A stretch of DNA of 64,000 nucleotides, from positions 22,039-86,038 of the forward strand of contig JAWOKN010000018.1 of assembly GCA_033854175.1 (NCBI GenBank). The letters are read 5' to 3'. This stretch comes from Bacteroidota bacterium (lineage in GTDB: Bacteria > Bacteroidota > Ignavibacteria > UBA10030 > SZUA-254). The notes under the pieces are model-generated. The model was not told where the DNA came from, ran no database searches, and saw only the letters and a list, made by a program, of their open reading frames with translations. The position numbers were made by a program, and so were the translations under genes. This document shows positions 1 through 64,000 of this stretch, piece after piece; positions within the stretch are counted from its first letter, which is position 1, and each line of letters begins with the position of its first letter.

Positions 1-196
1 CCAGATCGGTCAGATCATTCAGGACGTAGACACCGCTGGCCGTAAGTGAAAAAAGGAGAAAGGCTGCGGTGACCTCAGACAAAAAACTGGCATGAAAGAG
101 GTTTCCGGAAAAGATCAGGGCCGCGTAAATGAAGAAATTTTTTATCCATTGCTGCAGCCTCAGGGAAGCAATGATATATCGCAGCTTGTTAGTCAC
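1..196 (-). CDS. UbiA-family prenyltransferase, N-terminal part only (3' end runs off the window start)
   Basis: Minus-strand frame starting at GTG ~196, 5 nt after the mutase stop, translates without stops to VTNKLRYIIASLRLQQWIKNFFIYAALIFSGNLF...LTASGVYVLNDLTDL. The hydrophobic N-terminus with R-x-QW-x-KN and an NDxxDxxxD-like Asp-rich motif is typical of the UbiA/DPPR prenyltransferase family. Partial gene, so the identity is tentative. Confidence 0.4.
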   Translation of the reverse strand, partial: MTNKLRYIIASLRLQQWIKNFFIYAALIFSGNLFHASFLSEVTAAFLLFSLTASGVYVLNDLTDL

Positions 197-198
197 AA

Positions 199-1872
199 TC
201 AAAACACTGCGGGTTCTTCATAGACACCAAATACTTCCGCAAGAGCATTGCACATTTCACCGAGCGTGACATAGGCGTGCGTGCAGTCAATGAGACACGG
301 GATGAGGTTGCCGCCGTCCGATCCTGCCTGCCGCAGGGCGTCGAGCGTTTCCGCGACTCGCCCGGCGTCACGGCCCGCACGGACATCACTGAGCCGTCTG
401 CGCTGCTTCACCTCGACCTCGGGCGATATGGTGAGCAGGGGAATCTCGATCTTCTCCTCCGGTTCCACGAATTCGTTGACACCGACAATAATTTTCTCCT
501 TCCGGTCCAGTTCCTGCTGATACCGATACGCGGCGTCTGCAATCTCCCGCTGGAAGAATCCTGCCTCGATCGCCGCAACGACACCGCCGAGAGCGTCGAT
601 TTTTTCAAAATACGCCTCCGCCTCCTTCTCCATCCTGTCCGTCATCGCCTCGACGAAATAACTCCCCGCAAGAGGATCGATGGTGTTGGTGACACCGATC
701 TCGTGTGCGATAATCTGCTGCGTCCGGAGTGCGATCTTGACGGCTTTTTCGGATGGAAGCGCAAGTGTCTCATCCATCGAATTGGTATGGAGCGATTGCG
801 TACCGCCTAATACACCCGCAAGTGCCTCATACGCCGTCCGGACGATGTTGTTTTCGGGTTGCTGCGCGGTCAGCGAACAACCGGCTGTCTGTGTGTGGTA
901 CCGGAGCATCCAGGAACGGGGATTTTTCGCGCCATACTTGTTCCGCATCCTCCGCGCGTAAATCCTCCGCGCCGCCCTGAATTTTGCTATCTCCTCGAAA
1001 AAGTCGAGATGGGAATTGAAAAAATAGGAAAGACGCGGAGCAAAATCATCAATATCAAGCCCCTTGGCCATCCCTGCCTCAACATACGCAAATCCGTCCG
1101 CAAGCGTGAATGCCAGCTCCTGCACCGCGGTCGATCCCGCCTCACGGATGTGATATCCGCTGATCGATATCGGGTTCCATTGCGGCATCTCGCGCGTGCA
1201 GAATTCAAACATATCCGTGATGATTCTCATCGAGGGTGAAGGAGGATAAATCCATTCCTTCTGGGCAATGTACTCCTTGAGGATGTCAGCCTGAATCGTC
1301 CCGCGCAACTGGTCCAAACGCGCCCCCTGCTTCAGGGCAACGACAACGTAGAGGGCCAGGAGCATCGCGGCAGGAGCGTTGATGGTCATTGATGTCGATA
1401 TGTCCGCGAGCCGGATACCCTTGAAAAGAACCTCCATATCGGCAAGCGAACTGACCGAGACACCGCAAATCCCCACCTCCCCCTCGGACTGGGGATCATC
1501 GGCATCACGCCCCATGAGCGTCGGCAAATCGAAGGCCACGGAAAGACCATGCTGGCCACGCGTCAAAAGATAATGATATCGTTCGTTGGTGTCCTCGGGC
1601 GTTCCAAAACCGGCAAATTGCCGCATGGTCCATAACTTGCCGCGATACATCGTCGAATGGATTCCACGCGTATAGGGGAACTCGCCGGGATAGCCCAGAT
1701 CGGTCAAATAATTGATATGCGCGATATCCCCGGGTGTGTAGAGGATGTTGACGCTTTCACCCGATATCGTGGTAAATTTTAAAGGAAGAATCTTTGCAGA
1801 CGAGACTTTCTGTCTCCAGGTACTTTCCATATCACCTGCCTTATCCCGTTTATTCGTCTCCATATTCCTCAA
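199..1872 (-). CDS. methylmalonyl-CoA mutase family protein, catalytic (large/N-terminal) subunit without a B12-binding domain
   Basis: 557 aa. Strong family signature throughout ([40 protein letters not shown]...[20 protein letters not shown]...). The length matches the substrate-binding TIM-barrel half only; no B12-binding subunit or MeaB-like gene is adjacent. Confidence 0.85.
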
Positions 1873-2130
1873 AATCGCTGAAATTTATTGAATTCCCCGT
1901 CATTTAAGATACGAATTCATGCGGATTATTCAAATTCGGTTCAACAGAGGTGCAGCCCGAAAACGAAGAACCTTCTGCCCGCCCCCCGTGCGCCCCCGAT
2001 GAGGAATTCAGGCGGACGGAATATTCGCGCATTCTCCTCCTTTCCCCAACCACAGGCATGGATGCAGACAGCCGATAGGTCCCCTCCAACCCCGGAGATT
2101 CGTCAACTAAGACAGACTTTCCTTTGGGGA

Positions 2131-2838
2131 TTAATAATAACGCAACCCGGGATACAGGATGTTGATGCATCGGAGATGAATCGGCGGAAAAATGGAACCG
2201 AAGAGGTTCCAGGCAAGAAATAAACCGATGATGACAAGGGGCGAGCGGCGGACAAGGATCAAATATTTCCGCGCCGTCGTTCCGGGCAGGATGAGAGGAA
2301 CAATACCACTCCCGTCGAGAGGCGGAAACGGTAAAAGGTTGAACAGAAAAAGGAGGAGATTCAAGGAGAACATGATGCTGAAAAATGTGGCAACGGGCGC
2401 GAACAATCCCGGATCGGTGGCGGCGGTGATGTGGGAAAACGTGATCCTCGCCGGGGGATAAAACAGCTGATAGACAACACCCAGTCTGATCGCAAGCCCG
2501 GCTCCGGCAACCAGACAAAGATTCATTGCAGGTCCGGCGAGCGCCATGAGCCCCGACCGCCTCGGGTGCTGAAATGACCATTCAAAATTATAGGGAACAC
2601 TCGCCCAACCGATCATCCATCCTCCAAAAACATACGACAAGAGGGGAACGATGACCATGCCAAAGGGTTCCCGGCGAATATGCGGGAGTGGATTGAGTGT
2701 CACATGCCCTCCCTCGTATGCTGTCACATCCCCAAGCCTCATGGCCGTGTAGGCATGCGAGGCTTCATGAAATGTGGTCGATGCTACAAACGCCAGATAC
2801 CAGAGCATCCCCTCGAAGATTTTCGTGGAGTCAATCAT
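2131..2838 (-). CDS. site-2 protease family (peptidase M50) membrane metalloprotease
   Basis: 235 aa. HEASHA (HExxH) zinc motif in a transmembrane helix plus the NLLPFPPLDGSGIV (LDG) motif; multiple hydrophobic segments. Confidence 0.8.
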   Translation of the reverse strand: MIDSTKIFEGMLWYLAFVASTTFHEASHAYTAMRLGDVTAYEGGHVTLNPLPHIRREPFGMVIVPLLSYVFGGWMIGWASVPYNFEWSFQHPRRSGLMALAGPAMNLCLVAGAGLAIRLGVVYQLFYPPARITFSHITAATDPGLFAPVATFFSIMFSLNLLLFLFNLLPFPPLDGSGIVPLILPGTTARKYLILVRRSPLVIIGLFLAWNLFGSIFPPIHLRCINILYPGLRYY

Positions 2839-2908
2839 CGGGCGTCATCGCTTGAGATCCCCTCCCGGGAGGATCATGAAACCGGAAATATCTGGTGTCA
2901 TATGATGT

Positions 2909-5900
2909 CTATTTCATCAAAGTCATTTTTTTGACGTCAGTAAATCCGGTATGACCGCCTCTTCCGGGGAAGGGGTTCGCAGCATCGAGTTTGTAAAAAA
3001 AGATACCGCTCGGAAGCCTGCTCGCATCATACGATATGTGGAACGTGCCCGGACCCTGGTTCGCATCGACGAGCGACGCGACGCGTTGTCCCAGCGTGTT
3101 GTAGACATTCAGCCGGACATGCGATCGGGCCGCGAGTGAATATGTCAATATCGTTGTTGAATTAAACGGATTCGGATAATTTTGGTACAAGGAATAGGCA
3201 AGCGGGGCCTCCGATTCCCTCTTCACATCGTCCGAGATCCGTTGCTGATACTTCACCAGGGTGAACACGCTCCAGGTTTGTCCCGACGTGGTCCCGGCCA
3301 CAATGACGCCGGTGTCGCTGTCAATGACAAGATCCGCGGGGACAATACTCGCATTGTGGGATTCAGACATCCGCGCGGTCCAGAGAATATTCCCGGATGT
3401 ATCATATTTCAATGTTATGGCGTCCGATATACCGTTTGAGTCCGTGCTCACACCGGTCATATAGATCTTCCCGGCCCGGTCCAGGACCATTTTTTTCAGC
3501 AGATTATCGCTCGAGGGTGCCCCGCTGTACCTCTGCACCCACTCCTGCTGTCCGTCAGGGGTATATTTGATGAGGATGAATTCCGGGTAGGTAAAATAGG
3601 CATTGTAGCTTGTGCCAGCGACATAGATATCCCCGTTCTGTCCCACCGCTACCGACACGGGTTCGTCCCTGTTGTTCGCGGGTCCGTTGTAGAGGGCGAC
3701 CCATTTCTGAACTCCCGCGGTGTCGTATTTCACCGTGACGATATCGTGCTCCGTCGTGGCACTTAATGTCCAGCCCGTCACGTAGATGTTCCCGTCAGAA
3801 TCCGCCGCGATCGCTACCGGACGGTCATCCAGATGAGAGGGGCCGTCATAGATCGCAGCCCACCTTTGGGTTCCGGTCGGTGAATACTTAACGGTGGCAA
3901 AATCCGTCGAACGGCGGCCGTTTCCACTTAATCCTGTCACATAGACGTTTTCGGACCTGTCAACCACCAGTGCAGTCATAAGGTCATTATCATCGTATGC
4001 GTCGTTGTACTGCGCCGACCACTGCTGAATGCCCGCGGGGGAGTATTTTACCGTGCTGAAATCGAAACCCGTTCCTTCATTGTAGGTGTAGCCGGATACA
4101 TAGACCGACTGCAGCCCGCTTACCGCAAGATGCGTTGCGAAGTTGTAGCTGCTCCCCGTCGCGCTGAAAGTTTTCGTCCAGTCGATCATCCCTTCGGGCG
4201 TGTACTGCATCGTGAGATAATTGAAGGAGGGCGCGCCGATTTCCTGGTCGTACCCGGTAATGACCAGGTTCCCGTTACCCATCATGTCGATGTCCCTCCC
4301 GATGTTCAGACTGTTGGCAGTCCCCTCATAGTAGTCACTCCAGATCTGGTTCCCGCCGTCATCACACTTGAACGTCGAACATGAGATCGACAGATTGGCA
4401 CTCTCGCTCTGCCCCGTAACATAGACATTTCCGTCCGGATCGGCGGTCACCGCACCCGTCATATCGCCGCTCGTCCCGGGGCCGTCATATCGCACCGGCC
4501 ATGACTCGATGGGCGGAAAGAGATATTTTATGATTGCAAAATCATACCCCGTCTGATCGTCGTAACTTGTGCCCCCGACAAATACGTTCGCACTGGAATC
4601 GACGACGATGCCGACTGCCTCATCGTCCAGACTCGAAGATCCATCGTACCGCTGAATCCACTGCAGGGCACCGTAGATATCATACTTCAACGTCGCAATA
4701 TCGATTCCTGATCCGGAACCCAGGCTGTTGCCGACCACATAGATATCCCCGGCAATGTCTGTCGTCAACGAGACGGCATAGTCGCTTCCATGGACTGGTC
4801 CGTCGTACTCCGCCCTCCAGGCGAGAACACCCGACGTATCATACTTCAACGTCAGAAAATCGAAACTCGACGCTGCATGATATGCCATTCCTGCAATGAC
4901 CGGAAAACCCTTGGGATCAAGCACGAGCCCCATCGGCTCCTTGTCGGATGTTTCGTTCCCCTGATAAATTGCATTCCAGATGAGATCCCCCGCCGTCGTG
5001 TATTTCAGCAACACGACGTTTGATGAGGTTTCCCCGCCATAGATTTTCCCGGTTACGTAAACGATATCATTGACATCGACGGCGATTGCCCGCCCGTAGT
5101 CCGCACCGTCCCCGGGTCCGTTGAAATACTTCGCCCATTGCTGCACACCGTTTGTGTCATACTTCAACAGCAGAATGTCATTCGACGTGTTCGGACGGAC
5201 CGTGGTTCCCGTGATGTAGATATTCTGTTCGTGATCCATCGCGATACCGGAGGGAATATCGTCGTGGTTGTACCAGAAATTGTACCGGCTTGCCCAGAGC
5301 AGATAACCATCCGGAGTGTATCGCAGCGTGACAATATCGTTGAAGGTGTTCGGGCTGTAGCTTGTACCGGTAACGATAATCCCTCCGTTGCCATCGATGG
5401 CCAGAGCCACAGCCTTGTCATCCAGACTATCGGGACCGTTGTACGTCTGGATCCAGGATACAGCCCCCGAGGATGACACGACCGACGTGAGGATGTCATA
5501 ATCCCCCTTCTGGCTTCTTGCATACCCCGCCAGCACCAGATTCTGATTCTGGTCAAGTTTACACGCCACCACCGACGGGTTGATGAGATCCGGAAGAATG
5601 GTCTTCCATATAAAATTGAGTTTGTTATCGTATTTCACGACCGCAATCGATTGCCCGTTCGAACCACAGAGGTAGATATGGCCGGTCGGATCGACCGCCA
5701 TTCCACCCAGCCGGTCATCGGTGTTCCCGAGATCTACCGTGATCGCGAGCTGGCCCTGCTGATAATATGAATACTTCAACACCTCGATGTCAAAACTGTT
5801 CGCGATTACCGGTCCGCAGATAAAAATGTTGGTGTTGTTGTCATTCACGATACCCGTCGGAACAGCGTCACTTCCGTTCGGGACAAAACGGTCGGTGAGG

Positions 5901-7306
5901 ATCTCCTTCCCCGTTGAGTCGTATTCAATCGTCAGATATGAGAATGCCGTCGTACTGTCGAACCGCGAATATCCCGTCACGTAAATATGCCCCTCCGTTG
6001 ATACAGCAGTCCCGATGGCATAATCATCCCCATGGTAGGGATTGTCGTAGAGCTGTTCCCAAACGATGCTGCCCGTGGCATGATCGTATTTGACCGTGAG
6101 GTAATTGGCGGATCCTCCGGAAGTGACGACGCCGGTGACAATAATATTTCCGTTGTTGTCCCGCGCAATACCTGTGGTTTTTTTCGGCCCGGAATTTACT
6201 CCGTTATACACCGATGTCCAGTGTAACACCCCCCCGGAGGAGTACTGAAGAACCAGATAGGACATCGCGGGGTCGCTCGTCCCGGTAAATCCCGCGATAT
6301 CCACATTCCCGCTGTCATCTGCAATGATTCCTGTCGAGTAATCCGTTCCGGCGGTCGAGTAAAATGCCCTCCACTGCTCGGCCCCTTCCTGATCATACTG
6401 AAGAGTGATAATGTCCAATCCGGTACCCGATCCCTCAGTCATACCCGTGTAACAGACTGTTCCGCCGGGATTGACGAAAAGACCGGTCGGTTTGTCTGCT
6501 CCGTGAGACGGACCGTCAAAAAGTCTCACCCACCGTTCGCCACCGCCGGGTGAGTACGATATCAGGACGATGTCGTCATCCGTTCCGGTGTCATAACAGT
6601 AACCCAGGATATAACAGTTCCCCGAGGTATCAACCCCGACGGCAATGGCGACATCATTGCTGTCTCCCGTCCCCTGATACGTGTTCGTCCAGATCGTATT
6701 CCCCGAGGAATCGTACTTGACGGTGAGGATATCCGTTCCCCTTGTCGGATCGACCGTGTAGCCGGTAACATAAACATTATGCCCGCGGTCGACAGCCACG
6801 GCGAAAGGTTCTGAATATCCGTTGTCCGGACCCGAGGACCGCGCTTCCCACCTCAAATCCCCCCGTCGGTCATACTTCATCGTCAAAAAGTCCCCGTCAC
6901 TGTAGGTCCGCTGACTGACAGCCGTAACATAGACGTTACCATTGCTGTCCGCAGCGATCGCATTTGGATAATCCGAGGATGGTACCAGATCGGATGAGAA
7001 GTGCCTCGCCCAGGCGACTCCGACGCTTTCTCCCGATGCAACCGATAAATCGACTCTTGGAGGAACGATGGAAAATGGGGACTTTTGCGTGCGATCGCGG
7101 AACCGGTCCGCTGGTGATGATCCATGCCGACCTGCTTGTATGTGCGGACTCGGAATACCGAGATAGCCGAGACGCGCAGGAATTTCAGCGTGAGGAGGCA
7201 TTTTGCGGGAAGGGACAGAGTCTGCCCCCCCCTTCACCTGCGGATGCGCAAGAGTGAGAATGAAGAAGGTGAGATACAACATCACTACGCTGTCTCTTAA
7301 CCTCAT
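2909..7306 (-). CDS. giant secreted SBBP (beta-propeller) repeat protein with a T9SS C-terminal sorting domain
   Basis: 1465 aa. N-terminal signal peptide (MRLRDSVVMLYLTFFILTLAHPQV). About 25 degenerate ~45-55-aa repeats of the type YDxxGxxxWxxxYNG...D.A.AIAVDxxGNIYVTG, which match the SBBP beta-propeller repeat. The C-terminus (...YSLYQNYPNPFNSTTILTYSL...VRLNVYNTLGQRV...GIFFYKL) is a typical Por_Secre_tail/T9SS CTD. Confidence 0.7.
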   Translation of the reverse strand: MRLRDSVVMLYLTFFILTLAHPQVKGGADSVPSRKMPPHAEIPARLGYLGIPSPHIQAGRHGSSPADRFRDRTQKSPFSIVPPRVDLSVASGESVGVAWARHFSSDLVPSSDYPNAIAADSNGNVYVTAVSQRTYSDGDFLTMKYDRRGDLRWEARSSGPDNGYSEPFAVAVDRGHNVYVTGYTVDPTRGTDILTVKYDSSGNTIWTNTYQGTGDSNDVAIAVGVDTSGNCYILGYCYDTGTDDDIVLISYSPGGGERWVRLFDGPSHGADKPTGLFVNPGGTVCYTGMTEGSGTGLDIITLQYDQEGAEQWRAFYSTAGTDYSTGIIADDSGNVDIAGFTGTSDPAMSYLVLQYSSGGVLHWTSVYNGVNSGPKKTTGIARDNNGNIIVTGVVTSGGSANYLTVKYDHATGSIVWEQLYDNPYHGDDYAIGTAVSTEGHIYVTGYSRFDSTTAFSYLTIEYDSTGKEILTDRFVPNGSDAVPTGIVNDNNTNIFICGPVIANSFDIEVLKYSYYQQGQLAITVDLGNTDDRLGGMAVDPTGHIYLCGSNGQSIAVVKYDNKLNFIWKTILPDLINPSVVACKLDQNQNLVLAGYARSQKGDYDILTSVVSSSGAVSWIQTYNGPDSLDDKAVALAIDGNGGIIVTGTSYSPNTFNDIVTLRYTPDGYLLWASRYNFWYNHDDIPSGIAMDHEQNIYITGTTVRPNTSNDILLLKYDTNGVQQWAKYFNGPGDGADYGRAIAVDVNDIVYVTGKIYGGETSSNVVLLKYTTAGDLIWNAIYQGNETSDKEPMGLVLDPKGFPVIAGMAYHAASSFDFLTLKYDTSGVLAWRAEYDGPVHGSDYAVSLTTDIAGDIYVVGNSLGSGSGIDIATLKYDIYGALQWIQRYDGSSSLDDEAVGIVVDSSANVFVGGTSYDDQTGYDFAIIKYLFPPIESWPVRYDGPGTSGDMTGAVTADPDGNVYVTGQSESANLSISCSTFKCDDGGNQIWSDYYEGTANSLNIGRDIDMMGNGNLVITGYDQEIGAPSFNYLTMQYTPEGMIDWTKTFSATGSSYNFATHLAVSGLQSVYVSGYTYNEGTGFDFSTVKYSPAGIQQWSAQYNDAYDDNDLMTALVVDRSENVYVTGLSGNGRRSTDFATVKYSPTGTQRWAAIYDGPSHLDDRPVAIAADSDGNIYVTGWTLSATTEHDIVTVKYDTAGVQKWVALYNGPANNRDEPVSVAVGQNGDIYVAGTSYNAYFTYPEFILIKYTPDGQQEWVQRYSGAPSSDNLLKKMVLDRAGKIYMTGVSTDSNGISDAITLKYDTSGNILWTARMSESHNASIVPADLVIDSDTGVIVAGTTSGQTWSVFTLVKYQQRISDDVKRESEAPLAYSLYQNYPNPFNSTTILTYSLAARSHVRLNVYNTLGQRVASLVDANQGPGTFHISYDASRLPSGIFFYKLDAANPFPGRGGHTGFTDVKKMTLMK

Positions 7307-7439
7307 GATGATCGCGGCTCAGATATGACCTGTTTGGATATCGGTTATATGGGGATACAGCCCTTTTTCCCCATCACCTCTATACCTTTATACAGTAATA
7401 ACCACCAGGAAGTTCCAGAACATAATGTATTTCAACTAT

Positions 7440-9275
7440 TTATGAGGTTCTGCCGAACCTTTTATCAAGTTCGGTCACCGAAATTTTTATGCTGACAGGC
7501 CTTCCATGCGGACAGACGTAGGGTACTTCGGTCGCAAAGAGCTGGTCGAGTAATGCCTGCATCTCGGTCTGATTCAGGGATTCTCCGGCTTTGACAGCCG
7601 CACGACAGGAATAGGATTTGGCGAGTTTTTCCCTCGGCTCGAGTCCCACATTGTGCTCATCCTCCTTGTACAAATCGAGTATATCCCGGAGAATTGTCTT
7701 TTCATTCCCCGGCCGTATATCTGCCGGAACCCCGTCGAGAATAACCGTCGTTTTCCCAAAAATTTTGAAGGAAAATCCGAGGTCTTCCATTAACGGGAGC
7801 ATTTCCTGAAGTAACGCGACATCACCGGCCGGCATTTCCTGAACGATGGGAAATAACAATTGCTGCACCGGGGCGGAATGCCTGCCAAAACATTTCACGG
7901 TCCTCTCGTACAGGACTCGCTCGTGCGCGGCATGCTGATCGACGAGCATGACCCCGTTCTCAATCGGAATGAGAATGTACTTGGCATGGAGCTGCATGAG
8001 GACCGGAGCCGGTATCTGCACACCGGGGAGATCACCCCCCTGTTGTACCGCTCCGGTGGCCCCGAAACCTCCATCCCTACCCCCCTTGACGTCACTACCC
8101 GTCCCACCCCGTTCCGGCTGGATCTGCCCGGACCCGAGCGATGCATGACCGCTCTCCGCACCGCCACCGAGCAATTCCCGCCAATTCATTATCCTGTTCA
8201 CCGAACCCTTGTCGGGAAAAGCGGACGTAAACGCCGCCCGGTCCGATTGCGAGCCCGGGCCCTTCACCTCCATAACGGGGAGAAGATCGTGTGCTGAGAG
8301 GGCATGCTGGACGCTGTGATACACCGTCCGGTACATCAGTGATTCATCCTCAAATTTCACCTCCATTTTTGAGGGATGGACGTTGACATCGACCTTGCGC
8401 GGATCGAGTGTCAGAAAAAGGGTAAAGAAGGGGAAACTTCCCTTCTCCAGCAGGTGCTCGTATCCCTTGAGAACGGCGTGGGATATGCTCCGATTGAGGA
8501 TGAACCGGCGGTTGAGAAAAATATATTGTTCGGCCCGGGTCTTCCTGGAGAAATCGGGTTTCCCAAGAAATCCGTGGAGCGTCACCGTAGGATGCTGTTC
8601 CTCGAAGTAAAATGCTGAACCGGCTGCCTTCTCACCAAACAGATCAGCAAGACGTTTCTGCAGGGTTGAAGACCGGAGGGAAAAAATTTTTTCCGTGTCG
8701 CTGAAAAAGGTCATCCCGATTTCCGGATACGCGAGCGCAATCCGGTGTACTGCCTCAAGACAATGGTGAAATTCTGTTGTGTCGCTTTTGAGGAAATTCC
8801 TCCTTGCGGGGGTGTTGTAGAAAAGATTCTTCACCATGATGGTTGTCCCCCGCGGCGAGGTATCCTCCGACGAATCAAGCACCGTGCCGCCGTGAACGAC
8901 AACCTTCGTCCCGACGGGCGTTTCCTCCCGGCGTGTTTTCAGCTCGACCTGCGAGACCGCCGCAACCGATGCCAGCGCCTCCCCCCGGAAACCGAATGTC
9001 CGGATGTTCTCCAGATCCTCATAGCTGGCGATTTTACTTGTCGAATGGCGCGCGAATGCCAGCACCGCATCCTCCGGACTCATCCCGTCACCGTCATCGA
9101 CGACCTGGATGAGCGATTTTCCCGCATCCTTCAGGATCACCGTGATCGAGGTCGCATGCGCATCAAGCGCGTTTTCGAGCAGTTCCTTGATCACCGATGC
9201 GGGCCGCTGCACGACTTCCCCCGCGGCGATTTTATTCGCCAGATGCTCGGGAAGGATTTTTATCAACGATGCCAT
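7440..9275 (-). CDS. mutL: DNA mismatch repair protein MutL
   Basis: 611 aa. N-terminal GHKL ATPase motifs (IKILPEHLANKIAAGEVVQRPASVIKELLENALDA...DDGDGM) and the conserved C-terminal dimerisation domain. Confidence 0.95.
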   Translation of the reverse strand: MASLIKILPEHLANKIAAGEVVQRPASVIKELLENALDAHATSITVILKDAGKSLIQVVDDGDGMSPEDAVLAFARHSTSKIASYEDLENIRTFGFRGEALASVAAVSQVELKTRREETPVGTKVVVHGGTVLDSSEDTSPRGTTIMVKNLFYNTPARRNFLKSDTTEFHHCLEAVHRIALAYPEIGMTFFSDTEKIFSLRSSTLQKRLADLFGEKAAGSAFYFEEQHPTVTLHGFLGKPDFSRKTRAEQYIFLNRRFILNRSISHAVLKGYEHLLEKGSFPFFTLFLTLDPRKVDVNVHPSKMEVKFEDESLMYRTVYHSVQHALSAHDLLPVMEVKGPGSQSDRAAFTSAFPDKGSVNRIMNWRELLGGGAESGHASLGSGQIQPERGGTGSDVKGGRDGGFGATGAVQQGGDLPGVQIPAPVLMQLHAKYILIPIENGVMLVDQHAAHERVLYERTVKCFGRHSAPVQQLLFPIVQEMPAGDVALLQEMLPLMEDLGFSFKIFGKTTVILDGVPADIRPGNEKTILRDILDLYKEDEHNVGLEPREKLAKSYSCRAAVKAGESLNQTEMQALLDQLFATEVPYVCPHGRPVSIKISVTELDKRFGRTS

Positions 9276-9284
9276 GGCTGACCG

Positions 9285-10307
9285 TCACGAATTCTTGCGT
9301 GTTTCAATACCCAGACCCGGCCGGTCCTGCAAGATCAGCTTGCCGTTGTCATTCCGGACACCGCAGAAGGGATCATTTGCAATCAGAATGTTTCCATCCA
9401 GATCCGCGTAATCAACCAGCGGTGAGAGCTGTGCTGCTCCGGATATGCCGACCGAACTCTCAATCATACATCCCAGCATCACCTTCATCCCCGCCGCCCT
9501 GGCGGCATGGATCATCCTAAAGGCTTCCCGCATCCCCCCGCATTTCATCAGCTTGATGTTGATGCCGTCGAATGCATCCTTCAAAGCGTAGATATCCCCG
9601 ATGGTTGTTATGCTCTCATCGGCGATGAGCGGAATGTGAACCTTTCCCCTCAGCCAGGCAATGTCGTCCAGACGGCCGGCCGCCATGGGCTGTTCGACGA
9701 ATTCCACCCCTTGCGACTCAAGCCAGAGAATTTTTTCCAGGGCCTCTTCCTTCGTCCCCCACCCTTCATTGGCGTCAACGCGTATCACCTTGGTGGTGAT
9801 ACCCCGGATGGTCGAGATGATTTCCCGGTCATTGGCTACCCCGAGCTTCACCTTCAGAATCGGATACGGTGAAGCCTCACGAACCTTCTGCTGAATGGCT
9901 TCAGGCGTATCGATGCCGATCGTCACGGACGTCAGAGGCGTCCTGCGGTCATCAAGACCCCAGTACCGCCACAGGGGAATGCCGAGCCGCTTCCCGATCC
10001 AGTCGTGGATGGCAATATCGACAGCCGCCTTGGCTGAAGAGTTCCCCTCCTCCAGAGAACCCACATACTGGAGGATTTCCTCCAGACGAAAGGGATCCCT
10101 GAACGACGACAGGTCGACTCGCGAAAGAAACGATGCAACGCTCTCCGGTGACTCGTTGTACCGGTTTGAGGGAGCTGCCTCACCGATACCTGTCACTCCG
10201 TCATGCTCGATCCGGAGGAGAACGTTTTTGGCACGATCGCGCGATCCACGCGTTATGGTAAACGTATGGCGGAGCTGCAACTCGATATGTTCGTACGTGA
10301 GGTTCAA
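9285..10307 (-). CDS. dipeptide (L-Ala-D/L-Glu) epimerase, enolase superfamily
   Basis: 340 aa. MR/MLE fold, YcjG/YkfB-like (GIGEAAPSNRYNES...KVKLG...DANEGW...). 10 nt downstream of ftsY. Confidence 0.75.
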   Translation of the reverse strand: MNLTYEHIELQLRHTFTITRGSRDRAKNVLLRIEHDGVTGIGEAAPSNRYNESPESVASFLSRVDLSSFRDPFRLEEILQYVGSLEEGNSSAKAAVDIAIHDWIGKRLGIPLWRYWGLDDRRTPLTSVTIGIDTPEAIQQKVREASPYPILKVKLGVANDREIISTIRGITTKVIRVDANEGWGTKEEALEKILWLESQGVEFVEQPMAAGRLDDIAWLRGKVHIPLIADESITTIGDIYALKDAFDGINIKLMKCGGMREAFRMIHAARAAGMKVMLGCMIESSVGISGAAQLSPLVDYADLDGNILIANDPFCGVRNDNGKLILQDRPGLGIETRKNS

Positions 10308-11255
10308 TCAGTTTTTCTCGAAAAGAGCATTGACAAAAACTCGGCGCTCAAACGGCTGAAGGTCATCGATCTGCTCGCCGACGCCGACATACTTCACCGG
10401 AAGCTTCAATTCATTGCTGATGGCAATAACCACACCCCCCTTCGCCGTCCCGTCGAGTTTGGTCAGGATCAGGCCTGTGATCCCGACAGCAGCGCTGAAC
10501 TGTTTCGCCTGCTGAATCGCGTTCTGACCGGTCGAGGCGTCGAGGACGAGAAGGACTTCGTGCGGTGCATCGGGGATGATTTTCTGAATCACCCGCTTGA
10601 TTTTCTTGAGTTCCTCCATGAGGTTGATTTTGGTGTGCAATCGCCCGGCCGTGTCGATCAGAACCACATCTGTCTGCGTGGCAACTGCGGACCGCACGGC
10701 ATCAAAGGTCACTGCCGCCGGATCAGCCCCGTGCGACTGCCGGATAATCTCCACCCCCGCCCGCTGCGCCCAGATTTCCAGCTGCTCATTTGCGGCTGCC
10801 CGGAAGGTGTCTGCCGCGGCAATGACCACCTTGCGTCCCGCAATACGGTAGTTGTAGGCCAGTTTTCCGATGGTCGTCGTCTTTCCGACCCCGTTGACAC
10901 CTACAATCATCACGATGTACGGCCTGATCCCCTCCGGTAGCGCAAAAGGATCTGTTCCATCGGCCGTACCGTCAATCACCAATTTTTCTATCTCCTGTCG
11001 CAGAATTGTATCAAGTTCAGACGCTTCTTCATACCCCTCGCGCTTGACGCGGGTCCGGATATTGGTGATGATCGATTGCGTCGTCTCCGCACCGATATCG
11101 CTGAGTATCAGCGCTTCCTCGACATCATCAAGAAGCTGGTCGTCAATCCTGGTCTTTCCGTATAGCACCTTGTGGACCCGCTCGACGAGCGCCTCGCGCG
11201 TCTTGGCGAGCCCGTCCTTTAACCGTCCGATTTTGAGTTTATCAAAAAATCCCAT
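10308..11255 (-). CDS. ftsY: signal recognition particle receptor FtsY
   Basis: SRP-GTPase NG domain (GVNGVGKTTTIGKLA, DTAGRL, TKLDGTAKGG). The track ORF (to 11585) carries a Cys/His-rich, non-FtsY-like N-terminal extension that overlaps the upstream gene. The start was moved to the internal ATG (MGFFDKLKIG...), typical of short FtsY and lying just after the pgsA stop (~11276). Confidence 0.9.
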   Translation of the reverse strand: MGFFDKLKIGRLKDGLAKTREALVERVHKVLYGKTRIDDQLLDDVEEALILSDIGAETTQSIITNIRTRVKREGYEEASELDTILRQEIEKLVIDGTADGTDPFALPEGIRPYIVMIVGVNGVGKTTTIGKLAYNYRIAGRKVVIAAADTFRAAANEQLEIWAQRAGVEIIRQSHGADPAAVTFDAVRSAVATQTDVVLIDTAGRLHTKINLMEELKKIKRVIQKIIPDAPHEVLLVLDASTGQNAIQQAKQFSAAVGITGLILTKLDGTAKGGVVIAISNELKLPVKYVGVGEQIDDLQPFERRVFVNALFEKN

Positions 11256-11275
11256 GTCGATGACCGTAAAAATGC

Positions 11276-11872
11276 TTAGCGCGTCCCCACTCTGGGGGTG
11301 GCAGAGGAGGCTGGATATGCCGCTCCGCTTATGATTGAAAAAAACCTGCGTGCATAGACGACAAAGGAGAGGATCAGCATGAGGGTGCTCAGGAAGAGAA
11401 AAATCCCATCGACGTACAAAACCTGATCCCGGAGCATGGCGGCGAACAGTATGTAGACTGCCACACTCGTCACCGCCCACTTTCCGAGTGTGGTGGATTG
11501 AAGGGTGAACCTGAGACGTTGACGGATGTAAACACCCCCTGCCAGAATCACCATGTCCCGCCCCACCACGAGGAAAATGTACCATGGGGGTATACGGCCC
11601 GTAAGTGCGAGAGCCGCGCCGACGATTCCAACCGATATTTTATCAGCCAGTGGATCGATGATTTTCCCGAGTTCTGTCACCTGGCCGAACTTCCGCGCGA
11701 GCCAGCCGTCGAGTAAATCCGTGAGCGCTGCGAAGACGATGCAGAGAACAAGAACCACCCGGCCGGCGTCGGATGACGATCCCAGAAGAAGAACAACAGG
11801 TGCGACCAGAAGCACCCGGAGCAGGCTAAGACCGTTGGATATCGTCCAGATGCGGCTTGAACTCGGATTCAT
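11276..11872 (-). CDS. pgsA: CDP-alcohol phosphatidyltransferase (PgsA-like phosphatidylglycerophosphate synthase)
   Basis: 198 aa membrane protein with the CDP-OH phosphotransferase motif (DLLDGWLARKFGQVTELGKIIDPLADK). 4-nt overlap with purF. Confidence 0.8.
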   Translation of the reverse strand: MNPSSSRIWTISNGLSLLRVLLVAPVVLLLGSSSDAGRVVLVLCIVFAALTDLLDGWLARKFGQVTELGKIIDPLADKISVGIVGAALALTGRIPPWYIFLVVGRDMVILAGGVYIRQRLRFTLQSTTLGKWAVTSVAVYILFAAMLRDQVLYVDGIFLFLSTLMLILSFVVYARRFFSIISGAAYPASSATPRVGTR

Positions 11873-13383
11873 GGTTCATAGCTCTTTTTCACGAAGTCCG
11901 GGTCGATCTCCAGCGGGTATTCCCCGCTGAAACATGCCGCACAGTAATTCACCCCCGGCTTCTGCGGTACGGTGGCAAAGAGGCCTTCAAGGGAAAGATA
12001 ACCGATACTGTCAACATCCAGTTCCTGGCGGATTTTCTCGATGTCACCCCCGCAACGGTTCGCAATGAGTTCGTCCTTGCTCGGGAAATCCATACCATAG
12101 AAGCACGGAAATTTTATCGGGGGCGATGTGACGCGAAAATGTATCTCCCGCGCACCGGCCTCGCGGACCAGCTTGACCAGCTGCCGTGAAGTGGTTCCCC
12201 GCACAATCGAATCATCGACAATGACCACCTTCTTGTTTTTCAAAATGCTCTTGACGGCGTTGAACTTCGTCTTGACATTCTCAATCCGCCGCTCCTGCTC
12301 GGGTTGTATGAATGTCCTCCCCACATAATGGCTCCGGATCAATCCGAGCTCGAACTTGGTCGGGTTTCCATTCTCGTTGTTCCTGGTCGCATATCCCAGT
12401 GTCGCGGTGTTGCTCGAGTCAGGCACGTTGATCACAATCACCTCGTCATAAGGATTGTCCGCCTTTATCGGATGCTCCTCAGCCAGCGTCTTCCCGAGAT
12501 CACGCCGCACCCGGTCGACACTCTCGCCGAATATCCTGCTGTCGGGACGGGAAAAGTAAATATATTCAAAGATGCACCGATGGGGAGTGGTCTTCGTTTT
12601 CGAAATCCGGTACGATTTTGCCTCGCCCGCCGCGAGCGTTTCCTGATCAAACACCAGAACCTCGCCCGGTTCCACTTCGGAAACGTACTGTGCGTTGATG
12701 ATATCGAATGCGCAGGTTTCCGATGCTACGACAAACGCGTTGCCGACCTTGCCCACCGCAAGCGGGCGCCAGCCGAAGGGATCCCGGGCCGCAATCAATG
12801 CCTTGTCGGTCAATATCACAAGTGAATATGCACCCTGGACCTGCTGTAATGCGTCGACGATCTGACGGATCTGGTCCTTTTCCCTGCTCCGGGCAATGAG
12901 ATGGAGAATAATCTCGGTGTCGGATGTCGTCAGAAATATCGTCCCCTCATCCTGCAGTTGCTTCCGGATGGTGCGGAAATTTGTCAGGTTGCCGTTGTGG
13001 GAGATCGCCACGTTCCCGTCCCGGTAATTGACCGAAAGGGGCTGGATGTTGGTGATATTGTCCGCCGCACCCGCAGTCGAATACCGGTTGTGTCCTATGG
13101 CTGCAGATCCGGGAAGCCCCTTGGTCAGTATCGACTCGTCCCGAAAAATATCATTCACCAGTCCGAAGTCCTTGTGGACGTGGAACCGGTACTTCCCCGT
13201 CGACGGATGATACTCGGATGTGACGATTCCCGACCCCTCCTGCCCCCGGTGCTGAAGGGCGTGGAGGCCGTAATAGGTCAGCTGGGCGGCCGACGGGTGC
13301 CCAAAGATGCCGAACACGCCGCAATGATCATGCGGCTTGTCGGGCTCCGTAAGAAGTATCACGCGCTGCTCTGTCTGGTTCAT
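11869..13383 (-). CDS. purF: amidophosphoribosyltransferase
   Basis: 504 aa. N-terminal catalytic Cys in CGVFGIFG, glutamine amidotransferase class II domain plus PRTase domain, and C-terminal 4Fe-4S Cys ligands (CAACFSGEYP). Confidence 0.95.
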   Translation of the reverse strand: MNQTEQRVILLTEPDKPHDHCGVFGIFGHPSAAQLTYYGLHALQHRGQEGSGIVTSEYHPSTGKYRFHVHKDFGLVNDIFRDESILTKGLPGSAAIGHNRYSTAGAADNITNIQPLSVNYRDGNVAISHNGNLTNFRTIRKQLQDEGTIFLTTSDTEIILHLIARSREKDQIRQIVDALQQVQGAYSLVILTDKALIAARDPFGWRPLAVGKVGNAFVVASETCAFDIINAQYVSEVEPGEVLVFDQETLAAGEAKSYRISKTKTTPHRCIFEYIYFSRPDSRIFGESVDRVRRDLGKTLAEEHPIKADNPYDEVIVINVPDSSNTATLGYATRNNENGNPTKFELGLIRSHYVGRTFIQPEQERRIENVKTKFNAVKSILKNKKVVIVDDSIVRGTTSRQLVKLVREAGAREIHFRVTSPPIKFPCFYGMDFPSKDELIANRCGGDIEKIRQELDVDSIGYLSLEGLFATVPQKPGVNYCAACFSGEYPLEIDPDFVKKSYEP

Positions 13384-13414
13384 ACTAAAAAGGTACAGAA
13401 ATATTTTTGATTAC

Positions 13415-15019
13415 TCAAGCATCGGATAGCGATATGACCGTATCACGAAGGCAACGCCGATCATCGGTGCCGGGATAATCAGTATTGTAATGCAGGCCTC
13501 TGCTCTCTTTCCTGTCGATCGCCGACCGGATGATCAGATTGGCGACCGTGGCGAGATTGCGGAGCTCGATCAAGGGTTCAATGACTCGGGTGCGCTTGTA
13601 GAACTGTTCAATTTCCTCCCCTATCATTTTCAGACGGATCCTCGCCCGTTCGAGCCGGACGTTCGATCTGACAATCCCCACATAGTCCCACATGCTCTCC
13701 TGGATTTCCCGCCGGTCATGCTCGATGAGCACCCATTCCTCCGCATCGAACGTTCCGGAATCATCCCAGGGCGGGATCGGGGGTATCGGCTGGTGTTCCC
13801 GGGGTGAATCCCGGATGTCAAGGAACGCCCGGTGGGAAAATACGAGCGCTTCGAGAAGCGAGTTGCTCGCCAGACGGTTTGCACCGTGTACACCGGTCAT
13901 CGCAACCTCACCGCACGCGTAGAGATGGTCAATCGAGGTCCGGCCGGCAAGATCGGTGACGACACCACCGCAGGAATAATGCGCTGCCGGGACAACGGGA
14001 ATCGGTTCCTTGGTGATATCGAGTTTGTAACGCGACAGACAGGTGCTGTAGATCAGGGGAAAATGTGAGGATACCGCCTCCGGTGATAAATGCCGGAGAT
14101 CGAGAAGGACATATTCCTCCCCCCGCCGTTTCAATTCGGTGTCAATTGCACGGGCGACGATGTCCCGCGGAGCCAGTGAACCACGTCCGTCATACCGGTG
14201 CATGAACTCCTCGCCATTCTGTGTTTTCAGGATCCCGCCAAATCCCCTGATCGCTTCGGATATCAGGAACACGGGGGAACCTGAATTGTACAGCGCCGTG
14301 GGATGGAACTGGATGAACTCCATGTTCCCAATCCTCGCACCCGCACGGTACGCCATCGCAACCCCGTCACCGGTCGCAATTTTGGGATTCGTCGTGTGAA
14401 GATAGACCTGACCCAGACCTCCCGAACAGAGTATTGTCCACGAGGCCACAAACGTTTTCACAATCCCGCTCTGGACATCAAGCGCATATGCACCCCAGCA
14501 GTGAATGGCCCCTCCGCGCAATCGCTGTTCCCCCAAATGATGCCCGGTAATGAGCTCAACGGCCAAATGGTTTTCAAACACCGTTATTCTCGGATGGTTC
14601 GCCACCGCATGCAGAAGTGCCTGCTCGACCTCGGCCCCGCTGTGATCATGCGCGTGAACGATCCTGTTCCGTGAGTGCCCCCCCTCCCTCCCTAAATCCA
14701 ATCGTCCGCCACTGGTCGTGAATTCCACGCCAGTCGCAATCAGCTCCTTCAGCCTTTCCGGCCCCTCCGTCACCAGAAGGCGGACTGCATCGGGGTGGCA
14801 TAATCCGACACCGGTTTTCAGTGTATCCTGGATGTGCAGATCAAATGAATCCTCGGGGGACATCACTGCTGCAATCCCCCCCTGGGCATAGTTCGTGTTC
14901 GATTCAGCCCTCTCCTTCTTCGTAATCAGCGTCACGCTTCCGAGTTCCGCCGCCTTGAGCGCAAAGGACAGTCCGGCAATTCCGCTGCCGATGATGAGAA
15001 AATCGGATTGATGGTTCAC
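13415..15019 (-). CDS. nadB: L-aspartate oxidase
   Basis: 534 aa. FAD-binding N-terminus (DFLIIGSGIAGLSFALKAA) and succinate-dehydrogenase/fumarate-reductase-family flavoprotein motifs with a NadB-type C-terminus. Confidence 0.9.
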   Translation of the reverse strand: MNHQSDFLIIGSGIAGLSFALKAAELGSVTLITKKERAESNTNYAQGGIAAVMSPEDSFDLHIQDTLKTGVGLCHPDAVRLLVTEGPERLKELIATGVEFTTSGGRLDLGREGGHSRNRIVHAHDHSGAEVEQALLHAVANHPRITVFENHLAVELITGHHLGEQRLRGGAIHCWGAYALDVQSGIVKTFVASWTILCSGGLGQVYLHTTNPKIATGDGVAMAYRAGARIGNMEFIQFHPTALYNSGSPVFLISEAIRGFGGILKTQNGEEFMHRYDGRGSLAPRDIVARAIDTELKRRGEEYVLLDLRHLSPEAVSSHFPLIYSTCLSRYKLDITKEPIPVVPAAHYSCGGVVTDLAGRTSIDHLYACGEVAMTGVHGANRLASNSLLEALVFSHRAFLDIRDSPREHQPIPPIPPWDDSGTFDAEEWVLIEHDRREIQESMWDYVGIVRSNVRLERARIRLKMIGEEIEQFYKRTRVIEPLIELRNLATVANLIIRSAIDRKESRGLHYNTDYPGTDDRRCLRDTVISLSDA

Positions 15020-15636
15020 CCTGTTCCCCCCTTCCGCGGGCCCTCAAGACCGCTCAGGATGCCGTAGATGAAACGGCATTTGGGTGAAAGAAGGGATTGA
15101 TCCCCGGAGTTCATAATCACAAAATCGGCCCGCAGCACCTTCTCCTTGGCAGGCATTTGCATCCTCATCCTCTTCACCACGTCTTCCCTCGGACAACCAT
15201 CCCTCTCCATGACACGACGGATGCGCACTTCCTCATCCGCATCAACGACGATCATGTAATCAGTCAGAACCTCAACCCCCGTCTCATAGAATAATGCGGC
15301 TTCAACGATGAGGATGCCACGCCGGCGCCTGTACCTTTCAATCTTCGATCTGACAAGCCTAATGACGGCAGGATGAACAATGGCGTTGAGTTTCCGGAGC
15401 GCCCGGGGGTCGTCGAAAACGAGCCGTGCGAGGCGTTTCCGGTCGAGTGTGTCCGGATCGGAAAAAAAACCGGACCCGAACTGACCCGTGAACTCGCGCC
15501 GGACGTCAGGGTCGGTGACAAGGATGTCTTTACTAAGGGCGTCGGCGTAGATAAGCCGGGCGCCAAGATCCTCAAAACATCTTGCGACAACCGACTTTCC
15601 GCTGCCAATTCCCCCCGTCAGGCCGACTACGAGCAT
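15016..15636 (-). CDS. coaE: dephospho-CoA kinase
   Basis: 206 aa. P-loop VVGLTGGIGSGKS at the N-terminus; typical CoaE length. 4-nt overlap with nadB. Confidence 0.9.
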   Translation of the reverse strand: MLVVGLTGGIGSGKSVVARCFEDLGARLIYADALSKDILVTDPDVRREFTGQFGSGFFSDPDTLDRKRLARLVFDDPRALRKLNAIVHPAVIRLVRSKIERYRRRRGILIVEAALFYETGVEVLTDYMIVVDADEEVRIRRVMERDGCPREDVVKRMRMQMPAKEKVLRADFVIMNSGDQSLLSPKCRFIYGILSGLEGPRKGGTG

Positions 15637-15721
15637 ATGGTGTGATCGTGTTTATCGGGGCTGTCGCCCCGGTTGAATGAGAACATCCGAAACCATGCGT
15701 ATCAGCTATCAACCGCCGGTG

Positions 15722-17290
15722 TTACTTTGCGTATGCGATGTGCCGGGTCTCGCGGATCACCGTAACCTTGATCTGACCGGGAAACCCCATTTCCGCCTCA
15801 ATTTTTTTGGCGATATCATGCGCAAGCTGGTCAGAATGGATATCATCGATTTTGTCATGTTCGACAATGACCCGGATCTCCCGGCCTGCCTGGATGGCAT
15901 ACGTCGTGGAGACGCCGTCAAACGACTTTGCCAGGGTCTCAAGCTGCGCCAGCCGTTTTGCATACGCTTCCACCGATTCACGGCGGGCACCCGGCCGGGC
16001 GCCACTGATCGCGTCAGCCGCCTGAACCAGTGCCGCGATCGGATGATCCATCGGAATGTCCTCATGATGGGAACCGACCGCGTTGACCACGATCGGATGC
16101 TCACCCAATTTTTTCGTCAGATCGAACCCGATCAGCGCATGCGGCCCTTCGATGCTCCGGTCGACCGTTTTACCGATGTCATGCAGGAGTCCGGCCCTTT
16201 TTGCCAGATTCGCATCCAACCCGAGCTCGGCCGCCATCAGACCGCACAGGTGAGCGACTTCGAGACTGTGCGAAAGAAGATTCTGACCGTAACTCGAACG
16301 GTACTTCATCCGTCCGATATGGTAGAGAAGTTCCTGGTGCGCCCCGTGCAAACCCGCCTCGAGCAATGCGTTCTCCCCCGTATGGAGGAGTTCCTCATCG
16401 AGCTCCTTCCGCACCTTTTCAACAACCTCTTCGATACGCGCGGGATGGATCCGTCCATCGGCAATAAGCCTCTCCAGCGCGATCCGGGCAATCTCCCTGC
16501 GGAGCGGATCAAATCCGGAGAGGATGACCGCCTCGGGAGTATCGTCAACGATGACATCTATCCCCGTTGCAGCCTCAAAGGCACGGATATTCCTCCCCTC
16601 CTTGCCTATGATCCGCCCTTTCATTTCATCGTTTTGAATCTGAAGGACACTGACCGTCGACTCCACACAATGATCCGCAGCGGTACGCTGGATGGCCTGA
16701 ATAATGATCTTCTGCGCCTCCTTCTTCCCGTCCATCCGCGCGGCGTCCCTGATGTCCTTCAGCATCTGCGCGGCCTCGCTTTTCGTCTCGTTCACCATAT
16801 TTTCCAGAAGAAGCTTCCGCGCCTCTTCACGGGTAAATCCGGACACCCTCTCGAGCTTCTGATTTTCCTCCTGGATCAGCTTCCCCAGAATTGCCTGCTT
16901 GTCCTCAAGCTGCTTTGACCGATCATCGAGAAGCCGCTTTTGCTCGTTGAACTCGCGCTCCTTTTTATTGACCAGCTCAACCTTCCGCTCAAGGTTGTCC
17001 TCCCTTCCCTGGAGTTGTTTTTCAAATGACTGAAGTTTGTTGCGCTTTGCGTTGGCCTCGTGGTCAAATTCCTGTTTTTTCTTGTACCACTCGTCCTTGA
17101 CTTCAAGCAGCTTTTCTTTTTTGATGTTCTGCGATTCCTTCTCCGCATCGGCAAGGATTTTTTTCGCCCGGTCTTCCGCACTTGAAATTTTTGCCTGACC
17201 CAGATGATTGTTCACGTACCAGCCTACGGCGAACGATACCCCCGCCAGTACCACCGCCATAGGTATGAGAATATAGAATGCGAATGTCAT
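15722..17290 (-). CDS. rny: ribonuclease Y
   Basis: 522 aa. N-terminal transmembrane helix, long coiled-coil (E/K/Q-rich), KH domain (GKEGRNIRAFEAATGIDV) and HD domain (HSLEVAHL...LLHDIGK). Confidence 0.95.
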   Translation of the reverse strand: MTFAFYILIPMAVVLAGVSFAVGWYVNNHLGQAKISSAEDRAKKILADAEKESQNIKKEKLLEVKDEWYKKKQEFDHEANAKRNKLQSFEKQLQGREDNLERKVELVNKKEREFNEQKRLLDDRSKQLEDKQAILGKLIQEENQKLERVSGFTREEARKLLLENMVNETKSEAAQMLKDIRDAARMDGKKEAQKIIIQAIQRTAADHCVESTVSVLQIQNDEMKGRIIGKEGRNIRAFEAATGIDVIVDDTPEAVILSGFDPLRREIARIALERLIADGRIHPARIEEVVEKVRKELDEELLHTGENALLEAGLHGAHQELLYHIGRMKYRSSYGQNLLSHSLEVAHLCGLMAAELGLDANLAKRAGLLHDIGKTVDRSIEGPHALIGFDLTKKLGEHPIVVNAVGSHHEDIPMDHPIAALVQAADAISGARPGARRESVEAYAKRLAQLETLAKSFDGVSTTYAIQAGREIRVIVEHDKIDDIHSDQLAHDIAKKIEAEMGFPGQIKVTVIRETRHIAYAK

Positions 17291-17326
17291 ACACCCTCCA
17301 TCGGAATATGTCTCACCGTCACGTCT

Positions 17327-17592
17327 GAAAAATAAAAAACCGCCCGCAGCCGACTTCGTCGTGTCTATTGAAGAATCTCATGGTAGACACAGTGGGTACT
17401 CCCCTGAACGTTTCTTACCTCCACTGATCGCACAGTCTCCGGAAGGGACGTTGCAATTCCCGCTTGCGCGGGTGAGGCCCGTAATACGACGTCCATGAGT
17501 CGAGTTCCCTATTAAAGTTACTTGTCAGATTCTTTAATATGTTTGACTCAGTCACCGGAATAGCGTGTATCCCGGATGGGCTTGCGGTGCGG
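17327..17592 (-). ncRNA. candidate structured ncRNA (possibly 6S/SsrS-like) or rny leader, in the zapA-rny gap
   Basis: 356-nt gap with no ORF. On the minus strand an extended -10 element (TGaTAGAAT, ~17600-17608) lies ~7 nt before CCGCACCGCAAGCC. That stretch can pair over 12 bp (two 1-nt bulges) with GGCUGCGGGCGG ~230 nt downstream. The distal strand is followed at once by UUUUUUAUUUUU, ~35 nt before the rny ATG. Internal hairpins are present (CCCGCGCAAGCGGG with a GCAA tetraloop; GUGUCUA...UAGACAC). Position directly downstream of zapA mirrors the zapA-ssrS synteny of other bacteria. Coordinates are approximate. Confidence 0.3.
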
Positions 17593-17646
17593 TTTCTCCA
17601 TTCTATCATCGCACCACGTTGTATGGAAAAGAACAGGAAGATCGCG

Positions 17647-17943
17647 TTACACTGAAGCGGTCATGAACTGGTCGAGATATTCGCCAATCCGTGCAGCTTC
17701 TGATTCTATGTATGTCGTTATCGACCGACTTTTTTCGCGCTCCTTGAAAAGATCTTCGGTGATATTCAACGCGGATAATACAGCAACGGTAAGAGGCGGT
17801 TGCTCAGGGATTTTTTCATGTATCGAATTAATCATCTGATCCACATAGCTGGCGACACGTTTCGTGAGCTCTTCACTCTCACCGCGTAAAGGATATTCGG
17901 AACCAAATATTTTAACCTTTATACTTCGTCCGTCAGTTGCCAT
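17647..17943 (-). CDS. zapA: cell division protein ZapA
   Basis: 98 aa, ZapA fold signature (IKVKIFGSEYPLRGESEEL...VAVLSALNITEDLF). Confidence 0.85.
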   Translation of the reverse strand: MATDGRSIKVKIFGSEYPLRGESEELTKRVASYVDQMINSIHEKIPEQPPLTVAVLSALNITEDLFKEREKSRSITTYIESEAARIGEYLDQFMTASV

Positions 17944-18026
17944 ACTACATCATTGTTGTGTGTGACCGCTGGTTGTGTAACTCTTCCTTTTCAAACATAT
18001 TAATGACGATATCACTTGATTACATA

Positions 18027-18407
18027 TTACAAATATGAATTTATTTTTGCAATTAACTCGCGTATCCGCTCCTTGAGGATCTCCCTCTCCTCGTGGGAGA
18101 ACATGTGCTGCCCGTTATCGCCGATTAATTGAGTGTTCTCATTCCGGACCTTTTTCAGCTCCTGCTCCCGAACGAGAAGCTCCTCCCGCAGCGCCGTCAG
18201 ATCCTGTTCGAGCGATTGAATCTTCTGGGAGCTCGTTCGCTCAAGATCGGCAAGTTTATGATTCAACCGGCCGTTCTCACCCTGAAGCTGATGGATGAGT
18301 TCACCCGCCTTGCGAACCTTTTCCCAAACAGGTTTAAAGATTTCTTCTAACAACTGCGAATCCTTCGCAATTGCGGCTTCTGTTTCAGCTGTTTGTTGAT
18401 GATTCAC
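18027..18407 (-). CDS. coiled-coil protein (ZapB-like?), hypothetical
   Basis: 126 aa, almost entirely heptad-repeat coiled coil (LADLERTSSQKIQSLEQDLTALREELLVREQELKKVRNEN). Immediately upstream of zapA, so a ZapB-like function is only an inference. Confidence 0.45.
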   Translation of the reverse strand: MNHQQTAETEAAIAKDSQLLEEIFKPVWEKVRKAGELIHQLQGENGRLNHKLADLERTSSQKIQSLEQDLTALREELLVREQELKKVRNENTQLIGDNGQHMFSHEEREILKERIRELIAKINSYL

Positions 18408-18418
18408 AACGTTGACTC

Positions 18419-20857
18419 CTATTGCCTGATACTCGCGTTAAATACACTCGCGACCTGCTGGATGATCAACCGGACGGAATTGTCGATCTCGCCCTGGCTT
18501 AACGTGTGATCATCCGCCATGAAATATAACCTGTACGCCAGGCTCTTTTTACCCTCGCCGATCTGATCCCCGGTGTAGATATCGAACAAGTCAGCCGATC
18601 TCAGAAATGACGCCTTCGCACGATAAAATTCCTCCAGAACCGACTCATGCGGAACACTTTTATCAACGACAAGCGCCAGATCCCGCTCCACAACCGGAAA
18701 ACGTGGCAGCTGGGTAAATGTTTTCTCTTCCCCTTGACCTTTTAACAAGACGTCAGTCAGCAACTCGGCGAAATAGACATCCTGTTCAATCTCGAACGTA
18801 TCCAGAATCTTCTTATGCACTAAACCAATTGACCCCGCATAGCATCCTTGAATTTCAATGCGAAGGCCCGTCTGAGTTAAAGGATCGGTAGTAGAATAAG
18901 GAATAAATTTAATATTGTCAAGGGAAATCTTTCGCCCCAGCGAGTCGATTTCCCCCTTTGCATCGAAAATATCGAAATTCCGGGATTTTCTGTCCCATCC
19001 GCCTGGTTCCACACAACCTGACCACGCGAGTATGAACCTCGGCTCCTCATTGTAGGTCCCGTCGGGTGACGCACTCTCATCACGTCCGGCATGCATGTAG
19101 ACCTTCCCGAACTCAAAAAGACGTAAATCCCTTGTCCCGTGAAAAATGTTATGACGGATTACACCGAGCATCCCCGGGAGCATGCTCGTCCTCATGGCCG
19201 CCATTTCATTGCTGATCGGATTCGCGATCCGTACGATGTTCCCGCTGGCAATCATCGCGGTCGGAATATCCTGCATGCTGTTGTTGATGACTTCCCTGTA
19301 CCCACCCCCGATGAGCCATTCACGCAACGCCGCGGAAAAATCCGGTGCCTGCGGTTCGCTCTGGAGAAGAAGATTCGTTGAAGGTTTTTCGGGAATATTG
19401 TTGTAACCATGAACCCGTGCGACCTCTTCTATTAAATCTATCTCTTCCGCAATGTCCGGCCGGAACGTGGGTATCGTGCACTGAACCTTTACCGTATCCC
19501 CCTTCGACCCGCCAAGAACCTTCGGCTCAAGCATAAGCTTATTCAGAATATCCTTGATCGTTGAAACTCCAAGCGATGTACCCAGGATCTCATTCAATTT
19601 CTTCAGACGGACCACGACCCGTCGCTTTGTGATCTTCCGCTTGTACATGTCGACCACCCCGTTGAGAATCTCACCCCCGCAGATCTCTGCTATGAGCGAG
19701 GCCGCCCTGTCAAGTGCAATAAGCGTCGCATTCGGATCCGCCCCACGCTCGAATCTCTGGGACGCATCCGTGCTCAAACCGAACAACTTTGAAGTCTTCC
19801 GGATGCTCCGTGGATTAAAATATGCACTTTCAATGATAATATCCTTTGTCGAACCGCTGATTTCGGAATTTAATCCGCCCATCACACCCGCAAGTGCAAT
19901 GGCTTTGACCGGATCACAGATGAGAAGGGTATCCCGCGATAATCCCCTCTCCTTATGATCGAGGGTGACAAATTTTTCACCCTCCTTTGCCCGCCGCACA
20001 ACGATGGTTTTTTCAGATATCCTGTCATAATCGAACGCGTGAAGCGGATGCCCGAACTCCATTAATACATAATTGGTTATGTCCACGATGTTATTTACTG
20101 GTCGAATACCGATCCGTGTGAGAAGATCACGCAGCCATTTTGGCGATTCCCCTACCTTGACATTCCGTACCACCCTGGCTGAATACCGCGGACAATCGTC
20201 TGGATCCAACACTTTCACCTTCAGGACCCCGCCGATTTTAATCTTTGATGTTTTAACCTTATATGAGGGATTTTTAAGCTTTTTCCCGAAAATCGCCGCA
20301 ATCTCCCGTGCTAGACCGATATGCGACATGGCATCCGGCCTGTTCGGTGTGATGCCGATTTCAAATATCGTGTCCTCAAGCCCGAAATATCTCGCGGCGG
20401 GTGTTCCAGGAGCCGCAGCCTCGGATAGGACCAGAATCCCCTCCTTGTCCGGTCCCAACCCAAGCTCAAACTCCGAGCATATCATCCCGAACGAATCAAC
20501 ATTCCTTATTTTAGCCTGTGTGAGCGTGAACGGTTTTCCCTCCGGATCATGCTGGTCGTGTGGCACCACTGCCCCGGGAAGTCCCACAACCACACACTGA
20601 CCCGGTGATACGTTGGGTGCACCACAGATGATCTGCCTGATGCCATCCCCGGTATCGACCCCGCAAACCGTTAATCTGTCGGCAAATGGATGTTTTTCGA
20701 CTGATTGAACATGACCGATGACAAAATGTTCGTATTTCTCGCCGGGTTTCTCCACGCTTTCGACCTCAAATCCGGCCATCGTCAACTTCTCCGCCAGCGT
20801 TTTTTCGGAGATGCGGATATCAACATATTTTTTTAACCAATTGAGGGAAGTTTTCAT
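18419..20857 (-). CDS. pheT: phenylalanine--tRNA ligase beta subunit
   Basis: 812 aa with tRNA-binding, B3/B4, B5 and FDX-ACB domains; follows pheS after an 8-nt gap. Confidence 0.95.
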   Translation of the reverse strand: MKTSLNWLKKYVDIRISEKTLAEKLTMAGFEVESVEKPGEKYEHFVIGHVQSVEKHPFADRLTVCGVDTGDGIRQIICGAPNVSPGQCVVVGLPGAVVPHDQHDPEGKPFTLTQAKIRNVDSFGMICSEFELGLGPDKEGILVLSEAAAPGTPAARYFGLEDTIFEIGITPNRPDAMSHIGLAREIAAIFGKKLKNPSYKVKTSKIKIGGVLKVKVLDPDDCPRYSARVVRNVKVGESPKWLRDLLTRIGIRPVNNIVDITNYVLMEFGHPLHAFDYDRISEKTIVVRRAKEGEKFVTLDHKERGLSRDTLLICDPVKAIALAGVMGGLNSEISGSTKDIIIESAYFNPRSIRKTSKLFGLSTDASQRFERGADPNATLIALDRAASLIAEICGGEILNGVVDMYKRKITKRRVVVRLKKLNEILGTSLGVSTIKDILNKLMLEPKVLGGSKGDTVKVQCTIPTFRPDIAEEIDLIEEVARVHGYNNIPEKPSTNLLLQSEPQAPDFSAALREWLIGGGYREVINNSMQDIPTAMIASGNIVRIANPISNEMAAMRTSMLPGMLGVIRHNIFHGTRDLRLFEFGKVYMHAGRDESASPDGTYNEEPRFILAWSGCVEPGGWDRKSRNFDIFDAKGEIDSLGRKISLDNIKFIPYSTTDPLTQTGLRIEIQGCYAGSIGLVHKKILDTFEIEQDVYFAELLTDVLLKGQGEEKTFTQLPRFPVVERDLALVVDKSVPHESVLEEFYRAKASFLRSADLFDIYTGDQIGEGKKSLAYRLYFMADDHTLSQGEIDNSVRLIIQQVASVFNASIRQ

Positions 20858-20868
20858 AATACAAATGG

Positions 20869-21882
20869 TTAGGGAAATTGTTTAAGGAATCGCACATCAT
20901 TCTCGAAGAGGATCCTGATATCGTCAATCCCATGTTTCAGCATGGTTATTCTCTCTATCCCCATACCGAAGGCATATCCGGAATATTTCTCAGGGTCGTA
21001 CCCCACGGCTTTAAATACATGCGGATGAACCATGCCACAACCCAGGATCTCCAGCCAGCCTGTCTGTTTGCACACCCGGCACCCCCTGCCGGAGCACAGG
21101 AAGCAGGTGATATCCATTTCCGCACTCGGCTCTGTGAATGGAAAGTAGCTTGCCCTGAACCTGTAGAGGATATCTTTTCCATAAAACTGACGGGCGAATG
21201 CCAGCAGCGTCGCCTTGAGATCGCTGAAAGTCACCCCCCGGTCCACATATAACCCCTCCACCTGGTGGAAGAGACAGTAGCTGCGTGCACTGATCGCCTC
21301 ATTCCGGTAAACCCGTCCCGGCATGATGACACGAACCGGCGGTTTCATGCTCTCCATAACCCTGACCTGGACCGGAGATGTGTGCGTCCGGAGAAGAATA
21401 TTCTCGTCGATAAAAAATGTATCCTGCATGTCCCGCGCGGGGTGATCGGGCGGAAAATTGAGAGCCCCGAAATTATGATAGTCATCTTCTATTTCAGGAC
21501 CTGAAGCCACCCTGAAACCCATGCCGATAAGGATTTTCTCCATGGCCTCCAGGGTCTGCGTTATAGGATGCTTGGAACCCACCCAGCGGGATCGGCCGGG
21601 AAGCGTGAGGTCAACCTGCGGCGCCTCGACGAATGGGGTGGCCTCGAGGATCTGTTTCTTCTCGTCGAATTTCTGCTGGATTACGGAACGGAGCTCATTG
21701 AGCAGTTTTCCGGCCTTCGGCCGCTCCACGGCGGGAATGGTTCTCAGAGTGTCGAAGAGCTGCGCAATGGATCCCTTCCGGGCGAGAAACCTGATGCGTA
21801 CCTGATCAAGCTCCTCACTCGTCCTGGCAGCCTGGATGGCAGCAAGGGCCTCTTCACGAATCGTGTTAGTTTCGTCTGACAT
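20869..21882 (-). CDS. pheS: phenylalanine--tRNA ligase alpha subunit
   Basis: 337 aa. Class II aaRS motifs (FRxE...GxGxGxER-like: YAFGMGIERITMLKHGIDDIR). Confidence 0.95.
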   Translation of the reverse strand: MSDETNTIREEALAAIQAARTSEELDQVRIRFLARKGSIAQLFDTLRTIPAVERPKAGKLLNELRSVIQQKFDEKKQILEATPFVEAPQVDLTLPGRSRWVGSKHPITQTLEAMEKILIGMGFRVASGPEIEDDYHNFGALNFPPDHPARDMQDTFFIDENILLRTHTSPVQVRVMESMKPPVRVIMPGRVYRNEAISARSYCLFHQVEGLYVDRGVTFSDLKATLLAFARQFYGKDILYRFRASYFPFTEPSAEMDITCFLCSGRGCRVCKQTGWLEILGCGMVHPHVFKAVGYDPEKYSGYAFGMGIERITMLKHGIDDIRILFENDVRFLKQFP

Positions 21883-21987
21883 GATGACTACCGGCAGAAA
21901 GCATGTTCTGGGATGAGATATCTGCCAAAAACCGAAGGGCGATGTGACCGTATCACCGCCCCTGCAGATTGTGAATTTACCGGACGA

Positions 21988-22335
21988 TCAGGACGCCGTA
22001 AATTTTACGATCTCCGCAAAAGCACCGGGGTTGTGTACGGCAAGATCGGCAAGTACCTTCCGGTTGATCAGGACCTCTTTCTTCCTCATGGCATCCAAGA
22101 GCTTGGAATAGGTGGTACCATGAAGCCGGGCCGCCGCATTGATGCGCGCGATCCAGAGTGATCTGAACGATCTCTTTTTCAACCGCCGGTCGCGGTAGGC
22201 GTGCTGCTCCGCCTTGTCAATGTGGTGTTTCGCGACCGTCAGGACCTTGCTTCTCGCACCCCAGTAGCCTTTGGCGCGCGCAAGGATGCGCTTGCGCCGG
22301 CGATGGGAGGCAACTTTATTCTGCGAACGTGGCAT
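21988..22335 (-). CDS. rplT: 50S ribosomal protein L20
   Basis: 115 aa. [30 protein letters not shown]... is unmistakable L20. Confidence 0.95.
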
Positions 22336-22408
22336 GGTTGCTCTTTTCTCCTTTCGTCATAGGTGATTGGTGATGTGAATTATCGTGCTGAACCAGCATG
22401 GGAAACCC

Positions 22409-22603
22409 TCAGATCTGCAGCAGCATCTTCATTTTATTCTGTTCCTGCGGGGATGCAAGGGTCGCCTTGCGCAAATGACGTTTCCGTTTCTGCGTTTTCG
22501 AGGAGAGAATATGGCTGCGGTACGCCTTGTGGCGTTTCAGCTTCCCCGTCCCCGTCACCCGGAACCGTTTTTTTGCGGCTGAGCTTGTCTTCATTTTCGG
22601 CAT
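22409..22603 (-). CDS. rpmI: 50S ribosomal protein L35
   Basis: 64 aa, [27 protein letters not shown]... Confidence 0.9.
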
Positions 22604-22612
22604 AGTAGACTC

Positions 22613-23179
22613 TTATTTTGTATTTTGTTCCGTAGATTTTTGCTTGCTCTCGGTTTTTTTCTTCATTCCTTTTTCGGGCGCGAAGATCATCGCCATGCTC
22701 CTCCCCTCGAGCTTCGCCTCCTGATCAACCTTCGCAACCTCCGCCAGCTGTTCGGTCAGGCGCTGAAGAACCTGCTCACCATGCTCCTTGTAGGTGATCT
22801 CCCGGCCCTTGAAAACGACCGTCGCCTTCACCTTGTGCCCCTCCTCGAGGAATTTTCTGGCATGCCGCGCCTTGAAATTAAAGTCATGATCATCCGTGTT
22901 GGGATGGAATCTGAGCTCCTTCAACTGCGTCACATGCTGGTGCTTCCTCTGAAGCTTGTCCTTCTTCGTCTGCTCATACTTGAATTTGCCGAAATCCATT
23001 ATTTTACAGACCGGCGGCGTCGCGTTGGGAACAATTTCGATGAGATCAAGCCCCCGCTGCTGGGCGATCTTTAACCCTTCGCCCGGATTCATGATGCCAA
23101 CCTGTCCATTTTCATCAATGATCCGTACCTTCGGCGCACGGATTTCGTCATTGATGCGAACACGCTCGGATGCTTTAAT
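22613..23179 (-). CDS. infC: translation initiation factor IF-3 with a non-AUG (AUU) start
   Basis: The track ORF starts at an internal ATG (MNPGEG...). The frame is open upstream and encodes the conserved IF-3 N-terminal region (IKASERVRINDEIRAPKVRIIDENGQVGIM). It begins at an in-frame ATT placed 6 nt after an AGGAGA Shine-Dalgarno (SD) sequence that overlaps the thrS TAG stop. AUU starts are the classic autoregulatory feature of infC. Confidence 0.85.
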   Translation of the reverse strand: MKASERVRINDEIRAPKVRIIDENGQVGIMNPGEGLKIAQQRGLDLIEIVPNATPPVCKIMDFGKFKYEQTKKDKLQRKHQHVTQLKELRFHPNTDDHDFNFKARHARKFLEEGHKVKATVVFKGREITYKEHGEQVLQRLTEQLAEVAKVDQEAKLEGRSMAMIFAPEKGMKKKTESKQKSTEQNTK

Positions 23180-23189
23180 AACTGGTCTC

Positions 23190-25112
23190 CTATTGTGGAA
23201 GTGATTTTTGCTCGATTTCTTTTTTTATTTTCCCGACAAATTCGCTCACCGGCACTGCCCCGATATCCCCCTTTTTATGCTGCCGCACACTGACAGTTCG
23301 GCCCGCTTTTTCCTTCTCCCCGACAACCAGCATGTAGGGGACTTTTTTCAGCTCCCATTCGCGGACCTTGAACCCCACCTTTTCATTGCGGCCGTCGAGT
23401 TCGGCCCGCACACCGCTTCGCGAGAGGATGGCCTGAACCTCGCGGCCATAATCGGCAAAAGCGTCGGTTATCGGAAGCACGGCAACCTGAACAGGCGCCA
23501 GCCATGCCGGGAACGCCCCGGCAAAATGCTCGGTGATGATCCCGACGAATCTCTCAAACGATCCGAAGATGGCCCGGTGAATCGCCACAGGCCTTCGCCT
23601 CTCGCCGTGATCGTCAATGTATTCCAGCTCAAAACGCTCGGGAAGCATGACAAAATCAAGCTGGATCGTCGCGACCTGCCATTCGCGGCCCAGGGCATCC
23701 TCGATCTGGATGTCGATCTTCGGACCGTAAAAGGCGCCGTCCTTCGGTTTGATCTCGAAGGGGATTTTATTCTCCTCCAGCGCGGCCCGGAGGTTATCCT
23801 CCGCCTGGTCCCACAGCGCCGGATCGCCCATGCCGCCGTCGGGCTTCGTCGATAACTTGAATGTCGGCTTCAGGCCGAAGATCGAATAAAAGTGCGTCAC
23901 CAGTTCGATCAGCTGCTTGATCTCAGAAAGGATCTGGTCGGGACGGCAATAGATATGGGCGTCGTCCATCGTGATCTGCCGAACCCTGAACATACCCCCC
24001 AACGCCCCCGACACCTCATTACGGTGCAACCGCCCGATTTCGGAAAACCGCAGGGGAAGATCCTTGTAACTGCGAAGCCTGTGCCGGTAGACATAGGTGC
24101 TCTCCGGACAGTTCATCGGCTTCAGACTGTAGGTGGTCTCGTCTGCTTCAATGCAGAACATGTTTTCCTTGTAGTGCGACCAGTGGCCGGATTGTTCCCA
24201 GAGGTCCTTCTTGACCATGATCGGGGTTGAGATTTCCTGGTAATCCCGGCTGTCAAGCTCCTCGCGGAGAAATTTTTCGAGCTCCCGGAAAATGATCATC
24301 CCCTTGGGGAGCCAGAAGGGGGCGCCGGGCGAGACATCGTGGAATACAAAAAGATCCAGCTCCTTCCCCAGTTTCCGGTGGTCCCTCCTCTTCGCCTCTT
24401 CCAGCCTGAAGAGATACTGGTCGAGTTCCTTTTTCGAGGGGAACGTGATGCCGTAGATCCGCTGGAGCATCTTCCGCTTGACGTCGCCGCGCCAGTAGGC
24501 ACCGGCCACACTCAGGAGCTTGATCGCCTTGATTTTTCCCGTCGAGGGGATGTGCGGGCCGTAACAGAGATCAGTGAAATTCCCCTGATGGTAAAAGGTT
24601 ATCTCCTCCCCCTTCAGGTCATTCAACAACTCGAGCTTGTACTCGTCACCCTTCTTCCGGAAATAGGCAACCGCCTCGTCCCATGATTTCTGCTCCCGGC
24701 GGTAGGGGGTATCACGGCGAGCGAGTTCATGCATTTTCTCTTCAATGCTCATAAGATCATCCGGAGAAAGCGTATGATCGCCCATATCGATGTCGTAGTA
24801 GAACCCATGATCGATCGGGGGTCCGATACCGAACTTTGTTCCCGGGAAGAGCGACTCCACAGCTTCCGCCATGAGATGCGCGGAACTGTGCCAGTAGGCG
24901 TACTTCCCCCCGCCGTCGTCCCAGGTCAGCACCTTCAGCGTGCCGTCACGCGGCAAGGGCCTGGAGAGATCCCACACCTCACCGTTGAACTCCACGGCAA
25001 GCGCGTTGCGCGCCAGACCTTCGCTGATGCTCTTGGCAACCTCAAGCCCGGTCACGTTCGCCGGGAACTCGCGGGTGCTGCCATCGGGAAATGTTATCTT
25101 CACGGCCGGCAT
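23190..25112 (-). CDS. thrS: threonine--tRNA ligase
   Basis: 640 aa. TGS domain N-terminus (MPAVKITFPDGSTREF), editing domain, class II catalytic core and anticodon-binding domain. Confidence 0.95.
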   Translation of the reverse strand: MPAVKITFPDGSTREFPANVTGLEVAKSISEGLARNALAVEFNGEVWDLSRPLPRDGTLKVLTWDDGGGKYAYWHSSAHLMAEAVESLFPGTKFGIGPPIDHGFYYDIDMGDHTLSPDDLMSIEEKMHELARRDTPYRREQKSWDEAVAYFRKKGDEYKLELLNDLKGEEITFYHQGNFTDLCYGPHIPSTGKIKAIKLLSVAGAYWRGDVKRKMLQRIYGITFPSKKELDQYLFRLEEAKRRDHRKLGKELDLFVFHDVSPGAPFWLPKGMIIFRELEKFLREELDSRDYQEISTPIMVKKDLWEQSGHWSHYKENMFCIEADETTYSLKPMNCPESTYVYRHRLRSYKDLPLRFSEIGRLHRNEVSGALGGMFRVRQITMDDAHIYCRPDQILSEIKQLIELVTHFYSIFGLKPTFKLSTKPDGGMGDPALWDQAEDNLRAALEENKIPFEIKPKDGAFYGPKIDIQIEDALGREWQVATIQLDFVMLPERFELEYIDDHGERRRPVAIHRAIFGSFERFVGIITEHFAGAFPAWLAPVQVAVLPITDAFADYGREVQAILSRSGVRAELDGRNEKVGFKVREWELKKVPYMLVVGEKEKAGRTVSVRQHKKGDIGAVPVSEFVGKIKKEIEQKSLPQ

Positions 25113-25121
25113 GTTCTCTGC

Positions 25122-25151
25122 AGGAAATAAAAAAATCGGAGACTGTCCGAT
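25122..25151 (-). terminator. intrinsic terminator/attenuator between tRNA-Val and thrS
   Basis: Minus strand: AUCGGA-CAGUC-UCCGAU hairpin followed by UUUUUUUAUUU, ending ~10 nt before the thrS ATG. Approximate coordinates. Confidence 0.45.
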
Positions 25152-25215
25152 TTCAGAGATAATGAAATATTGTCGAGGTTGTTCACGATCGTCTGAATCT
25201 AAAACTCCTTTCTCG

Positions 25216-25289
<74 letters not shown>

Positions 25290-25306
25290 TGGTAAGGCTT
25301 CTGGCG

Positions 25307-25392
25307 TGCCGGGGACCGGAATCGAACCGGCACTCTCCTTGCGGGGAACAGGATTTTAAGTCCTGTGCGTCTACCAGTTTCGCCACCCCGGC
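25307..25392 (-). tRNA. tRNA-Leu (anticodon TAA), long variable arm
   Basis: 86 nt: GCCGGGGTGGCGAAACTGGTAGACGCACAGGACTTAAAATCCTGTTCCCCGCAAGGAGAGTGCCGGTTCGATTCCGGTCCCCGGCA. Anticodon loop CTTAAAA; class II variable arm. Confidence 0.9.
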
Positions 25393-25458
25393 CGATGAAG
25401 GCAATGTCAAAAGTTTACAAAAAGGTTGATCCCCTGCTTCCTTTTTGAATTGCCTGAG

Positions 25459-25530
25459 AGGCGCCGGGCGGATTCGGACCGCCGCATAAAGGTTTTGCAG
25501 ACCTCTCCCTTACCACTTGGGTACGGCGCC
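25459..25530 (-). tRNA. tRNA-Cys (anticodon GCA)
   Basis: 72 nt: GGCGCCGTACCCAAGTGGTAAGGGAGAGGTCTGCAAAACCTTTATGCGGCGGTCCGAATCCGCCCGGCGCCT. Anticodon loop CTGCAAA; discriminator U as in Cys tRNAs. Confidence 0.85.
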
Positions 25531-25655
25531 AGGAACTTTTTAAAATAATGCCCCGCCATCTGTACAGACCGGATGCGGCAGGGCGCGGCATCATACTCGT
25601 GCCAGATCATGATCCTGCCGGAAAACCGGCGAGGGATCTCTCTGACATGACCTTG

Positions 25656-25730
<75 letters not shown>

Positions 25731-25741
25731 AAACGGAGAGA

Positions 25742-25770
25742 AATATAGTTAAAATTTCAAATTTGTGCAA
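25742..25770 (-). promoter_or_regulatory. sigma70-like promoter for the tRNA cluster (Gly-Cys-Leu-Val)
   Basis: Minus strand TTGCAC-N17-TATATT, with the -10 ending 13 nt before the 5' end of tRNA-Gly. Approximate coordinates. Confidence 0.45.
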
Positions 25771-25902
25771 GCATGCACGCCGCTTGCGGCGAACCAGGCC
25801 GGATGACTCCCCTTTCGACCGCTTATCCATGCATGATGCTGGTTTGCTGATTCCGGGACATTTCTGAGGCTTTTCTCCCCCGCACCGGTACCTGTTCCCC
25901 TC

Positions 25903-26394
25903 TCACCTCGTAATCTCGAGGATTGTGTACTCGAGGGTGCCCGCAGGCACAGGTATTTTCACCGTGTCACCCTGCACGCGCCCCATTAAACCCCGCCCGA
26001 GCGGGGAGGTCACCGAGATCTTGTTTTTTTCGAAATCCGCCTCTTCCGGTGATACGAGAAGATAATGAACGATTTCCATCGACCTGGTATCCTGCAATTT
26101 TACCTTCGTGAGGATGTAAACTTTGTCGTTGGGGAGTTCCTTGCTTTCGATGATCCGTGCCCGGGAAAGTGTCTGTTCCAGTTTGGCGATCCGCAATTCA
26201 AGATGCTGCTGCTCCTCCTTGGCAGCGTCGTACTCGGCATTTTCCGACAAATCACCATGACTCCGGGCTTCGCTGATCTTCTGCGCGATCTCCGCACGCC
26301 CGTTCAACTTGAGCTGATGGAGCTCGTGCTCGAGTTCCACCAGACGCTCTCTGGTCAAATAGACAACGCCGTTATTTTTGTTATTCTCTGTCAT
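25903..26394 (-). CDS. greA: transcription elongation factor GreA
   Basis: 163 aa. N-terminal coiled-coil with acidic tip (HGDLSENAEYDAAKEEQ) and C-terminal FKBP-like domain. Confidence 0.95.
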   Translation of the reverse strand: MTENNKNNGVVYLTRERLVELEHELHQLKLNGRAEIAQKISEARSHGDLSENAEYDAAKEEQQHLELRIAKLEQTLSRARIIESKELPNDKVYILTKVKLQDTRSMEIVHYLLVSPEEADFEKNKISVTSPLGRGLMGRVQGDTVKIPVPAGTLEYTILEITR

Positions 26395-26448
26395 ACCAAT
26401 CTCGCCCTAAAATTTTCTCCATTCTGCATCCGGGGACGGTTCCTTGAG

Positions 26449-26484
26449 TGAAAAATAAAAGCCATCACCCCATGCAGTGATGGC
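26449..26484 (-). terminator. rho-independent terminator downstream of ribBA
   Basis: Minus strand GCCAUCAC-UGCAUGGG-GUGAUGGC (8-bp stem) followed by UUUUAUUUUU, ~60 nt after the ribBA stop. Approximate coordinates. Confidence 0.6.
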
Positions 26485-26547
26485 CGTCAGAGTATCTCTT
26501 GTTCTAATCTACATCCTGGGAAGTACAAATGCAAGTGAAAAATTGAA

Positions 26548-27774
26548 CTATTTTTTCCTGTCAATGAGGATGAGATGCCCGAGCTTATCCCGTTTTGTTT
26601 TGAGGTATTTCTCGTTCAGGGGATGAGATTCCACTTCAAGGGGCACGCGCTCAACGATATCGAGCCCGTATCCGTGCAAACCGACCACTTTTTTGGGGTT
26701 ATTCGTCATAAGCCGGATTTTCCCCACACCGAGATCCCGGAGGATCTGCGCACCGATACCATAATCGCGTAAATCGGGCCGGAACCCGAGCTTCTCGTTT
26801 GCCTCGACCGTATCCAGCCCGTCATCCTGCAACTTGTAGGCTTTTAATTTATTCGAGAGCCCGATCCCCCTCCCCTCCTGCCGCATGTAGACGACTACAC
26901 CCTGACCGGCCGCTTCCACCATTTTCATGGCCGCAATCAGCTGGTCGTTGCAGTCGCAGCGGAGCGAACCGAAGACATCCCCCGTCAGACATTCCGAATG
27001 GACACGGACCAGCACAGGCTTCTCCGGGTGAATCTCCCCCTTGACCAGCGCAATATGTTCCTTGTTGTCGGTGTCACTTTTGTAAACGTGGATCATGAAC
27101 TTGCCGTACTTCGTCGGCAGTGAGGTCGAAACGATCCTTTTGACGAGTTTCTCCCGCTCCATCCGGTACTGTATGAGATCCTTGACCGAGATCATGCTCA
27201 GCTTGAACCGCTTCGCGATGTCAAGAAGGGATTCTCCCCGGGCCATTGAACCATCCTCGTTCATAATTTCACAGATCACCCCGGCGGGATACAAACCGGC
27301 CAGAGTACACAAATCGACGACGGCCTCGGTGTGCCCCGCACGCCGCAGGACACCTCCTGCCATCGCCCGCAACGGGAAGATGTGCCCCGGCCGCGCCAGA
27401 TCGCTCGGCTTTGTGGCCGGATCGATCAGCGCACGAACCGTCGCAGCACGGTCATATGCCGATACACCGGATGATGTCCCGTGAATGTAATCCACCGACA
27501 CCGTGAATGAGGTTTCATGCAGCGAGGTGTTGCTTTCCACCATCATGTCCAGCGCCAGATCCCTCGTCCGGTCCGCCGTCAGCGCGGCACAGATGATTCC
27601 GCGGCCGTTTTTTGACATGAAGTTGATCACATCCGGCGAGCACTTCTCCGCCGCAACCGCAAAATCACCCTCATTCTCACGATCCTCGTCATCGACGATG
27701 ATGACTGTTTTACCCTCCCGCATGTCCCGGACAGCAATCTCCACAGGGTCAAAGATGTTCTTGGGAACTGACAT
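26548..27774 (-). CDS. ribBA: bifunctional 3,4-dihydroxy-2-butanone-4-phosphate synthase / GTP cyclohydrolase II
   Basis: 408 aa. RibB N-domain ([13 protein letters not shown]) and RibA C-domain with the Zn-binding CxxC...C ([21 protein letters not shown]). Confidence 0.95.
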
Positions 27775-27788
27775 GGCCCCTCCGGATC

Positions 27789-28136
27789 CTAACTTGTTTT
27801 TCCTACACTGGTTTCCGCAGTCGGTCTGATGATCGCCGAAATGGCCGCGCGTTCATATTTCAGCTTGACGTTGTCAGCCACCTGCACCAGCACGGTCTTA
27901 TCCTCGACGCCGACAACCGTCCCGTGCAATCCGCCAACGATGATCTTGTCCCCCTTCTGCACACTGTCGAGCATCTTCTGCCGTTCCTTCTGGGACTTTT
28001 GCTGGGGCCGCAGAATCATAAAATAAAATATCAGGATGATCAGCGCGAACATGATGATCGTACTGAACATTCCCCCGCCGTTTCCCCCCTGGGGGGCCAT
28101 GCCGATGATGTAATGCATTGTCAAGAAAACCTCCAT
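27789..28136 (-). CDS. yajC: preprotein translocase subunit YajC
   Basis: Single TM helix plus the conserved ILRPQQK...[15 protein letters not shown] core. The track ORF (to 28208) overlaps tgt; the start was moved to the first ATG after the tgt stop (MEVFLTMHY...), which gives a typical ~115-aa YajC. Confidence 0.8.
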
Positions 28137-28143
28137 GGTGATG

Positions 28144-29280
28144 TTATGATGAAAAGATAGCTTCCTCTTGCCGCAACGCTGCAAGACATTCCTGTTTCCA
28201 CACTTCAAAGGTGCCGCGGGTGATGCTCTCCCGCGCGCCCGCCATCAATGCCTGGTAATATGCCAGGTTGTGAATCGTCGCCAGCTCAAGCGCCAGAATC
28301 TCCCTGACCTGAAACAGATGCCGCAGGTATGCCCGGCTGAATGATCTGCATGTGTAGCACGAGCAGCCGTCATCAACCGGTGAAAAGTCGCGCCTGTATT
28401 TTGCATTCGTGATCGTTAACGGGCCGTGGCGGGTGAACAGCATCGCGTTCCTCCCGTTCCGCGTGGGCAGCACGCAATCAAACATGTCCACTCCCCTGGC
28501 AATCGCCTCAAGCAGGTTTTCGGGGGTACCGACACCCATCAGATACCGCGGCCGGTCCACGGGCAGTATCCCCGTGCAGACGGAGACCATGTCGTACATC
28601 CGCTCCACAGGCTCTCCCACCGCCAGACCCCCGATCGCATATCCGTCAAAATTCAACTCGCACAACGCCTTTGCGGAATATTCCCGTATGTCAGGATAAA
28701 TGCTTCCCTGCACGATCCCGAAAAGACCCTGCCGGTGTGCATAGAGCTCACGGCCTGACCTGGCATGACCCAGACACCGCTCAGCCCACCGCAGTGTCAG
28801 AGCATTCGATGACGCCGCGTAATCCCTTTCACACGGATACGGTGCACACTCGTCCAAGACCATCATGATGTCGGAACCTATCGCACGCTGGATGTCAATG
28901 ACAAGCTCGGGCGTAAATAAATGCACAGAGCCGTCAAGATGGGATTTGAACCGGACCCCGTCATCCTCGATTTTCCGGAGCTCCGACAGGCTGAACACCT
29001 GATACCCGCCGCTATCGGTGAGTATCGGCCTTTCCCAACCGATGAATTTATGCAAACCACCGATATCCTGCAAAATCCCGATGCCGGGCCGGAGATAGAG
29101 GTGATAGGTGTTCGAGAGCACGATTTCCGCCCCAATATCGACCAGTTCACGCTGCTGAATGGCCTTTACGGACCCTTGCGTCCCGACGGGCATGAAGACG
29201 GGCGTCTGGAATGACCCGTGATCGGTATGCATGACACCCCGGCGGGCATCCCCGTCGGTATGGATCAGTTCAAAGTTCAT
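28144..29280 (-). CDS. tgt: queuine tRNA-ribosyltransferase
   Basis: 378 aa. TIM-barrel TGT with the Zn site CxCxxC...H (CSCYTCRSFSRAYLRHL) and catalytic Asp motifs. Confidence 0.95.
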   Translation of the reverse strand: MNFELIHTDGDARRGVMHTDHGSFQTPVFMPVGTQGSVKAIQQRELVDIGAEIVLSNTYHLYLRPGIGILQDIGGLHKFIGWERPILTDSGGYQVFSLSELRKIEDDGVRFKSHLDGSVHLFTPELVIDIQRAIGSDIMMVLDECAPYPCERDYAASSNALTLRWAERCLGHARSGRELYAHRQGLFGIVQGSIYPDIREYSAKALCELNFDGYAIGGLAVGEPVERMYDMVSVCTGILPVDRPRYLMGVGTPENLLEAIARGVDMFDCVLPTRNGRNAMLFTRHGPLTITNAKYRRDFSPVDDGCSCYTCRSFSRAYLRHLFQVREILALELATIHNLAYYQALMAGARESITRGTFEVWKQECLAALRQEEAIFSS

Positions 29281-29388
29281 TTTTTAAAATTAAGCATTTT
29301 CCGCAGAAAAAACAATATTCGGCGGCATAATTCTCCGAAAAATGCCGCTAGCGAAAGTGGAAGAATGACAGTGAATCATTTCCCGGAA

Positions 29389-29799
29389 TCAACTCTGTGG
29401 TAAGGTCTTACCCCCTTTGTTTGACATATAGAGATAAATGGAGACGACGGCCAGCGCACAACCTATCGTATCTGCCGTGGCATCCCAAACGTCAGCTGTC
29501 CGGCCCGGCACGTACCGCTGATGGAATTCATCCACTACACCGTAGATCGAGACGGTCAAAAGCGTGAACAGACCCCTCGACCATGAAAATCTCCCCTTGA
29601 CCCAGAAGAGTGAGAATGCACGGTAGATACATAATCCAAAGATGTAGAAAATCGTGATGTGGATGAGCTTATCATATTGAAAAATCGACATGTCCGGGAA
29701 ATCATCCGACGGAATGGATGAACCGATAAAAATAACAATTGCCCACACAATTGCAGGCAACTGGTCCCTGAAGAAAGAACCCTTCAGAGTGTCGCTCAT
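29389..29799 (-). CDS. VanZ-like family membrane protein
   Basis: ~136 aa, four hydrophobic segments, VanZ signature (DKLIH..., VVDEFHQRYVPGRTADVWDATADTIG). The start was moved to the internal ATG that forms an ATGA overlap with the nnr stop; the longer track ORF would overlap nnr by 160 nt. Confidence 0.65.
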   Translation of the reverse strand: MSDTLKGSFFRDQLPAIVWAIVIFIGSSIPSDDFPDMSIFQYDKLIHITIFYIFGLCIYRAFSLFWVKGRFSWSRGLFTLLTVSIYGVVDEFHQRYVPGRTADVWDATADTIGCALAVVSIYLYMSNKGGKTLPQS

Positions 29800-31361
29800 C
29801 CGCTCTGCCTTACAAACCGGAACGCCTCCGGGATATGGGTCAGCATATCCATCGCCATGAGGCTTTTCTCGCCTATTTCCTTCTGTACCATGTCCCCGCT
29901 CAACCCATGCAGGTATACACCGCTGTAGGCAGCCTCCCCAGACCCCATCCCCTGCCCCCATAATCCGGATATGAGACCCGTCAGGACATCTCCCGAGCCT
30001 GCAGTCGCCATGCCGGCATTCCCTGTGGAATTCACGAATATATCTCCCCCGGGGAGGGCTGTGACCGTCGGTGCCCCCTTGAGCACGAGGATCACATTGA
30101 GCTGCCGTGAATATTGCCTTGAAAGGGCGATCCGATCTGCTTCAATTTCTGCCGACGGGATGCCGATGATCCTGGAAAGTTCGCCGGTGTGAGGAGTAAT
30201 GATCAGATTTTTGCTCCTGTGCTTCCTGAAAACCTGTGCGGCATGCTCGAAGGCGTTCAGACCGTCTGCATCCACAAGGAGCGGCTTCGAGACTGTCCTG
30301 ACCATCTGGCGTACCAGTTCAACAGTCTCGGGATGGACCGAGAGACCCGGACCCAGGACGACCACGTCAGCCCAGTCAATGTGCTGATGCATCTGATCGA
30401 GGGCGGTGACACTGAGACTCCCCCCCGAGGTCTCCCATAAGGGGGTGACCATTATTTCCGTGAGCTTCTTCGCCAGTATGGGGTAGACCGATTCTGGCGT
30501 CCCAAGTATGACGGCCCCGGCACCGCCGCGCATCGCGGCCATCGAAGCCATCGCTGCGGCACCGGTCAATCCCCTTGAACCTGCGACGACAAATATCTTG
30601 CCGACGTTGTGCTTGTGCACGTTGAACGGACGCAGGGGCAATGCACGCCTGACATCGTGCGGATGAATGATGTGTGTCGTGACCTTCCGGTTCAGGATCC
30701 CGGGCGGAAAGCCGATATCGGCAATCTCCGTTTTCCCGGTGAAAGCCCTGGCGTCACCCACGACCAGACCGGTTTTTCTGACGCACATGGTCACGGTAAG
30801 ATCGGCCCTTACACCCGCCCCACCGGCCTTGCCGGTGTCGGTGTCCAGACCAGAGGGGGAATCGATCGCAACCTTTATCCCCGGCTGCCGGTTGATCCAC
30901 TGAATAATGCTCCGGTAGGGTTCCCGGACCTCCCCGCTGAATCCGGTGCCGAAAATCGCATCAATGATACAATCATACTTCGGGAGCGAGGTCAGTGATT
31001 TTGGTGACGTATAGGCCTTCAGCCTGCATGTCCCTGGACTGCGGACGGCGAATGATCTGAAAATTTCATAATTCATCCTCGCGTCGTTCTTGTAATTTTT
31101 TGCGCCTGAGCACGTGAGCACGCTCACCGCGGCGCCGCGGAGATGCAGATGCCGTGCGGCCACAAATCCATCCCCTCCGTTATTTCCCTTGCCGCAGACG
31201 ATCAGAAACGACTTCCCATCCACCGGACCGAAATTCCTCTCGATGCTGTCAACCACACCCCGGCCGGCATTTTCCATCAAAAGAGATCCGGGAATCCTGA
31301 GCGTGCGGACCGCCGCCCGGTCACATTCCTGCATTTCACGTGACGAAAGAAGAGGCTCCAT
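29796..31361 (-). CDS. nnr: bifunctional NAD(P)H-hydrate repair enzyme Nnr (YjeF-N epimerase + YjeF-C ADP-dependent dehydratase)
   Basis: 521 aa with both YjeF_N (CGKGNNGGDGFVAARHL) and YjeF_C carbohydrate-kinase-like (GAGAVILGTPES...GSGDVLTG) domains. Confidence 0.9.
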   Translation of the reverse strand: MEPLLSSREMQECDRAAVRTLRIPGSLLMENAGRGVVDSIERNFGPVDGKSFLIVCGKGNNGGDGFVAARHLHLRGAAVSVLTCSGAKNYKNDARMNYEIFRSFAVRSPGTCRLKAYTSPKSLTSLPKYDCIIDAIFGTGFSGEVREPYRSIIQWINRQPGIKVAIDSPSGLDTDTGKAGGAGVRADLTVTMCVRKTGLVVGDARAFTGKTEIADIGFPPGILNRKVTTHIIHPHDVRRALPLRPFNVHKHNVGKIFVVAGSRGLTGAAAMASMAAMRGGAGAVILGTPESVYPILAKKLTEIMVTPLWETSGGSLSVTALDQMHQHIDWADVVVLGPGLSVHPETVELVRQMVRTVSKPLLVDADGLNAFEHAAQVFRKHRSKNLIITPHTGELSRIIGIPSAEIEADRIALSRQYSRQLNVILVLKGAPTVTALPGGDIFVNSTGNAGMATAGSGDVLTGLISGLWGQGMGSGEAAYSGVYLHGLSGDMVQKEIGEKSLMAMDMLTHIPEAFRFVRQSG

Positions 31362-31367
31362 CGGTCG

Positions 31368-32798
31368 CTAGTAGAGATTGGTGAGAAGGGAGAGGATCGA
31401 CGAGGGGTAGATCCCGATCCCGATGACGGCAAGGGCCACGATGCAGAGCACGATGACGCCGGAAGTCGAAAATCCGGCCGCGTATTCCTGCTCGGCATCC
31501 CTGAAGTACATCATCATCACCAGACGCAGATAATAATACAACGAAACGACACTCATCAGGACACCGAGGATGGCCAGCCATGTCAGGTTGGTCTGCACGG
31601 CGGCAAGAAAAACATAGTATTTCCCGAAAAAGCCGGCAAAGGGCGGTATCCCCGCGAGCGAGAACATGAATACCGCCATCAGCGCCGCCAAAAGGGGATG
31701 CCTCGATCCCAGACCCGCATAGTCGTCAAAGGTCAGGTTTTTTTCCTCCTCCCGCTCCAGAAGGGAAAGCACACCAAAGGCGCCGATGTTCATGAATGTG
31801 TAAACGATGAGGTAGAATAAAACGCCGTTTTTCCCCGTCATGTTGAACGCCGCCACACCCGCAAGCATGTATCCGGCATGGGCGATACTCGAATATGCGA
31901 GCATCCTCTTGATGTTGTTCTGTGATATCGCGATCACGTTCCCGACGATCATTGAAGCGGCCGAGAGAAGCGCCAGCACGAATTTTATTTTCTCCGCGGA
32001 AGAAAATTCCGGCCGTAAAAACACAATCACCAACGCCGAGAACGCTGCTGCCTTCGATCCCGTGGCCATAAAACCGCTGGCCGTCGTCGGCGAGCCCTGA
32101 TAGACATCCGGTATCCACATATGAAACGGTACGGCGCCGATCTTGAACGCAATGCCGATCAGAAAGAGACCCGCACCGAGCCAGAAGAACGATGACGTCG
32201 CCAGCGAGGAAAATTCGGCGGAAATGTCGGCGATATTGGTCGTTCCCGACGCCCCGTACAGAAACCCTATCCCGAAGAGCAGGAAGCCCGTTGCGAATGC
32301 ACCGAGGAGAAAATATTTGAGCGAGGACTCGTTCGATACAGCCCGGCGCCGGAAGAAACCCGCAAGGACATAGAGACAGATCGACATCAGCTCCAATCCG
32401 AGGAAAATCATGATCAGATCGGCCGCAGTCGCCATCAGCATCATCCCCAGCGTCGAAAAAAGGATCAGAAGGTAATATTCACCAAATATCGACTCCTCCT
32501 TCCGGAGATAATCCCTCGACAACATCACCGTCAGCAGCCCGGCAAGCGAAAAGAGGGCGGAAAAGAGACTCCCGATCCCCCCGACGCTTACCATACGGTT
32601 GAACACCACACCCGTGAGATCCAGAGATGAAAGGGATAAAAGGATTGTGAAAAATAGTCCGAATACGGTCAGCCAGTAACTTATCGCTTCACGCCGTTTC
32701 AGCAAGGCATCGGCGACAAGGACTGCAAGCGCAATGATGGTGAGAAAACTGATGGGGGCTATGACGATGATGTCAGAATAGTTCACTGGAATACCCAT
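31368..32798 (-). CDS. nuoN: NADH-quinone oxidoreductase subunit N
   Basis: 476 aa, ~14 TM helices, antiporter-like Nuo subunit. Assigned as N because it is the most distal and shortest of the three antiporter-like subunits, after L (660 aa) and M (520 aa). Confidence 0.8.
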   Translation of the reverse strand: MGIPVNYSDIIVIAPISFLTIIALAVLVADALLKRREAISYWLTVFGLFFTILLSLSSLDLTGVVFNRMVSVGGIGSLFSALFSLAGLLTVMLSRDYLRKEESIFGEYYLLILFSTLGMMLMATAADLIMIFLGLELMSICLYVLAGFFRRRAVSNESSLKYFLLGAFATGFLLFGIGFLYGASGTTNIADISAEFSSLATSSFFWLGAGLFLIGIAFKIGAVPFHMWIPDVYQGSPTTASGFMATGSKAAAFSALVIVFLRPEFSSAEKIKFVLALLSAASMIVGNVIAISQNNIKRMLAYSSIAHAGYMLAGVAAFNMTGKNGVLFYLIVYTFMNIGAFGVLSLLEREEEKNLTFDDYAGLGSRHPLLAALMAVFMFSLAGIPPFAGFFGKYYVFLAAVQTNLTWLAILGVLMSVVSLYYYLRLVMMMYFRDAEQEYAAGFSTSGVIVLCIVALAVIGIGIYPSSILSLLTNLY

Positions 32799-32964
32799 TA
32801 TTCGGATTATCAGGAGACCAAATTAGCAATATTTATGACTATTTACAAAATCATCCCCGAACCCGCCAGATGCCGCCATTGGTCCGATGCGCGATGCCTT
32901 TGCCGTCATTCCCATCGTCATCCACCTGCCGTTTTCCGGCCGCCTTGTTCACCGCGGCCCATCC

Positions 32965-34461
32965 TCAGAACCAGATCAGCCAAATAAGGACGAAGAGCGG
33001 CAGAAGAACCGGGATCGAATAACGCAGTATGTAGGTATGAAATGGGGGTGTCGGTATACCCGAATTTTCCGCAATCGATTTCACGACATAATTCGGGGCA
33101 TTACCGATGTATGTGAATGCCCCGAAAAAAACAGATCCGACCGAGATTGCCCTGATGACCGCTGGATGGTTGGCGATCAGATACCCGGTCCTGATTTTTT
33201 CACCTGATACATTCCCGGTGGCAAGCAGATTGCCGTAATTTCCCGCGAGGAACTCATATGCCGACTTTATCTGCTCCGCGTGTGCTCCCGAAATTGCTCC
33301 CAGTCCCGCCCCTTGAGTTGAGACCAGGTCAAATAACGTTTTGAGTGAATCATGGTCGATATTTAACCCCATCGAGGCTGTAAGGAAATTGAGGTACGTC
33401 GGCGCGTTATCCAGAATACTTGACAATATCCCGCTACCCCAGTAATAACCACCAATCGTCGAAAGGGGAAATGTAATCGCATTCCCCTCTAACCATTCAA
33501 GGACAGGAACGAGGGTAATGAAAATCCCCAGAAATAAAACCGCTATTTCCTTTAAAGGAAAGAAGTTAAATTCATTTCTTTTATAAATTTCCTTATGTGT
33601 TACACGTCTTGATATGATTGCAGATGCCACCATTATCGCTTCACGCAGCAACGGGGGACGATTTATGAAAACTGCCCCTAGGATGATTGCCAGAAATAGT
33701 ATATTATATTTACCAGTTACGGTGATTCTTTCAACCGGATATTTAATAGAATCAGCTGTTCCTCTCTTCTGAAATTTACGGAAACTTAATCTATCCACTA
33801 TGTAAAATAGGATGAGGAGGAGAATAACCGATACGAGCCATATCGGCCACACATTCTGACAAATCCAAAAGAATGGAACTCCAAGCAGATATCCAAGGAA
33901 AAGTGGCGGATCCCCCACTGGTAATAATGCTCCCCCTATATTGCAAACAAGAAAGATGAAAAAAATGATATGAAAATTCCTGTACCGGACATTATTGAGA
34001 CGTAAAAATGGGCGTATCAACACCATGGATGCTCCCATGGTGCCAAACAAATTTGACAATAATGCTCCTGCTCCCAGAAATATTACATTTCTGAAAGGTG
34101 TGGCCGATCCCCTGGCCTCCAGATGTATCCCCCCCGAAACAACATAGAGAGATCCGATGAGGGTGATAAAGCTGAAAAATTGATAGAATGTTTCGCCCAG
34201 ACGACCCGGATTATGCGATATAAATAGGCAATAAAGGGCCGTAACTGCCCCCAGAGGCAAAGATACCAGGGGATAGTACTTCTCCCACCATTTTTTTGAG
34301 ATGAACGGAATTACGGCGATTGAGAGGAGTAATAACGCAAACGGTATCATAGGAACCGCATCCAGCCAAGACGCACGAACGATCCCTCCCGCATCTGGCC
34401 TGTCTGTCGTTAATAAACCGGCGAGAAGAAAAAGATGATGTCCCGGCCGTAGGAACGTCAT
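32965..34461 (-). CDS. NhaD/ArsB-family (IT superfamily) ion transporter, putative Na+/H+ antiporter, embedded in the nuo module
   Basis: 498 aa polytopic membrane protein with the two-repeat architecture and length of NhaD-type antiporters. It lies between nuoM (4-nt overlap) and nuoN. Confidence 0.6.
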   Translation of the reverse strand: MTFLRPGHHLFLLAGLLTTDRPDAGGIVRASWLDAVPMIPFALLLLSIAVIPFISKKWWEKYYPLVSLPLGAVTALYCLFISHNPGRLGETFYQFFSFITLIGSLYVVSGGIHLEARGSATPFRNVIFLGAGALLSNLFGTMGASMVLIRPFLRLNNVRYRNFHIIFFIFLVCNIGGALLPVGDPPLFLGYLLGVPFFWICQNVWPIWLVSVILLLILFYIVDRLSFRKFQKRGTADSIKYPVERITVTGKYNILFLAIILGAVFINRPPLLREAIMVASAIISRRVTHKEIYKRNEFNFFPLKEIAVLFLGIFITLVPVLEWLEGNAITFPLSTIGGYYWGSGILSSILDNAPTYLNFLTASMGLNIDHDSLKTLFDLVSTQGAGLGAISGAHAEQIKSAYEFLAGNYGNLLATGNVSGEKIRTGYLIANHPAVIRAISVGSVFFGAFTYIGNAPNYVVKSIAENSGIPTPPFHTYILRYSIPVLLPLFVLIWLIWF

Positions 34462-36020
34462 TTGAGATTGTGAGGGGCCGGCGCTGGCAGGTGGTCAGTA
34501 ACGATCTGTTCGGTATGGGATTTTACTGCTGTGATGACCGATTTGGATGTCAGCACGGATTTACCGAGGAACGTCGTCGGATAGACACCGATCCATACAA
34601 TGAAAACAAGTATCGGAACCAGGACGGCAATTTCCCTGGCCGAGAGGTCCGGAAGACTTTTATTTTCCGGATGAGTGATTTCCCCGTAAATCACCCGCTG
34701 GTACATCCAGAGAAGATAAACGGCCGCAAGAATAACCCCGGTCGCCGCGGCAATAACATACCAGTTGGCAAGGACGGTGGAGTGGAACGCTCCGAGAAGG
34801 ATCAGAAATTCCCCCACAAAACCGTTCAGCCCCGGTAAACCGATTGATGAGAGGGTGACGATCATCAGAAAGACAGAATAGAGCGGCATGACCTTCGCGA
34901 TCCCGCCAAAGTCGGATATTAACCGGGTATGCCGCCGGTCGTAGATCATTCCCACCATGAGGAAGAGCGCACCTGTCGATAATCCATGATTGATCATCTG
35001 AATGATCGCACCCTGAATTCCCTCCTCTGTGAATGCGAATATTCCCAGAACAACGAACCCGAGATGGCTGACCGATGAATAGGCGACGAGTTTTTTGATG
35101 TCCGTCTGCACCATCGACACGAGAGCGCCATAGATGATGCCGATGATTGCCAGGGCGGCGATATAGGGCATGCAGGTTACCGATGCCTGCGGAAAAAGCG
35201 GAAGACAGAAACGCAGGAGCCCGTATGTCCCCATTTTCAGAAGGACACCCGCCAGGATCACGCTCCCTGCAGTGGGGGCTTCGACATGCGCATCAGGTAA
35301 CCAGGTGTGAAACGGGAAGAGGGGTATTTTGATTGCAAAACTGAGCGTAAATGCAAGGAACATCCACAACTGGATGGTCTGCGGAATGTTCGGCCCCAGG
35401 GAATACAACACGAGCAGGTCGGTCGTGAATTTCCCCCCAGGTACCGAACCGGCATAGAATCCCAGCCAGAGAATGGCAATCAGCATGAGAAGACTGCCGA
35501 ACATCGTGTAGAGGAAGAATTTTACCGCCGCGTAGATGCGGTTTCCCCCTCCCCAGATGCCGATGATGAAATACATCGGGATCAGCATCGCTTCCCAGAA
35601 GACATAAAAGAGAAATAGGTCGAGAGAGCAAAAGACACCGATCATCCCGGTCTCGAGGAAGAGGATCATGATCGTGTATTCTTTGACCCTGCTTGTGATG
35701 GATTTCCAGGAGGAAAGATATGCTACCGGCGTGAGAAGCGCTGTCAGCAATATCAGCAGAAGCGACATGCCGTCGATGCCGACATGATAGGATATCCCCA
35801 GCGGGGGAATCCAGAGGACATCCTGAACAAATTGCATCCCGCCCTGCTCGGGATTAAAACCCGCGTAGAGACCGAGCGCCAGAAGAAATGTCAGACAACT
35901 CAGAATCATCCCTCCCCACCGGATGATGCCCGCACGTCCCTTGCCGACGAAGAGGAGAAGAAGCGCTCCGACCAGCGGGAGGAATGTCGTTATGGTGAGA
36001 ATATTCACGGGTACGGTCAC
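34458..36020 (-). CDS. nuoM: NADH-quinone oxidoreductase subunit M
   Basis: 520 aa antiporter-like subunit; 4-nt overlap with nuoL. Confidence 0.85.
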   Translation of the reverse strand: MTVPVNILTITTFLPLVGALLLLFVGKGRAGIIRWGGMILSCLTFLLALGLYAGFNPEQGGMQFVQDVLWIPPLGISYHVGIDGMSLLLILLTALLTPVAYLSSWKSITSRVKEYTIMILFLETGMIGVFCSLDLFLFYVFWEAMLIPMYFIIGIWGGGNRIYAAVKFFLYTMFGSLLMLIAILWLGFYAGSVPGGKFTTDLLVLYSLGPNIPQTIQLWMFLAFTLSFAIKIPLFPFHTWLPDAHVEAPTAGSVILAGVLLKMGTYGLLRFCLPLFPQASVTCMPYIAALAIIGIIYGALVSMVQTDIKKLVAYSSVSHLGFVVLGIFAFTEEGIQGAIIQMINHGLSTGALFLMVGMIYDRRHTRLISDFGGIAKVMPLYSVFLMIVTLSSIGLPGLNGFVGEFLILLGAFHSTVLANWYVIAAATGVILAAVYLLWMYQRVIYGEITHPENKSLPDLSAREIAVLVPILVFIVWIGVYPTTFLGKSVLTSKSVITAVKSHTEQIVTDHLPAPAPHNLK

Positions 36021-37999
36021 CTCAAGATCAGGATCCCAAGCACGACGATGACACCGAGAACGAACGCAAAAACATACCCCTGGACGATCCCCATCTGGAT
36101 TTTACGGAGCTGGCCGCTGATGAGGTCGATGAGCCTGGCCGTTCCGTTGACGAGACCATCGATGATGTTGACATCAATCCCCTTCCAGAGTAATTTTTCA
36201 GACCCCCTCACGGTCGGCTCGACGACCGCATAGTCGTACATTTCGTCCACATAGTATTTATTCCAGAGGAGTTTGTACCAGAGGCGGGTGGATTTGGCAA
36301 CAATGTGCTCTTTCCTCGAAAAATAGGAACGCGCAAGGAGTATTCCTGCCACACCGGCCGCGACGGAAAGAAGCATCAGCAGGTATTCCATGCTCCTGCC
36401 GGCTTCGTGCAGAAGCGTCAGATGCGCCGTCGCAGGGGAAAAGACCGGCTCGAGCCATCGTTCGATGGCATTGTTTCCACCCAGAATGGCGGGAATGCCC
36501 GCAAATCCGCCGATGACCGATAGTACCGCGAGGATGATCAGGGGAACTGTCACGACCTTGGGCGATTCATGCGGATGCTTGTCAGCCTCCCACCGGCCCT
36601 CCCCTTCAAAGGTGAGAACGACAAGACGGAACATGTAAAAAGCCGTCATCAGGGCGGTTATCCAGCCGGCAAGCCAGAGAAGAAATGAGCCCTGAGAATA
36701 TGCCAGGAACAGGATTTCATCCTTACTGAAAAATCCCGAAAGCGGAGGTATACCCGAAATCGCCAGCGCTGCGATCAAAAATGTGGCATAGGTTGCAGGC
36801 ATTTTCGGCCTGAGCCCCCCCATGCGGGTGATATCCTGTTCGTTATGCAGCGAATGGATGACCGATCCGGCGCCAAGGAAGAGTAGGGCCTTGAAAAAGG
36901 AATGAGTCATGACGTGAAAAATCCCCGAGGAAAATCCTCCGACGCCAAGACCCAGGAACATATACCCCAGCTGACTGATCGTGGAATAGGCCAGAACCTT
37001 TTTTATGTCATTCTGCACGAGCCCCATCGTCGCGGCAAAGAATGCTGTCGCAACACCGATGACCGCAACGATTTCCATCGTCACCGGCGCCAGGGCGTAC
37101 AGGAGCGAGCAGCGTGCGACCATGTAGACGCCTGCGGTCACCATCGTCGCCGCATGGATCAGCGCGCTCACCGGCGTGGGCCCGGCCATTGCATCCGGAA
37201 GCCAGACGAAGAGCGGAATCTGAGCGGATTTCCCGGTGGCCCCGAGAAACAAAAGCAGGGTAATCCAGAACATCACCCTGTCACCGCTCTGAGTCACCGC
37301 ACCGGCCTTCATAAAAACCTCGCCGAAGTTCAGGCTCCCGTAATGCTGAAAAAGGAGAAACATGGCGATCAGGAATCCGAAATCCCCTATACGGTTGACA
37401 ATAAATGCCTTTTTCGCCGCATCAGAGGTCGTCGCGGTCCCGGGCTTGTATCCGCCGGTGTCGAATTTCCGGTCATGCCAGAATCCGATGAGAAGGTAGG
37501 AGCAGAGTCCGACACCCTCCCATCCGAGAAACATCAGGAGGAAATTATCCGCAAGGACAAGATTCAGCATCATGAAAATGAAGAGATTCATGTAGGAGAA
37601 GAATCTCCAGAATCCCCCGTCACCGTGCATGTACCCGATCGAGTAGATGTGAATCAGGAATCCCACCCCCGTGACGATCAGCGTCATGAGGACCGAGAGC
37701 TGATCGATCTGATAGGCCGCATCGATGGAGAGTGAACCGGCGGATATCCAGTGAAAAAGCGTCACGATGTGCGAACGTTCCTCCGCGGGAGCTTTGACCA
37801 TGTCGAGGAATATCGCCGCCGCCACGAGAAACGATACCCCCACGGCTCCGGCCCCGATATACCCGCTGACTCTCTCCGAACGGATCATCTTTCCGAAGAT
37901 ACCGTTCAGGAGAAATCCGACAAGCGGACCGAGGGTGAGATATGCTCCTAGTGTGTACAAATGTTCTATCCCCGCCGGCATGATACCTGCATTTACCAT
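36017..37999 (-). CDS. nuoL: NADH-quinone oxidoreductase subunit L
   Basis: 660 aa. Antiporter-like core plus a long C-terminal amphipathic helix region, typical of NuoL. Confidence 0.9.
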
Positions 38000-38301
38000 T
38001 TCATGAGATTGATTTCATCGATATTCACCGTCTGCTTGTTGCGGAACAATGCGATAATAATCGCAAGTCCGATGGCTGCCTCCGCGGCCGCCACCGCCAT
38101 GACGAAGAAGACAAGGATCTGGCCGTTCGTCGTGCCCAAATAGGATGAAAACGCCACAAGCGAAAGATTGGCGGAGTTCAGCATCAGCTCAATGGACATG
38201 AACACAATAATGGCGTTGCGCCGGGTCAGGACACCCAGAACCCCGATGGAAAACAAGACAACGCTCAGAACCAGGTAATATTGTAAGGGAATTTCGTTCA
38301 T
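37993..38301 (-). CDS. nuoK: NADH-quinone oxidoreductase subunit K
   Basis: ~102 aa, three TM helices ([46 protein letters not shown]...). Start moved to the internal ATG 4 nt after the nuoJ stop. Confidence 0.85.
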
Positions 38302-38305
38302 CCGG

Positions 38306-38842
38306 TCAACGAAACTTTTTCTTCGCAAGAACAATCACGCCAACCATCGCCGCAAGAAGCAGCACGGACGTGACCTCGAAGGGGAAGAGATAATCCCGGT
38401 AGAGGGATTTCCCGATAAATTCCACTGTGCCCATTTCCGCAGCCTGGGCACTGATTTTTTCCTGGAGATATCCCCACCGTATCCCCATCCCGAGAATGAC
38501 CTCGATCATGACAACGATCCCGGCGATAATACCGGCAGTGAGCCGGAGGCCCTTCTTTTCACCGAACGCGCCGACGTCGCCGAGATTCAGGAGCATGATC
38601 ACGAACAGGAAAAGCACCATAATCGCACCCGCATAGACGATCACCTGAATGATCGCGATAAACTGGGCCTTGAGGAATAGATACAGAACCGCAAGTGAAA
38701 AAAAATTGACGATGAGAAATAAAACCGATTTGACGGGGTTCCGGCGGGTAATCATCATGAGCGCCGATGCTACCGCAGCAGCGGCGACAAGAAAAAAGAA
38801 AATCTTCTCAACACTCATGGACGGAATGGCAATTTTAAACAA
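38306..38842 (-). CDS. nuoJ: NADH-quinone oxidoreductase subunit J
   Basis: 178 aa, five TM helices, NuoJ/ND6 family. It is the first gene of the JKLM-(nhaD)-N string; no nuoA-I genes lie upstream. Confidence 0.8.
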
Positions 38843-38880
38843 CCTTCGAATGTAACAAATTATTTAAAATATTCAAATTC

Positions 38881-40131
38881 TCAGGATGACCGGATCAGCG
38901 CCACGAGTTCGCCCAGCGACGGCCGTTTCCCGTAGGAGAGGATCGTCGTCCTGAAAATTTTTCCCGCAATCCACATCATCACGACAACGCTTCCCGCCCC
39001 AAGAACCAGTGTGGCGATGATCTCCGACACGGGAGGCATCTGGTTCGGGATCCTCATGATCATGAAGGACGGCGATAGCAGCGGAATGTATGACATGACC
39101 TTTATCAGCGTGGAGTTCGGGTTCTCCGCGACGGAAAATGCGAGCACGATCGGTATGATCAGGATCATGACGAGATAACTCGTGATCTGCTGCGCTTCCT
39201 GCTCCGTCGATACCGGCGAACCGAGTGCAACAAATATCGCAGCATACAGGAGGTATCCCAGGATGAGATAGCATAAGATCAGCACCATCGCCGGCACCGG
39301 GAGCATCGGAATGGAAAATTTCACGGTCACCACGATCCCGATGACCACCCAGAACAACAGCTGGGTGATGCCCAAACCGCTGAGTCCGATGATTTTACCG
39401 GCCATCAGATCGCCTGCCGAACAGGATGACATCAGTACTTCAACCACCCGGTTCGACTTTTCCTCAAGCATGCTTCGGACGAGCATCTGCCCGGAAGTCA
39501 TGATGAGAATGAACATCATCATCATGAAGATGTACGCCGTAAAAAACACCTGCCCGAACCCCGACTCTTCCTCCTGCCCGGACTTCGTCAGCTTGATGGT
39601 CTTCAACTCCAGAGGCCTGGTCAGATCCCCCACCCTGACCGGATCAAGCCCCTGCTCCTTCAGCTTCTCCGACACGATCAGCTCCCGCAATGCCGACCGG
39701 AGCGATTCCGTCACCCTGATATTGCCGACATTCTTTGATCGGTAATTCACCACAGTGTCACGGAGATAATCCTTGCGGATGATCAGATACCCCTCCAGTG
39801 ACTCCGCAACCGTGAGCGAATCGGCGAGATGTTTCGCCGCCGTGACATCGCCGCCCGTACCGGGTGGAAATGACCGCAGGAGATAATTCGGCTGCCCGTT
39901 GGGGAGCCTGTACCGCTGCTCAAGGAGACGGGCCAGCGGTTGGACAACCTGACCGGAGAGGTCGATGATACCGATAGTCTTGCTCTCGGTGTCCGCCCGT
40001 GAGGCCAGGAGCGCCGGAATGACACTTGCGGCAATCATGATCGCCGGGGTGAGGAAAAGGGAGATGAGGAATGCCTTCGATTTGATCTTCTCGGTGTACT
40101 CCCACCGTGCAACCGCAACTGTTTTTTTCAT
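38881..40131 (-). CDS. ABC-2 family transporter permease
   Basis: 416 aa. N-terminal TM helix, large extracytoplasmic loop, then 5 TM helices (NatB/YhaP-like topology). 4-nt overlap with the upstream ATPase gene. Confidence 0.7.
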   Translation of the reverse strand: MKKTVAVARWEYTEKIKSKAFLISLFLTPAIMIAASVIPALLASRADTESKTIGIIDLSGQVVQPLARLLEQRYRLPNGQPNYLLRSFPPGTGGDVTAAKHLADSLTVAESLEGYLIIRKDYLRDTVVNYRSKNVGNIRVTESLRSALRELIVSEKLKEQGLDPVRVGDLTRPLELKTIKLTKSGQEEESGFGQVFFTAYIFMMMMFILIMTSGQMLVRSMLEEKSNRVVEVLMSSCSAGDLMAGKIIGLSGLGITQLLFWVVIGIVVTVKFSIPMLPVPAMVLILCYLILGYLLYAAIFVALGSPVSTEQEAQQITSYLVMILIIPIVLAFSVAENPNSTLIKVMSYIPLLSPSFMIMRIPNQMPPVSEIIATLVLGAGSVVVMMWIAGKIFRTTILSYGKRPSLGELVALIRSS

Positions 40132-41057
40132 TGGGACCCCCCACCGGAACTGCGGCCGGACCCGACAAGATCGAGAAAAATGGCCTGCAGCGACGGTTCC
40201 GCAATTTCAAACCTGCGGATTTCGATCGCAGGCGAGCGGTCTGCTATCGCATGCAGTAAACCGGTGGACGACGCGCCGTCAGCAAGCACAATTTCGGCGG
40301 AGTTCTCGTACACATACGCGCTGAGTACACCGGGAAGCGCCCTCAGAAAGTCACCGTTTCCCTCATACTCGAGCTGGATCGATTGTCTCCCGTATTTCCT
40401 TTTGACATCCGACAGCCGGCCGTCGATCACAACCTGACCCTTGTTGATCAGCGAAATCGTATCGCAGAGCTTGTCTGCCTGCTCCATTTGATGGGTGGAA
40501 AAGATGATCGCCCTCCCCTCCCTCTTGAGCTCCATCAATATCTCCGTGAGCACGATCTGGTTGATGGGGTCGAGACCCGAAAAAGGCTCATCGAGGATGA
40601 TCAGCCGCGGCTCGTGGAGAACCGAGATGATGAACTGGACTTTCTGCTGGTTACCCTTCGAGAGCTCCTCGACTTTCCTGTTGTAATACTCCAGAAGATT
40701 GAAACGCTTCAGGAGGTCATAGGCTCTCCGTTTTCCCTCGGCGACGGGAATACCGCGGAGATGGGCAAAATAGAGAATTGTGTTGATCAGGGAACTCTTC
40801 CGATATAAACCGCGCTCCTCCGGAAGATAACCGATGGTGTTCCTGACCTCATCCGAAAACTCCCTTCCCGCATACGTGATGCGTCCCGCGTCAGGCTGGA
40901 TGATGTTCAGAATCATCCTGATCGTGGTCGTCTTCCCCGCACCGTTCGGACCGAGGAGCCCGAGTATTTGGCCGCCGCCGACGTTCAGGGACACGTTGTC
41001 GACCGCCAGCACCGTTGAGTACTGCTTCCTGATATGGGAAACTTCAAGCATGAACAA
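40128..41057 (-). CDS. ABC transporter ATP-binding protein
   Basis: 309 aa. Walker A GPNGAGKTTT, signature LSKGNQQKV, Walker B ILDEPFSGLD, and a C-terminal accessory domain. Confidence 0.9.
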   Translation of the reverse strand: MFMLEVSHIRKQYSTVLAVDNVSLNVGGGQILGLLGPNGAGKTTTIRMILNIIQPDAGRITYAGREFSDEVRNTIGYLPEERGLYRKSSLINTILYFAHLRGIPVAEGKRRAYDLLKRFNLLEYYNRKVEELSKGNQQKVQFIISVLHEPRLIILDEPFSGLDPINQIVLTEILMELKREGRAIIFSTHQMEQADKLCDTISLINKGQVVIDGRLSDVKRKYGRQSIQLEYEGNGDFLRALPGVLSAYVYENSAEIVLADGASSTGLLHAIADRSPAIEIRRFEIAEPSLQAIFLDLVGSGRSSGGGSQ

Positions 41058-42353
41058 TCAGGGCTGCAACCGGTAAATCATGCGGGGGAAGGGGATCGTC
41101 TCCCGGATATGCTCAAGACCGCAGATCCAGGCCACCGTACGCTCGATCCCCAGACCGAAACCCGAATGGGGAACTGACCCGTACCTGCGCAGATCGAGAT
41201 ACCATTCGAACGCTGCCTGCGGGAGCTTGTGTTCCTTGAGGCGCTGAAGAAGGATATCGTAATCGTCTTCACGCTGGCTCCCGCCGATGATCTCACCATA
41301 CCCCTCCGGCGCAAGTACATCCATCGCCAGCGCAAGGTCCGGATTTTCGGGATCGCGTTTCATGTAGAAGGCTTTGATCCCCGCGGGATACCGGTGCACG
41401 ATGACCGGTCTGTCAAACTTCTCGGAGATCACCGTTTCATCGGTTCCGCCGAAATCGTTGCCCCATTCAAAATCCACACCTTTTGAATGCAGGATCTCGA
41501 CAGCCTCGCTGTAGGATATCCGCGGCAACGGCTTTTTGACATTTTCAAGAAATTTCGTGTTGCGCTCCAGCACCTGCAATTCCTGGCGGCGGTTGCTGAG
41601 TACGGAACCGACGATGTGTTCAAGGAATTCTTCGGCCAGTTCCATGTTATCAGCCAGATCGTTGAACGCTACCTCGGGTTCAACCATCCAGAACTCTGTC
41701 AGATGCCTCCGGGTTTTGGATTTTTCCGCCCTGAACGTCGGACCGAAAACATAAATCTTTCCCAAAGCCATCGCACCCGCCTCCCCGTACAATTGACCCG
41801 ACTGCGTGAGGTACGCTTTTCCAAGGTCAAAATAATCGGTCTCAAAGAGCGTCGATGTTCCTTCGCATGCGGCAGGTGTGAAAATCGGCGCGTCGACAAG
41901 GATAAATCCCCGCGTATCGAAAAACTCCCGGATTGCACTGATGATCTGATGGCGTATCCGTAAGATCGCGTTCTGACGCTGGGACCTGAGCCAGAGATGC
42001 CGGTGATCCATCAGAAATTCAACTCCATGCTCCTTCGGGGTGATCGGATACTCTTTCGCGATGTTGTAAATCCTCATCCCCGAGAGTTCCATTTCATACC
42101 CTCCCGGTGCCCGCGCATCCTTTTTAACCTTGCCCGTCACGCTCAGGGAGGTCTCCTGCGTCAACCTGTCAAACGAATCAAAGATCTCGTCGGCGACCAA
42201 TCCCTTGACCATGACACACTGCAGCAACCCCGTCCCGTCGCGCAGGATGACGAAACGGATTTTCCCGCTCGAACGTTTGTTGTACACCCACCCCTGAATC
42301 GTGACAGGCTCTCCGACATAGTGTCCGAGATCTTCAATATAGATGCGAGACAT
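41058..42353 (-). CDS. asnS: asparagine--tRNA ligase
   Basis: 431 aa class IIb aaRS. Clear AsnS matches ([21 protein letters not shown]; [21 protein letters not shown]); the length fits AsnS rather than AspS. Confidence 0.9.
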
Positions 42354-42444
42354 AGAATTCTTGATGTTCTGGTGAGAAAACTCTGAATATACAAAAGAAT
42401 CCGGAGATCTTCAACGCGCGGCCATTCCCCTCCCCGAAGGAGGC

Positions 42445-43299
42445 TTACCGGCGATCCCGCTCGATTCTTGCCAGTTCCTTCAGTACGAGCGCAACATCCT
42501 CATCCAGGAAATGACGCGAGAGCCTCCTGGCACGCCGGATGTCGTTCTGATCAATCTCGGTGAAAAGAAGTTCCTCCTTGAAGTACTTTGCCCTGACAAG
42601 GACGTCACCGGACGGAGTGACGACTTCCGACCCTCCCCAGAAATTAATCCCGTCCTCATACCCCACCCTGTTACAAAAAACGATGTGGGTGCTGAGAAGG
42701 CGGGCAATCGCCTGGTGCTGCACACTGTTGACCTGAGCGATGTGCGGGTCCGGATCAGTTCCGGATAACCGGGTCGGGCTTGCTGCGATGCAAAAAATCA
42801 CCTCCGCACCATCCAGGGCAAGGAGATAGGGAAGTGCAAGATGCCAAAGATCCTCGCAGATCAGCACCCCTATCCTGCCTATCGGGGAATCAAACGCCCG
42901 GACGGATGTCCCCCTGCTGAAGTAGCGCGCCTCCTCGAACATGCCATAGGTCGGGGGATAAATCTTCCTGTGGACGGTCCGCACCGTGCCGCGGTCAAAG
43001 AGAAACGCGGCATTGTGTATTCCGTACGATGCAGATTCTTCCACACCCCCCGCAAGTATCGTGCAATCCGTGCTCTCTCCGGCGATCGCCGAAAGGGCCG
43101 GCGCATCATCAGTCCGGAGTGCAAGATTCCAGTTCAGATCCTTGATCGAATAGCCGGTAAGACTCAGTTCGGGGAAAACGACAAAATCGGCACCTCCTTC
43201 TTTCGCCCGGCGGATCGCCTCGATGTGCGTTGCGCAGTTTTTTTTAATGTCCCCGACAGCGGTATCGATCTGGGCAATGGCAATTGTCCGTATAGTCAT
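42445..43299 (-). CDS. carbon-nitrogen hydrolase family protein (nitrilase/omega-amidase-like)
   Basis: 284 aa with the catalytic triad context E (VVFPELSLTGY), K and C (VLICEDLWH). Confidence 0.85.
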   Translation of the reverse strand: MTIRTIAIAQIDTAVGDIKKNCATHIEAIRRAKEGGADFVVFPELSLTGYSIKDLNWNLALRTDDAPALSAIAGESTDCTILAGGVEESASYGIHNAAFLFDRGTVRTVHRKIYPPTYGMFEEARYFSRGTSVRAFDSPIGRIGVLICEDLWHLALPYLLALDGAEVIFCIAASPTRLSGTDPDPHIAQVNSVQHQAIARLLSTHIVFCNRVGYEDGINFWGGSEVVTPSGDVLVRAKYFKEELLFTEIDQNDIRRARRLSRHFLDEDVALVLKELARIERDRR

Positions 43300-43409
43300 C
43301 CTGCAACGGTCCTTTCCGGATGTACGATCATGTGCTTTTCTGGCAGTTGATGGTGGAGCAAGGGTCGGAACTTTCTCGCCCTGGCGCCGACGAGGTGTCG
43401 CCGCAAGGG

Positions 43410-44084
43410 CTACGAGAGGTCGAGCATTTTGATGTCTTTGATGTACTTGATGGTCTTATCGACCTTCAGGGATTTCAGCTTGTCCAGCTTCGACATGATG
43501 CGGTGGACGTTCTCATCGATGATTTTGATGTAGTTCTTGTGCGCCTCCAGGTTCGGCTGGCGCTTGAATTCTTCTGTGATATCGAACATTTCACTGAGCG
43601 GGGACTCAAAGTCGTGGATCACCCCGGCGAGCGTCTGGTGGATGGCCTTCAGCCGTTCCTGGCTGATTTCAAGTTCGGTTTTCTGCCGTTGAAGCCGGTA
43701 TTTTTCCACAATCCTCAGGACCGTCTTTGGCAAGATCGGAGAGGAGATTTCTTCCTTGACAAGATAATCATCGACACCGAGCTTCATCACATCCAGCGCG
43801 AGGTCAAAATCCTTGTTGACGGTGAGAAAGACAATCGGGACCGAGATCCGTTTCCCCTTGATGTCTTTTGTGATCTCCAGGCCGTTCTTCCCGGGGAGAA
43901 AATAATCCATCAGGACGATGTCGATACCGGTGTTCTGCTCCAGTTCCTTCATGGCATCGGCGTGATTTTCCTTCCAGATCACCTCGAACAGGTTTTTTTG
44001 GAAGCGCTGGAGATAGGCCTGTACGAGCTTCGCGAAGTCTTTGTTATCCTCGACCAGGAGGATCCGAATTATCGATGTTTCCAC
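43410..44084 (-). CDS. response regulator with a C-terminal HisKA-like (DHp) domain and no ATPase domain
   Basis: 224 aa. REC domain (LLVEDNKDFAKL...DIVLMDYFLPGKNG...VFLTVNKD) followed by a helical region with an H-box-like motif LAGVIHDFESPLSEMFDITEE (compare SHELRTPL of HisKA). No HATPase_c motifs. Confidence 0.75.
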   Translation of the reverse strand: METSIIRILLVEDNKDFAKLVQAYLQRFQKNLFEVIWKENHADAMKELEQNTGIDIVLMDYFLPGKNGLEITKDIKGKRISVPIVFLTVNKDFDLALDVMKLGVDDYLVKEEISSPILPKTVLRIVEKYRLQRQKTELEISQERLKAIHQTLAGVIHDFESPLSEMFDITEEFKRQPNLEAHKNYIKIIDENVHRIMSKLDKLKSLKVDKTIKYIKDIKMLDLS

Positions 44085-44093
44085 GCTATGTCT

Positions 44094-47000
44094 CTAGGGC
44101 AGTTGTGTCATGGGCAGCGTCAGGAAAAAGGTCGAACCGACTCCGATCTCGGATTCGACCCAGATCGCGCCTTTGTGCATTTCAATGATTTTTTTCACGA
44201 TCGCAAGACCCGCACCGCTTCCTTCATATTCCTCACGCCGGTGAAGCCGTTGAAAAATGACGAAGATCTTGCCAAAATACTCCTTTTCAATGCCGATGCC
44301 GTTGTCCTTCACCCAAAAAAGATAATAATTATTTTCCGCATTTCGAAATCCGACCTCCACAACAGGTTCCGGCTTGTCATTGAACTTGATCGCATTACCG
44401 ATGAGATTCCGAAAGACGATTTTCAGGTGGATCTCATTCCCCCAGACATCCGGGAGGTTTTCAGGCACCTGAAACCGGACATTGCGCTTGGTGATGATGA
44501 ATTTCATGTCGGCCAGGGTTTCCTGGATGACGCCGTTCATCGACACGGACCGGTAGGCCTCGGATGGCCGGCTGAGCCGGGAGAGAAGAAGAAGATCGTC
44601 GATAAGCCCCTTCATCCTCGTCGTCGCCCCAACGATCGACAACAGATATTCCCTCCCCTCCTCCTGAAACATGTCCCGGTAATCGTCTTGGAGTATCCTG
44701 CTGAATCCCTCGATGCTGATCAAAGGCTCCTTCAGGTCATGGGAGACGACATAGGTAAAATCGTCCAGTTCCTTGTTTCGCCGCTGGATTTCCTCCGATA
44801 TGTGTATCGTCTCCTCGTACAATTTTCCCTTGTCAAGCGCAATCGCGGCAAGGTTGGCGACGTTCTCCAGGGTGTACCGCTGGTGTTCGCCATACGGCTC
44901 GTCAGGCGCCCCGTGGAGCGTGATCACGCCGGTGATCGCCTCTTTTGAGAGCATCGGAACCGACAGGACCGACTGATCCTCGTTGATGAACGAGCGCCGG
45001 AACGAGATCGCCCGATGCTCGGGTGAATCGTACGGAAATTCAGTCAGGGGAGTGGAGGTGAACGTCTGGACATCACCCGACGGGGTGCAGACGACCTCGT
45101 GCTGAACCGAATGTGTGGGATTTGCCTCATCATAGGACATAAGACCGAATCTTCTATAGGGAATGAGGCGGAAAATATTCTGCGCGACAATCGTGATGAT
45201 CCGGTCGATCTCCAGCGCCGAGGTGAGCTGCTGGCTGAGTTCATACAGCGCGGTCAGACTGTCAATTTGCGAGCGCAACTCGCTGTATAACCGCGCAGCC
45301 TCGATCGCGGAGCCCAGCTGGCTTCCCACAAGCGTCAGGATCTGACGGTCCTGCTCAGAAAACTGAGTCGGTTGACCATAGAAAAAATCCAGCGCCCCGG
45401 TGACATTATCCTTCGACAGGAGCGGAATCACCGCCATCGACTCGTACGACAGATTCCGAAGAACCTGGCGGTTGTGTGCAAGGATTCTCTGATCCTCATA
45501 GGCGCGCCGTTCGACGTACAGCGGTTCGCGCATGTCGATCACGGTACCCGTCAGCGAGTTATTCCTCTTCAGACGCGCCAGGGACTGAAATACGGATTCC
45601 TCAAAACCGATCTGCATGGCCGCAGTCAGCTCCTCGGATCCCGTCCGCGTGAGATAGACGATGACCGCCTCCGCTCCGCTCACAAGACGCAACAGGGGAA
45701 GAGAGGCGTCGAGCATCTCATCCAGGCTCCGGGAGGTGCTTACGCGGGAGGAGATTTCCGTCAGTAACAACAACTGATCGTTGAACCGGCGCAGCTGCGA
45801 TTCGCTGTCTTTCAGAGCCGTGATGTCAGTGTAGGTAAACACCAGGCCGCTGATACCCCCGCCGTTACCCATCGGATTCACGGTAATCTGATATATCCTC
45901 CCCGCCGGGGATCCGTGGAACATGTATTCATCCGAGTAGATCGCAAGCGTCCCATCCAGCAGACGCGGGATGACATCCCGCAGGGTTTCACGCAGGGACG
46001 CATCCGGCAGAACATCGAAGAGATGCTTTCCCGTGTATTCACCCTCTACCTGTGAGCCGGATTCGAGCACAAACTGATGCCCGGCATGATTGACCTCGCG
46101 TATTCTGCAATCCCTGTCGACGGTGATGACAATGTTGTCGACGGAATCGAGCAGACTCCGGATGTAGGTCGAGTCGTCCCGCACCTGGCGGAAGAGCTGG
46201 ATGCGATCAATGATCGCCCCGAGGTGCTGGATGATCGGCTGCAGGAGTTCGGCATGACTGCTGTTGTATGCCCCTTGCGTGCCGTATGCGACGTTCAGCG
46301 TCCCGGCCACCTTTCCCTTCAGCAGAATCGGAACACATAACTGTGAACGCATCCCCCCACTCAGGCTTACCAGCTCGCGATAGACCGGCTCCGCGAGAAG
46401 ATCGTCGACAATCATCGGCCTTGCATCGGACAGGACATTCCGGGAGAGGGTTTTTTCGAGCGGGATGCGGTCTCCCTGCTTCACGACCGATGTGCCCGCA
46501 ACCGCATACATCAGAAGGGCCGTATGATCCTCCGTGAACAATCCTATCGAAAGAGCATCAAACGGAAGGAGTTTCCCGATTTCATCCTTCAACAGGGAAA
46601 ACACCTCCTCGAAATCGTTCGTCTCGTTTGCCTTGCCGACGATGCGGTTGATCAGCTCAATCTGCGTGTTGCGGTGCTCAAGATCCTTCATTAACCGGAT
46701 TCTCTCGGTGATATCCCGAGCCACATTGAGCATCCCGACCGGCTGACCCGACGCACCCCGCAGGAGCGTCGTGCTGACACTCACCGGGATCCTGTCACCG
46801 TCCCTTGTTTGCCAGGTCATGTCAAAATCATGGAGCCATTTTTTCTCCCTCAGCGAGGCTATCCACAGGACGTAACGTCCCATCTCCTCTTCCATAAGCC
46901 AGGGATACGGAAACTTGCATCCGGTTGCCTCAGCAGGGGAAAATCCCAAAACGGTTTCAAACGAGCGGTTGAATTGTTGAACCGCCCCCTCCAGATCGGT

Positions 47001-50000
47001 GATCATGACTATATCACCCATCGTATCGAGCACATTCCGTAATACCTGCTCCGAATTCTGAATGGCCTCCTCCCGCAGCCTGCCCGATGTTATGTCAGTA
47101 AAAAGACAGATGACACCCGAGTGGACACCAAGGTTGTTTTTCAGAACCGTAATCCGTATGCGGTAGTACCGCGCGTCTTTCTCCGATCTTCCCCCGAGCC
47201 GGATCTCCTCCTGCCGGGGAGCGCCATCCGCAACCGTCTGCCGCATCACCGCCAGCATATGCTCTCCGGTATCCGCGGGAAAGAGGTTTGTCACCGGTTT
47301 TCCACGAAGTGCATGAAAGGGCCGCTTTGTTATTTCCTCGGTCCGCTGATTGGCATACGAGATCAGATAATCATTGCCGCAGACGACAACCGGTCCGTCA
47401 ATCCCCGCAAGTACCGCTTCCCGTTCCCCCAGGGTTTCACCGAGCTCCTGCATCGCCTTCTTCTCCTGAGTGACATCCCTCACCGTCCCGACCAGGCTGC
47501 GGATCGATCCATCCTTCCCCCGCAGAATTGTCAGCCTGTCAAGAACCGTGAGATAGGTCGCTTTCCCCTTCGGCATCATCCGGTACTCGATGACGGGGGC
47601 GGCAGGTAATTCTTCGAGTCGCGTGATCCGTTCCAGGAGAAGGCGTTTGTCGTCGGGATGAACGAGGCTTATCCAGAGAGACCGGTTGCGCTGAAATTCC
47701 TTTGGTGCATGGCCGAGGAGCGCCTCCACGGTGTCGCTCAGATACTCGTACCGCCCTTCTGCAGTGAGACGGTAGTGTATCTCCTCACCCGTGTCCACGA
47801 GATGATGGTACTGCGCAACGGCTTGCTCAAGATGCAGCAGGGCCGCCGCGGAGTCGATGATCGCTCCGAGTTCCTTTCCCAGCAGGCTATACAGCCGCTT
47901 CGCGTAAACGGGTCCCGACCCCCCCGTGCCGCTCACACCGAGCAGCATGATACCCAGCGCACTCTCGTGCGATAGGAGGGGTATGAGACAGATTGTTTTC
48001 AGATCGGTCGACCGGAAAACTGACCGGTGTGCCAGATACGTCGGATATCGTTCAACCTGAATGAGATGGGGTTCCTTCGTTTTCGCAAGATAGCCGCCGA
48101 TACCTTCATCCGCAGGCAACTGCGATAATTTCTCGTGAAGGATCGGGGGGAGATGGCGCGATGTTTTGATGCTGAATTCTTTCCCGCCCTCCCCCCGGAC
48201 ATAGATCGCACCGCAGGTCCAGTGAAAAATGTCCAGAAATTTATGCAGCGACGACTGAAGGATCTTCTGGAAGTCACCCTTTGCATGAAAGGTGGTGACG
48301 ATCTCGTTGAGAAAATCCACCTCCATGCCGAGCTGCCGCGCCTCACCGACAAGCCGGGCGGTTTCCGTGACATCCGCATAGGAGAACAGCAGACGGCCGT
48401 CGGCGTGATCCAGGGGGGTGACGGTGACCTCCACGATCCGCCGTTCATCACCTGTCTGTTTTGCGGTAAACCTGTGCGTGACACATCCGCTTTTTTGAAA
48501 ATTCCGCCGGGAGCATTTTTCCGGGATCCACTCCCCGATTGGTTCCTCCTCGATAACCGCGTGTGGCCGGCCGTAGATCTCCTCTCCCGCCGCAATGCCG
48601 AAATACTTCAGGAATGCGGGATTGCAGTACCTGAACAATCCCTCTTGGAGGATGGCCAGCGGCGAGGGCGCGGCATCGGCAAGTTTCGAAAACAATTCCT
48701 CGCGCCTGGCAACCTGTTCACGGATGTCCCGAGCAGCCGTAAGATCAATACAGAGGATCTGCAGGCACGCCGCACCCTGATACACCACCGAGGATGACGA
48801 GAGACGGCAGTAGGCACGGCGGCCGTCTCCCGTCTGAAGCTCGATTTCGGCCGACACAGGGGGATCTCCCGCCCTCCGGCTCAGAATTTCCCTGATCCGC
48901 GCCTGATACCCGGGAGCGCAAATATCCGCAAGAGACTTTCTGAGGATGCTCTCATCAGCTTCATACCGGAATGCGATGCTGAATGCCCTGTTCCTGAAAA
49001 TGATCTTCCGTTCCCGGAGGAGGAGATAGGGATCAGGGATGCCCTGAAGAAACCGTTCGTATTCATCCTCCAGTGCAGCGAAACGGCCCTGCTCCTTCTG
49101 CGTGCGGGTGGTGTCGCGGATGATGGCCCCCGCCAGATCCTCTCCCACCACCGAGAAATGTACCTCAAGGTTCAAAATAGCCTTCTCCCGCCGGTAGGAC
49201 ACCTGAACGGTATCGGATTTCTTTCTCCGGAGGGCGCGGATCGCCCTCAGGAGTTTGAATTTCCCGCCCGGAAGCAGATTCTGAAAACCCTTGTGGAGAA
49301 TGAAGTCATCCCGCCCGAGCTTCAGCAGATCGAGAGTTTCCCCGTTCGGTTCGATGTACCCGCTTTTCAGGTTAACAAGGACAAAGGGGTCGCGAATCTC
49401 ACGGAAAAACGACTCGTAGGGTTCCGTCGGTTCCGTTTTCACCGGCTCCGTCTCAGTTTCCCGCTCACCCGACTCCCCTTTCGACTCCAGGATCATGCGC
49501 CTGAGGGAAACCGGTTCCGGAATTTCCTGGACAGGCTTGTACCGCCCTGCCAGTGAAATCGGATAGAGGAACAGATCATCACCCCGTCCGACGGCATCGA
49601 AGCAGACCGAGGCCGCGTCCTTGATCGCCGCCAGGGATGAGAGTCTGAATGACGTCCTGACCAAACCGCCGAACAGAAGCCACCTTTTTTTGGCAGCCAG
49701 GGATGCAACATACTTCAGCCCTTCTACGACACGCTCCTCACGACCAAACATGCGGATCCAGAGCGACAACTCCCCGAGCAGAAGAATCCTCCGTGCCGGT
49801 ATCGACCGCACGATCCTTTGAAATGAAACCTGGGAGATGACCGAACCCCTGCGGAGGCCTTTCTCTAATCCGAGGCGGCTGTAATGACGGCCCGGCAATC
49901 CCTGCCGGGAATAATCGTGATCCGGGAGAATGTGGACAATGCGCGCAGCCGGCGGAAGAGTATCAAGGAGATAATCCCGCCACCGGCACCACGCCTCGGA

Positions 50001-50102
50001 AGAGGTTGAGATGACGAAAATCGACTCGCCTGTGCGGATACCACCAAGATAGGTATCCAGGTATTTTAAGCTTCCCGAAATAGTATCAGCCGGTATGGCC
50101 AC
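44094..50102 (-). CDS. giant soluble sensor histidine kinase with multiple PAS/GAF domains
   Basis: 2002 aa. C-terminal HisKA H-box (VVSHDLKEPL) and HATPase_c (N-box NLIGNAIKF, G-boxes DNGIGI, GSGAGLAIVKKII). Upstream of these are roughly 8-10 PAS and GAF-like modules separated by coiled-coil linkers. No TM helices and no receiver domain. The N-terminal ~150 aa resemble a RecA/KaiC-fold region lacking a Walker A lysine (ISGSLKYLDTYLGGIRTGESIFVISTSSEAW). The start codon appears to be GTG. Confidence 0.85.
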   Translation of the reverse strand: MAIPADTISGSLKYLDTYLGGIRTGESIFVISTSSEAWCRWRDYLLDTLPPAARIVHILPDHDYSRQGLPGRHYSRLGLEKGLRRGSVISQVSFQRIVRSIPARRILLLGELSLWIRMFGREERVVEGLKYVASLAAKKRWLLFGGLVRTSFRLSSLAAIKDAASVCFDAVGRGDDLFLYPISLAGRYKPVQEIPEPVSLRRMILESKGESGERETETEPVKTEPTEPYESFFREIRDPFVLVNLKSGYIEPNGETLDLLKLGRDDFILHKGFQNLLPGGKFKLLRAIRALRRKKSDTVQVSYRREKAILNLEVHFSVVGEDLAGAIIRDTTRTQKEQGRFAALEDEYERFLQGIPDPYLLLRERKIIFRNRAFSIAFRYEADESILRKSLADICAPGYQARIREILSRRAGDPPVSAEIELQTGDGRRAYCRLSSSSVVYQGAACLQILCIDLTAARDIREQVARREELFSKLADAAPSPLAILQEGLFRYCNPAFLKYFGIAAGEEIYGRPHAVIEEEPIGEWIPEKCSRRNFQKSGCVTHRFTAKQTGDERRIVEVTVTPLDHADGRLLFSYADVTETARLVGEARQLGMEVDFLNEIVTTFHAKGDFQKILQSSLHKFLDIFHWTCGAIYVRGEGGKEFSIKTSRHLPPILHEKLSQLPADEGIGGYLAKTKEPHLIQVERYPTYLAHRSVFRSTDLKTICLIPLLSHESALGIMLLGVSGTGGSGPVYAKRLYSLLGKELGAIIDSAAALLHLEQAVAQYHHLVDTGEEIHYRLTAEGRYEYLSDTVEALLGHAPKEFQRNRSLWISLVHPDDKRLLLERITRLEELPAAPVIEYRMMPKGKATYLTVLDRLTILRGKDGSIRSLVGTVRDVTQEKKAMQELGETLGEREAVLAGIDGPVVVCGNDYLISYANQRTEEITKRPFHALRGKPVTNLFPADTGEHMLAVMRQTVADGAPRQEEIRLGGRSEKDARYYRIRITVLKNNLGVHSGVICLFTDITSGRLREEAIQNSEQVLRNVLDTMGDIVMITDLEGAVQQFNRSFETVLGFSPAEATGCKFPYPWLMEEEMGRYVLWIASLREKKWLHDFDMTWQTRDGDRIPVSVSTTLLRGASGQPVGMLNVARDITERIRLMKDLEHRNTQIELINRIVGKANETNDFEEVFSLLKDEIGKLLPFDALSIGLFTEDHTALLMYAVAGTSVVKQGDRIPLEKTLSRNVLSDARPMIVDDLLAEPVYRELVSLSGGMRSQLCVPILLKGKVAGTLNVAYGTQGAYNSSHAELLQPIIQHLGAIIDRIQLFRQVRDDSTYIRSLLDSVDNIVITVDRDCRIREVNHAGHQFVLESGSQVEGEYTGKHLFDVLPDASLRETLRDVIPRLLDGTLAIYSDEYMFHGSPAGRIYQITVNPMGNGGGISGLVFTYTDITALKDSESQLRRFNDQLLLLTEISSRVSTSRSLDEMLDASLPLLRLVSGAEAVIVYLTRTGSEELTAAMQIGFEESVFQSLARLKRNNSLTGTVIDMREPLYVERRAYEDQRILAHNRQVLRNLSYESMAVIPLLSKDNVTGALDFFYGQPTQFSEQDRQILTLVGSQLGSAIEAARLYSELRSQIDSLTALYELSQQLTSALEIDRIITIVAQNIFRLIPYRRFGLMSYDEANPTHSVQHEVVCTPSGDVQTFTSTPLTEFPYDSPEHRAISFRRSFINEDQSVLSVPMLSKEAITGVITLHGAPDEPYGEHQRYTLENVANLAAIALDKGKLYEETIHISEEIQRRNKELDDFTYVVSHDLKEPLISIEGFSRILQDDYRDMFQEEGREYLLSIVGATTRMKGLIDDLLLLSRLSRPSEAYRSVSMNGVIQETLADMKFIITKRNVRFQVPENLPDVWGNEIHLKIVFRNLIGNAIKFNDKPEPVVEVGFRNAENNYYLFWVKDNGIGIEKEYFGKIFVIFQRLHRREEYEGSGAGLAIVKKIIEMHKGAIWVESEIGVGSTFFLTLPMTQLP

Positions 50103-50146
50103 AAAGCAATCAATCGATAACCAACATGACCGGAGGTCTCAATCCA

Positions 50147-50192
50147 CGATCGTAATAAAATAGAAAGGGCGACCTTATGCAAGTCGCCCTTT
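50147..50192 (-). terminator. rho-independent terminator downstream of the FadL-like OMP gene
   Basis: Minus strand AAAGGGCGAC-UUGCAUAAG-GUCGCCCUUU (10-bp stem) followed by CUAUUUUAUUAC, immediately after the stop at 50216 and upstream of the HK start. Approximate coordinates. Confidence 0.55.
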
Positions 50193-50215
50193 GATAACCC
50201 TGACAGATGGAGGTC

Positions 50216-51613
50216 TTACTCGCCGAAGTTGTAGCTTGCGGTAAGATATCCGAACGTGTTGATGTTGTCCTGCGCGCCGATGAGTCCGAGGCCGCGACGC
50301 AAGGCTTCCTCGCTGACGGTTGCATCGAGGGCGAATCCGCTGAACTTCAGCCCAACACCCAGTGTCACGAGTCCATCCCAGTTGGAGGCGTTGATACCGC
50401 CGAGTGAGACAAAGCTGTTCGGATTTGTCTGACTGAATTCCGCGGTATAGCCGGGATTCTCGATTTTCTGGTCAACACTCCCCAGCCAGCGGAAATATCC
50501 CGCACGGCCAGTGAGCCAATCGGTGAGCGTCCATTCCATACCGAGGTTAATAACCGGTATCGCATCATCCGATAATGTCGAGGTGGTGGTCACACGGGCA
50601 GCCGGCGGGGCCGCTGATCCAGGAGTTTGCTCGACTTTTTCCCTGAATGATTCGAAACTCAGACCACCTGCGAAATAGAAGTTTCCGGTTCTGTATTCAC
50701 CACCGGCACCGACCGCAAAGGTCAGGAGGCTGAAGCTGATATCAAACGGTGTCGTGGTGATGCCATCCGGACGCGTGTCCTCATTCGGACTTGCTGACGC
50801 TGTGCTCAATGAGGCGAAGGGAACAAAATTGAATTTGCTCGATACGTTGAATTTTCCCCTTGCCATGATGTCGAACTCGGTCCCCGACGAGGAGTATTCA
50901 CCGCTGTTGGTGGATGCAATCGGCGTGCCTGTTTCTTTATCATCGGCTTTATCCAGGCGAAACGCCGCCGCCGCGTCAAAACTGCTTCCACCGCCGAGAT
51001 TGACATTCACACCGGCCCGGACTCCCATCACACGCGAACTCGTCGATGAATCACCCGTGATACTTCCGGCCGAATTGTTGAACTTGCTTTCACTGTTTGA
51101 GTAGCCGTACATGACCGCAAATCCCAGATCGAGATTTGTCATCCGTGTCGATGCGACTAATTCCCACACGTTCCTCACCGGTGGAATGAACTGTGCATTC
51201 CGCGGTGCCTGCACGATGGTGCTCGGGAGCTGCGAATTGAAATTCACCAACGAAGGATCATAACTCAAAATTACTCCCAGGTTCCAACTATCGTTGAGGC
51301 CGAATGCCACGCCGGCGTTCTGGTTAAAGTATCCATCATCGGAAATAGAGCCGCCACTGTTGGACAATCCGGTCATTGCGCCGCCGCCGACGTTGAACCA
51401 GGCATAATCTTTGTAGGAGGCCTGATATGCCGGATTGAAGAACATCAGTGAGGGATCGTCGATAATGAACGGATTCATGACCGACATCGAGGTCACCCCG
51501 GTATTGGAACCGCCCATTGCCAATTCGCGGGCATACCCTCCGGGTTTCGCCTGTGAATAAGCCAGAGAGCTTATCGCGATCAGCAATACCACTACGATAG
51601 CAAGTTGTTTCAT
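50216..51613 (-). CDS. outer membrane beta-barrel protein, FadL/TodX(PorV)-family-like transporter
   Basis: 465 aa. Signal peptide (MKQLAIVVVLLIAISSLAYSQA). N-terminal hatch-like segment with an NPA motif (MFFNPAYQA) as in FadL-family proteins. Alternating Gly/aromatic beta-strand pattern throughout. Lies 1.6 kb from a beta-oxidation operon. Confidence 0.5.
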   Translation of the reverse strand: MKQLAIVVVLLIAISSLAYSQAKPGGYARELAMGGSNTGVTSMSVMNPFIIDDPSLMFFNPAYQASYKDYAWFNVGGGAMTGLSNSGGSISDDGYFNQNAGVAFGLNDSWNLGVILSYDPSLVNFNSQLPSTIVQAPRNAQFIPPVRNVWELVASTRMTNLDLGFAVMYGYSNSESKFNNSAGSITGDSSTSSRVMGVRAGVNVNLGGGSSFDAAAAFRLDKADDKETGTPIASTNSGEYSSSGTEFDIMARGKFNVSSKFNFVPFASLSTASASPNEDTRPDGITTTPFDISFSLLTFAVGAGGEYRTGNFYFAGGLSFESFREKVEQTPGSAAPPAARVTTTSTLSDDAIPVINLGMEWTLTDWLTGRAGYFRWLGSVDQKIENPGYTAEFSQTNPNSFVSLGGINASNWDGLVTLGVGLKFSGFALDATVSEEALRRGLGLIGAQDNINTFGYLTASYNFGE

Positions 51614-51733
51614 ATTACTCCTTCTGTGATGTGAAGAATATGTTGTTTTATTTTATTACTATTCTACCCTTCCAGAGATGGTGAGAGCGACCATGAGGCC
51701 GCTGAGGTACCATCCGCCAAAGGTGTCAGTGAG

Positions 51734-52321
51734 TTATTCCAAATCAAATACTAAACCAAGACCGAATCCCACCCAGCTCGTTGTGCTGCCTTCTGTGAAG
51801 ACCGCCGAGTAGTTTGCATGCACATCCACCCACATTTTATCCCCGGCCTTGAATTGTGCGCCAAGAACAGGCGAAACCCCGAATTTCGAGGTGCTGCTGC
51901 TCACACTTACTGTTGCACTGCCTACGGTTTCATCTGCGCTTGCTGACAAAACATATAATCCAACATTTGCCTGCCCGTATACCCGTGTGTCACCCGGCAT
52001 AAAGTAATACTTGCCGCCCAGAACAATCGGAATTATCCCCCATTTTGTGTTGATTGTCCCGCCGGTGAATGGATCACTAATATCCTTCCCGCTGAAATGC
52101 ACATAACCGGATGACAAGGTGAGTTGGAACGCCGGGTCGAACCCGTTGTACCCGACGAATGCAAGACCGCCAATACCGAAATTGCTCGCATTATTGAAAT
52201 CCCCCACCGGTACTCCTCCTTCGGCTCCAACACCGATCGACCATTGGCTCGGGCCTGCAGTCTGCCCATAAAGCGGCAATGCAATAATCAATAAGGCAAC
52301 CATTATCGCTAATTTCTTCAT
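51734..52321 (-). CDS. small outer membrane beta-barrel protein (OmpW/PF13505-like)
   Basis: 195 aa. Signal peptide, alternating amphipathic strands, Gly-rich, C-terminal aromatic-rich strand (GFGLGLVFDLE). Confidence 0.55.
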   Translation of the reverse strand: MKKLAIMVALLIIALPLYGQTAGPSQWSIGVGAEGGVPVGDFNNASNFGIGGLAFVGYNGFDPAFQLTLSSGYVHFSGKDISDPFTGGTINTKWGIIPIVLGGKYYFMPGDTRVYGQANVGLYVLSASADETVGSATVSVSSSTSKFGVSPVLGAQFKAGDKMWVDVHANYSAVFTEGSTTSWVGFGLGLVFDLE

Positions 52322-52383
52322 ATTGATTCTCCAACCCTTTCGATGTTATGTGTTGAATTTTCCGTTATTTAAAGAACGGATAG

Positions 52384-52412
52384 AGTATAGTAAAAAATAA
52401 ATGATTTGTCAA
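52384..52412 (-). promoter_or_regulatory. near-consensus sigma70 promoter for the 195-aa OMP gene
   Basis: Minus strand TTGACA-N17-TATACT, ~65 nt upstream of the ATG, with GGTTGGAGA as a possible SD sequence. Approximate coordinates. Confidence 0.5.
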
Positions 52413-52574
52413 GTCTTTTTTTCAACACGTGCTTTAAATAAACCGTATAAGCCATATTTAATGCTGAAAATAGTAAAATTTCATCTTAAATGATTAATTT
52501 TTTCTAATTTGAACACAAATGCCGATTCCCCAAAATTGTCTATAATTAAGGCATTTTTGGTGGCCGGCAGATGA

Positions 52575-52704
52575 GGGAAGAATCAGGTAAAAAAGGGAAA
52601 TGGAGGATTTTTATCACGGACCGACAGAACACCTCACGGACCGGAACTCTTCAGCTGAAAGCCGAAGTCCGGAACCTCTTGCATCAGGGGAAGAATCAGG
52701 TAAA
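52575..52704. repeat. two direct copies of a 17-18-nt motif (GGGAAGAATCAGGTAAA), ~113 nt apart, in a 390-bp AT-rich intergenic island
   Basis: Both copies were seen directly in the sequence. Between them lie a duplicated CACGGACCG and a duplicated TCCGGAAC flanking a TTCAGCTGAA palindrome. Local GC is far below the window average. Approximate coordinates. Confidence 0.6.
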
Positions 52705-52712
52705 TCGATCTA

Positions 52713-53189
52713 TTACGGGAGCGTGAAGCGAATGCCCGAGGTCAATGCAAAATAAAACGAAGATGATCCGCTTGTGAATACAGGACCAAATTGCAGATCG
52801 GCAGGTATGGAGACCTGACTGTTGATCGGAAAGTAAAATCCTCCACCAAAACGGAGCCCGAAATACGGTCCACCGGTAAAGGCCCACAAATTAAATCCGC
52901 CATCGATGTACGGTTGGATATTTGTCGTCGGCATGTCGATCAGATACTTGGCGAAAACAGCCCATTCAATGGGGGTGGAATTCTGTGTGTTGATGTTGAG
53001 GTCGGACCCAAACAATATATTATGTTTGTAGGCATAATCCCCCGTCACGCCAATCTGCACTCCGGCCGATGAGCCGCCATCCACACTCAAATTTGAAAAA
53101 CCAAACCTTCCCCCCAGGGTAACCGTTTGTGCCCGGCTCGCGATGGAAAAGATCATCAAAAGGGCAAGAACGAGAAATGCTGATTTCAT
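52713..53189 (-). CDS. small outer membrane beta-barrel protein
   Basis: 158 aa. Signal peptide (MKSAFLVLALLMIFSIASRAQ), beta-strand periodicity, ends in aromatic-rich FTLP. Confidence 0.5.
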   Translation of the reverse strand: MKSAFLVLALLMIFSIASRAQTVTLGGRFGFSNLSVDGGSSAGVQIGVTGDYAYKHNILFGSDLNINTQNSTPIEWAVFAKYLIDMPTTNIQPYIDGGFNLWAFTGGPYFGLRFGGGFYFPINSQVSIPADLQFGPVFTSGSSSFYFALTSGIRFTLP

Positions 53190-53211
53190 AACAATCTCCT
53201 TTCCGGTTAAG

Positions 53212-54354
53212 TTAGGATTTGAGTAACTCCCGCGATATCACCAGACGCTGAATTTCAGACGTTCCTTCATAAATTTCAGTTATTTTTGCGTCCCTCAGAT
53301 AGCGTTCGACGAGATATTCCTGTACATATCCATAACCCCCATGGATCTGAATCGCTTCCAGCGAGGCATCAACGGCGATTTTGGATGCGTAGAGTTTTGC
53401 CATCGCTGCCGTATGGGCAAACGGTTTTCCGGCGTCCTTTATCGCCGCCGCCTTCAGCGTCAGAAGCTCAGCAGCCTCGACCTTCGTGGCGATATCAGCG
53501 ATTTTGAACTGAATAGCCTGGAAATCGGCTATCGGCTTGCCAAAAGCCTTCCGCTGTTTGGCATATCCGATCGACGCGTCAAGAGAGGCTCTCGCAATCC
53601 CCACAGCCTGCGCCGCAATGCCTATCCGCCCGCCATCAAGCGTCATCATTGCAAATTTGAACCCGAAACCCTCATCGCCGATCCGGTCTGCCGGAGAGAT
53701 TTTGCAATCCTGAAATGCAAGCGATACGGTATCGGAACTGCGGATCCCGAGCTTTTTTTCCTTTTTTGCCACCGTAAATCCGGGGGTCCCCTTCTCAACA
53801 AGAAACGTCGATATGCCGTGGGAGCCTTTTGATCGGTCGGTCGTGGCCATAACGAGCACGTAATCGGCCGTCGAACCGTTGGTAATCCAGTTTTTTGTGC
53901 CGTTGAGTATGTACTCTCCCTCCCTTTTTTCAGCCATCGTATGCTGGTTGGAGGCATCACTCCCTGCTTCGGGTTCCGAAAGGGCGAATGCACCCAGTTT
54001 TTTCCCCGCAGCGAGCGGAATAAGGTACTTCTTTTTTTGTTCCTCGGACCCCCATTGATTTAAACCGTAACAGACCAGGGAGTTGTTTACCGACATGATG
54101 ACACCTGCCGAGGCGTCAACCTTCGAAATCTCAATCATCGCAAGAACATAGCTCACCGTATCCAGACCCGCCCCGCCATACTCCTCGGGCACCATCATTC
54201 CCATGAATCCGAGCTCACCCATCTTTTTTACTGCTTCATGGGGGAATTCCCCCTTCTCATCGCGCTCAACGGTCGAACCGGCGAGCTCATCAGCTGCGAA
54301 TTTCCGGGCCGTATCACGGATCATCAATTGCACATCGGTAAATTCAAAATCCAT
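53212..54354 (-). CDS. acyl-CoA dehydrogenase (short/branched-chain, butyryl-CoA dehydrogenase-like)
   Basis: 380 aa with canonical ACAD N-, middle- and C-domains and the catalytic Glu near the C-terminus (YEGTSEIQRLVISRELL). Confidence 0.9.
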   Translation of the reverse strand: MDFEFTDVQLMIRDTARKFAADELAGSTVERDEKGEFPHEAVKKMGELGFMGMMVPEEYGGAGLDTVSYVLAMIEISKVDASAGVIMSVNNSLVCYGLNQWGSEEQKKKYLIPLAAGKKLGAFALSEPEAGSDASNQHTMAEKREGEYILNGTKNWITNGSTADYVLVMATTDRSKGSHGISTFLVEKGTPGFTVAKKEKKLGIRSSDTVSLAFQDCKISPADRIGDEGFGFKFAMMTLDGGRIGIAAQAVGIARASLDASIGYAKQRKAFGKPIADFQAIQFKIADIATKVEAAELLTLKAAAIKDAGKPFAHTAAMAKLYASKIAVDASLEAIQIHGGYGYVQEYLVERYLRDAKITEIYEGTSEIQRLVISRELLKS

Positions 54355-54381
54355 ACGCTTTACCCTGCCTGTCGATGAAGT

Positions 54382-55245
54382 TTATTGTTTGTTTGCATAA
54401 TCATAAAACCCTCTCCCCGATTTCCTCCCCAGATAACCTGCCGAGACCATCTTTTTCAGCAACGGGCAGGGGCGGTATTTGTCGTCACCGAGTCCTTCAT
54501 GAAGGACGTTCATGATCGCCAGACAGACATCGAGTCCGATAAAATCTGCAAGCGCCAACGGTCCCATGGGGTGATTCATGCCGAGTTTCATGACGGTGTC
54601 GATCGACTCCGGTGAGGCCACACCCTCCATCACGCAATAGACAGCCTCATTGATCATCGGAAGCAGGATGCGGTTGGAGATAAAACCGGGATAATCATGC
54701 ACTTCAACAGGAGTCTTATCCAGGCTTTTCGCCACGGCAAGTATCGCCGACATTGTGGCGTCGGAGGTCGCAAGCCCGCGGATGATCTCGATGAGTTTCA
54801 TGACGGGAACAGGGTTCATGAAATGCATCCCGATCACCCTGTCAGGCCTCTGCGTCTTGGCGGCGAGCCCGGTGATCGAAATCGAGGAGGTGTTTGACGC
54901 AATGATCGCCGACGGACCCGCAATCCGGTCTGCCGTCCGGAAAATAGTCTCCTTGACGGCCTTATCCTCCGTCGCGGCTTCGATGATGAGATCTGCAGAA
55001 TCAGCCGCCTTGGCAAGATCGGTCGTGGTTCCGATTCTCGAGAGGGTCTGATTTTTCTGATCCTCCGTCAGGAGGGATTTTTTGATCTGACGGTCCAGAT
55101 TTGTTCTGATCGTCTGCATGCCGCGCTGGATAAATTCCTCCCGTATGTCGTGGAGCATGACCGCGTAGCCCGACTGCGCGAAAACATGCGCAATGCCGTT
55201 TCCCATCGTCCCTGCCCCAATGACAACGACCTTTTTTATCTCCAT
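54382..55245 (-). CDS. 3-hydroxybutyryl-CoA dehydrogenase
   Basis: 287 aa. NAD Rossmann N-terminus ([19 protein letters not shown]) plus 3HCDH C-domain. Confidence 0.9.
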
Positions 55246-55257
55246 GCTACCTGGCTC

Positions 55258-56436
55258 CTATCGTTCGACAATTAATCCGCTTGCCTCACCGCCGCCGATA
55301 CAGATTGCGGCCATTCCCCGTTTCACACCCAGCCGTTTCATCGCAAATAACAGTGTCACAAGAATCCTCGCGCCGCTGGCTCCGATGGGATGACCGAGCG
55401 CCACCGCCCCTCCCGCGACATTGACCTTCGCGGGATCCAGGCCGACCAGTTTGTTCACGGCAAGCGTCACAACAGAAAACGCCTCGTTGATCTCAAAAAG
55501 GTCGATATCCTCCTTCGACAGCCCGGCTTTCCCGAGAACCTTTTGAATGACATCTGCCGGCGCGGTGGTAAATTCAGCCGGTTTCCTGGCCGAAGAGCCG
55601 TACGCGACGATCCTTGCAAGCGGTGAGCAGCCGATCTTCGATGCCGTCTCCGCCGTCATCATCACCACCGCCGCTGCACCGTCATTGATTTTCGAGGCGT
55701 TTGCAGCAGTGATCGTCCCGTCCTTTTTAAACGCCGGCTTGAGTGCGGGGATCTTTTCAAACTTCACCTTCCTCGGTTCCTCATCCTCACTGAAGAGGAC
55801 CGGTTCACCCGATTTCTGCGGGACCGGGACCGGAACAATCTCCTCCCTGAAATATCCGCTCTTCTGGGCGCTTAACGTACGGTTGTAGCTTTCGACGGCA
55901 AAACTGTCCTGATCAGCACGGGGGATCTGACATGCAGCGGCGCATTGTTCAGCAGCATCCCCCATGTGGAAATCGTTATACACATCCCAAAGTCCGTCTT
56001 TAATCATGCCGTCAATGACCTGGCCATGCCCCATTCTGTACCCGCTTCTGGCCTTATCCAGCAGGTAAGGAACGTTTGACATGCTCTCCATTCCGCCTGC
56101 GACCACAACATTGGCATCCCCGAGGCGCAGGGATTGGGCCCCAAGCATGATTGCCTTCAACCCTGAACCGCACACCTTGTTGACGGTCAGGCATTCGACA
56201 CTCGTCGGTAACCCGGCAAAGATGGCGGCCTGACGTGCGGGAGCCTGACCCACACCAGCAGTCAACACACATCCCATGTTCACTTCATCAACGAGTTCAG
56301 GCTTGACACCAGACCGGCGGAGCGCTTCCCGAATCACCAGGGCACCTAGGTGCGGAGCGGTCAGTGAGGCCAGACCACCCCCAAATGACCCCACCGGAGT
56401 CCGGCATGCGCCGACGATGACAATATCATTATTCAA
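55258..56436 (-). CDS. acetyl-CoA C-acetyltransferase (thiolase II)
   Basis: 392 aa. Active-site Cys in VNKVCGSGLKA; C-terminal His and Cys motifs (GHPIGASGAR, AAICIGGGEA). Confidence 0.9.
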   Translation of the reverse strand: MNNDIVIVGACRTPVGSFGGGLASLTAPHLGALVIREALRRSGVKPELVDEVNMGCVLTAGVGQAPARQAAIFAGLPTSVECLTVNKVCGSGLKAIMLGAQSLRLGDANVVVAGGMESMSNVPYLLDKARSGYRMGHGQVIDGMIKDGLWDVYNDFHMGDAAEQCAAACQIPRADQDSFAVESYNRTLSAQKSGYFREEIVPVPVPQKSGEPVLFSEDEEPRKVKFEKIPALKPAFKKDGTITAANASKINDGAAAVVMMTAETASKIGCSPLARIVAYGSSARKPAEFTTAPADVIQKVLGKAGLSKEDIDLFEINEAFSVVTLAVNKLVGLDPAKVNVAGGAVALGHPIGASGARILVTLLFAMKRLGVKRGMAAICIGGGEASGLIVER

Positions 56437-56565
56437 CGTGTAGACCCTTTTTTTTCGTGTTGCTGAAAAGTTACAATAATTTCATAAATTTTGCAATAAA
56501 CGGAAGGACATTTTTTCGGAAATATCCACCCCCCACCGGGAAGCGGCTGCAAGCATCTTCCCCGG

Positions 56566-56597
56566 GCATAAAAATAAAACCCGGCACGAGTGCCGGG
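56566..56597 (-). terminator. strong rho-independent terminator downstream of the OmpA-TSP3 gene
   Basis: Minus strand CCCGGCAC-UC-GUGCCGGG (8-bp GC stem) followed by UUUUAUUUUUAU, ~35 nt after the stop. A second bulged GC hairpin follows. Approximate coordinates. Confidence 0.65.
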
Positions 56598-56629
56598 CTT
56601 TATCTGAATTGCGCCGGGTGGATGCGGGC

Positions 56630-58168
56630 CTATTTGAGTCTGACAAACTCGATCCGGCGGTTTTTCGCGCGCCCCGCCGCAGTCGAATTGTCAGCGATCG
56701 GCTTTGTAAAGCCGAATCCCTTTGTCGTGATTCTCGAACCCGCAATTCCTTTCTTGACAAGATATGCCTTCACCGCTTCAGCCCGGCCAACGGAGAGCTT
56801 CATGTTGTATTTTGCCCCGCCAACGTTGTCGGTGTGACCGTGAATGGCAACCTCCGCCTCGGGATATTTCATCAGGCTCGCCGCAACCTGATCCAGAATA
56901 CTTCTCGCGGTCGGGAGGAGTACAGTTTTGCCCGTCTCAAAATTCACGCCTTCCAGTATGATCCTCTCCCCCACGTTGATGATCGGAACGTCATCCGAGG
57001 GGTCAAGGGGATTTAATCCGAGCTGGATCTCTTTTCCATCGGGCATCCCGCCCCCATCAGTGTCCATCTTCAGGGGATCAGTATGATATTTCAGGACTTC
57101 GTCGCCATCGGTCAAACCATCACCGTCGGTATCCTTGTTCAGAGGGTCGGTGTGATACTTCAGGACCTCGTCGCCATCGGTCAAACCATCACCGTCAGTA
57201 TCCTTGTTCAACGGATCGGTATGATATTTCAGGACCTCGTCGCCATCGGTCAAACCATCACCGTCAGTATCCTTGTTCAACGGGTCGGTGTGGTATTTCA
57301 GGACTTCTTCGCCATCGCTCAATCCGTCACCGTCGGTATCATACTTCAAGGGATCAGTGTGATATTTCAGGACCTCATCCCCATCGCTCAATCCGTCACC
57401 ATCGGTGTCCCATTTCAGCGGATCCGTGTGATAGATGTGAACCTCTTCACCATCCTTGAGACCATCACCATCGGTATCCGGATTGTTGGGATCCGTGCCA
57501 ATCTGCTTCTCTTCATCATTGGTGAGACCATCACGGTCGGGATCATTATCGAACGGCTTCAGGAAGGATGTGATGGTCAGGCCGAAACTCCAGTAGGTAT
57601 CATTCGACCCCGATTTGATGTCATCGAGGTTGTCCGTCGAAAGTGCGTGATAGCTTGCCTGGATGCCGAACGACGTGACATCGGAAACCATGAACTGTAT
57701 ACCCCCGCCCAGGGGGATTTCCGAGGTCAGGTGTCCATACTCGTTATTCGCGTTTCTCGGGAGCGGCAAATCCTGCTGGTTGAGCGGATCAAAATAGAGT
57801 AAACCCGCGCCGGCGAAAGCGTAGGGCTGAAATTTCTGGGTTTTGGTGAAATTGATGATCAGACGGGCATCGATGGGAACAAGTGTCGAGGAAAAATAAT
57901 GGAGGCCATCATCGGCAGCCAGACGCCCCAGACCCACACCCCCCTCGATGGCAAAGAAAGGCGAGGCGTAATACCTCACGAATGCTCTTCCAAGGGGATA
58001 CATCCGGTGCTCTGGTATATCCGTATACGGAGTCCCCTCCCCGAGGTAGATGCCAATACCTACATTCCCTTCAGTTTCAGTTTTATCCGGGAGAACCTGA
58101 GCGAGGATGCGACAATTCGTCATCACGACCATGAGGATGACCGTCAGAACCCATCTGGATGTTTTCAT
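56630..58168 (-). CDS. OmpA-family outer membrane protein with thrombospondin type 3 (Ca-binding) repeats
   Basis: 512 aa. Signal peptide, N-terminal beta-barrel region, about seven 23-aa repeats DTDGDGL(S/T)DG(D/E)[10 protein letters not shown](K/N)x, and a C-terminal OmpA peptidoglycan-binding domain ([21 protein letters not shown]). Confidence 0.85.
57050..57490. repeat. near-identical 69-bp tandem repeats (coding for the TSP3 repeats of the OmpA gene)
   Basis: About 6 consecutive copies of GTCAAACCATCACCGTCGGTATCCTTGTTCAGAGGGTCGGTGTGATACTTCAGGACCTCGTCGCCATCG with only a few substitutions each. Entirely inside the CDS. Approximate coordinates. Confidence 0.85.
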
Positions 58169-58275
58169 ACTGGCCTGTGTTGTTTGGAACCCACGGCAAT
58201 TTACGGCTTGCAGAAATGAAAGTCAAGCATCCATTTCACCTAAAAACCACTAAAATGGAGTAAATCAGGAAGATT

Positions 58276-59529
58276 TCAGCTGTTCATGGAGCGGAGGAAC
58301 TCTTTGTTGGTCTTCGTCCCACGCATTTTTTCGAGGGCAAATTCCATGGCCTCAACGGTTGAAAAATCACTGAGTAATTTGCGGAGGATCCATACCCTGT
58401 TCAGCTCGTCAGCTTCCAGCAATAACTCCTCTTTTCGTGTACCGGAGCGGTTCACATCTATTGCCGGGAACATCCGGCGGTCGCTCAGTTTACGATCCAG
58501 GATGATTTCCATATTGCCCGTACCTTTGAATTCCTCGAAGATCACCTCATCCATCCGGCTCCCGGTTTCAATCAAGGCTGTCGCTATGATGGTGAGACTC
58601 CCCCCTTCCTCCACATTCCGTGCAGCACCGAAAAAGCGTTTTGGACGGTGGAGCGCATTTGCATCAACGCCTCCCGACAGGATCTTGCCGCTGTGAGGGA
58701 CAACCGTGTTGTGTGCCCGGGCGAGCCGGGTGATACTGTCGAGAAGAATTACAACATCCTTTTTGGCCTCCACCAGGCGTTTTGCCTTCTCAAGAACCAT
58801 GTCGGCAACCTGAACGTGGCGTTCCGGGGGCTCGTCAAATGTCGAACTGACGACCTCGGCGTTCACCGACCGCTCCATGTCCGTCACCTCCTCGGGTCGT
58901 TCATCGATCAGAAGAACGATGAGGAAAATCTCCGGATGGTTGCGTAAGACGCTGTTTGCGATTTTCTGGAGCAAAATGGTTTTCCCCGCCTTGGGAGGCG
59001 AAACGATCATTCCGCGCTGGCCCTTCCCGAGGGGAGTAAGGAGATCCATGATCCGCATGGAATATTCGCCCGGTGCAGTCTCGAGTTTAATACGGTTATT
59101 GGGGTAAAGTGGTGTGAGGTTGTCGAAGAGGACCCGCTCCCTGATGGCATCCGGGTTCTCATCGTTCACGGCCTCAACACGCAGAAGCGCAAAAAAGCGC
59201 TCTCCCTCCTTGGGCGGACGTACCTGACCGGTCACCGAATCACCGGTCCGGAGGTTGAATTTCTTGATCTGCGACGGTGAAACATAGATGTCGTCGGGGG
59301 AGGGAAGATAGTTGTAGTCGACCGACCGGAGAAAACCGTAACCGTCCGGCAACACCTCGAGGACCCCCTTGCTGAATGTAAGACCGTCTTTTTCCGTCTG
59401 GGCTTCCAGGATCTTGAAAATCATATCCTGTTTCCGCAGATCGGCATAGCCGGTGATGTTCAGCTCCTTGGCGATCTTGGTGAGTTCAGAAATCTTTTTG
59501 GATTTCAGCTCGGCAATGTCCATTGGCAT
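58276..59529 (-). CDS. rho: transcription termination factor Rho
   Basis: 417 aa. N-terminal RNA-binding and cold-shock (CSD)-like domain, RecA-type ATPase with Walker A ([12 protein letters not shown]) and Walker B. Confidence 0.95.
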
Positions 59530-59703
59530 GGCTTTTCGACACCCTTAAAGAATGAAAAGGATTTGTTTAAAGAACTATTCGACACAGAATGATCTTATCC
59601 GATCACTGCACGTACAAATTCTGAGGAAAAATCCGATGTGTTAAGTGGTAGTTTAGAGTTTACAATCAGGGAAGTTTTTGTGCTTCCTGGATACAACAAA
59701 TAC

Positions 59704-59732
59704 AATATAAACCCCCTATTCCTCAAAGTCAA
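59704..59732 (-). promoter_or_regulatory. near-consensus sigma70 promoter for rho, with a ~170-nt AT-rich leader
   Basis: Minus strand TTGACT-N17-TATATT directly after the folC stop. The leader contains a bulged hairpin (CAGGAAG...CUUCCCUG). Approximate coordinates. Confidence 0.5.
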
Positions 59733-59735
59733 GTT

Positions 59736-61025
59736 TTAACGCGCACAATTAAGGAATTTTAATGCCTCCCCGGCGACATAATGCGATCCGGTTATCAGCA
59801 CCGGCTCACCGGGCCTCCGCTCCGCAAATCCCATCCGGACACCGTTGTCCACCGTATGACCATCCACTCCCTTGAATCCTCTGGCGTGGAGGAATTTTAT
59901 AATTTCCCGGCTTCCGAGCGCACGGGGTGTCCGGGGTTCAACCGCAATGATCAACCGGCTGTGGCCGTACAAGTGTTCCAGCATACCACCGTAATCCTTG
60001 TCTTTCATCGCTCCGAATACCACCAGCCATCTGCCAGGCAGTACGTTACCCAGTGATGCCGTCGCCGCAGCCATTCCATGGGGGTTGTGGGCGACATCCA
60101 GAATGACGGGGGGATTTTTTTGAAGAATCTCAAGCCGCGCCCGAAGACCGGATAATCGGCGGATCTCCGATAAACCGCGTATCATGCTCCCGGCCGTGAG
60201 CCGGTTCCGGATGCCGCACGGGAGGAGCTCAACGGCCGAGAGCGCTGTTTCAACATTCTCCGCCTGATGGTCACCCGGAAGCTCTACCATCACCTCCGGC
60301 AGCTTGTGCCGGGGCGTCGTCAGGGATAGGAGAAGACCGTCCAAACCGCGCTGCAGGATTTCTGCCCGTACGAGATCCCTGCTCTGATGAAGTGCCGCCT
60401 GCCGTGACCGGGCAATCGCGCGTAACTGATGAAAAACAGACTTCATCCTCACCCCCGTAACCGCGGGAACACCCGGTTTTATGATCCCCCCCTTTTCACG
60501 GGCTATCGCATGCAGGGTCGTCCCGAGATATTCCATGTGATCGAGACCGATGTTGGTGATGACCGATACGAGCGGTTGTACGACGTTGGTGGCATCGAGT
60601 CTGCCCCCAAGACCTGTCTCAATCACCGCGATATCCACTCCGGCATCCCGGAAATATTCGAAGGCGATCGCCGTCGTCGCCTCGAAAAATGTCGCCCTGG
60701 TCTTCCGGATGACCGGTTCGAGTGCCCGGGTCAAGGTGACGACCGCATCAAGCGGAATCGGCTTGCCATCCACCCGGATCCGTTCGGAAAAATCTGCAAG
60801 GTGCGGTGACGTATAAAGACCCGTCCGGTATCCTGCCGCAGTCAGCATGGCCGCGAGCATGGAGGAGACCGATCCTTTTCCGTTCGTGCCGGCGATGTGA
60901 ATTGTCGGATACGATCTCTCCGGGTGACCGGTCACAGCAAGGAGCCTCGTGATGTTCTCCAAACCCGCTTTGATGCCGAAAAGCTGCAGGCCATAGAGGA
61001 AGCGTATGGCAGACGAGGATGTCAT
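59736..61025 (-). CDS. folC: bifunctional folylpolyglutamate synthase / dihydrofolate synthase
   Basis: Mur-ligase family P-loop (HIAGTNGKGS) and FolC C-domain. The track ORF (to 61190) overlaps pyrD; the start was moved to the internal ATG (MTSSSAIRFLYGLQLFGIK...), typical of FolC and located after the pyrD stop. Confidence 0.85.
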   Translation of the reverse strand: MTSSSAIRFLYGLQLFGIKAGLENITRLLAVTGHPERSYPTIHIAGTNGKGSVSSMLAAMLTAAGYRTGLYTSPHLADFSERIRVDGKPIPLDAVVTLTRALEPVIRKTRATFFEATTAIAFEYFRDAGVDIAVIETGLGGRLDATNVVQPLVSVITNIGLDHMEYLGTTLHAIAREKGGIIKPGVPAVTGVRMKSVFHQLRAIARSRQAALHQSRDLVRAEILQRGLDGLLLSLTTPRHKLPEVMVELPGDHQAENVETALSAVELLPCGIRNRLTAGSMIRGLSEIRRLSGLRARLEILQKNPPVILDVAHNPHGMAAATASLGNVLPGRWLVVFGAMKDKDYGGMLEHLYGHSRLIIAVEPRTPRALGSREIIKFLHARGFKGVDGHTVDNGVRMGFAERRPGEPVLITGSHYVAGEALKFLNCAR

Positions 61026-61050
61026 CGTTCTGTCATTCCGGGTGCGTGGT

Positions 61051-61995
61051 TCAGAGCCAGCTGTGGAGTACAGAATGTTCCCTGGAGATTTCAACGGAAC
61101 CGATGAGCTGCCGGACGGATCGAAGATTCCTTTCCTCGCAATATCTGAGGATGCCATCCGCAACCCTTGGAGCTGTTGCGGGATCGACAAAGTTCGCTGT
61201 CCCTATCTGGACAGCCGTGGCTCCGGCAAGCAGAAATTCAATCGCATCCTCGGCATGGACGATCCCACCGATGCCGATAATCGGAATCGCAACGGCCTGG
61301 GCGATCTCAAAGACCTTTGCGAGGGCGATCGGTTTTATCGCCGGACCCGAGAGTCCACCGGTCGCGGTCGACAGTTTCGGCCTCCGTGTCCGGATGTCGA
61401 TCGCCATGCCGATGACGGTGTTGATCACCGATACTGCATCGGCTCCTTCGTCTTTCACCGCACGGGCAAAATCGGAGATGTGGGTCACGTTCGGTGTGAG
61501 TTTGATGATCAATGCCCGTTTTGTCAGCGAGCGCACACTCTTGGTGATTTCCGCGGTCATGCGGCAATCGGTTCCAAAACTTAATCCGCCTTCCTTGACG
61601 TTGGGGCAGGAGACATTGATTTCATAGCCGTCAACTCCCTCCTGGGCCTCAAGGATCCTCACAACGGTGCAGTACTCATCAATGCTGCTTGCCGCAACAT
61701 TGACAATGATGCGCGTTGTGAGTCCGCGGAGGAACGGCAATTTTTCCTCGACAAACCTCTCGACACCGATGTTCGCAAGCCCGATCGAGTTCAACATCCC
61801 CCCGGTTGTCTCCGCTATGCGCGGCGGAGGGTTTCCATCTCTCGGCTTCAGGGAAAGGGACTTCGTGACGATCCCCCCCAGACGGTTCAGGTCGACAAGA
61901 TCCTTGCATTCGTCCCCGTACCCGAACGTCCCTGACGCGACGAGGACGGGGTTCTCAAACGTGACGTTACCGATGGTGATTTTCTGGTCGGTCAT
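61051..61995 (-). CDS. pyrD: dihydroorotate dehydrogenase (class 1B) catalytic subunit
   Basis: 314 aa TIM-barrel DHODH (NPVLVASGTFGYG; ...GGLSGPAIKPIAL...). Immediately follows pyrK. Confidence 0.9.
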   Translation of the reverse strand: MTDQKITIGNVTFENPVLVASGTFGYGDECKDLVDLNRLGGIVTKSLSLKPRDGNPPPRIAETTGGMLNSIGLANIGVERFVEEKLPFLRGLTTRIIVNVAASSIDEYCTVVRILEAQEGVDGYEINVSCPNVKEGGLSFGTDCRMTAEITKSVRSLTKRALIIKLTPNVTHISDFARAVKDEGADAVSVINTVIGMAIDIRTRRPKLSTATGGLSGPAIKPIALAKVFEIAQAVAIPIIGIGGIVHAEDAIEFLLAGATAVQIGTANFVDPATAPRVADGILRYCEERNLRSVRQLIGSVEISREHSVLHSWL

Positions 61996-62766
61996 TCAGG
62001 TTAAACGGATTGATGTCATGTCAAACACGGTGCCGTCCTTGCAGATCAGGGCGTACTTTTTAGGACCGCCGGCAAGTTCAACCGGACAGCCCTGACAGAT
62101 ACCGATTCCGCACGCCATCACGCTCTCCAGCGAAGCTTCGCCCGGAAGCGAGAATTCCTGCACGAGCCCCATGAGGGATTTTATCATCGGGGTCGGTCCG
62201 CATGCAAAAAGTTTTCTCCTCGCACCGGCCTTTTCCGTCGTGAGATACTGACGGAGACACTCCACGACGGTCCCATGAAATCCTTCCGTTCCGTCATCGG
62301 TCGCGGTGTGGAGATTGACGAGGTGATTCCCGACAATCTGATCTTGTGTCCTGGCGCCAAGGAACGTTTGAACCTCCTTCCCGCGGGAAAGAACGGCCTC
62401 GGTCAGAATCGGCAGCGGTGCAACGCCGAGTCCGCCGCCGAGAAGAAGCGCGGTGTCATACTCATCGTCGGTTCGAAATGGCACCCCCAGAGGGCCGAGA
62501 ATGTCAAGAGAATCCCCGGGTCGGACCTGGGAAAGAAGCGAGGTACCGATGCCGATGACACCGAAAAGAATTGTTATATCCGAACCCTCCCGGCGATAGA
62601 CGGAGAAGGGCCTGCGCAAGAAAGGAACGCCGAGTTCATTCACCTTGATGTTCAGAAACTGGCCTGGTTGCACGACAGCAGCGATGCGTGGAGCTTTGAG
62701 CGTGACACTACAGAGGTCCCTCCCGGCAGAGGCGACGCCAACAACGGGCGCGTGGGTCTGGATCAT
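61996..62766 (-). CDS. pyrK: dihydroorotate dehydrogenase electron transfer subunit
   Basis: 256 aa. FAD/NAD-binding ferredoxin-reductase fold (RRPFSV; GGGLGVAPL) and a C-terminal 2Fe-2S Cys cluster (CGIGICQGC). Confidence 0.85.
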   Translation of the reverse strand: MIQTHAPVVGVASAGRDLCSVTLKAPRIAAVVQPGQFLNIKVNELGVPFLRRPFSVYRREGSDITILFGVIGIGTSLLSQVRPGDSLDILGPLGVPFRTDDEYDTALLLGGGLGVAPLPILTEAVLSRGKEVQTFLGARTQDQIVGNHLVNLHTATDDGTEGFHGTVVECLRQYLTTEKAGARRKLFACGPTPMIKSLMGLVQEFSLPGEASLESVMACGIGICQGCPVELAGGPKKYALICKDGTVFDMTSIRLT

Positions 62767-62781
62767 CGAAGGTTTACAGGA

Positions 62782-63966
62782 TCATGGAGCGTTATCATCA
62801 GTTGTGTCTTCGGCGGTGGTGTCGGCATCTTCATCCGTCGTGTCCGTATCCTCATCCTGGACATCCTCCTCCTGCTCCTGACCGGCTTTCTGATTTTGTA
62901 TCACGGACTGGTTGGGAGGAATTTTCGGCGGAATGGCAGTTTTATCCGGTCTTGCACTCGGGATCTCTTCCTTGGGTTTCATGAGATCCTTGAGAGTCTC
63001 CGGATTCTCCTTCACGGCAAGTTTCGGCCTGACGATGGATGCGTAGATGCTTGTCGAATCGGTCTTCAGAATCTTTTTGTACCACACAGCCGCGCTGTCA
63101 TTGTTACCGAGTGTATTCTCGTAAATCCAGCCGACAGCATATGCGGCCTTCGACGAGAGAGCGTCACGGGGCTGTAGCGAGGCGATCTCCTTGAACTTCC
63201 GGAGCGCTTCGTCGGTCCGGCCGGCAATGAGCGTGCTCTCGGCTGTCGTGTATTTCATGGCAACCGGGGCTATCGTCGTATCGCTGATGTTCACACCCCC
63301 CGTCAGTGATTTCAACTTTCGGCCATACTCGGTGGCAGGGTACCGCGCCAGGATGATTTTATCGAGCGAGTCAGCTTTGCCGGAGTCGGCTGTCGTGCGG
63401 TAGACCTCGGCCAGAGCATAGTATGTCCGCGGAACGTAGCGGGATGTCGGATAATCATCGAGAATCTTCAAATACCAGTACTTCGCGGAATCGGGATCGT
63501 TGAGCTCGAGATAGAAGAGCGCGCCAAGCTCATAATATGACTGGGCGAGAAGCGAGTGGACGGAATCGACCGTGACACTGAGCATCTGGCCGGACGACCG
63601 CTGCTTCCCCAACCGCCGCAGGGAATCAGCCCTGGCTGAGTGTGATGTATCGTTTGGCGATAAGGAGGCTTCCGCAGGCGCCAGAGTATCATCATCATCA
63701 TTGACGAGATCCCTGTCCATATGCCTCCGCTGATACTCCTCGCTTCCTCCCCCGGCGGGAAATACCGATGGCGATGGATATCCCGGATTCACCCCCTCGG
63801 GCGGCCGGAAACCGGGCGTCAGCCGGCGGTCGGCTGCCATCAGTTCACTTTCGAGAGATGCGGTCTCCGTCGACGGAGGTATCGTTACGGTGTCGGTCAG
63901 GGCAAGAACCGTGTCCGAGGAATCCTTGTGAATGGCCGAATTGAACCGGTAGACAGCATCATTCAA
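62782..63966 (-). CDS. TPR-repeat protein with a long acidic Asp/Thr/Glu-rich C-terminal tail
   Basis: 394 aa from the track. The start codon at 63966 is non-ATG (TTG), so the true N-terminus is uncertain. TPR-like helices (AKYWYLKILDDYPTSRYVPRTYYALAEVY; AAYAVGWIYENTLGNNDSAAVWYKKI). C-terminal tail QEQEEDVQDEDTDTTDEDADTTAEDTTDD. Confidence 0.55.
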   Translation of the reverse strand: MNDAVYRFNSAIHKDSSDTVLALTDTVTIPPSTETASLESELMAADRRLTPGFRPPEGVNPGYPSPSVFPAGGGSEEYQRRHMDRDLVNDDDDTLAPAEASLSPNDTSHSARADSLRRLGKQRSSGQMLSVTVDSVHSLLAQSYYELGALFYLELNDPDSAKYWYLKILDDYPTSRYVPRTYYALAEVYRTTADSGKADSLDKIILARYPATEYGRKLKSLTGGVNISDTTIAPVAMKYTTAESTLIAGRTDEALRKFKEIASLQPRDALSSKAAYAVGWIYENTLGNNDSAAVWYKKILKTDSTSIYASIVRPKLAVKENPETLKDLMKPKEEIPSARPDKTAIPPKIPPNQSVIQNQKAGQEQEEDVQDEDTDTTDEDADTTAEDTTDDNAP

Positions 63967-64000
63967 GAGCGCGTACCGGTTAAAATCGGTTGTTTTCCGT

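Follow-up and report, generated by a model that had tools for sequence, protein, structure and literature searches.

What occupies the 356 nt between zapA and rny in the genome of an Ignavibacteria-type bacterium? The gap lies in the window, by which we mean the whole stretch of 64,000 nucleotides that was analyzed. Genes on the minus strand run in the order pheS, pheT, a ZapB-like ORF (18027-18407), zapA, the gap, rny (the gene for RNase Y), and coaE. An earlier reading of the sequence (the original prediction) proposed that the gap contains a 6S-like structured RNA with its own promoter or, alternatively, a structured leader that controls rny. Our analysis points strongly to the first option: the RNA in the gap is very probably the 6S RNA (ssrS) of this bacterium, enlarged to about 260 nt.

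6S RNA occurs in nearly all bacteria and is 160–200 nt long (PMC8414754). Linkage between zapA and ssrS is known from beta- and gamma-proteobacteria (PMC7641849), and the annotation of E. coli K-12 gives the order zapA-ssrS-fau. In Bacteroidetes a divergent 6S RNA, 6S-Flavo, was missed by general homology searches and was recognized through comparative analysis (PMC2864571). In the literature we searched, which had the two main 6S surveys outside its reach, no paper joins 6S RNA with Ignavibacteria. No report of a linkage between 6S RNA and rny turned up in that literature either.

Materials and Methods

The homolog sample consisted of 80 loci encoding close relatives of the Rny protein. The ends of the homologous RNAs were set by MAFFT-anchored trimming. 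Rfam scans covered 38 of the homologous loci (20, then two sets of nine). For the 6S family RF00013 the gathering score is 46.4 bits, which is an operational detection criterion and not a biological property.

A covariance model, R1, was made from 16 aligned close relatives after two variable insertions had been cut out; it has 183 positions and a 49-pair structure. R1 places the 5′ strand of the closing stem wrongly in the window's clade because of a 30-nt hairpin insertion there. For this reason the covariation counts come from those 57 sequences aligned with the covariance model that have no closing-stem insertion, and the window's clade was checked separately.

Results

A conserved RNA between zapA and rny

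The RNase Y of the window is 84% identical to the RNase Y of an Ignavibacteria groundwater MAG, and its best 80 relatives all come from Ignavibacteria, Melioribacteraceae, or "Bacteroidota" MAGs. With the gap sequence as query, nhmmer matches a homologous stretch immediately upstream of rny in 67 of these 80 loci (E 4e-57 to 7e-3). R1 matches the RNA in 77, and in each of the three loci that R1 misses the DNA before rny is shorter than 170 nt. On the window itself R1 scores 153.8 bits (17338-17565, E 7.6e-30). The RNA adjoins rny in all 77 loci and has zapA directly upstream in 74 of them, as the proposed zapA-ssrS synteny would have it. Since R1 finds the RNA in nearly every locus and zapA precedes it in nearly all of these, zapA, the RNA, and rny form a fixed arrangement in this lineage. 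Between the end of the RNA and the start of rny there is a median of about 32 nt across the 77 loci, occupied by a T-run and a GGAGG ribosome-binding site. In the window the rny ATG, at 17290, comes 37 nt past the T-run, in agreement with the roughly 35 nt originally given, and is preceded by the ribosome-binding site GGAGGG at 17299-17294. The features of the locus are collected in Table 1.

Table 1. Features of the zapA-rny locus in the window, in the 5′ to 3′ order of the minus strand; the two hairpins of the minimum-energy fold are listed last
Feature	Sequence	Positions	Strand	Remarks
zapA		17647-17943	minus	Upstream neighbor; Pfam ZapA, E 3.3e-16
Conserved block	CTGTTCTTTTCCATA	17622-17636	minus	Just past the zapA stop codon; overlaps the predicted -35
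Predicted sigma-70-type promoter	-35 TTTCCA (17629-17624), 18-nt spacer, extended -10 TGaTAGAAT (17608-17600)	17600-17629	minus	Promoter scan
Very probable 6S RNA gene (ssrS homolog), ~260 nt		17330-17595	minus	RNAfold z = -6.06; R1 match; RF00013 matches in homologs
Closing stem P1, 5′ strand	AACCGCACCGCAAGCC	17579-17594	minus	Pairs with 17351-17338; covariation
Clade-specific 30-nt hairpin in closing-stem 5′ strand	CCGGGAUA-CACGC-UAUUCCGG	17549-17578	minus	20/20 clade-1 sequences
P1c		17547-17545 with 17360-17358	minus	Window structure
P2, 5′ strand	UAUU-A-AAGAAUCU	17527-17539	minus	Pairs with 17378-17366; putative product-RNA template region
Central bubble, 5′ strand, 17 nt	GACAAGUAACUUUAAUA	17510-17526	minus	Unpaired in consensus, between P2 and the invariant GGG
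P3, 5′ strand	GGGAACUCGACUCAUGGACG	17490-17509	minus	Starts with the invariant GGG; pairs with 17410-17394; aligns to GGGag... of RF00013 in homologs
P4, 5′ strand	UUACGGGCCUC	17474-17484	minus	Pairs with 17424-17415
Branched apical domain, 49 nt		17425-17473	minus	Corresponds to the RF00013 apical-loop insertion of homologs
GNRA hairpin	CCCGC-GCAA-GCGGG	17472-17459	minus	In apical domain
Second apical hairpin		17457-17427	minus	In apical domain
P4, 3′ strand	GUGGAGGUAA	17415-17424	minus	Pairs with 17484-17474
P3, 3′ strand	CGUUCAGGGGAGUACCC	17394-17410	minus	Invariant CCC at its end; homologs align here to ...caCCCACC of RF00013
Central bubble, 3′ strand, 15 nt	ACUGUGUCUACCAUG	17379-17393	minus	Window structure
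P2, 3′ strand	AGAUUCUU-C-AAUA	17366-17378	minus	Pairs with 17539-17527
Closing stem P1, 3′ strand	GGCUGCGGGCGGUU	17338-17351	minus	Pairs with 17594-17579
T-run	TTTTTTATTTTT	17328-17339	minus	Directly past the closing stem
rny (RNase Y)		15722-17290	minus	Downstream neighbor; Pfam RNase_Y_N, KH, and HD domains
Local 5′ hairpin	UAUUAAAG/CUUUAAUA	17539-17532 with 17517-17510	minus	Minimum-energy fold
Local 3′ hairpin	GUGUCUA/UAGACAC	17390-17384 with 17367-17361	minus	Minimum-energy fold

Folding and covariation

The RNA of the gap is conserved in sequence and in structure. A stretch of 271 nt folds in RNAfold with -105.3 kcal/mol, against -76.5 ± 4.8 kcal/mol for 200 dinucleotide shuffles, 0 of which fold as well. 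Covariation in homologous loci had been put forward as a check on the long-range helix, and it was found both there and in all inner helices. RNAalifold, run on 67 sequences aligned independently with MAFFT, recovers 26 pairs, 18 of them with compensatory change, including five of the seven outermost pairs of the closing stem. The number stays at 26 because the MAFFT alignment offsets strands by one column from clade to clade, and this is why a covariance model was built.

Among the 57 homologs, whose alignment was fitted to the structure so that all figures taken from it are somewhat inflated, 93.9% of the cells are paired, compared with 78.8% in column shuffles and 38–48% when the partners are slid by one to three columns. 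The corresponding covariation scores are 0.435, 0.18, and 0.05–0.09. Pairs that have changed on both sides number 42 of 49 (column-shuffle mean 26.3; slid partners 12–18). None of 500 shuffles attains the observed value on any of the three measures, and the independent MAFFT result agrees in direction. All 13 pairs of the closing stem (helices 1–3) change on both sides, and compensatory changes in this stem also occur within the window's own clade. In P2 (helix 6) the same is true of seven of eight pairs, with 98.6% of the cells paired. The inner stem P3/P4 (helices 7–8 and 9–10) covaries as well.

The resulting structure is built like a 6S RNA: inward from the closing stem come a second helix, a central bubble of 17 and 15 nt, and an inner stem. 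In the window the closing stem consists of 12 bp plus two flanking A-U pairs. The original prediction described its core accurately as a 12-bp helix with two single-A bulges, CCGCACCGCAAGCC (17592-17579) pairing with GGCTGCGGGCGG (17351-17340) 227 nt away, followed directly by the T-run; the GNRA tetraloop hairpin is likewise where it was reported. On either side of the bubble the GGG and the CCC do not vary, and the family also conserves CACCCAC; the bubble is flanked by GGGA.../...CACCCAC. These most conserved nucleotides of the RNA coincide with the most conserved positions of 6S RNA.

The canonical fold is not the one of lowest energy. For the free window RNA an unconstrained prediction gives -101.1 kcal/mol versus -93.3 kcal/mol for the canonical fold. 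The minimum-energy fold shuts both strands of P2 and the bubble into local hairpins (Table 1), an observation that we counted against a 6S identity. In an alignment-free test, the two arms of a sequence pair better with each other than with arms taken from other sequences in 40 of 57 homologs for the 3′ hairpin and in 41 of 57 for the 5′ hairpin.

Relationship to the 6S family

Searched against Rfam at the gathering threshold, the whole window yields four tRNA matches only and no RF00013, and RF00013 finds nothing on 17200-17750 even at E ≤ 10. Lack of an Rfam match had been named beforehand as speaking against a 6S-like RNA and, taken literally, this search went against the original prediction. 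The sole weak match, to CRISPR-DR28 on the plus strand of the gap (23 bits, 17452-17475), was discarded: it is merely the reverse complement of the GNRA hairpin.

The homologous loci tell us more about the family to which the RNA belongs. RF00013 reaches its gathering score in two of the 38 scanned loci (L037 with 47.7 bits and L049 with 46.9 bits) and gives sub-threshold matches in another three (L039, 44.4 bits; L017, 39.3 bits; L069, 31.7 bits). All five matches span model positions 1–187 of 187 and lie at the RNA's own boundaries. Their E-values go down to 1e-8 in local searches and range from 3e-6 to 1e-5 in searches of 62–67 kb. The match in L037 (2738-2981) falls exactly over the stretch that nhmmer finds homologous to the gap; it aligns the conserved GGGAG.../...CACCCACC and carries a 58-nt insertion in the apical loop, where the homologs have insertions of 46–63 nt. 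No Rfam family other than RF00013 appears at the coordinates of the RNA, bar STnc180 (20 bits, E 0.11) over the 5′ end in L037. The window RNA is tied to the loci with RF00013 matches by nhmmer (E from about 1e-8 to 1e-57), and in L037, L039, and L017 the core is 59–70% identical to it. In this way the central claim, a 6S-like RNA downstream of zapA, was borne out by the matches in five related loci (two of them above the gathering score), by the nhmmer and R1 links, and by covariation.

The 6S-Flavo family RF01685 has no match in the window or in the 38 homologous loci at the thresholds used. Judged by these matches, the Ignavibacteria RNA is closer to RF00013 than to RF01685. The reverse search, R1 against the ssrS of E. 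coli K-12, gives 5.2 bits (E 1.4, rank ten), which is not significant; the alignment nevertheless spans exactly the boundaries of ssrS. R1, with its 16 close relatives, is a narrow model.

Some observations were counted against a 6S identity: the window without an Rfam match even at E ≤ 10, the two loci of 38 at the gathering score, the length of about 260 nt, the branched apex, and the nonsignificant R1 score on E. coli ssrS.

Two expansions

The RNA family differs in size from canonical 6S RNAs, which have a single terminal loop and a total length of 160–200 nt: family members are about 190–290 nt long, and the window RNA has neither the single loop nor a length in the canonical range. One source of the difference is the apex, which is branched in 77 of 78 family members. 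It carries two hairpins in 54 of them and three in 23, and is 27–76 nt long (median 54 nt). The branched apex is an expansion, not a loss, of a canonical 6S element. The other source is a hairpin of 23–34 nt that separates the closing stem from the following helix; all 20 sequences of the window's clade have it, and the other lineages do not. Although these insertions are unrelated in sequence, each of them forms one hairpin of 6–11 bp (mean z = -3.4). It is because of the 49-nt branched apex and the 30-nt closing-stem hairpin that Rfam misses the window RNA.

Expression signals

The RNA probably has its own promoter in the window, judging from its extended -10 element. The original prediction had placed this element about 7 nt upstream of the closing stem; it is indeed followed by 7 nt (GGAGAAA), and the promoter scan agrees independently. 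The 5′ end of the RNA would then lie at about 17595-17593, 5–7 nt past the -10 element, and its 3′ end inside the T-run. Across loci, -10-like hexamers are enriched about 2.7-fold at -19 to -6 before the RNA (67 loci), with a loose position. The claim of a promoter belonging to the RNA is thus weakly supported, by a good element in the window and by an enrichment across loci whose position varies. Past the zapA stop codon lies a block CTGTTCTTTnCCATA, which in the window overlaps the predicted -35; it is present in 28 of 77 loci, where GTTCTT stands 26–57 nt before the RNA (background 0.06 per 100 nt).

The closing stem and the T-run together look like an intrinsic terminator. Of the 77 loci, 51 have a T-run of at least four behind this stem and 26, mostly of Melioribacteraceae and Ignavibacteriaceae types, have none. 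In these 26 loci co-transcription of the RNA with rny is likely because there is no T-run.

Discussion

Our results indicate, with high though not full confidence, that the RNA between zapA and rny is a 6S RNA. Read this way, the RNA of the window adds a divergent member to a family that is known and nearly universal.

One could also argue that the RNA is only a cis-acting leader or attenuator of rny, that the helix and T-run are a terminator, and that read-through from the zapA operon or from a local promoter sets the level of RNase Y, with no function in trans on RNA polymerase. The position of the RNA fits this idea. It adjoins rny in every locus, the space before the start codon holds a T-run and a ribosome-binding site only, the window has its terminator-like stem 37 nt before the ATG, and in the 26 loci without a T-run the RNA must sit on the rny transcript. 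Yet the RNA matches RF00013 in five loci and carries the 6S bubble with its GGG/CCC signature. Its structure is conserved equally with and without the terminator, and no alternative terminator/antiterminator pairing with the closing stem was seen. Adjacency to rny is no argument against 6S, because co-transcription of ssrS with the downstream gene is normal for 6S RNA (E. coli ssrS-ygfA; PMC7641849). We therefore consider it very unlikely that the RNA is a leader and nothing else. What stands of this part of the original prediction is that rny is close and probably co-transcribed; what loses ground is the leader as the sole reading, since the RNA is homologous to 6S. A leader role for rny as a second function added to 6S is possible.

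A different, undescribed noncoding RNA that resembles 6S in being a rod with an internal loop, its Rfam matches being borderline chance hits, seems very unlikely as well. It would account for Rfam scores at or below the threshold (31.7–47.7 bits), for a window that scores nothing with Rfam, for the atypical apex and length, and for the nonsignificant reciprocal search with E. coli ssrS. Chance, however, would hardly lead five independent loci to the same family over the full model and the exact boundaries of the RNA, with E-values as low as those found in the local and the 62–67-kb searches. Nor would it put the top-conserved nucleotides on the top-conserved 6S positions, or the RNA behind zapA, a known context of ssrS. 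That the conservation is protein-coding, with a small ORF of the gap as the real gene, has next to no chance of being right. The gap had been described as free of ORFs; it contains no credible gene, although three mechanical ORFs of 43–64 aa overlap it: 17365-17496 and 17415-17609 on the minus strand and 17361-17498 on the plus strand. Insertions and deletions among homologs are not multiples of three (23–34 nt in the hairpin, 27–76 nt in the apex), so these ORFs have no conserved coding frame and were rejected as conserved genes. Substitutions, moreover, are compensatory in the helices and show no bias toward third codon positions.

If the RNA is a 6S RNA, its function can be sketched by analogy with E. 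coli and B. subtilis. The rod with its open bubble would mimic an open promoter and fill the active site of the RNA polymerase holoenzyme that carries the housekeeping sigma factor, and accumulating RNA would damp transcription by sequestering polymerase. Upon a nutrient upshift, polymerase would copy the strand at the 5′ edge of the bubble (about ...AAAGAAUCUGAC..., 17535-17524) into a short product RNA, which would unzip helix P2. The freed 3′ strand could then fold into the local hairpin GUGUCUA/UAGACAC and the RNA would be released. In the 6S RNAs of both species, P2 opens after product-RNA synthesis and the 3′ bubble strand then forms a hairpin. The alternative 3′ hairpin predicted here is consistent with this mechanism.

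How might rny be expressed behind such a gene? According to a passage in PMC7641849 that cites Chae et al. 2011, ygfA of E. coli is co-transcribed with the 6S gene ssrS. The closing stem and T-run may act as a leaky terminator, in parallel to ssrS-ygfA; if they do, rny would be expressed at least partly by read-through. By this analogy we infer that at least some transcription of rny runs through the 6S gene, just as it does for E. coli ygfA.

A more far-reaching speculation is that the 6S RNA of Ignavibacteria forms the structured 5′ region of the rny mRNA instead of a free-standing gene. Whether RNase Y is made would then depend on read-through or processing at the T-run and closing stem, and a nuclease, perhaps RNase Y itself, would have to cut the 6S RNA from the leader. 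The apex and the closing-stem hairpin would be expansions specific to the lineage, providing additional contacts or serving as processing signals. We regard this model as tentative and, as it stands, rather unlikely to be correct. Work on B. subtilis could not demonstrate that RNase Y takes a specific part in 6S turnover (PMC10578484). If the model were true, the level of a polymerase-sequestering RNA would be coupled to that of the main mRNA-decay endonuclease. Even by itself the tight ssrS-rny arrangement offers a concrete hypothesis, namely that control of transcription is coupled to RNA decay.

Our results fill an annotation gap for a whole lineage, in which all 77 loci that offer enough sequence carry the RNA and two of the 38 scanned reach the Rfam threshold. 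They also extend zapA-ssrS linkage to the distant FCB group, which suggests an association between a cell-division gene and 6S RNA that is either old or repeatedly selected. 6S RNA appears to tolerate sizeable expansions at its apex and in its closing stem. This tolerance can guide the design of improved search models and help to delimit the parts that must contact RNA polymerase.

How does the Ignavibacteria RNA compare with known systems? With the 6S RNAs of RF00013, such as E. coli ssrS and B. subtilis 6S-1, it shares the rod shape and its elements (closing stem, second helix, large central bubble, and inner stem), as well as the conserved GGG.../...CACCCAC around the bubble and the potential for a 3′-bubble-strand hairpin of the type formed after product-RNA synthesis. 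Like E. coli ssrS, the gene lies directly downstream of zapA and is tightly followed by a protein gene. In contrast to these RNAs, the window RNA is about 260 nt long instead of 160–200 nt, the apex in Ignavibacteria has two or three hairpins in place of a terminal loop, the window's clade has an extra hairpin in the closing stem, and the window copy scores too low for Rfam to report. Downstream lies rny here and ygfA/fau or EVE elsewhere.

6S-Flavo (RF01685) is another 6S-type RNA of the FCB group superphylum that escapes general 6S searches, but the Ignavibacteria RNA has no RF01685 match and is, as far as the matches tell, closer to RF00013. The nearest parallel for the arrangement of genes is ssrS-ygfA in E. 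coli. In both cases the protein gene starts tens of nucleotides after the 6S RNA, which leaves no room for a promoter of its own; hence, the two genes should be either co-transcribed and processed or linked by read-through of a terminator. The Ignavibacteria locus differs in that a stem and T-run separate the genes in most loci and in that the downstream gene encodes RNase Y, a general endoribonuclease.

Alternative pairings around P2

Folding predicts that the two strands of P2 (the second helix of the 6S RNA) and the adjoining central bubble do not have to pair with each other. Each of them is able to form a local hairpin, and these hairpins and P2 are mutually exclusive. An unconstrained minimum-energy fold favours the local hairpins (-101.1 vs -93.3 kcal/mol), and their complementarity is retained in about 70% of homologs.

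A further partner for P2 may lie outside the RNA. The CTGTTCTTTnCCATA block is found in 28 of the 77 loci with the RNA (L001-L016, L022, L025, L030, L036, L039, L046, L049, L061, L065-L067, and L074), 26-57 nt upstream of it and shortly after the zapA stop codon; GTTCTT has a background frequency of 0.06 per 100 nt. The predicted -35 element overlaps this block in the window. Because its GUUCUUU is complementary to the 5' strand of P2 (AAAGAAC), the block could compete with P2 in a transcript that reads through from zapA.

Positions of the features in the window
Feature	Position	Strand	Remark
Local hairpin UAUUAAAG/CUUUAAUA	within 17539-17510	-	
Local hairpin GUGUCUA/UAGACAC	within 17390-17361	-	
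Conserved block CTGTTCTTTnCCATA	17622-17636	-	shortly after the zapA stop codon
126-aa coiled-coil-like ORF	18027-18407	-	directly upstream of zapA
Four-tRNA gene cluster	25216-25728	-	Rfam RF00005, 60-75 bits

Variation at the apex and the 3' end

The apical domain has three hairpins instead of two in 23 members (L018, L020, L023, L024, L026-L029, L031, L032, L034, L037, L038, L040-L045, L050, L051, L057, and L064). Here the second apical arm divides into two hairpins of its own, and a conserved GCCUUCGGGY hairpin, capped by a UUCG tetraloop, is frequently present. A weak Rfam match to CRISPR-DR28 in the window (17452-17475, plus strand; 23.1 bits, E 0.1) is spurious, since it is just the apical-domain GNRA hairpin read on the opposite strand and a repeat array is absent.

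At the 3' end, 26 of the 77 loci lack a T-run after the closing stem, and there the rny ribosome-binding site follows within about 15-25 nt (loci listed: L047, L052, L055, L056, L058-L060, L062, L063, L068-L073, and L075-L080). This arrangement makes it likely that in these loci the RNA and rny share one transcript, from which the RNA would be freed by processing. The T-run after the closing stem, at 17328-17339 (minus strand) in the window and at the equivalent place in most loci, is not a plain one: in most lineages it reads TTTTTTATTT(T), with a conserved interruption.

Comparison with E. coli and other proteobacteria

R1, the Ignavibacteria core covariance model built from 16 close relatives with two variable insertions cut out, aligns over its full length to the E. 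coli K-12 locus (L081) at 2981-3167 on the plus strand, at a score that is not significant (5.2 bits, E 1.4). The boundaries of this alignment match annotated ssrS (2984-3166) almost exactly, a coincidence that is no more than suggestive.

The ORF upstream of zapA has homologs in 22 related loci (tblastn) and weakly matches Pfam ZapB (E 9.7e-5; 23.2 bits, under the cut-off of 31.5). With this below-cut-off match counted as zapB-like, the window has the same zapB-like/zapA/ssrS order as proteobacteria.

Follow-up and report, generated by a model that had tools for sequence, protein, structure and literature searches.

A locus that carries nuoJ, nuoK, nuoL, nuoM and nuoN as the only genes of complex I (NDH-1), with a transporter gene embedded between the last two, raises the question of whether it encodes part of an ordinary respiratory complex or an antiporter complex in its own right, and of what the transporter contributes. 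The question was addressed in a 64-kb stretch of DNA (hereafter, the window) for which a preliminary description had proposed this arrangement. Family HMMs confirmed the five nuo genes and the 498-aa transporter between nuoM and nuoN (Table 1), all on the minus strand in the order nuoJ-K-L-M-transporter-nuoN, with nnr as the next gene. The ABC transporter and asnS described upstream of nuoJ were also found there; asnS, the ABC ATPase, the ABC-2 permease and nuoJ are contiguous, with junctions of 0, -4 and +38 nt, and the permease could be assigned generic "ABC-2" names only. At the opposite end, nnr begins 6 nt past nuoN and is probably the final gene of the unit; the hairpin directly past it was, on consensus match alone, the top terminator-like site within 29000-42600. 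NCBI calls a shorter NuoJ (170 aa, implying a start at 38818) and a shorter transporter (P0001, 461 aa, starting at M38), and the ATG at 38301, from which NCBI calls a 102-aa product, is the likely start of nuoK.

Table 1. Features of the nuoJKLMN-transporter locus and its neighbours, in the direction of the minus strand.
Feature	Coordinates	Strand	Product or description	Family evidence
asnS	41058-42353	-	upstream of nuoJ	family HMMs
ABC ATPase	40128-41057	-	upstream of nuoJ	family HMMs
ABC-2 permease	38881-40131	-	upstream of nuoJ; exporter with the ABC ATPase	family HMMs
nuoJ (Nqo10)	38306..38842	-	178-aa ORF, TTG start	PF00499
nuoK (Nqo11)	37993..38334	-		NF004322
nuoL (Nqo12)	36017..37999	-	660 aa, C-terminal lateral-helix region included	TIGR01974
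nuoM (Nqo13)	34458..36020	-	520 aa, GTG start	TIGR01972
transporter	32965..34461	-	498 aa	PF16980 (CitMHS_2)
spacer transporter/nuoN	32799..32964	-	166 nt	
nuoN (Nqo14)	31368..32798	-	476 aa	TIGR01770
nnr	29796..31361	-	bifunctional NAD(P)H-hydrate epimerase/dehydratase	PF03853 and PF01256; TIGR00196 and TIGR00197, both above cut-off
terminator-like hairpin	29736..29763	-	12-bp stem then T-run, directly past nnr	

Judged by their sequences, the Nuo proteins encoded here are canonical complex I membrane-arm subunits. NuoL matched TIGR01974 with 755 bits over model positions 5-629 of 630, and NF005141 with 751 bits (cut-off 556); NuoM matched TIGR01972 (641 bits) and NF004499 (608 bits, cut-off 585), its top PDB match being NuoM of Paracoccus complex I (8qby_M, E=4.7e-138). 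Scores above the cut-off were also obtained for NuoN (TIGR01770, 456 bits versus 333) and NuoK (NF004322, 133.1 bits versus 128). NuoJ covered the full PF00499 model with 144 bits (cut-off 33) and fell below the NCBIfam equivalog cut-off (NF005164, 137.5 bits versus 154). The conserved residues of the proton pathway were found as well: NuoK keeps both E-channel glutamates (E49 and E85, ORF numbering), NuoL keeps the motifs WEGVG (E161), GKSAQ (K257), HSFFKALLF (K370) and GFFSKD (K426/D427), residues E143, K231, K262 and E404 are conserved in NuoM, and E136, K219, K249 and K393 are present in NuoN. The proton-pathway set of TM5 Glu, TM7 Lys, TM8 Lys and TM12 Lys or Glu is complete in the three proteins, with motifs assigned to helices by the established numbering of E. 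coli and T. thermophilus.

These data bear on the possibility that nuoJKLMN and the transporter constitute a stand-alone, Mrp-like cation/proton antiporter complex without an electron-input module, nuoA-I being absent from the genome. Mrp systems (CPA3) have homologues of NuoL, NuoM and NuoN (MrpA and MrpD) and of NuoK (MrpC), but the subunits encoded in the window are equivalog-level Nuo orthologues: for NuoL, NuoM and NuoN the Nuo models scored two to three times higher than the Mrp models (751 versus 310 bits in the case of NuoL), Mrp cut-offs were far from reached, and neither MrpB, MrpE, MrpF nor MrpG was detected in the window. Moreover, the glutamates retained in NuoK are those of the E-channel that links to NuoH and NuoA. 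What favours a stand-alone complex is the lack of nuoA-I, already reported for the surroundings of nuoJ and borne out over the whole window, where the remaining large ORFs, scanned against Pfam, revealed no further nuo genes and tblastn searches with NuoB, NuoCD, NuoH and NuoI from a Planctomycetia locus (L006) returned no match; likewise, none of the FCB-type relatives has a nuoA-I gene closer than 10 kb to the transporter. Nevertheless, cultured relatives with the split layout have all 14 genes, express NuoG and show rotenone-sensitive respiration. In I. album, the 14-subunit NDH-1 is encoded in three clusters, and in M. roseus, the growth of which is sensitive to rotenone, ndhABCDEF forms one cluster, ndhJKLM (Mros0138-0135) is followed after two genes by ndhN (Mros0132), and ndhGHI lies elsewhere (PMC3534657, PMC3362086). 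These papers leave the genes between M and N unnamed, and the likeness to the locus studied here is one of layout, namely the three-cluster split and the separation of M from N. Because the other nuo genes of these cultured relatives lie in clusters of their own, a stand-alone antiporter complex appears highly improbable and, by analogy, the other subunits are presumably encoded elsewhere in this genome.

With good confidence, we therefore read the locus as the distal operon of a canonical respiratory NDH-1 with split genes, in an FCB-group bacterium close to Ignavibacteria-like Bacteroidota, with a probable NhaE-type antiporter made alongside. NuoJ and NuoK would contribute to the E-channel, the three antiporter-like proton-pumping subunits would be NuoL, NuoM and NuoN, and nuoA-F and nuoG-I would reside elsewhere in the genome, an arrangement known from Ignavibacterium, Melioribacter and Rhodothermus. 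The layout is not new: it was first found in R. marinus in 2005 and is common to dozens of FCB-group genomes, in agreement with the earlier likening of the locus to the split nqo10-14-type operon of that species with an antiporter between nuoM and nuoN. The R. marinus nqoB operon reportedly has the order nqo10-nqo11-nqo12-nqo13-nhaD-nqo14. Split complex I genes, the J-K-L-M-antiporter-N order, an IT-superfamily antiporter and an FCB host are shared by both systems, a likeness of layout and family, and the title of the original report places the R. marinus antiporter among complex I genes (Melo et al. 2005, BBA 1709:95). Unlike the R. marinus operon, the locus has nnr after nuoN, asnS and an ABC-2 exporter before nuoJ, and a 166-nt spacer; the GC content of this DNA (about 54%) also sets it apart, and its nearest relatives are MAGs labelled Ignavibacteriae or Bacteroidota. 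The layout does hint at lineage, as had been suggested, but only broadly and not at Rhodothermus specifically.

The transporter had been attributed to an NhaD/ArsB family. Membership of the IT superfamily was upheld, but alignment to NhaD and ArsB HMMs gave no match, and Pfam assigned the protein to CitMHS_2 (PF16980, E=1.7e-124), with a weak, clan-level match to CitMHS (PF03600, 45 bits). NhaD (TC 2.A.62) was rejected since no NCBIfam model, those for NhaD and ArsB included, matched even at E<=10; ArsB was rejected on the lack of a PF02040 match (E<=1e-3) and of ars genes in the window, and on an identity of 14%. Both share superfamily and elevator fold with the transporter. Indeed, the solved folds closest to its AF2 model (pLDDT 86) were ArsB (10tp_A; TM-score 0.49-0.56, 14% identity), in first place, followed by SLC13 transporters, and on this model the protein is an IT-superfamily secondary transporter with an ArsB/SLC13-like elevator fold. 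More than 7,900 homologues were found, and family members are named "sodium:proton antiporter" in RefSeq and, in COG style, "NhaD/arsenite permease-like" by JGI.

The complex-I-linked antiporter of R. marinus, at first considered an NhaD, has since become the founding member of the NhaE family (TC 2.A.111), and NhaE of both R. marinus and N. meningitidis confers Na+ resistance (PMC9408914). The comparison with NhaE was made through one Neisseria ORF, taken by assumption as the assayed protein, which RefSeq names "sodium:proton antiporter" and which aligned with the transporter over its full length with 34% identity (E=1e-79). This ORF is the sole homologue in the N. gonorrhoeae chromosome, and N. 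meningitidis is represented in its 90% cluster. The common Pfam family, this full-length homology and a position between nuoM/nqo13 and nuoN/nqo14 like that of the NhaE founder indicate that the transporter is most probably an NhaE-type Na+/H+ antiporter. The label "NhaD-type" is outdated, because the R. marinus protein is now NhaE and the protein in the window is a CitMHS_2 member.

The tight 4-nt overlaps initially described across the gene cluster were found at two junctions only, nuoL/nuoM (GTGA) and nuoM/transporter (ATGA), whereas nuoK and nuoL overlap by 7 nt, nuoJ and nuoK are 4 nt apart (given a nuoK start at the ATG of the 102-aa product), and the spacer separates the transporter from nuoN. 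The nuoM/transporter overlap holds only with the 498-aa start and not with that of the 461-aa NCBI product; the same overlap is present at a sister locus (L081), where the product has 500 aa. In the 166-nt spacer, no terminator-like site, Rfam family match or Bacteroidetes-type promoter was found, and its folding was not better than that of shuffled sequence (z=-0.22). The transporter/nuoN position is variable in relatives, with 13-90 nt in 18 loci and inserts of 1.2-7.5 kb in 7, and in some of them an Mrp operon occupies this spot (directly after the transporter in L011 and L033). Considering the spacer and these inserts, nuoN need not share a transcript with the transporter. Co-transcription of the unit is nonetheless assumed in the proposed mechanism, according to which the transporter would be co-produced with the membrane arm via translational coupling to nuoM, its supply being thereby tied to respiratory activity. 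As a putative Na+/H+ antiporter, it would spend the proton-motive force generated by complex I on Na+ expulsion or pH trimming.

Gene order around homologues of the transporter was compared in 80 related loci. In 32 of them nuoM lies directly upstream, and the whole ten-gene block asnS-ABC-ABC-nuoJKLM-transporter-nuoN-nnr is present in at least 14 Ignavibacteriota/Bacteroidota MAGs, as well as in L081. The asnS-ABC-ABC order ahead of nuoJ was detected in at least 17 related loci plus L081, and nnr is downstream of nuoN in approximately 25. On the other hand, 43 loci have no nuo gene near the transporter homologue, and among these 43 no other recurrent neighbour was identified. A second, independent placement, after nuoN, was observed in Omnitrophica and in the Planctomycetia locus (nuoB-CD-H-I-J-K-L-M-N-transporter), while the Neisseria copy adjoins nqrA of the Na+-NQR and the Azospirillum and Desulfolutivibrio copies adjoin TRAP transporter genes. 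The nqrA, TRAP and Mrp contexts are consistent with Na+ cycling.

Recruitment beside nuo membrane-arm genes at two positions in different phyla, with nuo genes as the sole recurrent neighbours, would also fit a closer association, in which the transporter is a stoichiometric or obligate accessory of complex I that docks on the distal membrane arm and exchanges Na+ for pumped protons; the overlap of its start with the nuoM stop and the proximity of the Neisseria copy to Na+-NQR genes point in the same direction. However, about half of the homologues lack a nuo gene nearby, and the frequent inserts before nuoN, together with the fast evolution of the transporter in this lineage, are more in keeping with a loosely coupled partner than with a core subunit. 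In addition, transporters of the elevator type usually function as self-contained homodimers. An obligate accessory is consequently regarded as improbable, and an antiporter made alongside the membrane arm remains the preferred reading.

In this lineage, the transporter has evolved unusually fast. Of 197 highly conserved positions, 31 depart from the family consensus, including E94Q and, in a hairpin motif, S173C and T180L, whereas other members depart at 4 on average. Identity to the sister locus is 54% for the transporter versus about 80% for the Nuo proteins, and its GC3 (0.459) is the lowest of the 40 genes in the window (mean, 0.646). Therefore, the activity of the transporter may be altered or weakened. 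Such unusual substitutions at conserved sites distinguish this copy from the rest of the NhaE family and, together with the low GC3, the divergence from the sister locus, the Pfam name of the family ("putative citrate transport") and the similarity to the folds of ArsB and SLC13 anion transporters, they could mean that the protein transports another ion or an organic anion, or that in this lineage it is drifting towards a new specificity or loss of function. The substrates of the IT superfamily are very diverse, and just two NhaE members have been assayed, which weighs against an assignment to Na+/H+ exchange. Nevertheless, the reading frame is uninterrupted, all columns that do not vary among 63 homologues are retained (N174-G176-G177 and L350-N352-A353-P354 among them), the characterised relatives are Na+/H+ antiporters, an ArsB Pfam match and nearby ars genes are both lacking, and the contexts found elsewhere suit Na+ cycling. 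A substrate other than Na+/H+ is thus thought unlikely.

A broader proposal would regard CitMHS_2/NhaE-type transporters as dedicated partners of respiratory NADH dehydrogenases, serving the pump as a Na+ outlet through physical or kinetic coupling instead of acting as generic housekeeping antiporters, an idea that we regard as rather doubtful. It cites the insertions between nuoM and nuoN in Ignavibacteriota, Bacteroidota and Rhodothermus, the location after nuoN in Planctomycetia and Omnitrophica, and that beside the Na+-NQR in Neisseria. Under this proposal, the changed selection seen here (fast evolution, low GC3 and hairpin substitutions) could mean that ion specificity has shifted or that the coupling has been lost.

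By itself, the locus is of little importance. In a wider frame, the comparisons performed show that a complex I operon of the Rhodothermus type, antiporter gene included, is the usual condition across a large section of the FCB group, most of it uncultured, and they replace the family name NhaD by NhaE/CitMHS_2. Since members of the same family have been recruited to nuo operons at two positions, to an Mrp operon and to the Na+-NQR, the linkage of a Na+/H+ cycle to complex I is still a live question, and the recruitment pattern points to concrete organisms and constructs with which this link may be tested.

Ten co-directional genes were found on the minus strand between 29.8 and 42.4 kb of the window (see the table), with junctions, from asnS to nnr in order, of 0, -4, +38, -29, -7, -4, -4, +166 and +6 nt. 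The 29-nt overlap between nuoJ and nuoK is artefactual and stems from the longest-ORF rule: the NuoK called by both NCBI and JGI has 102 aa and begins 4 nt past the nuoJ stop. The 4-nt overlaps attributed to the module in the preliminary description are borne out by the measured junction lengths at nuoL/nuoM and nuoM/transporter, and not at its remaining junctions. Immediately upstream, asnS and an ABC-2 exporter abut nuoJ (junctions of 0, -4 and +38 nt), and this synteny recurs in at least 17 loci; the ABC-2 pair was considered as a NatAB-type Na+ pump, an idea that found no support, its homologues bearing only the generic name "ABC-2" and no specific HMM being matched. Directly 3' of nnr lies the region's strongest terminator-like hairpin; nnr itself starts 6 nt past nuoN and is conserved downstream of it in about 25 related loci. 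The arrangement suggests that nnr, with its role in NADH repair, is carried along on the transcript of the complex I membrane arm.

Coordinates of the genes of the asnS-to-nnr block and of other features of the window
Feature	Position	Strand	Remark
asnS	41058-42353	-	
ABC ATPase	40128-41057	-	DrrA-like
ABC-2 permease	38881-40131	-	ABC2_membrane_3
nuoJ	38306-38842	-	
nuoK	37993-38334	-	longest-ORF call
nuoL	36017-37999	-	
nuoM	34458-36020	-	
transporter	32965-34461	-	498 aa
nuoN	31368-32798	-	
nnr	29796-31361	-	NAD(P)HX epimerase/dehydratase
sensor histidine kinase	44094-50102	-	2,002 aa; many PAS and GAF domains
four-tRNA cluster	25216-25728	-	between thrS and greA
ORF without Pfam match	43320-44948	+	542 aa; strand opposite to the block

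Pfam scans and tblastn agreed with the earlier observation that nuoJ, K, L, M and N are the sole nuo genes in the window. Indeed, the remaining large ORFs yielded only housekeeping genes, and tblastn of the window with NuoB, NuoCD, NuoH and NuoI from L006, a Planctomycetia locus carrying a transporter homologue, returned only noise. In tblastn, the N-terminal extension of the L006 NuoI ORF matched the 542-aa ORF only weakly, at chance level (E=7e-4), and the latter was rejected as a NuoI candidate because it lacks the Fer4 region.

The isolation of these five genes had raised the possibility of a stand-alone antiporter module. However, this reading is improbable, and the Nuo proteins of the locus are canonical, with no sign of a degenerate or Mrp-like module. 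NuoK, NuoL, NuoM and NuoN score above the NCBIfam curated cut-offs, with values on Nuo models two to three times those on Mrp, Hyf or Fpo models, and a Paracoccus complex I subunit is the best solved relative of NuoM (E=4.7e-138). The match of NuoL to TIGR01974 spans the whole model and includes the C-terminal lateral-helix region. The proton pathways have kept all their defining charged residues: in NuoL, NuoM and NuoN these are TM5 Glu, TM7 Lys, TM8 Lys and TM12 Lys/Glu, and in NuoK both glutamates.

A scan of species-representative genomes yielded 80 loci, onto which the proteins of the window were mapped. In 32 of them the transporter gene directly follows nuoM, two more, truncated upstream, show the order transporter-nuoN-nnr, and the complete asnS-to-nnr block is present in 14. 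Bearers of the arrangement carry the labels Ignavibacteriota, Bacteroidota, Chitinophagales or Kryptonium. L081, a JGI metagenome contig, is the closest relative; it is syntenic with the window from a 2,000-aa PAS/GAF histidine kinase, which occupies the same relative position as that of the window, to thrS. Some MAGs labelled Chromatiales or Acidobacteriota carry the FCB-type asnS-nuoJKLM-transporter synteny with 54-81% identity to the window, which suggests mis-binning or mislabelling in public records; L015 and L074, as well as L006 and related labels, are among the MAGs in question. In no FCB-type locus is nuoB, nuoCD, nuoH or nuoI found less than 10 kb from the transporter gene, and thus the split of the nuo genes is lineage-wide. 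The same split has been described in published genome analyses of relatives (PMC3534657, PMC3362086). In Ignavibacterium album, the genes of the 14-subunit enzyme are spread over three clusters. In Melioribacter roseus, the genes form the clusters ndhABCDEF (Mros0160-0155), ndhJKLM (Mros0138-0135), ndhN (Mros0132) and ndhGHI (Mros2032-2034), with two unnamed genes between ndhM and ndhN; respiration in this organism is rotenone-sensitive and NuoG is expressed. This published precedent is the main reason for expecting that nuoA-I would be encoded elsewhere in the present genome.

The transporter had been described as NhaD-type, and the R. marinus complex I operon paper reportedly gives the gene order nqo10-13, nhaD, nqo14. 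The family label was not upheld, since the protein matched neither the NhaD nor the ArsB model, nor any other NCBIfam model, even at E<=10. It belongs instead to CitMHS_2, matching PF16980 strongly (E=1.7e-124) and CitMHS only weakly, at clan level. No solved (PDB) structure was matched by sequence. An AlphaFold2 model built from 63 homologues was confident (pLDDT 86, pTM 0.84) and predicts the elevator fold of the IT superfamily: the closest solved fold is ArsB (E=4e-5, TM-score 0.49-0.56, 14% identity), followed by SLC13/DASS transporters. The family is very large (more than 7,900 matches), and its members are named "sodium:proton antiporter" in RefSeq. Two Neisseria gonorrhoeae chromosomes, both entered in PLSDB as plasmids, each encode one full-length homologue (34% identity, E=1e-79, PF16980 624 bits), whose 90% cluster includes N. 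meningitidis proteins. A review (PMC9408914) states that the R. marinus protein defined a separate family, NhaE (TC 2.A.111), and that an NhaE homologue was characterised in N. meningitidis. The N. gonorrhoeae homologues make NhaE membership of the transporter likely rather than certain.

Gene neighbourhoods elsewhere argue against a chance link between the transporter and complex I. In L006 (438-11395), a contiguous nuoB-CD-H-I-J-K-L-M-N operon, with no nuoEFG in view, is followed by a CitMHS_2 transporter gene 4 nt after nuoN, and nuoN is likewise followed by the transporter gene in L035 (Omnitrophica) and L040. Such association might invite the view that the transporter is an accessory subunit of complex I, to which a low probability is assigned. 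In the 43 nuo-less loci, by comparison, no other neighbour recurs in more than five, and no recurrent neighbour hinting at the substrate was found. The remaining contexts (Mrp, nqrA and TRAP neighbours) fit Na+ cycling. In L011 (11475-18924) and L033 (about 2319-9787), the transporter gene is directly followed by a full Mrp-type antiporter operon comprising MnhE, G, B, C, two MrpD-like genes and a 581-aa antiporter-like gene; in L033 this operon lies between the transporter gene and nuoN, and in L011 no nuoN orthologue follows it within the locus. In N. gonorrhoeae NZ_CP119140.1 (L083, 2836-6637), nqrA, the first Na+-NQR gene, lies about 1 kb downstream of the transporter homologue. An IS1595-type transposase fragment separates the two, and this 2.17-Mb record, although listed among the plasmids of PLSDB, is a chromosome. 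On plasmids of Azospirillum lipoferum (L084, 2241-7326) and Desulfolutivibrio (L085, 987-7359), TRAP transporter genes lie upstream of the "sodium:proton antiporter" on the same strand, with a few small genes in between in Desulfolutivibrio.

Gene overlaps provide good support for the predicted co-transcription of nuoJKLM and the transporter gene, and read-through from the latter into nuoN-nnr is plausible. The 166-nt spacer contains no terminator-like site. A structured RNA or known RNA family was discarded, as the spacer has no Rfam match and its fold is not unusual. An internal promoter before nuoN was likewise discarded, the Bacteroidetes-type consensus (TTTG-N19-21-TAnnTTTG) being absent from the window and from 27 relatives, two of which have a chance -7 box. 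Among 27 loci, the transporter-nuoN gap measures 13-90 nt in 18, about 180-195 nt in two, and 1.2-7.5 kb of inserted genes in seven. This gap is an insertion hotspot among relatives: L081 carries a Por_Secre_tail (T9SS) protein gene on the opposite strand (11698-12417, minus strand), L024 6 kb of unrelated genes (11427-17276), and L020, L027 and L043 about 1.4 kb each.

With a GC3 of 0.459, the transporter gene ranks last among 40 large genes in the window (mean 0.646, sd 0.053); its difference from nuoM is -0.19, compared with -0.026 +/- 0.040 in 32 syntenic relatives. Its product is only 54% identical to that of L081, where a fit to the relatives gives an expectation of roughly 72%; Nuo proteins, AsnS and the permease share 79-87%, and Nnr 64%. 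The low GC3 had prompted the idea of a recent xenologous replacement, which was rejected because a crude neighbour-joining tree places the window, its sister L081 and L024 together on long branches. Accelerated vertical evolution, the simpler reading of this grouping, is therefore favoured over replacement. At 197 columns each at least 90% conserved, the window transporter departs from the consensus at 31 and its sister at 23, against an average of 4.0 (sd 4.5) in other homologues. Departed sites include E94Q, T142M, S173C and T180L, the last two inside the SN(I/M)GGALTPIGDPP motif. L081 and L024 follow the same trend in these respects. Such changes could be read as an altered function, which is given a low probability; every family-invariant column is kept.

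Apart from the corrections to family name and junction details, the preliminary observation and its main interpretation stand, and the locus is a further case of a known arrangement that is common in its lineage.

What the first reader, a model, noticed from the sequence alone, without database searches (positions are those of the whole stretch)
43410..50102. 2002-aa soluble multi-PAS/GAF histidine kinase with a degenerate KaiC-like N-terminus, paired with a REC-DHp response regulator lacking an ATPase domain
The kinase has no TM helices. It carries roughly 8-10 PAS/GAF sensory modules ahead of a canonical HisKA/HATPase_c core.

Its first ~150 aa resemble a RecA/KaiC-fold segment (LGGIRTGESIFVISTSS...) in which the Walker A GKT/S is replaced. 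That points to a pseudo-ATPase scaffolding or regulatory domain.

The adjacent response regulator has a receiver domain fused to a HisKA-like helix containing an H-box-like motif (IHDFESPL) but no catalytic ATPase domain. Such REC-DHp proteins could act as phosphotransfer or phosphatase modules.

Together they look like a non-standard, multi-input cytoplasmic phosphorelay. The FadL-like OMP and beta-oxidation genes are next to it.
Basis: inference. Interest (0 to 1): 0.55.

Follow-up and report, generated by a model that had tools for sequence, protein, structure and literature searches.

The report
Giant sensor kinase, dead KaiC domain
This is a real two-gene signalling pair conserved across Ignavibacteria: a 2,002-residue soluble sensor kinase that begins with an ATPase-dead KaiC/RecA-like domain, and a receiver protein that ends in a kinase-style helical hairpin. 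It is unannotated and unstudied, but it is a variation on ordinary two-component signalling, not a new kind of system.

Summary
Window 44094-50102(-) encodes a 2,002-aa soluble histidine kinase. Nine bases downstream, 43410-44084(-) encodes a 224-aa response regulator.

**Regulator.** It has an intact receiver domain: D13, D60, T88 and K110 are invariant in 80 species. Its C-terminus is a helical hairpin that is a diverged HisKA/DHp domain (22 of 34 relatives hit Pfam HisKA, best E 1.3e-6). There is no ATPase domain.

The "H-box" His157 is His in only 41 of 120 close homologues and 10 of 80 species genomes. A conserved His-phosphorelay is therefore unlikely. The neighbouring outer-membrane protein is not FadL by Pfam.

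**Distribution.** The pair sits in core-genome synteny in at least 186 Ignavibacteria-type genomes. The transmitter core and the regulator are highly conserved. The N-terminal sensor modules evolve fast and are absent in some lineages.

**Verdict.** A new variant of a known kind, of moderate interest.

The parts
44094..50102 (-). Gene for a 2002-aa soluble multi-sensor histidine kinase (GTG start; end coordinate includes the stop codon)
   Evidence: ORF; translation; Pfam. Orthologues are 39-43% identical and collinear over residues 7-1997.
49503..50102 (-). Kinase residues 1-200: inactivated KaiC/RecA-fold domain with no Walker A. Walker B reads LLLGELS here, against hhhhD[DE]LS in most relatives.
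44832..49421 (-). Kinase residues 228-1757: sensor array. It contains a probable PAS at ~228-340, PAS domains at 347-455, 469-583, 779-881, 902-1006, 1021-1133 and 1318-1431, and GAF domains at 611-~760, 1162-1299, 1459-1601 and ~1620-1757.
   Evidence: Pfam on the whole protein and on overlapping fragments. Per-domain identity to orthologues is 19-68%.
44571..44768 (-). Kinase residues 1779-1844: HisKA (DHp) domain with H-box SHDLKEPL; the phospho-acceptor is His1788
   Evidence: Pfam HisKA at 46.2 bits against a cut-off of 26.9. Motif position. 80-85% identical to orthologues.
44106..44441 (-). Kinase residues 1888-1999: HATPase_c catalytic domain
   Evidence: Pfam HATPase_c at 81.1 bits. 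G1 (DNGIGI) and G2 (GSGAGL) motifs are visible in the translation. 77-78% identical to orthologues.
43410..44084 (-). Gene for a 224-aa response regulator, 9 nt downstream of the kinase stop codon
   Evidence: 965 homologues, and the best 120 are 63-100% identical over the full length. Found in 186 species genomes.
43743..44084 (-). Regulator residues 1-114: receiver domain with D13, D60 (phospho-acceptor), T88 and K110
   Evidence: Pfam Response_reg at 72.5 bits. The four residues are invariant in 80 species (D13 79 of 80 plus one gap).
43413..43736 (-). Regulator residues 117-224: coiled-coil linker plus a degenerate HisKA/DHp-like helical hairpin (helices 117-174, 179-205, 208-220), ending in the invariant tail YIKDIKM(I/L)DLS. 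His157 sits at the H-box position.
   Evidence: AF2 pLDDT 83.5. Pfam HisKA is hit by 22 of 34 family C-termini, best E 1.3e-6, with this protein at E 0.095. In-register weak matches to WalK and KinB DHp and to the cognate kinase DHp (hhalign P 0.039). Column statistics.
50164..50192 (-). Intrinsic-terminator-like hairpin (12-bp stem followed by a T-run). It lies after the upstream outer-membrane-protein gene and marks the 5' boundary of the kinase-regulator unit.

Best explanation
This is a bicistronic two-component system, conserved across the class Ignavibacteria, that uses ordinary phosphotransfer chemistry but has two unusual accessory modules.

**Kinase.** The kinase is cytoplasmic. It integrates signals through about 10-11 PAS/GAF modules, autophosphorylates on His1788 and passes the phosphoryl group to Asp60 of the adjacent regulator. 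Its first 200 residues are a KaiC/FlaH-type RecA-fold domain that has lost the P-loop, so it cannot bind or hydrolyse ATP in the canonical way. It most likely serves as a non-catalytic oligomerisation or partner-binding module that tunes the kinase, much as other degenerate RecA-like domains do. It is lineage-specific and fast-evolving.

**Regulator.** The regulator has no DNA-binding or enzymatic output. Its output is a degenerate DHp hairpin plus an invariant C-terminal tail. The most likely mechanism is phosphorylation-controlled dimerisation into a four-helix bundle and/or binding of a protein partner. It is not a second phosphotransfer step.

**Shown:** the gene structure, the domain identities, the loss of Walker A, the intact receiver site, the non-conservation of His157, the conserved pairing and the synteny.

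**Inferred:** the direction of phosphotransfer, the scaffold role of the N-terminal domain and the protein-interaction output of the regulator.
For: **Kinase core and receiver site**
- The transmitter core is canonical.
- The receiver residues D13, D60, T88 and K110 are invariant.

**Pairing**
- The two genes are 9 nt apart.
- In the loci that retained enough upstream DNA, the ORF ending next to the regulator gene was usually a kinase. In the I. album-type lineage a small REC gene lies in between.
- HisKA is 80-85% and the regulator 63-72% identical between genomes in which the N-terminal third of the kinase is only 19-28% identical.

**N-terminal domain**
- It has a RecA/KaiC fold.
- No glycine-rich loop and no GK[ST] occurs in any of 20 aligned members.
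- Its nearest Pfam echoes are other inactive RecA-like families: Elp4 (PAXNEB), Elp5 (Iki1) and DUF835.
- BcsE's N-terminal domain is among the structural matches.
- The domain is absent from shorter orthologous kinases that keep the same regulator.

**Regulator C-terminus**
- It is a DHp homologue with a variable residue at the His position.
- P162, L163, N192, R195 and the tail are invariant or nearly so.
Against: - No biochemical data exist for any member of this system.
- The DHp assignment for this particular protein is below the Pfam threshold (13 bits against 26.9). It rests on family-level consistency.
- His157 is present in this protein and in about a third of close relatives, so a lineage-specific phospho-His role cannot be excluded.
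- No partner for the N-terminal domain or for the regulator tail has been identified.
- No KaiB- or KaiC-type gene turned up among the window ORFs scanned against Pfam. That scan was not exhaustive: the ORFs between 29389 and 38842 were not scanned.
- AF2 models are monomeric, so dimerisation is assumed from the DHp precedent.
Confidence: 0.55

Rival explanations
1. The regulator is a phosphotransfer module: phosphoryl groups move from Asp60 to His157 of its DHp-like helix, or from the kinase to His157, and then on to a further receiver. This would be a Spo0B-like multi-step phosphorelay.
For: His157 sits exactly at the H-box position of HisKA in three independent alignments. It is followed by the conserved acidic residue and by xxxPL. 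It is retained in this protein and in its closest relatives.
Against: The position is His in only 41 of 120 close homologues and in 10 of 80 species genomes, where K, Q, N, G and D are as common. The rest of the domain is under strong constraint. No third component (a second receiver protein) is encoded beside the pair in this window.
Confidence: 0.1
2. The regulator is a phosphorylation-controlled DHp decoy or phosphatase. Its pseudo-DHp hairpin either pairs with the DHp of its own kinase or of other kinases to form inactive heterodimers, or docks other receivers to dephosphorylate or sequester them. Either way it gives feedback or cross-regulation.
For: The C-terminus is a DHp homologue. It lacks the catalytic domain. 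The acidic residue at His+1 is nearly invariant. The regulator and the kinase DHp are both unusually conserved.
Against: Similarity between the regulator hairpin and the cognate kinase DHp is only marginal (hhalign P 0.039, 23% identity). The T/N at His+4 that HisKA phosphatase activity needs is not conserved.
Confidence: 0.18
3. The N-terminal KaiC-like domain is still a working nucleotide-binding or ATPase (or autokinase) module that uses non-canonical residues, and it reports energy status or time to the kinase.
For: The fold is closest to KaiC and FlaH. Most family members keep a Walker-B-like hhhhD[DE]LS motif and the N-terminal STGxxxLDxxxGG motif.
Against: No member has a P-loop Gly-rich segment or Lys-Ser/Thr. 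The KaiC catalytic EE position is not conserved (alignment). This protein has Gly at the Walker B Asp position (LLLGELS). The domain is only 19-28% identical between orthologues and has been lost in some lineages.
Confidence: 0.05
4. The N-terminal 117 residues are not translated. The true start is M118, as in one public gene call, and the 'domain' is an artefact of taking the longest ORF.
For: One NCBI call of this protein is 1,885 aa and starts at M118. No Shine-Dalgarno sequence is visible before the GTG.
Against: Residues 7-117 align with the N-termini of 20 independent homologues, which begin at their own Met 5-10 residues earlier. The AF2 model needs these residues to complete the RecA fold at high confidence. 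An alternative 2,002-aa call exists. The upstream gene's terminator ends 62 nt before the GTG.
Confidence: 0.04

Closest known systems
Archaeal 'iKaiC' domains: inactivated KaiC-like ATPase domains fused to REC, PAS or HalOD1 in archaeal signalling proteins (Galperin et al. 2018, PMC5847659, citing Makarova et al. 2017)
   Same: A KaiC-superfamily fold with lost catalytic motifs, fused to two-component or PAS signalling domains. It is presumed to be a non-enzymatic interaction module.
   Different: Those proteins are archaeal (haloarchaea, Methanosarcinaceae) and belong to different sequence families. Only 1 of 20 members here gives even a faint DUF835 hit. This domain is bacterial, sits at the N-terminus of a complete HisKA/HATPase kinase, and forms its own family, found so far only in Ignavibacteria-type genomes.
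KaiC (CI/CII domains) and archaeal FlaH/ArlH, PH0284, SSO2452
   Different: There is no Walker A and no catalytic glutamates. It is a single domain rather than a duplicated one. Sequence identity is 7-14%. Hexamer formation has not been tested.
Degenerate RecA-like scaffold domains: the BcsE N-terminal domain and Elongator Elp4/5/6
   Same: A RecA fold that is used for assembly or regulation rather than catalysis. They appear among the structural matches and the faint Pfam matches.
   Different: The protein contexts are unrelated (cellulose secretion, tRNA modification). There is no evidence of direct common ancestry beyond the superfamily.
REC-(PAS/GAF)-HisKA response regulators without HATPase, e.g. 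Archaeoglobus fulgidus AF_1472 (PMC5847659); also REC-DHp-CA proteins such as Leptospira LvrB (PDB 8vc9)
   Same: A receiver followed by a DHp-type dimerisation hairpin. [quoted passage not shown] LvrB aligns over 206-237 columns with the regulator model.
   Different: This regulator has no PAS or GAF domain, no catalytic domain, and a non-conserved residue at the His position. The archaeal HisKA-only proteins are described as keeping the His.
Multi-PAS/GAF soluble histidine kinases with small CheY-type partners (phytochrome-type Cph1/Rcp1 arrangement; from my own knowledge)
   Same: A soluble kinase with tandem PAS/GAF sensors and a transmitter of the same HisKA type. In the Ignavibacterium album lineage a single-domain REC is encoded directly after the kinase.
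   Different: No PHY or chromophore-binding signature was tested or seen. The regulator with the pseudo-DHp output and the KaiC-like N-terminus have no counterpart there.

Membership tests
HisKA-type sensor histidine kinase (the 2002-aa protein) | HisKA/DHp domain with H-box His, above the Pfam gathering score | tested here: met
   PF00512 at 46.2 bits against a cut-off of 26.9, residues 1779-1844. SHDLKEPL with His1788.
HisKA-type sensor histidine kinase (the 2002-aa protein) | HATPase_c catalytic domain with N/G1/G2 boxes | tested here: met
   PF02518 at 81.1 bits, residues 1888-1999. DNGIGI and GSGAGL are visible in the translation.
HisKA-type sensor histidine kinase (the 2002-aa protein) | ATP-dependent autophosphorylation and transfer to a cognate receiver | not testable with these tools
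   Needs biochemistry. Adjacency and co-conservation with the regulator are only indirect evidence.
KaiC / RecA-superfamily ATPase (kinase residues 1-200) | RecA-type alpha/beta core fold | tested here: met
KaiC / RecA-superfamily ATPase (kinase residues 1-200) | Walker A P-loop GxxxxGK[ST] | tested here: not met
   KaiC's GATGTGKT aligns to 'sskeawqk'. The motif is absent in all 20 aligned members.
KaiC / RecA-superfamily ATPase (kinase residues 1-200) | Walker B Asp and catalytic Glu pair | tested here: not met
   This protein reads LLLGELS where most relatives have hhhhD[DE]LS. The KaiC EE position is s/d/n in the family.
KaiC / RecA-superfamily ATPase (kinase residues 1-200) | Match to the Pfam KaiC/ATPase model at gathering score | tested here: not met
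   No Pfam family at E<=10 for this protein. The family gives only faint hits to PAXNEB, Iki1 and DUF835.
KaiC / RecA-superfamily ATPase (kinase residues 1-200) | Ring (hexamer) assembly | not testable with these tools
   No multimer prediction or experiment was available.
Response regulator receiver (REC) domain | Acidic pocket, phospho-acceptor Asp, and switch Thr and Lys | tested here: met
   PF00072 at 72.5 bits. D13, D60, T88 and K110 are invariant in 80 species genomes.
HisKA/DHp domain (regulator residues ~145-205) | Two-helix hairpin homologous to HisKA | tested here: inconclusive
   The hairpin is predicted at pLDDT about 85. HisKA is hit by 22 of 34 family members, best E 1.3e-6, but this protein scores 13.2 bits against a cut-off of 26.9. 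In-register weak matches to WalK and KinB (E 0.35-0.5) and to the cognate DHp (P 0.039).
HisKA/DHp domain (regulator residues ~145-205) | Conserved phospho-acceptor His | tested here: not met
   His is present in this protein (H157) but in only 41 of 120 homologues and 10 of 80 species.
HisKA/DHp domain (regulator residues ~145-205) | E/DxxT/N phosphatase motif after the His | tested here: not met
   The +1 position is D/E (117 of 120). The +4 position is variable (V, R, T, K, A, I, S).
His-containing phosphotransfer proteins (Spo0B/HPt type phosphorelay) | An invariant His that shuttles phosphoryl groups between two receivers, with a second receiver available | tested here: not met
   The His is not conserved. 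There is no second receiver gene next to the pair in this window. An extra REC exists only in the I. album-type lineage.

The most novel reading that the evidence does not exclude
The dead KaiC-like domain may be more than a passive scaffold. It could be a docking site that couples this kinase to a KaiC-type ATPase or timer, or that assembles the kinase into RecA-like rings. That would be a bacterial counterpart of the proposed archaeal KaiC signalling hubs. In the same reading, the regulator is a phosphorylation-gated DHp mimic that invades kinase dimers, which would be a previously undescribed response-regulator output.
Probability: 0.12. Interest if true: 0.75.

Novelty: new variant of a known kind. 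Interest (0 to 1): 0.45.

Why it matters
**The regulator as a lineage-wide core component.** The regulator is among the most conserved signalling proteins of a whole bacterial class. It is 49-74% identical among the 80 best of the 186 species genomes that encode a relative. It sits in a housekeeping gene neighbourhood. Yet it has no recognisable output domain and no annotation beyond 'response regulator'. This suggests a core physiological switch whose target is unknown.

**The N-terminal domain as a missing family.** No Pfam model covers it, and public records call the protein only 'PAS domain S-box protein'. It extends the idea of inactivated KaiC-like modules in signalling from archaea to a bacterial histidine kinase.

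**The receiver-plus-pseudo-DHp architecture.** It offers a tractable case for asking what a DHp hairpin does once it has lost both its His and its kinase domain.

None of this overturns how two-component systems are understood. It adds two uncharacterised modules to the repertoire.

Tried and rejected
- **Single-sequence searches of the N-terminus.** Searches against Pfam, the PDB and the word-indexed protein database found nothing meaningful. Only the exhaustive phmmer search and the profile and structure built from it were informative.
- **Foldseek of the whole regulator model.** It was dominated by receiver-domain matches and could not classify the C-terminal hairpin.
- **AlphaFold-database fold library.** It was unavailable.
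- **Literature.** One search with min_terms=1 was uninformative. 'DHp-like' plus 'receiver domain' gave no papers. Makarova et al. 2017 is not held. No paper on an Ignavibacteria two-component system of this type was found.
- **FadL reading of the upstream outer-membrane protein.** Rejected: its only Pfam match at E<=1 is a weak Autotransporter beta-domain hit, so nothing supports FadL.
- **Transmembrane segment.** Rejected: the single hydrophobic peak lies inside GAF1.
- **KaiB/KaiC partner gene in the window.** None was found among the ORFs scanned against Pfam. The ORFs between 29389 and 38842 were not scanned.
- **Transcriptional coupling to the beta-oxidation or outer-membrane-protein genes.** Considered, but a strong terminator lies in between.
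Full report
**1. What is there**

On the minus strand, ORF 44094-50102 (2002 aa, GTG start) is followed after 9 nt by ORF 43410-44084 (224 aa, GTG start).

A 12-bp-stem intrinsic-terminator-like hairpin at 50192-50164(-) closes the upstream outer-membrane-protein gene. It ends 62 nt before the kinase start. The two genes therefore form their own unit. No terminator was detected between the regulator and the downstream carbon-nitrogen hydrolase gene.

The window as a whole is a housekeeping chromosomal region. It carries Phe-, Thr- and Asn/Asp-type tRNA synthetases, Rho, MutL, FtsY, RNase Y, riboflavin and queuosine genes, four tRNAs and an ABC-2 transporter.

**2. The kinase**

Pfam finds HisKA (1779-1844, 46 bits) and HATPase_c (1888-1999, 81 bits), several PAS families and three GAF families. 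Scanning overlapping fragments places the modules as follows:

| Module | Residues |
|---|---|
| PAS | 347-455, 469-583, 779-881, 902-1006, 1021-1133, 1318-1431 |
| GAF | 611-~760 (weak), 1162-1299, 1459-1601, ~1620-1757 |
| Probable PAS, not detected by Pfam | ~228-340 |

Residues ~228-340 look PAS-like. They align with the PAS-type N-termini of shorter orthologues, but Pfam does not detect them.

The H-box is SHDLKEPL, with the His at 1788. There is no transmembrane segment. The only hydrophobic peak (mean 1.67) lies inside GAF1 and contains His, Glu and Ser. The description 'soluble, about 10 sensory modules, canonical transmitter' is confirmed.

**3. The N-terminal 200 residues**

Single-sequence searches found nothing in Pfam, the PDB or the word-indexed protein database. 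An exhaustive phmmer search of 1.84 billion representatives found 21 proteins. Most are 1,850-2,040 aa long, and they align from their own residues 5-10 to residues 7-15 here.

This shows two things. The extension is a conserved, translated domain. And the public 1,885-aa gene call that starts at M118 is truncated; a 2,002-aa call also exists.

The 20-member alignment (A1) has the consensus FSTGLPxLDxYxGGxxxGDSLLxF.S ... IxLDDLSxWK ... LKDxAxxCLDL ... KGRYxP.

Evidence for the fold:
- A profile of A1 searched against PDB sequences returns KaiC CII first (E 8.6e-4). The other hits are almost all KaiC entries plus FlaH (E 0.03) and SSO2452; one of the 31 is an unrelated cold-shock-like protein.
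- In that alignment KaiC's Walker A, GATGTGKT, falls on 'sskeawqk'.
- AlphaFold2 with A1 gives pLDDT 83 and pTM 0.82, with an alternating beta-alpha core.
- Foldseek against the PDB gives FlaH (E 1.7e-8), DMC1, RAD51, RadA, RecA and the BcsE N-terminal domain.

No member has a P-loop. Most keep a Walker-B-like hhhhD[DE]LS, but this protein has LLLGELS. Member-by-member Pfam scans give only faint hits to other inactive RecA-like families: Elp4/PAXNEB in 4 of 20, and Elp5/Iki1 and DUF835 in 1 each.

Conclusion: this is a KaiC/FlaH-type RecA-fold pseudo-ATPase domain that belongs to no current Pfam family.

**4. The regulator**

The receiver domain is canonical (72.5 bits). D13, D60, T88 and K110 are invariant in 80 species genomes.

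AlphaFold2 (120-sequence alignment, pLDDT 83.5) predicts a 58-residue helix (117-174), a turn, a second helix (179-205), a short third helix (208-220) and a low-confidence extreme C-terminus.

Evidence that the C-terminal half is a DHp homologue:
- Scanned alone, the C-terminal halves of 34 relatives hit Pfam HisKA more often than any other family (22 of 34, best E 1.3e-6). This protein scores E 0.095 over profile positions 4-57 of 66.
- A family profile gives weak matches to the DHp of WalK and KinB (E 0.35-0.5) that are in register over both helices.
- hhalign against the DHp alignment of the cognate kinases gives the same register. H157 aligns with H1788, DFESPL with DLKEPL, and NYIKII..N..R with EYLLSIV.A..R (P 0.039).

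For this single sequence the call stays below Pfam's threshold.

**5. The His is not conserved**

Among 120 close homologues (63-100% identical), position 157 is H 41, G 27, K 19, N 7, R 6 and D 5. Among 80 species-representative genomes it is K 16, Q 14, N 12, G 11, H 10, D 5, S 4 and E 3.

By contrast, P162, L163, M166, N192, R195 and the tail YIKDIKM(I/L)DLS are invariant or nearly so. The acidic residue after the His position is kept, but the +4 T/N needed for HisKA phosphatase activity is not.

The conserved function of this domain is therefore not His phosphotransfer. Homodimerisation, or binding of a partner, controlled by phosphorylation of D60, is the most economical reading. A lineage-specific role for His157 cannot be excluded.

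**6. Distribution and evolution**

- The regulator has 965 database homologues at E<=1e-5, and the best 120 are full-length and at least 63% identical.
- A scan of one genome per species found relatives in 186 genomes. The best 80 are nearly all labelled Ignavibacteria, Ignavibacteriota, Chlorobi-group or 'Bacteroidota' MAGs, with a few labelled Chitinophagales, Bacteroidia or simply 'bacterium'. One is an Ignavibacterium album MAG.
- In the loci with enough upstream DNA, the ORF ending next to the regulator gene was usually a histidine kinase.
- About half of the 84 fetched loci (80 from the species scan plus four fetched earlier, some duplicated) have a kinase ORF that matches the KaiC-like domain profile. 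Most of these are about 2,000 aa long. An expanded profile recovers more divergent copies, and one more (L076) is recognisable by eye.
- Several lineages have shorter kinases of 1,680-1,910 aa that begin directly with PAS.
- In the I. album-type lineage the kinase ORF is about 700-930 aa, lacks the KaiC-like domain, and is followed by an extra single-domain receiver before the conserved regulator.
- Flanking genes are syntenic across the class: thiolase, 3-hydroxyacyl-CoA dehydrogenase and acyl-CoA dehydrogenase upstream; asparaginyl/aspartyl-tRNA synthetase, the ABC-2 transporter and Nuo subunits downstream.
- Per-domain identity to orthologues runs from 19-28% in the first third of the protein (KaiC-like domain, first PAS modules) to 65-68% for PAS 1021-1133, 77-78% for HATPase_c and 80-85% for HisKA.

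The picture is a strongly conserved transmitter-regulator output with lineage-specific, fast-evolving inputs. The KaiC-like domain is one of those inputs.

**7. Mechanism**

*Shown.* The kinase is a complete soluble HisKA kinase. Its adjacent regulator is co-conserved and has an intact phospho-acceptor site. The N-terminal domain has a RecA/KaiC fold and has lost the P-loop. The regulator's output is a pseudo-DHp hairpin with a variable 'His' position.

*Inferred.* Phosphotransfer runs from His1788 to Asp60. The pseudo-ATPase domain acts as an oligomerisation or partner-binding module that modulates the kinase, by analogy with the BcsE N-terminal domain, Elp4/5/6 and archaeal iKaiC domains. 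The phosphorylated regulator dimerises through its hairpin and/or engages an unknown partner through the hairpin and the invariant tail.

*Rivals.*
- A His157 phosphorelay, probability about 0.10.
- A DHp decoy or phosphatase acting on kinases or on other receivers, about 0.18.
- A still-active nucleotide-binding N-terminal domain, about 0.05.
- An untranslated N-terminus, about 0.04.

**8. Comparison with what is known**

Galperin et al. 2018 (PMC5847659) describe three relevant classes:
- inactivated KaiC-like ('iKaiC') domains fused to REC, PAS and HalOD1 in archaea;
- 'HisKA, no HATPase' proteins;
- REC-PAS/GAF-HisKA regulators without HATPase, such as AF_1472. [quoted passage not shown]

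The present system combines a bacterial counterpart of the first class with a stripped-down variant of the third, in one conserved operon.

I found no paper describing it. Public records name the kinase only 'PAS domain S-box protein'. They name the regulator 'response regulator' or give assorted automatic labels.

It fails the defining catalytic features of KaiC/RecA ATPases and of phospho-accepting DHp domains, so it should not be filed as either. It should be described as derived from both.

**9. Verdict**

The system is a new variant of a known kind: two-component signalling with an unmodelled pseudo-KaiC input domain and a receiver/pseudo-DHp regulator. Interest is 0.45. It would interest specialists in signal transduction and Ignavibacteria physiology, but the chemistry is probably conventional and the function remains unknown.

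Noticed in passing
window 49752-50102 (kinase residues 1-117): One public gene call of this protein (P0121, 1,885 aa) starts at M118 and cuts the KaiC-like domain in half. Another NCBI call (P0148) has the full 2,002 aa. Homologues support the long form.
   Followed up: yes
L050 7438-7977, L037 7530-7976, L039 7362-7976, L049 7536-7937, L067 7527-7976: In the Ignavibacterium album-type lineage the orthologous kinase ORF is only about 700-930 aa and has no KaiC-like domain. An extra ~135-150-aa single-domain receiver is encoded between the kinase and the conserved REC/pseudo-DHp regulator. A branched or two-receiver pathway may exist there.
   Followed up: partly
window 50216-51613 (-) and 51734-52321 (-): The 'FadL-like' outer-membrane protein matches only the Autotransporter beta-domain (28 bits) and no other Pfam family at E<=1, so nothing supports FadL. 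A second small OMP_b-brl protein lies upstream. Both are replaced by LemA/TPM-type genes in other Ignavibacteria at the same position.
   Followed up: partly
window 43320-44948 (+): A 542-aa ATG ORF runs antisense across the regulator gene and the 3' end of the kinase gene. It is probably a shadow ORF of the strongly coding minus strand. It was not examined.
   Followed up: no
window 2909-7306 (-): A 1,465-aa protein with many SBBP beta-propeller repeats and a C-terminal type IX secretion sorting domain (Por_Secre_tail).
   Followed up: no
window 56630-58168 (-): A 512-aa OmpA-family protein carrying seven bacterial thrombospondin type-3 (TSP3) calcium-binding repeats.
   Followed up: no
window 52713-53189 (-): A 158-aa ORF between the acyl-CoA dehydrogenase and the outer-membrane-protein genes has no Pfam match. 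A similarly placed unannotated ORF (187 aa) occurs in L003.
   Followed up: no
window 25215-25728 (-): A cluster of four tRNA genes (Val-GAC, Leu-TAA, Cys-GCA, Gly-GCC) lies downstream of the ThrRS gene.
   Followed up: no
L076 2319-~2950; L083 1962-~2560: Some orthologous kinases carry N-terminal domains that are even more diverged. The first profile missed them. L083 is recovered by an expanded profile (E 2.7e-6). L076 is recognisable only by eye (…FLKDGADFFLNI…). The true spread of the pseudo-KaiC domain is therefore underestimated.
   Followed up: partly
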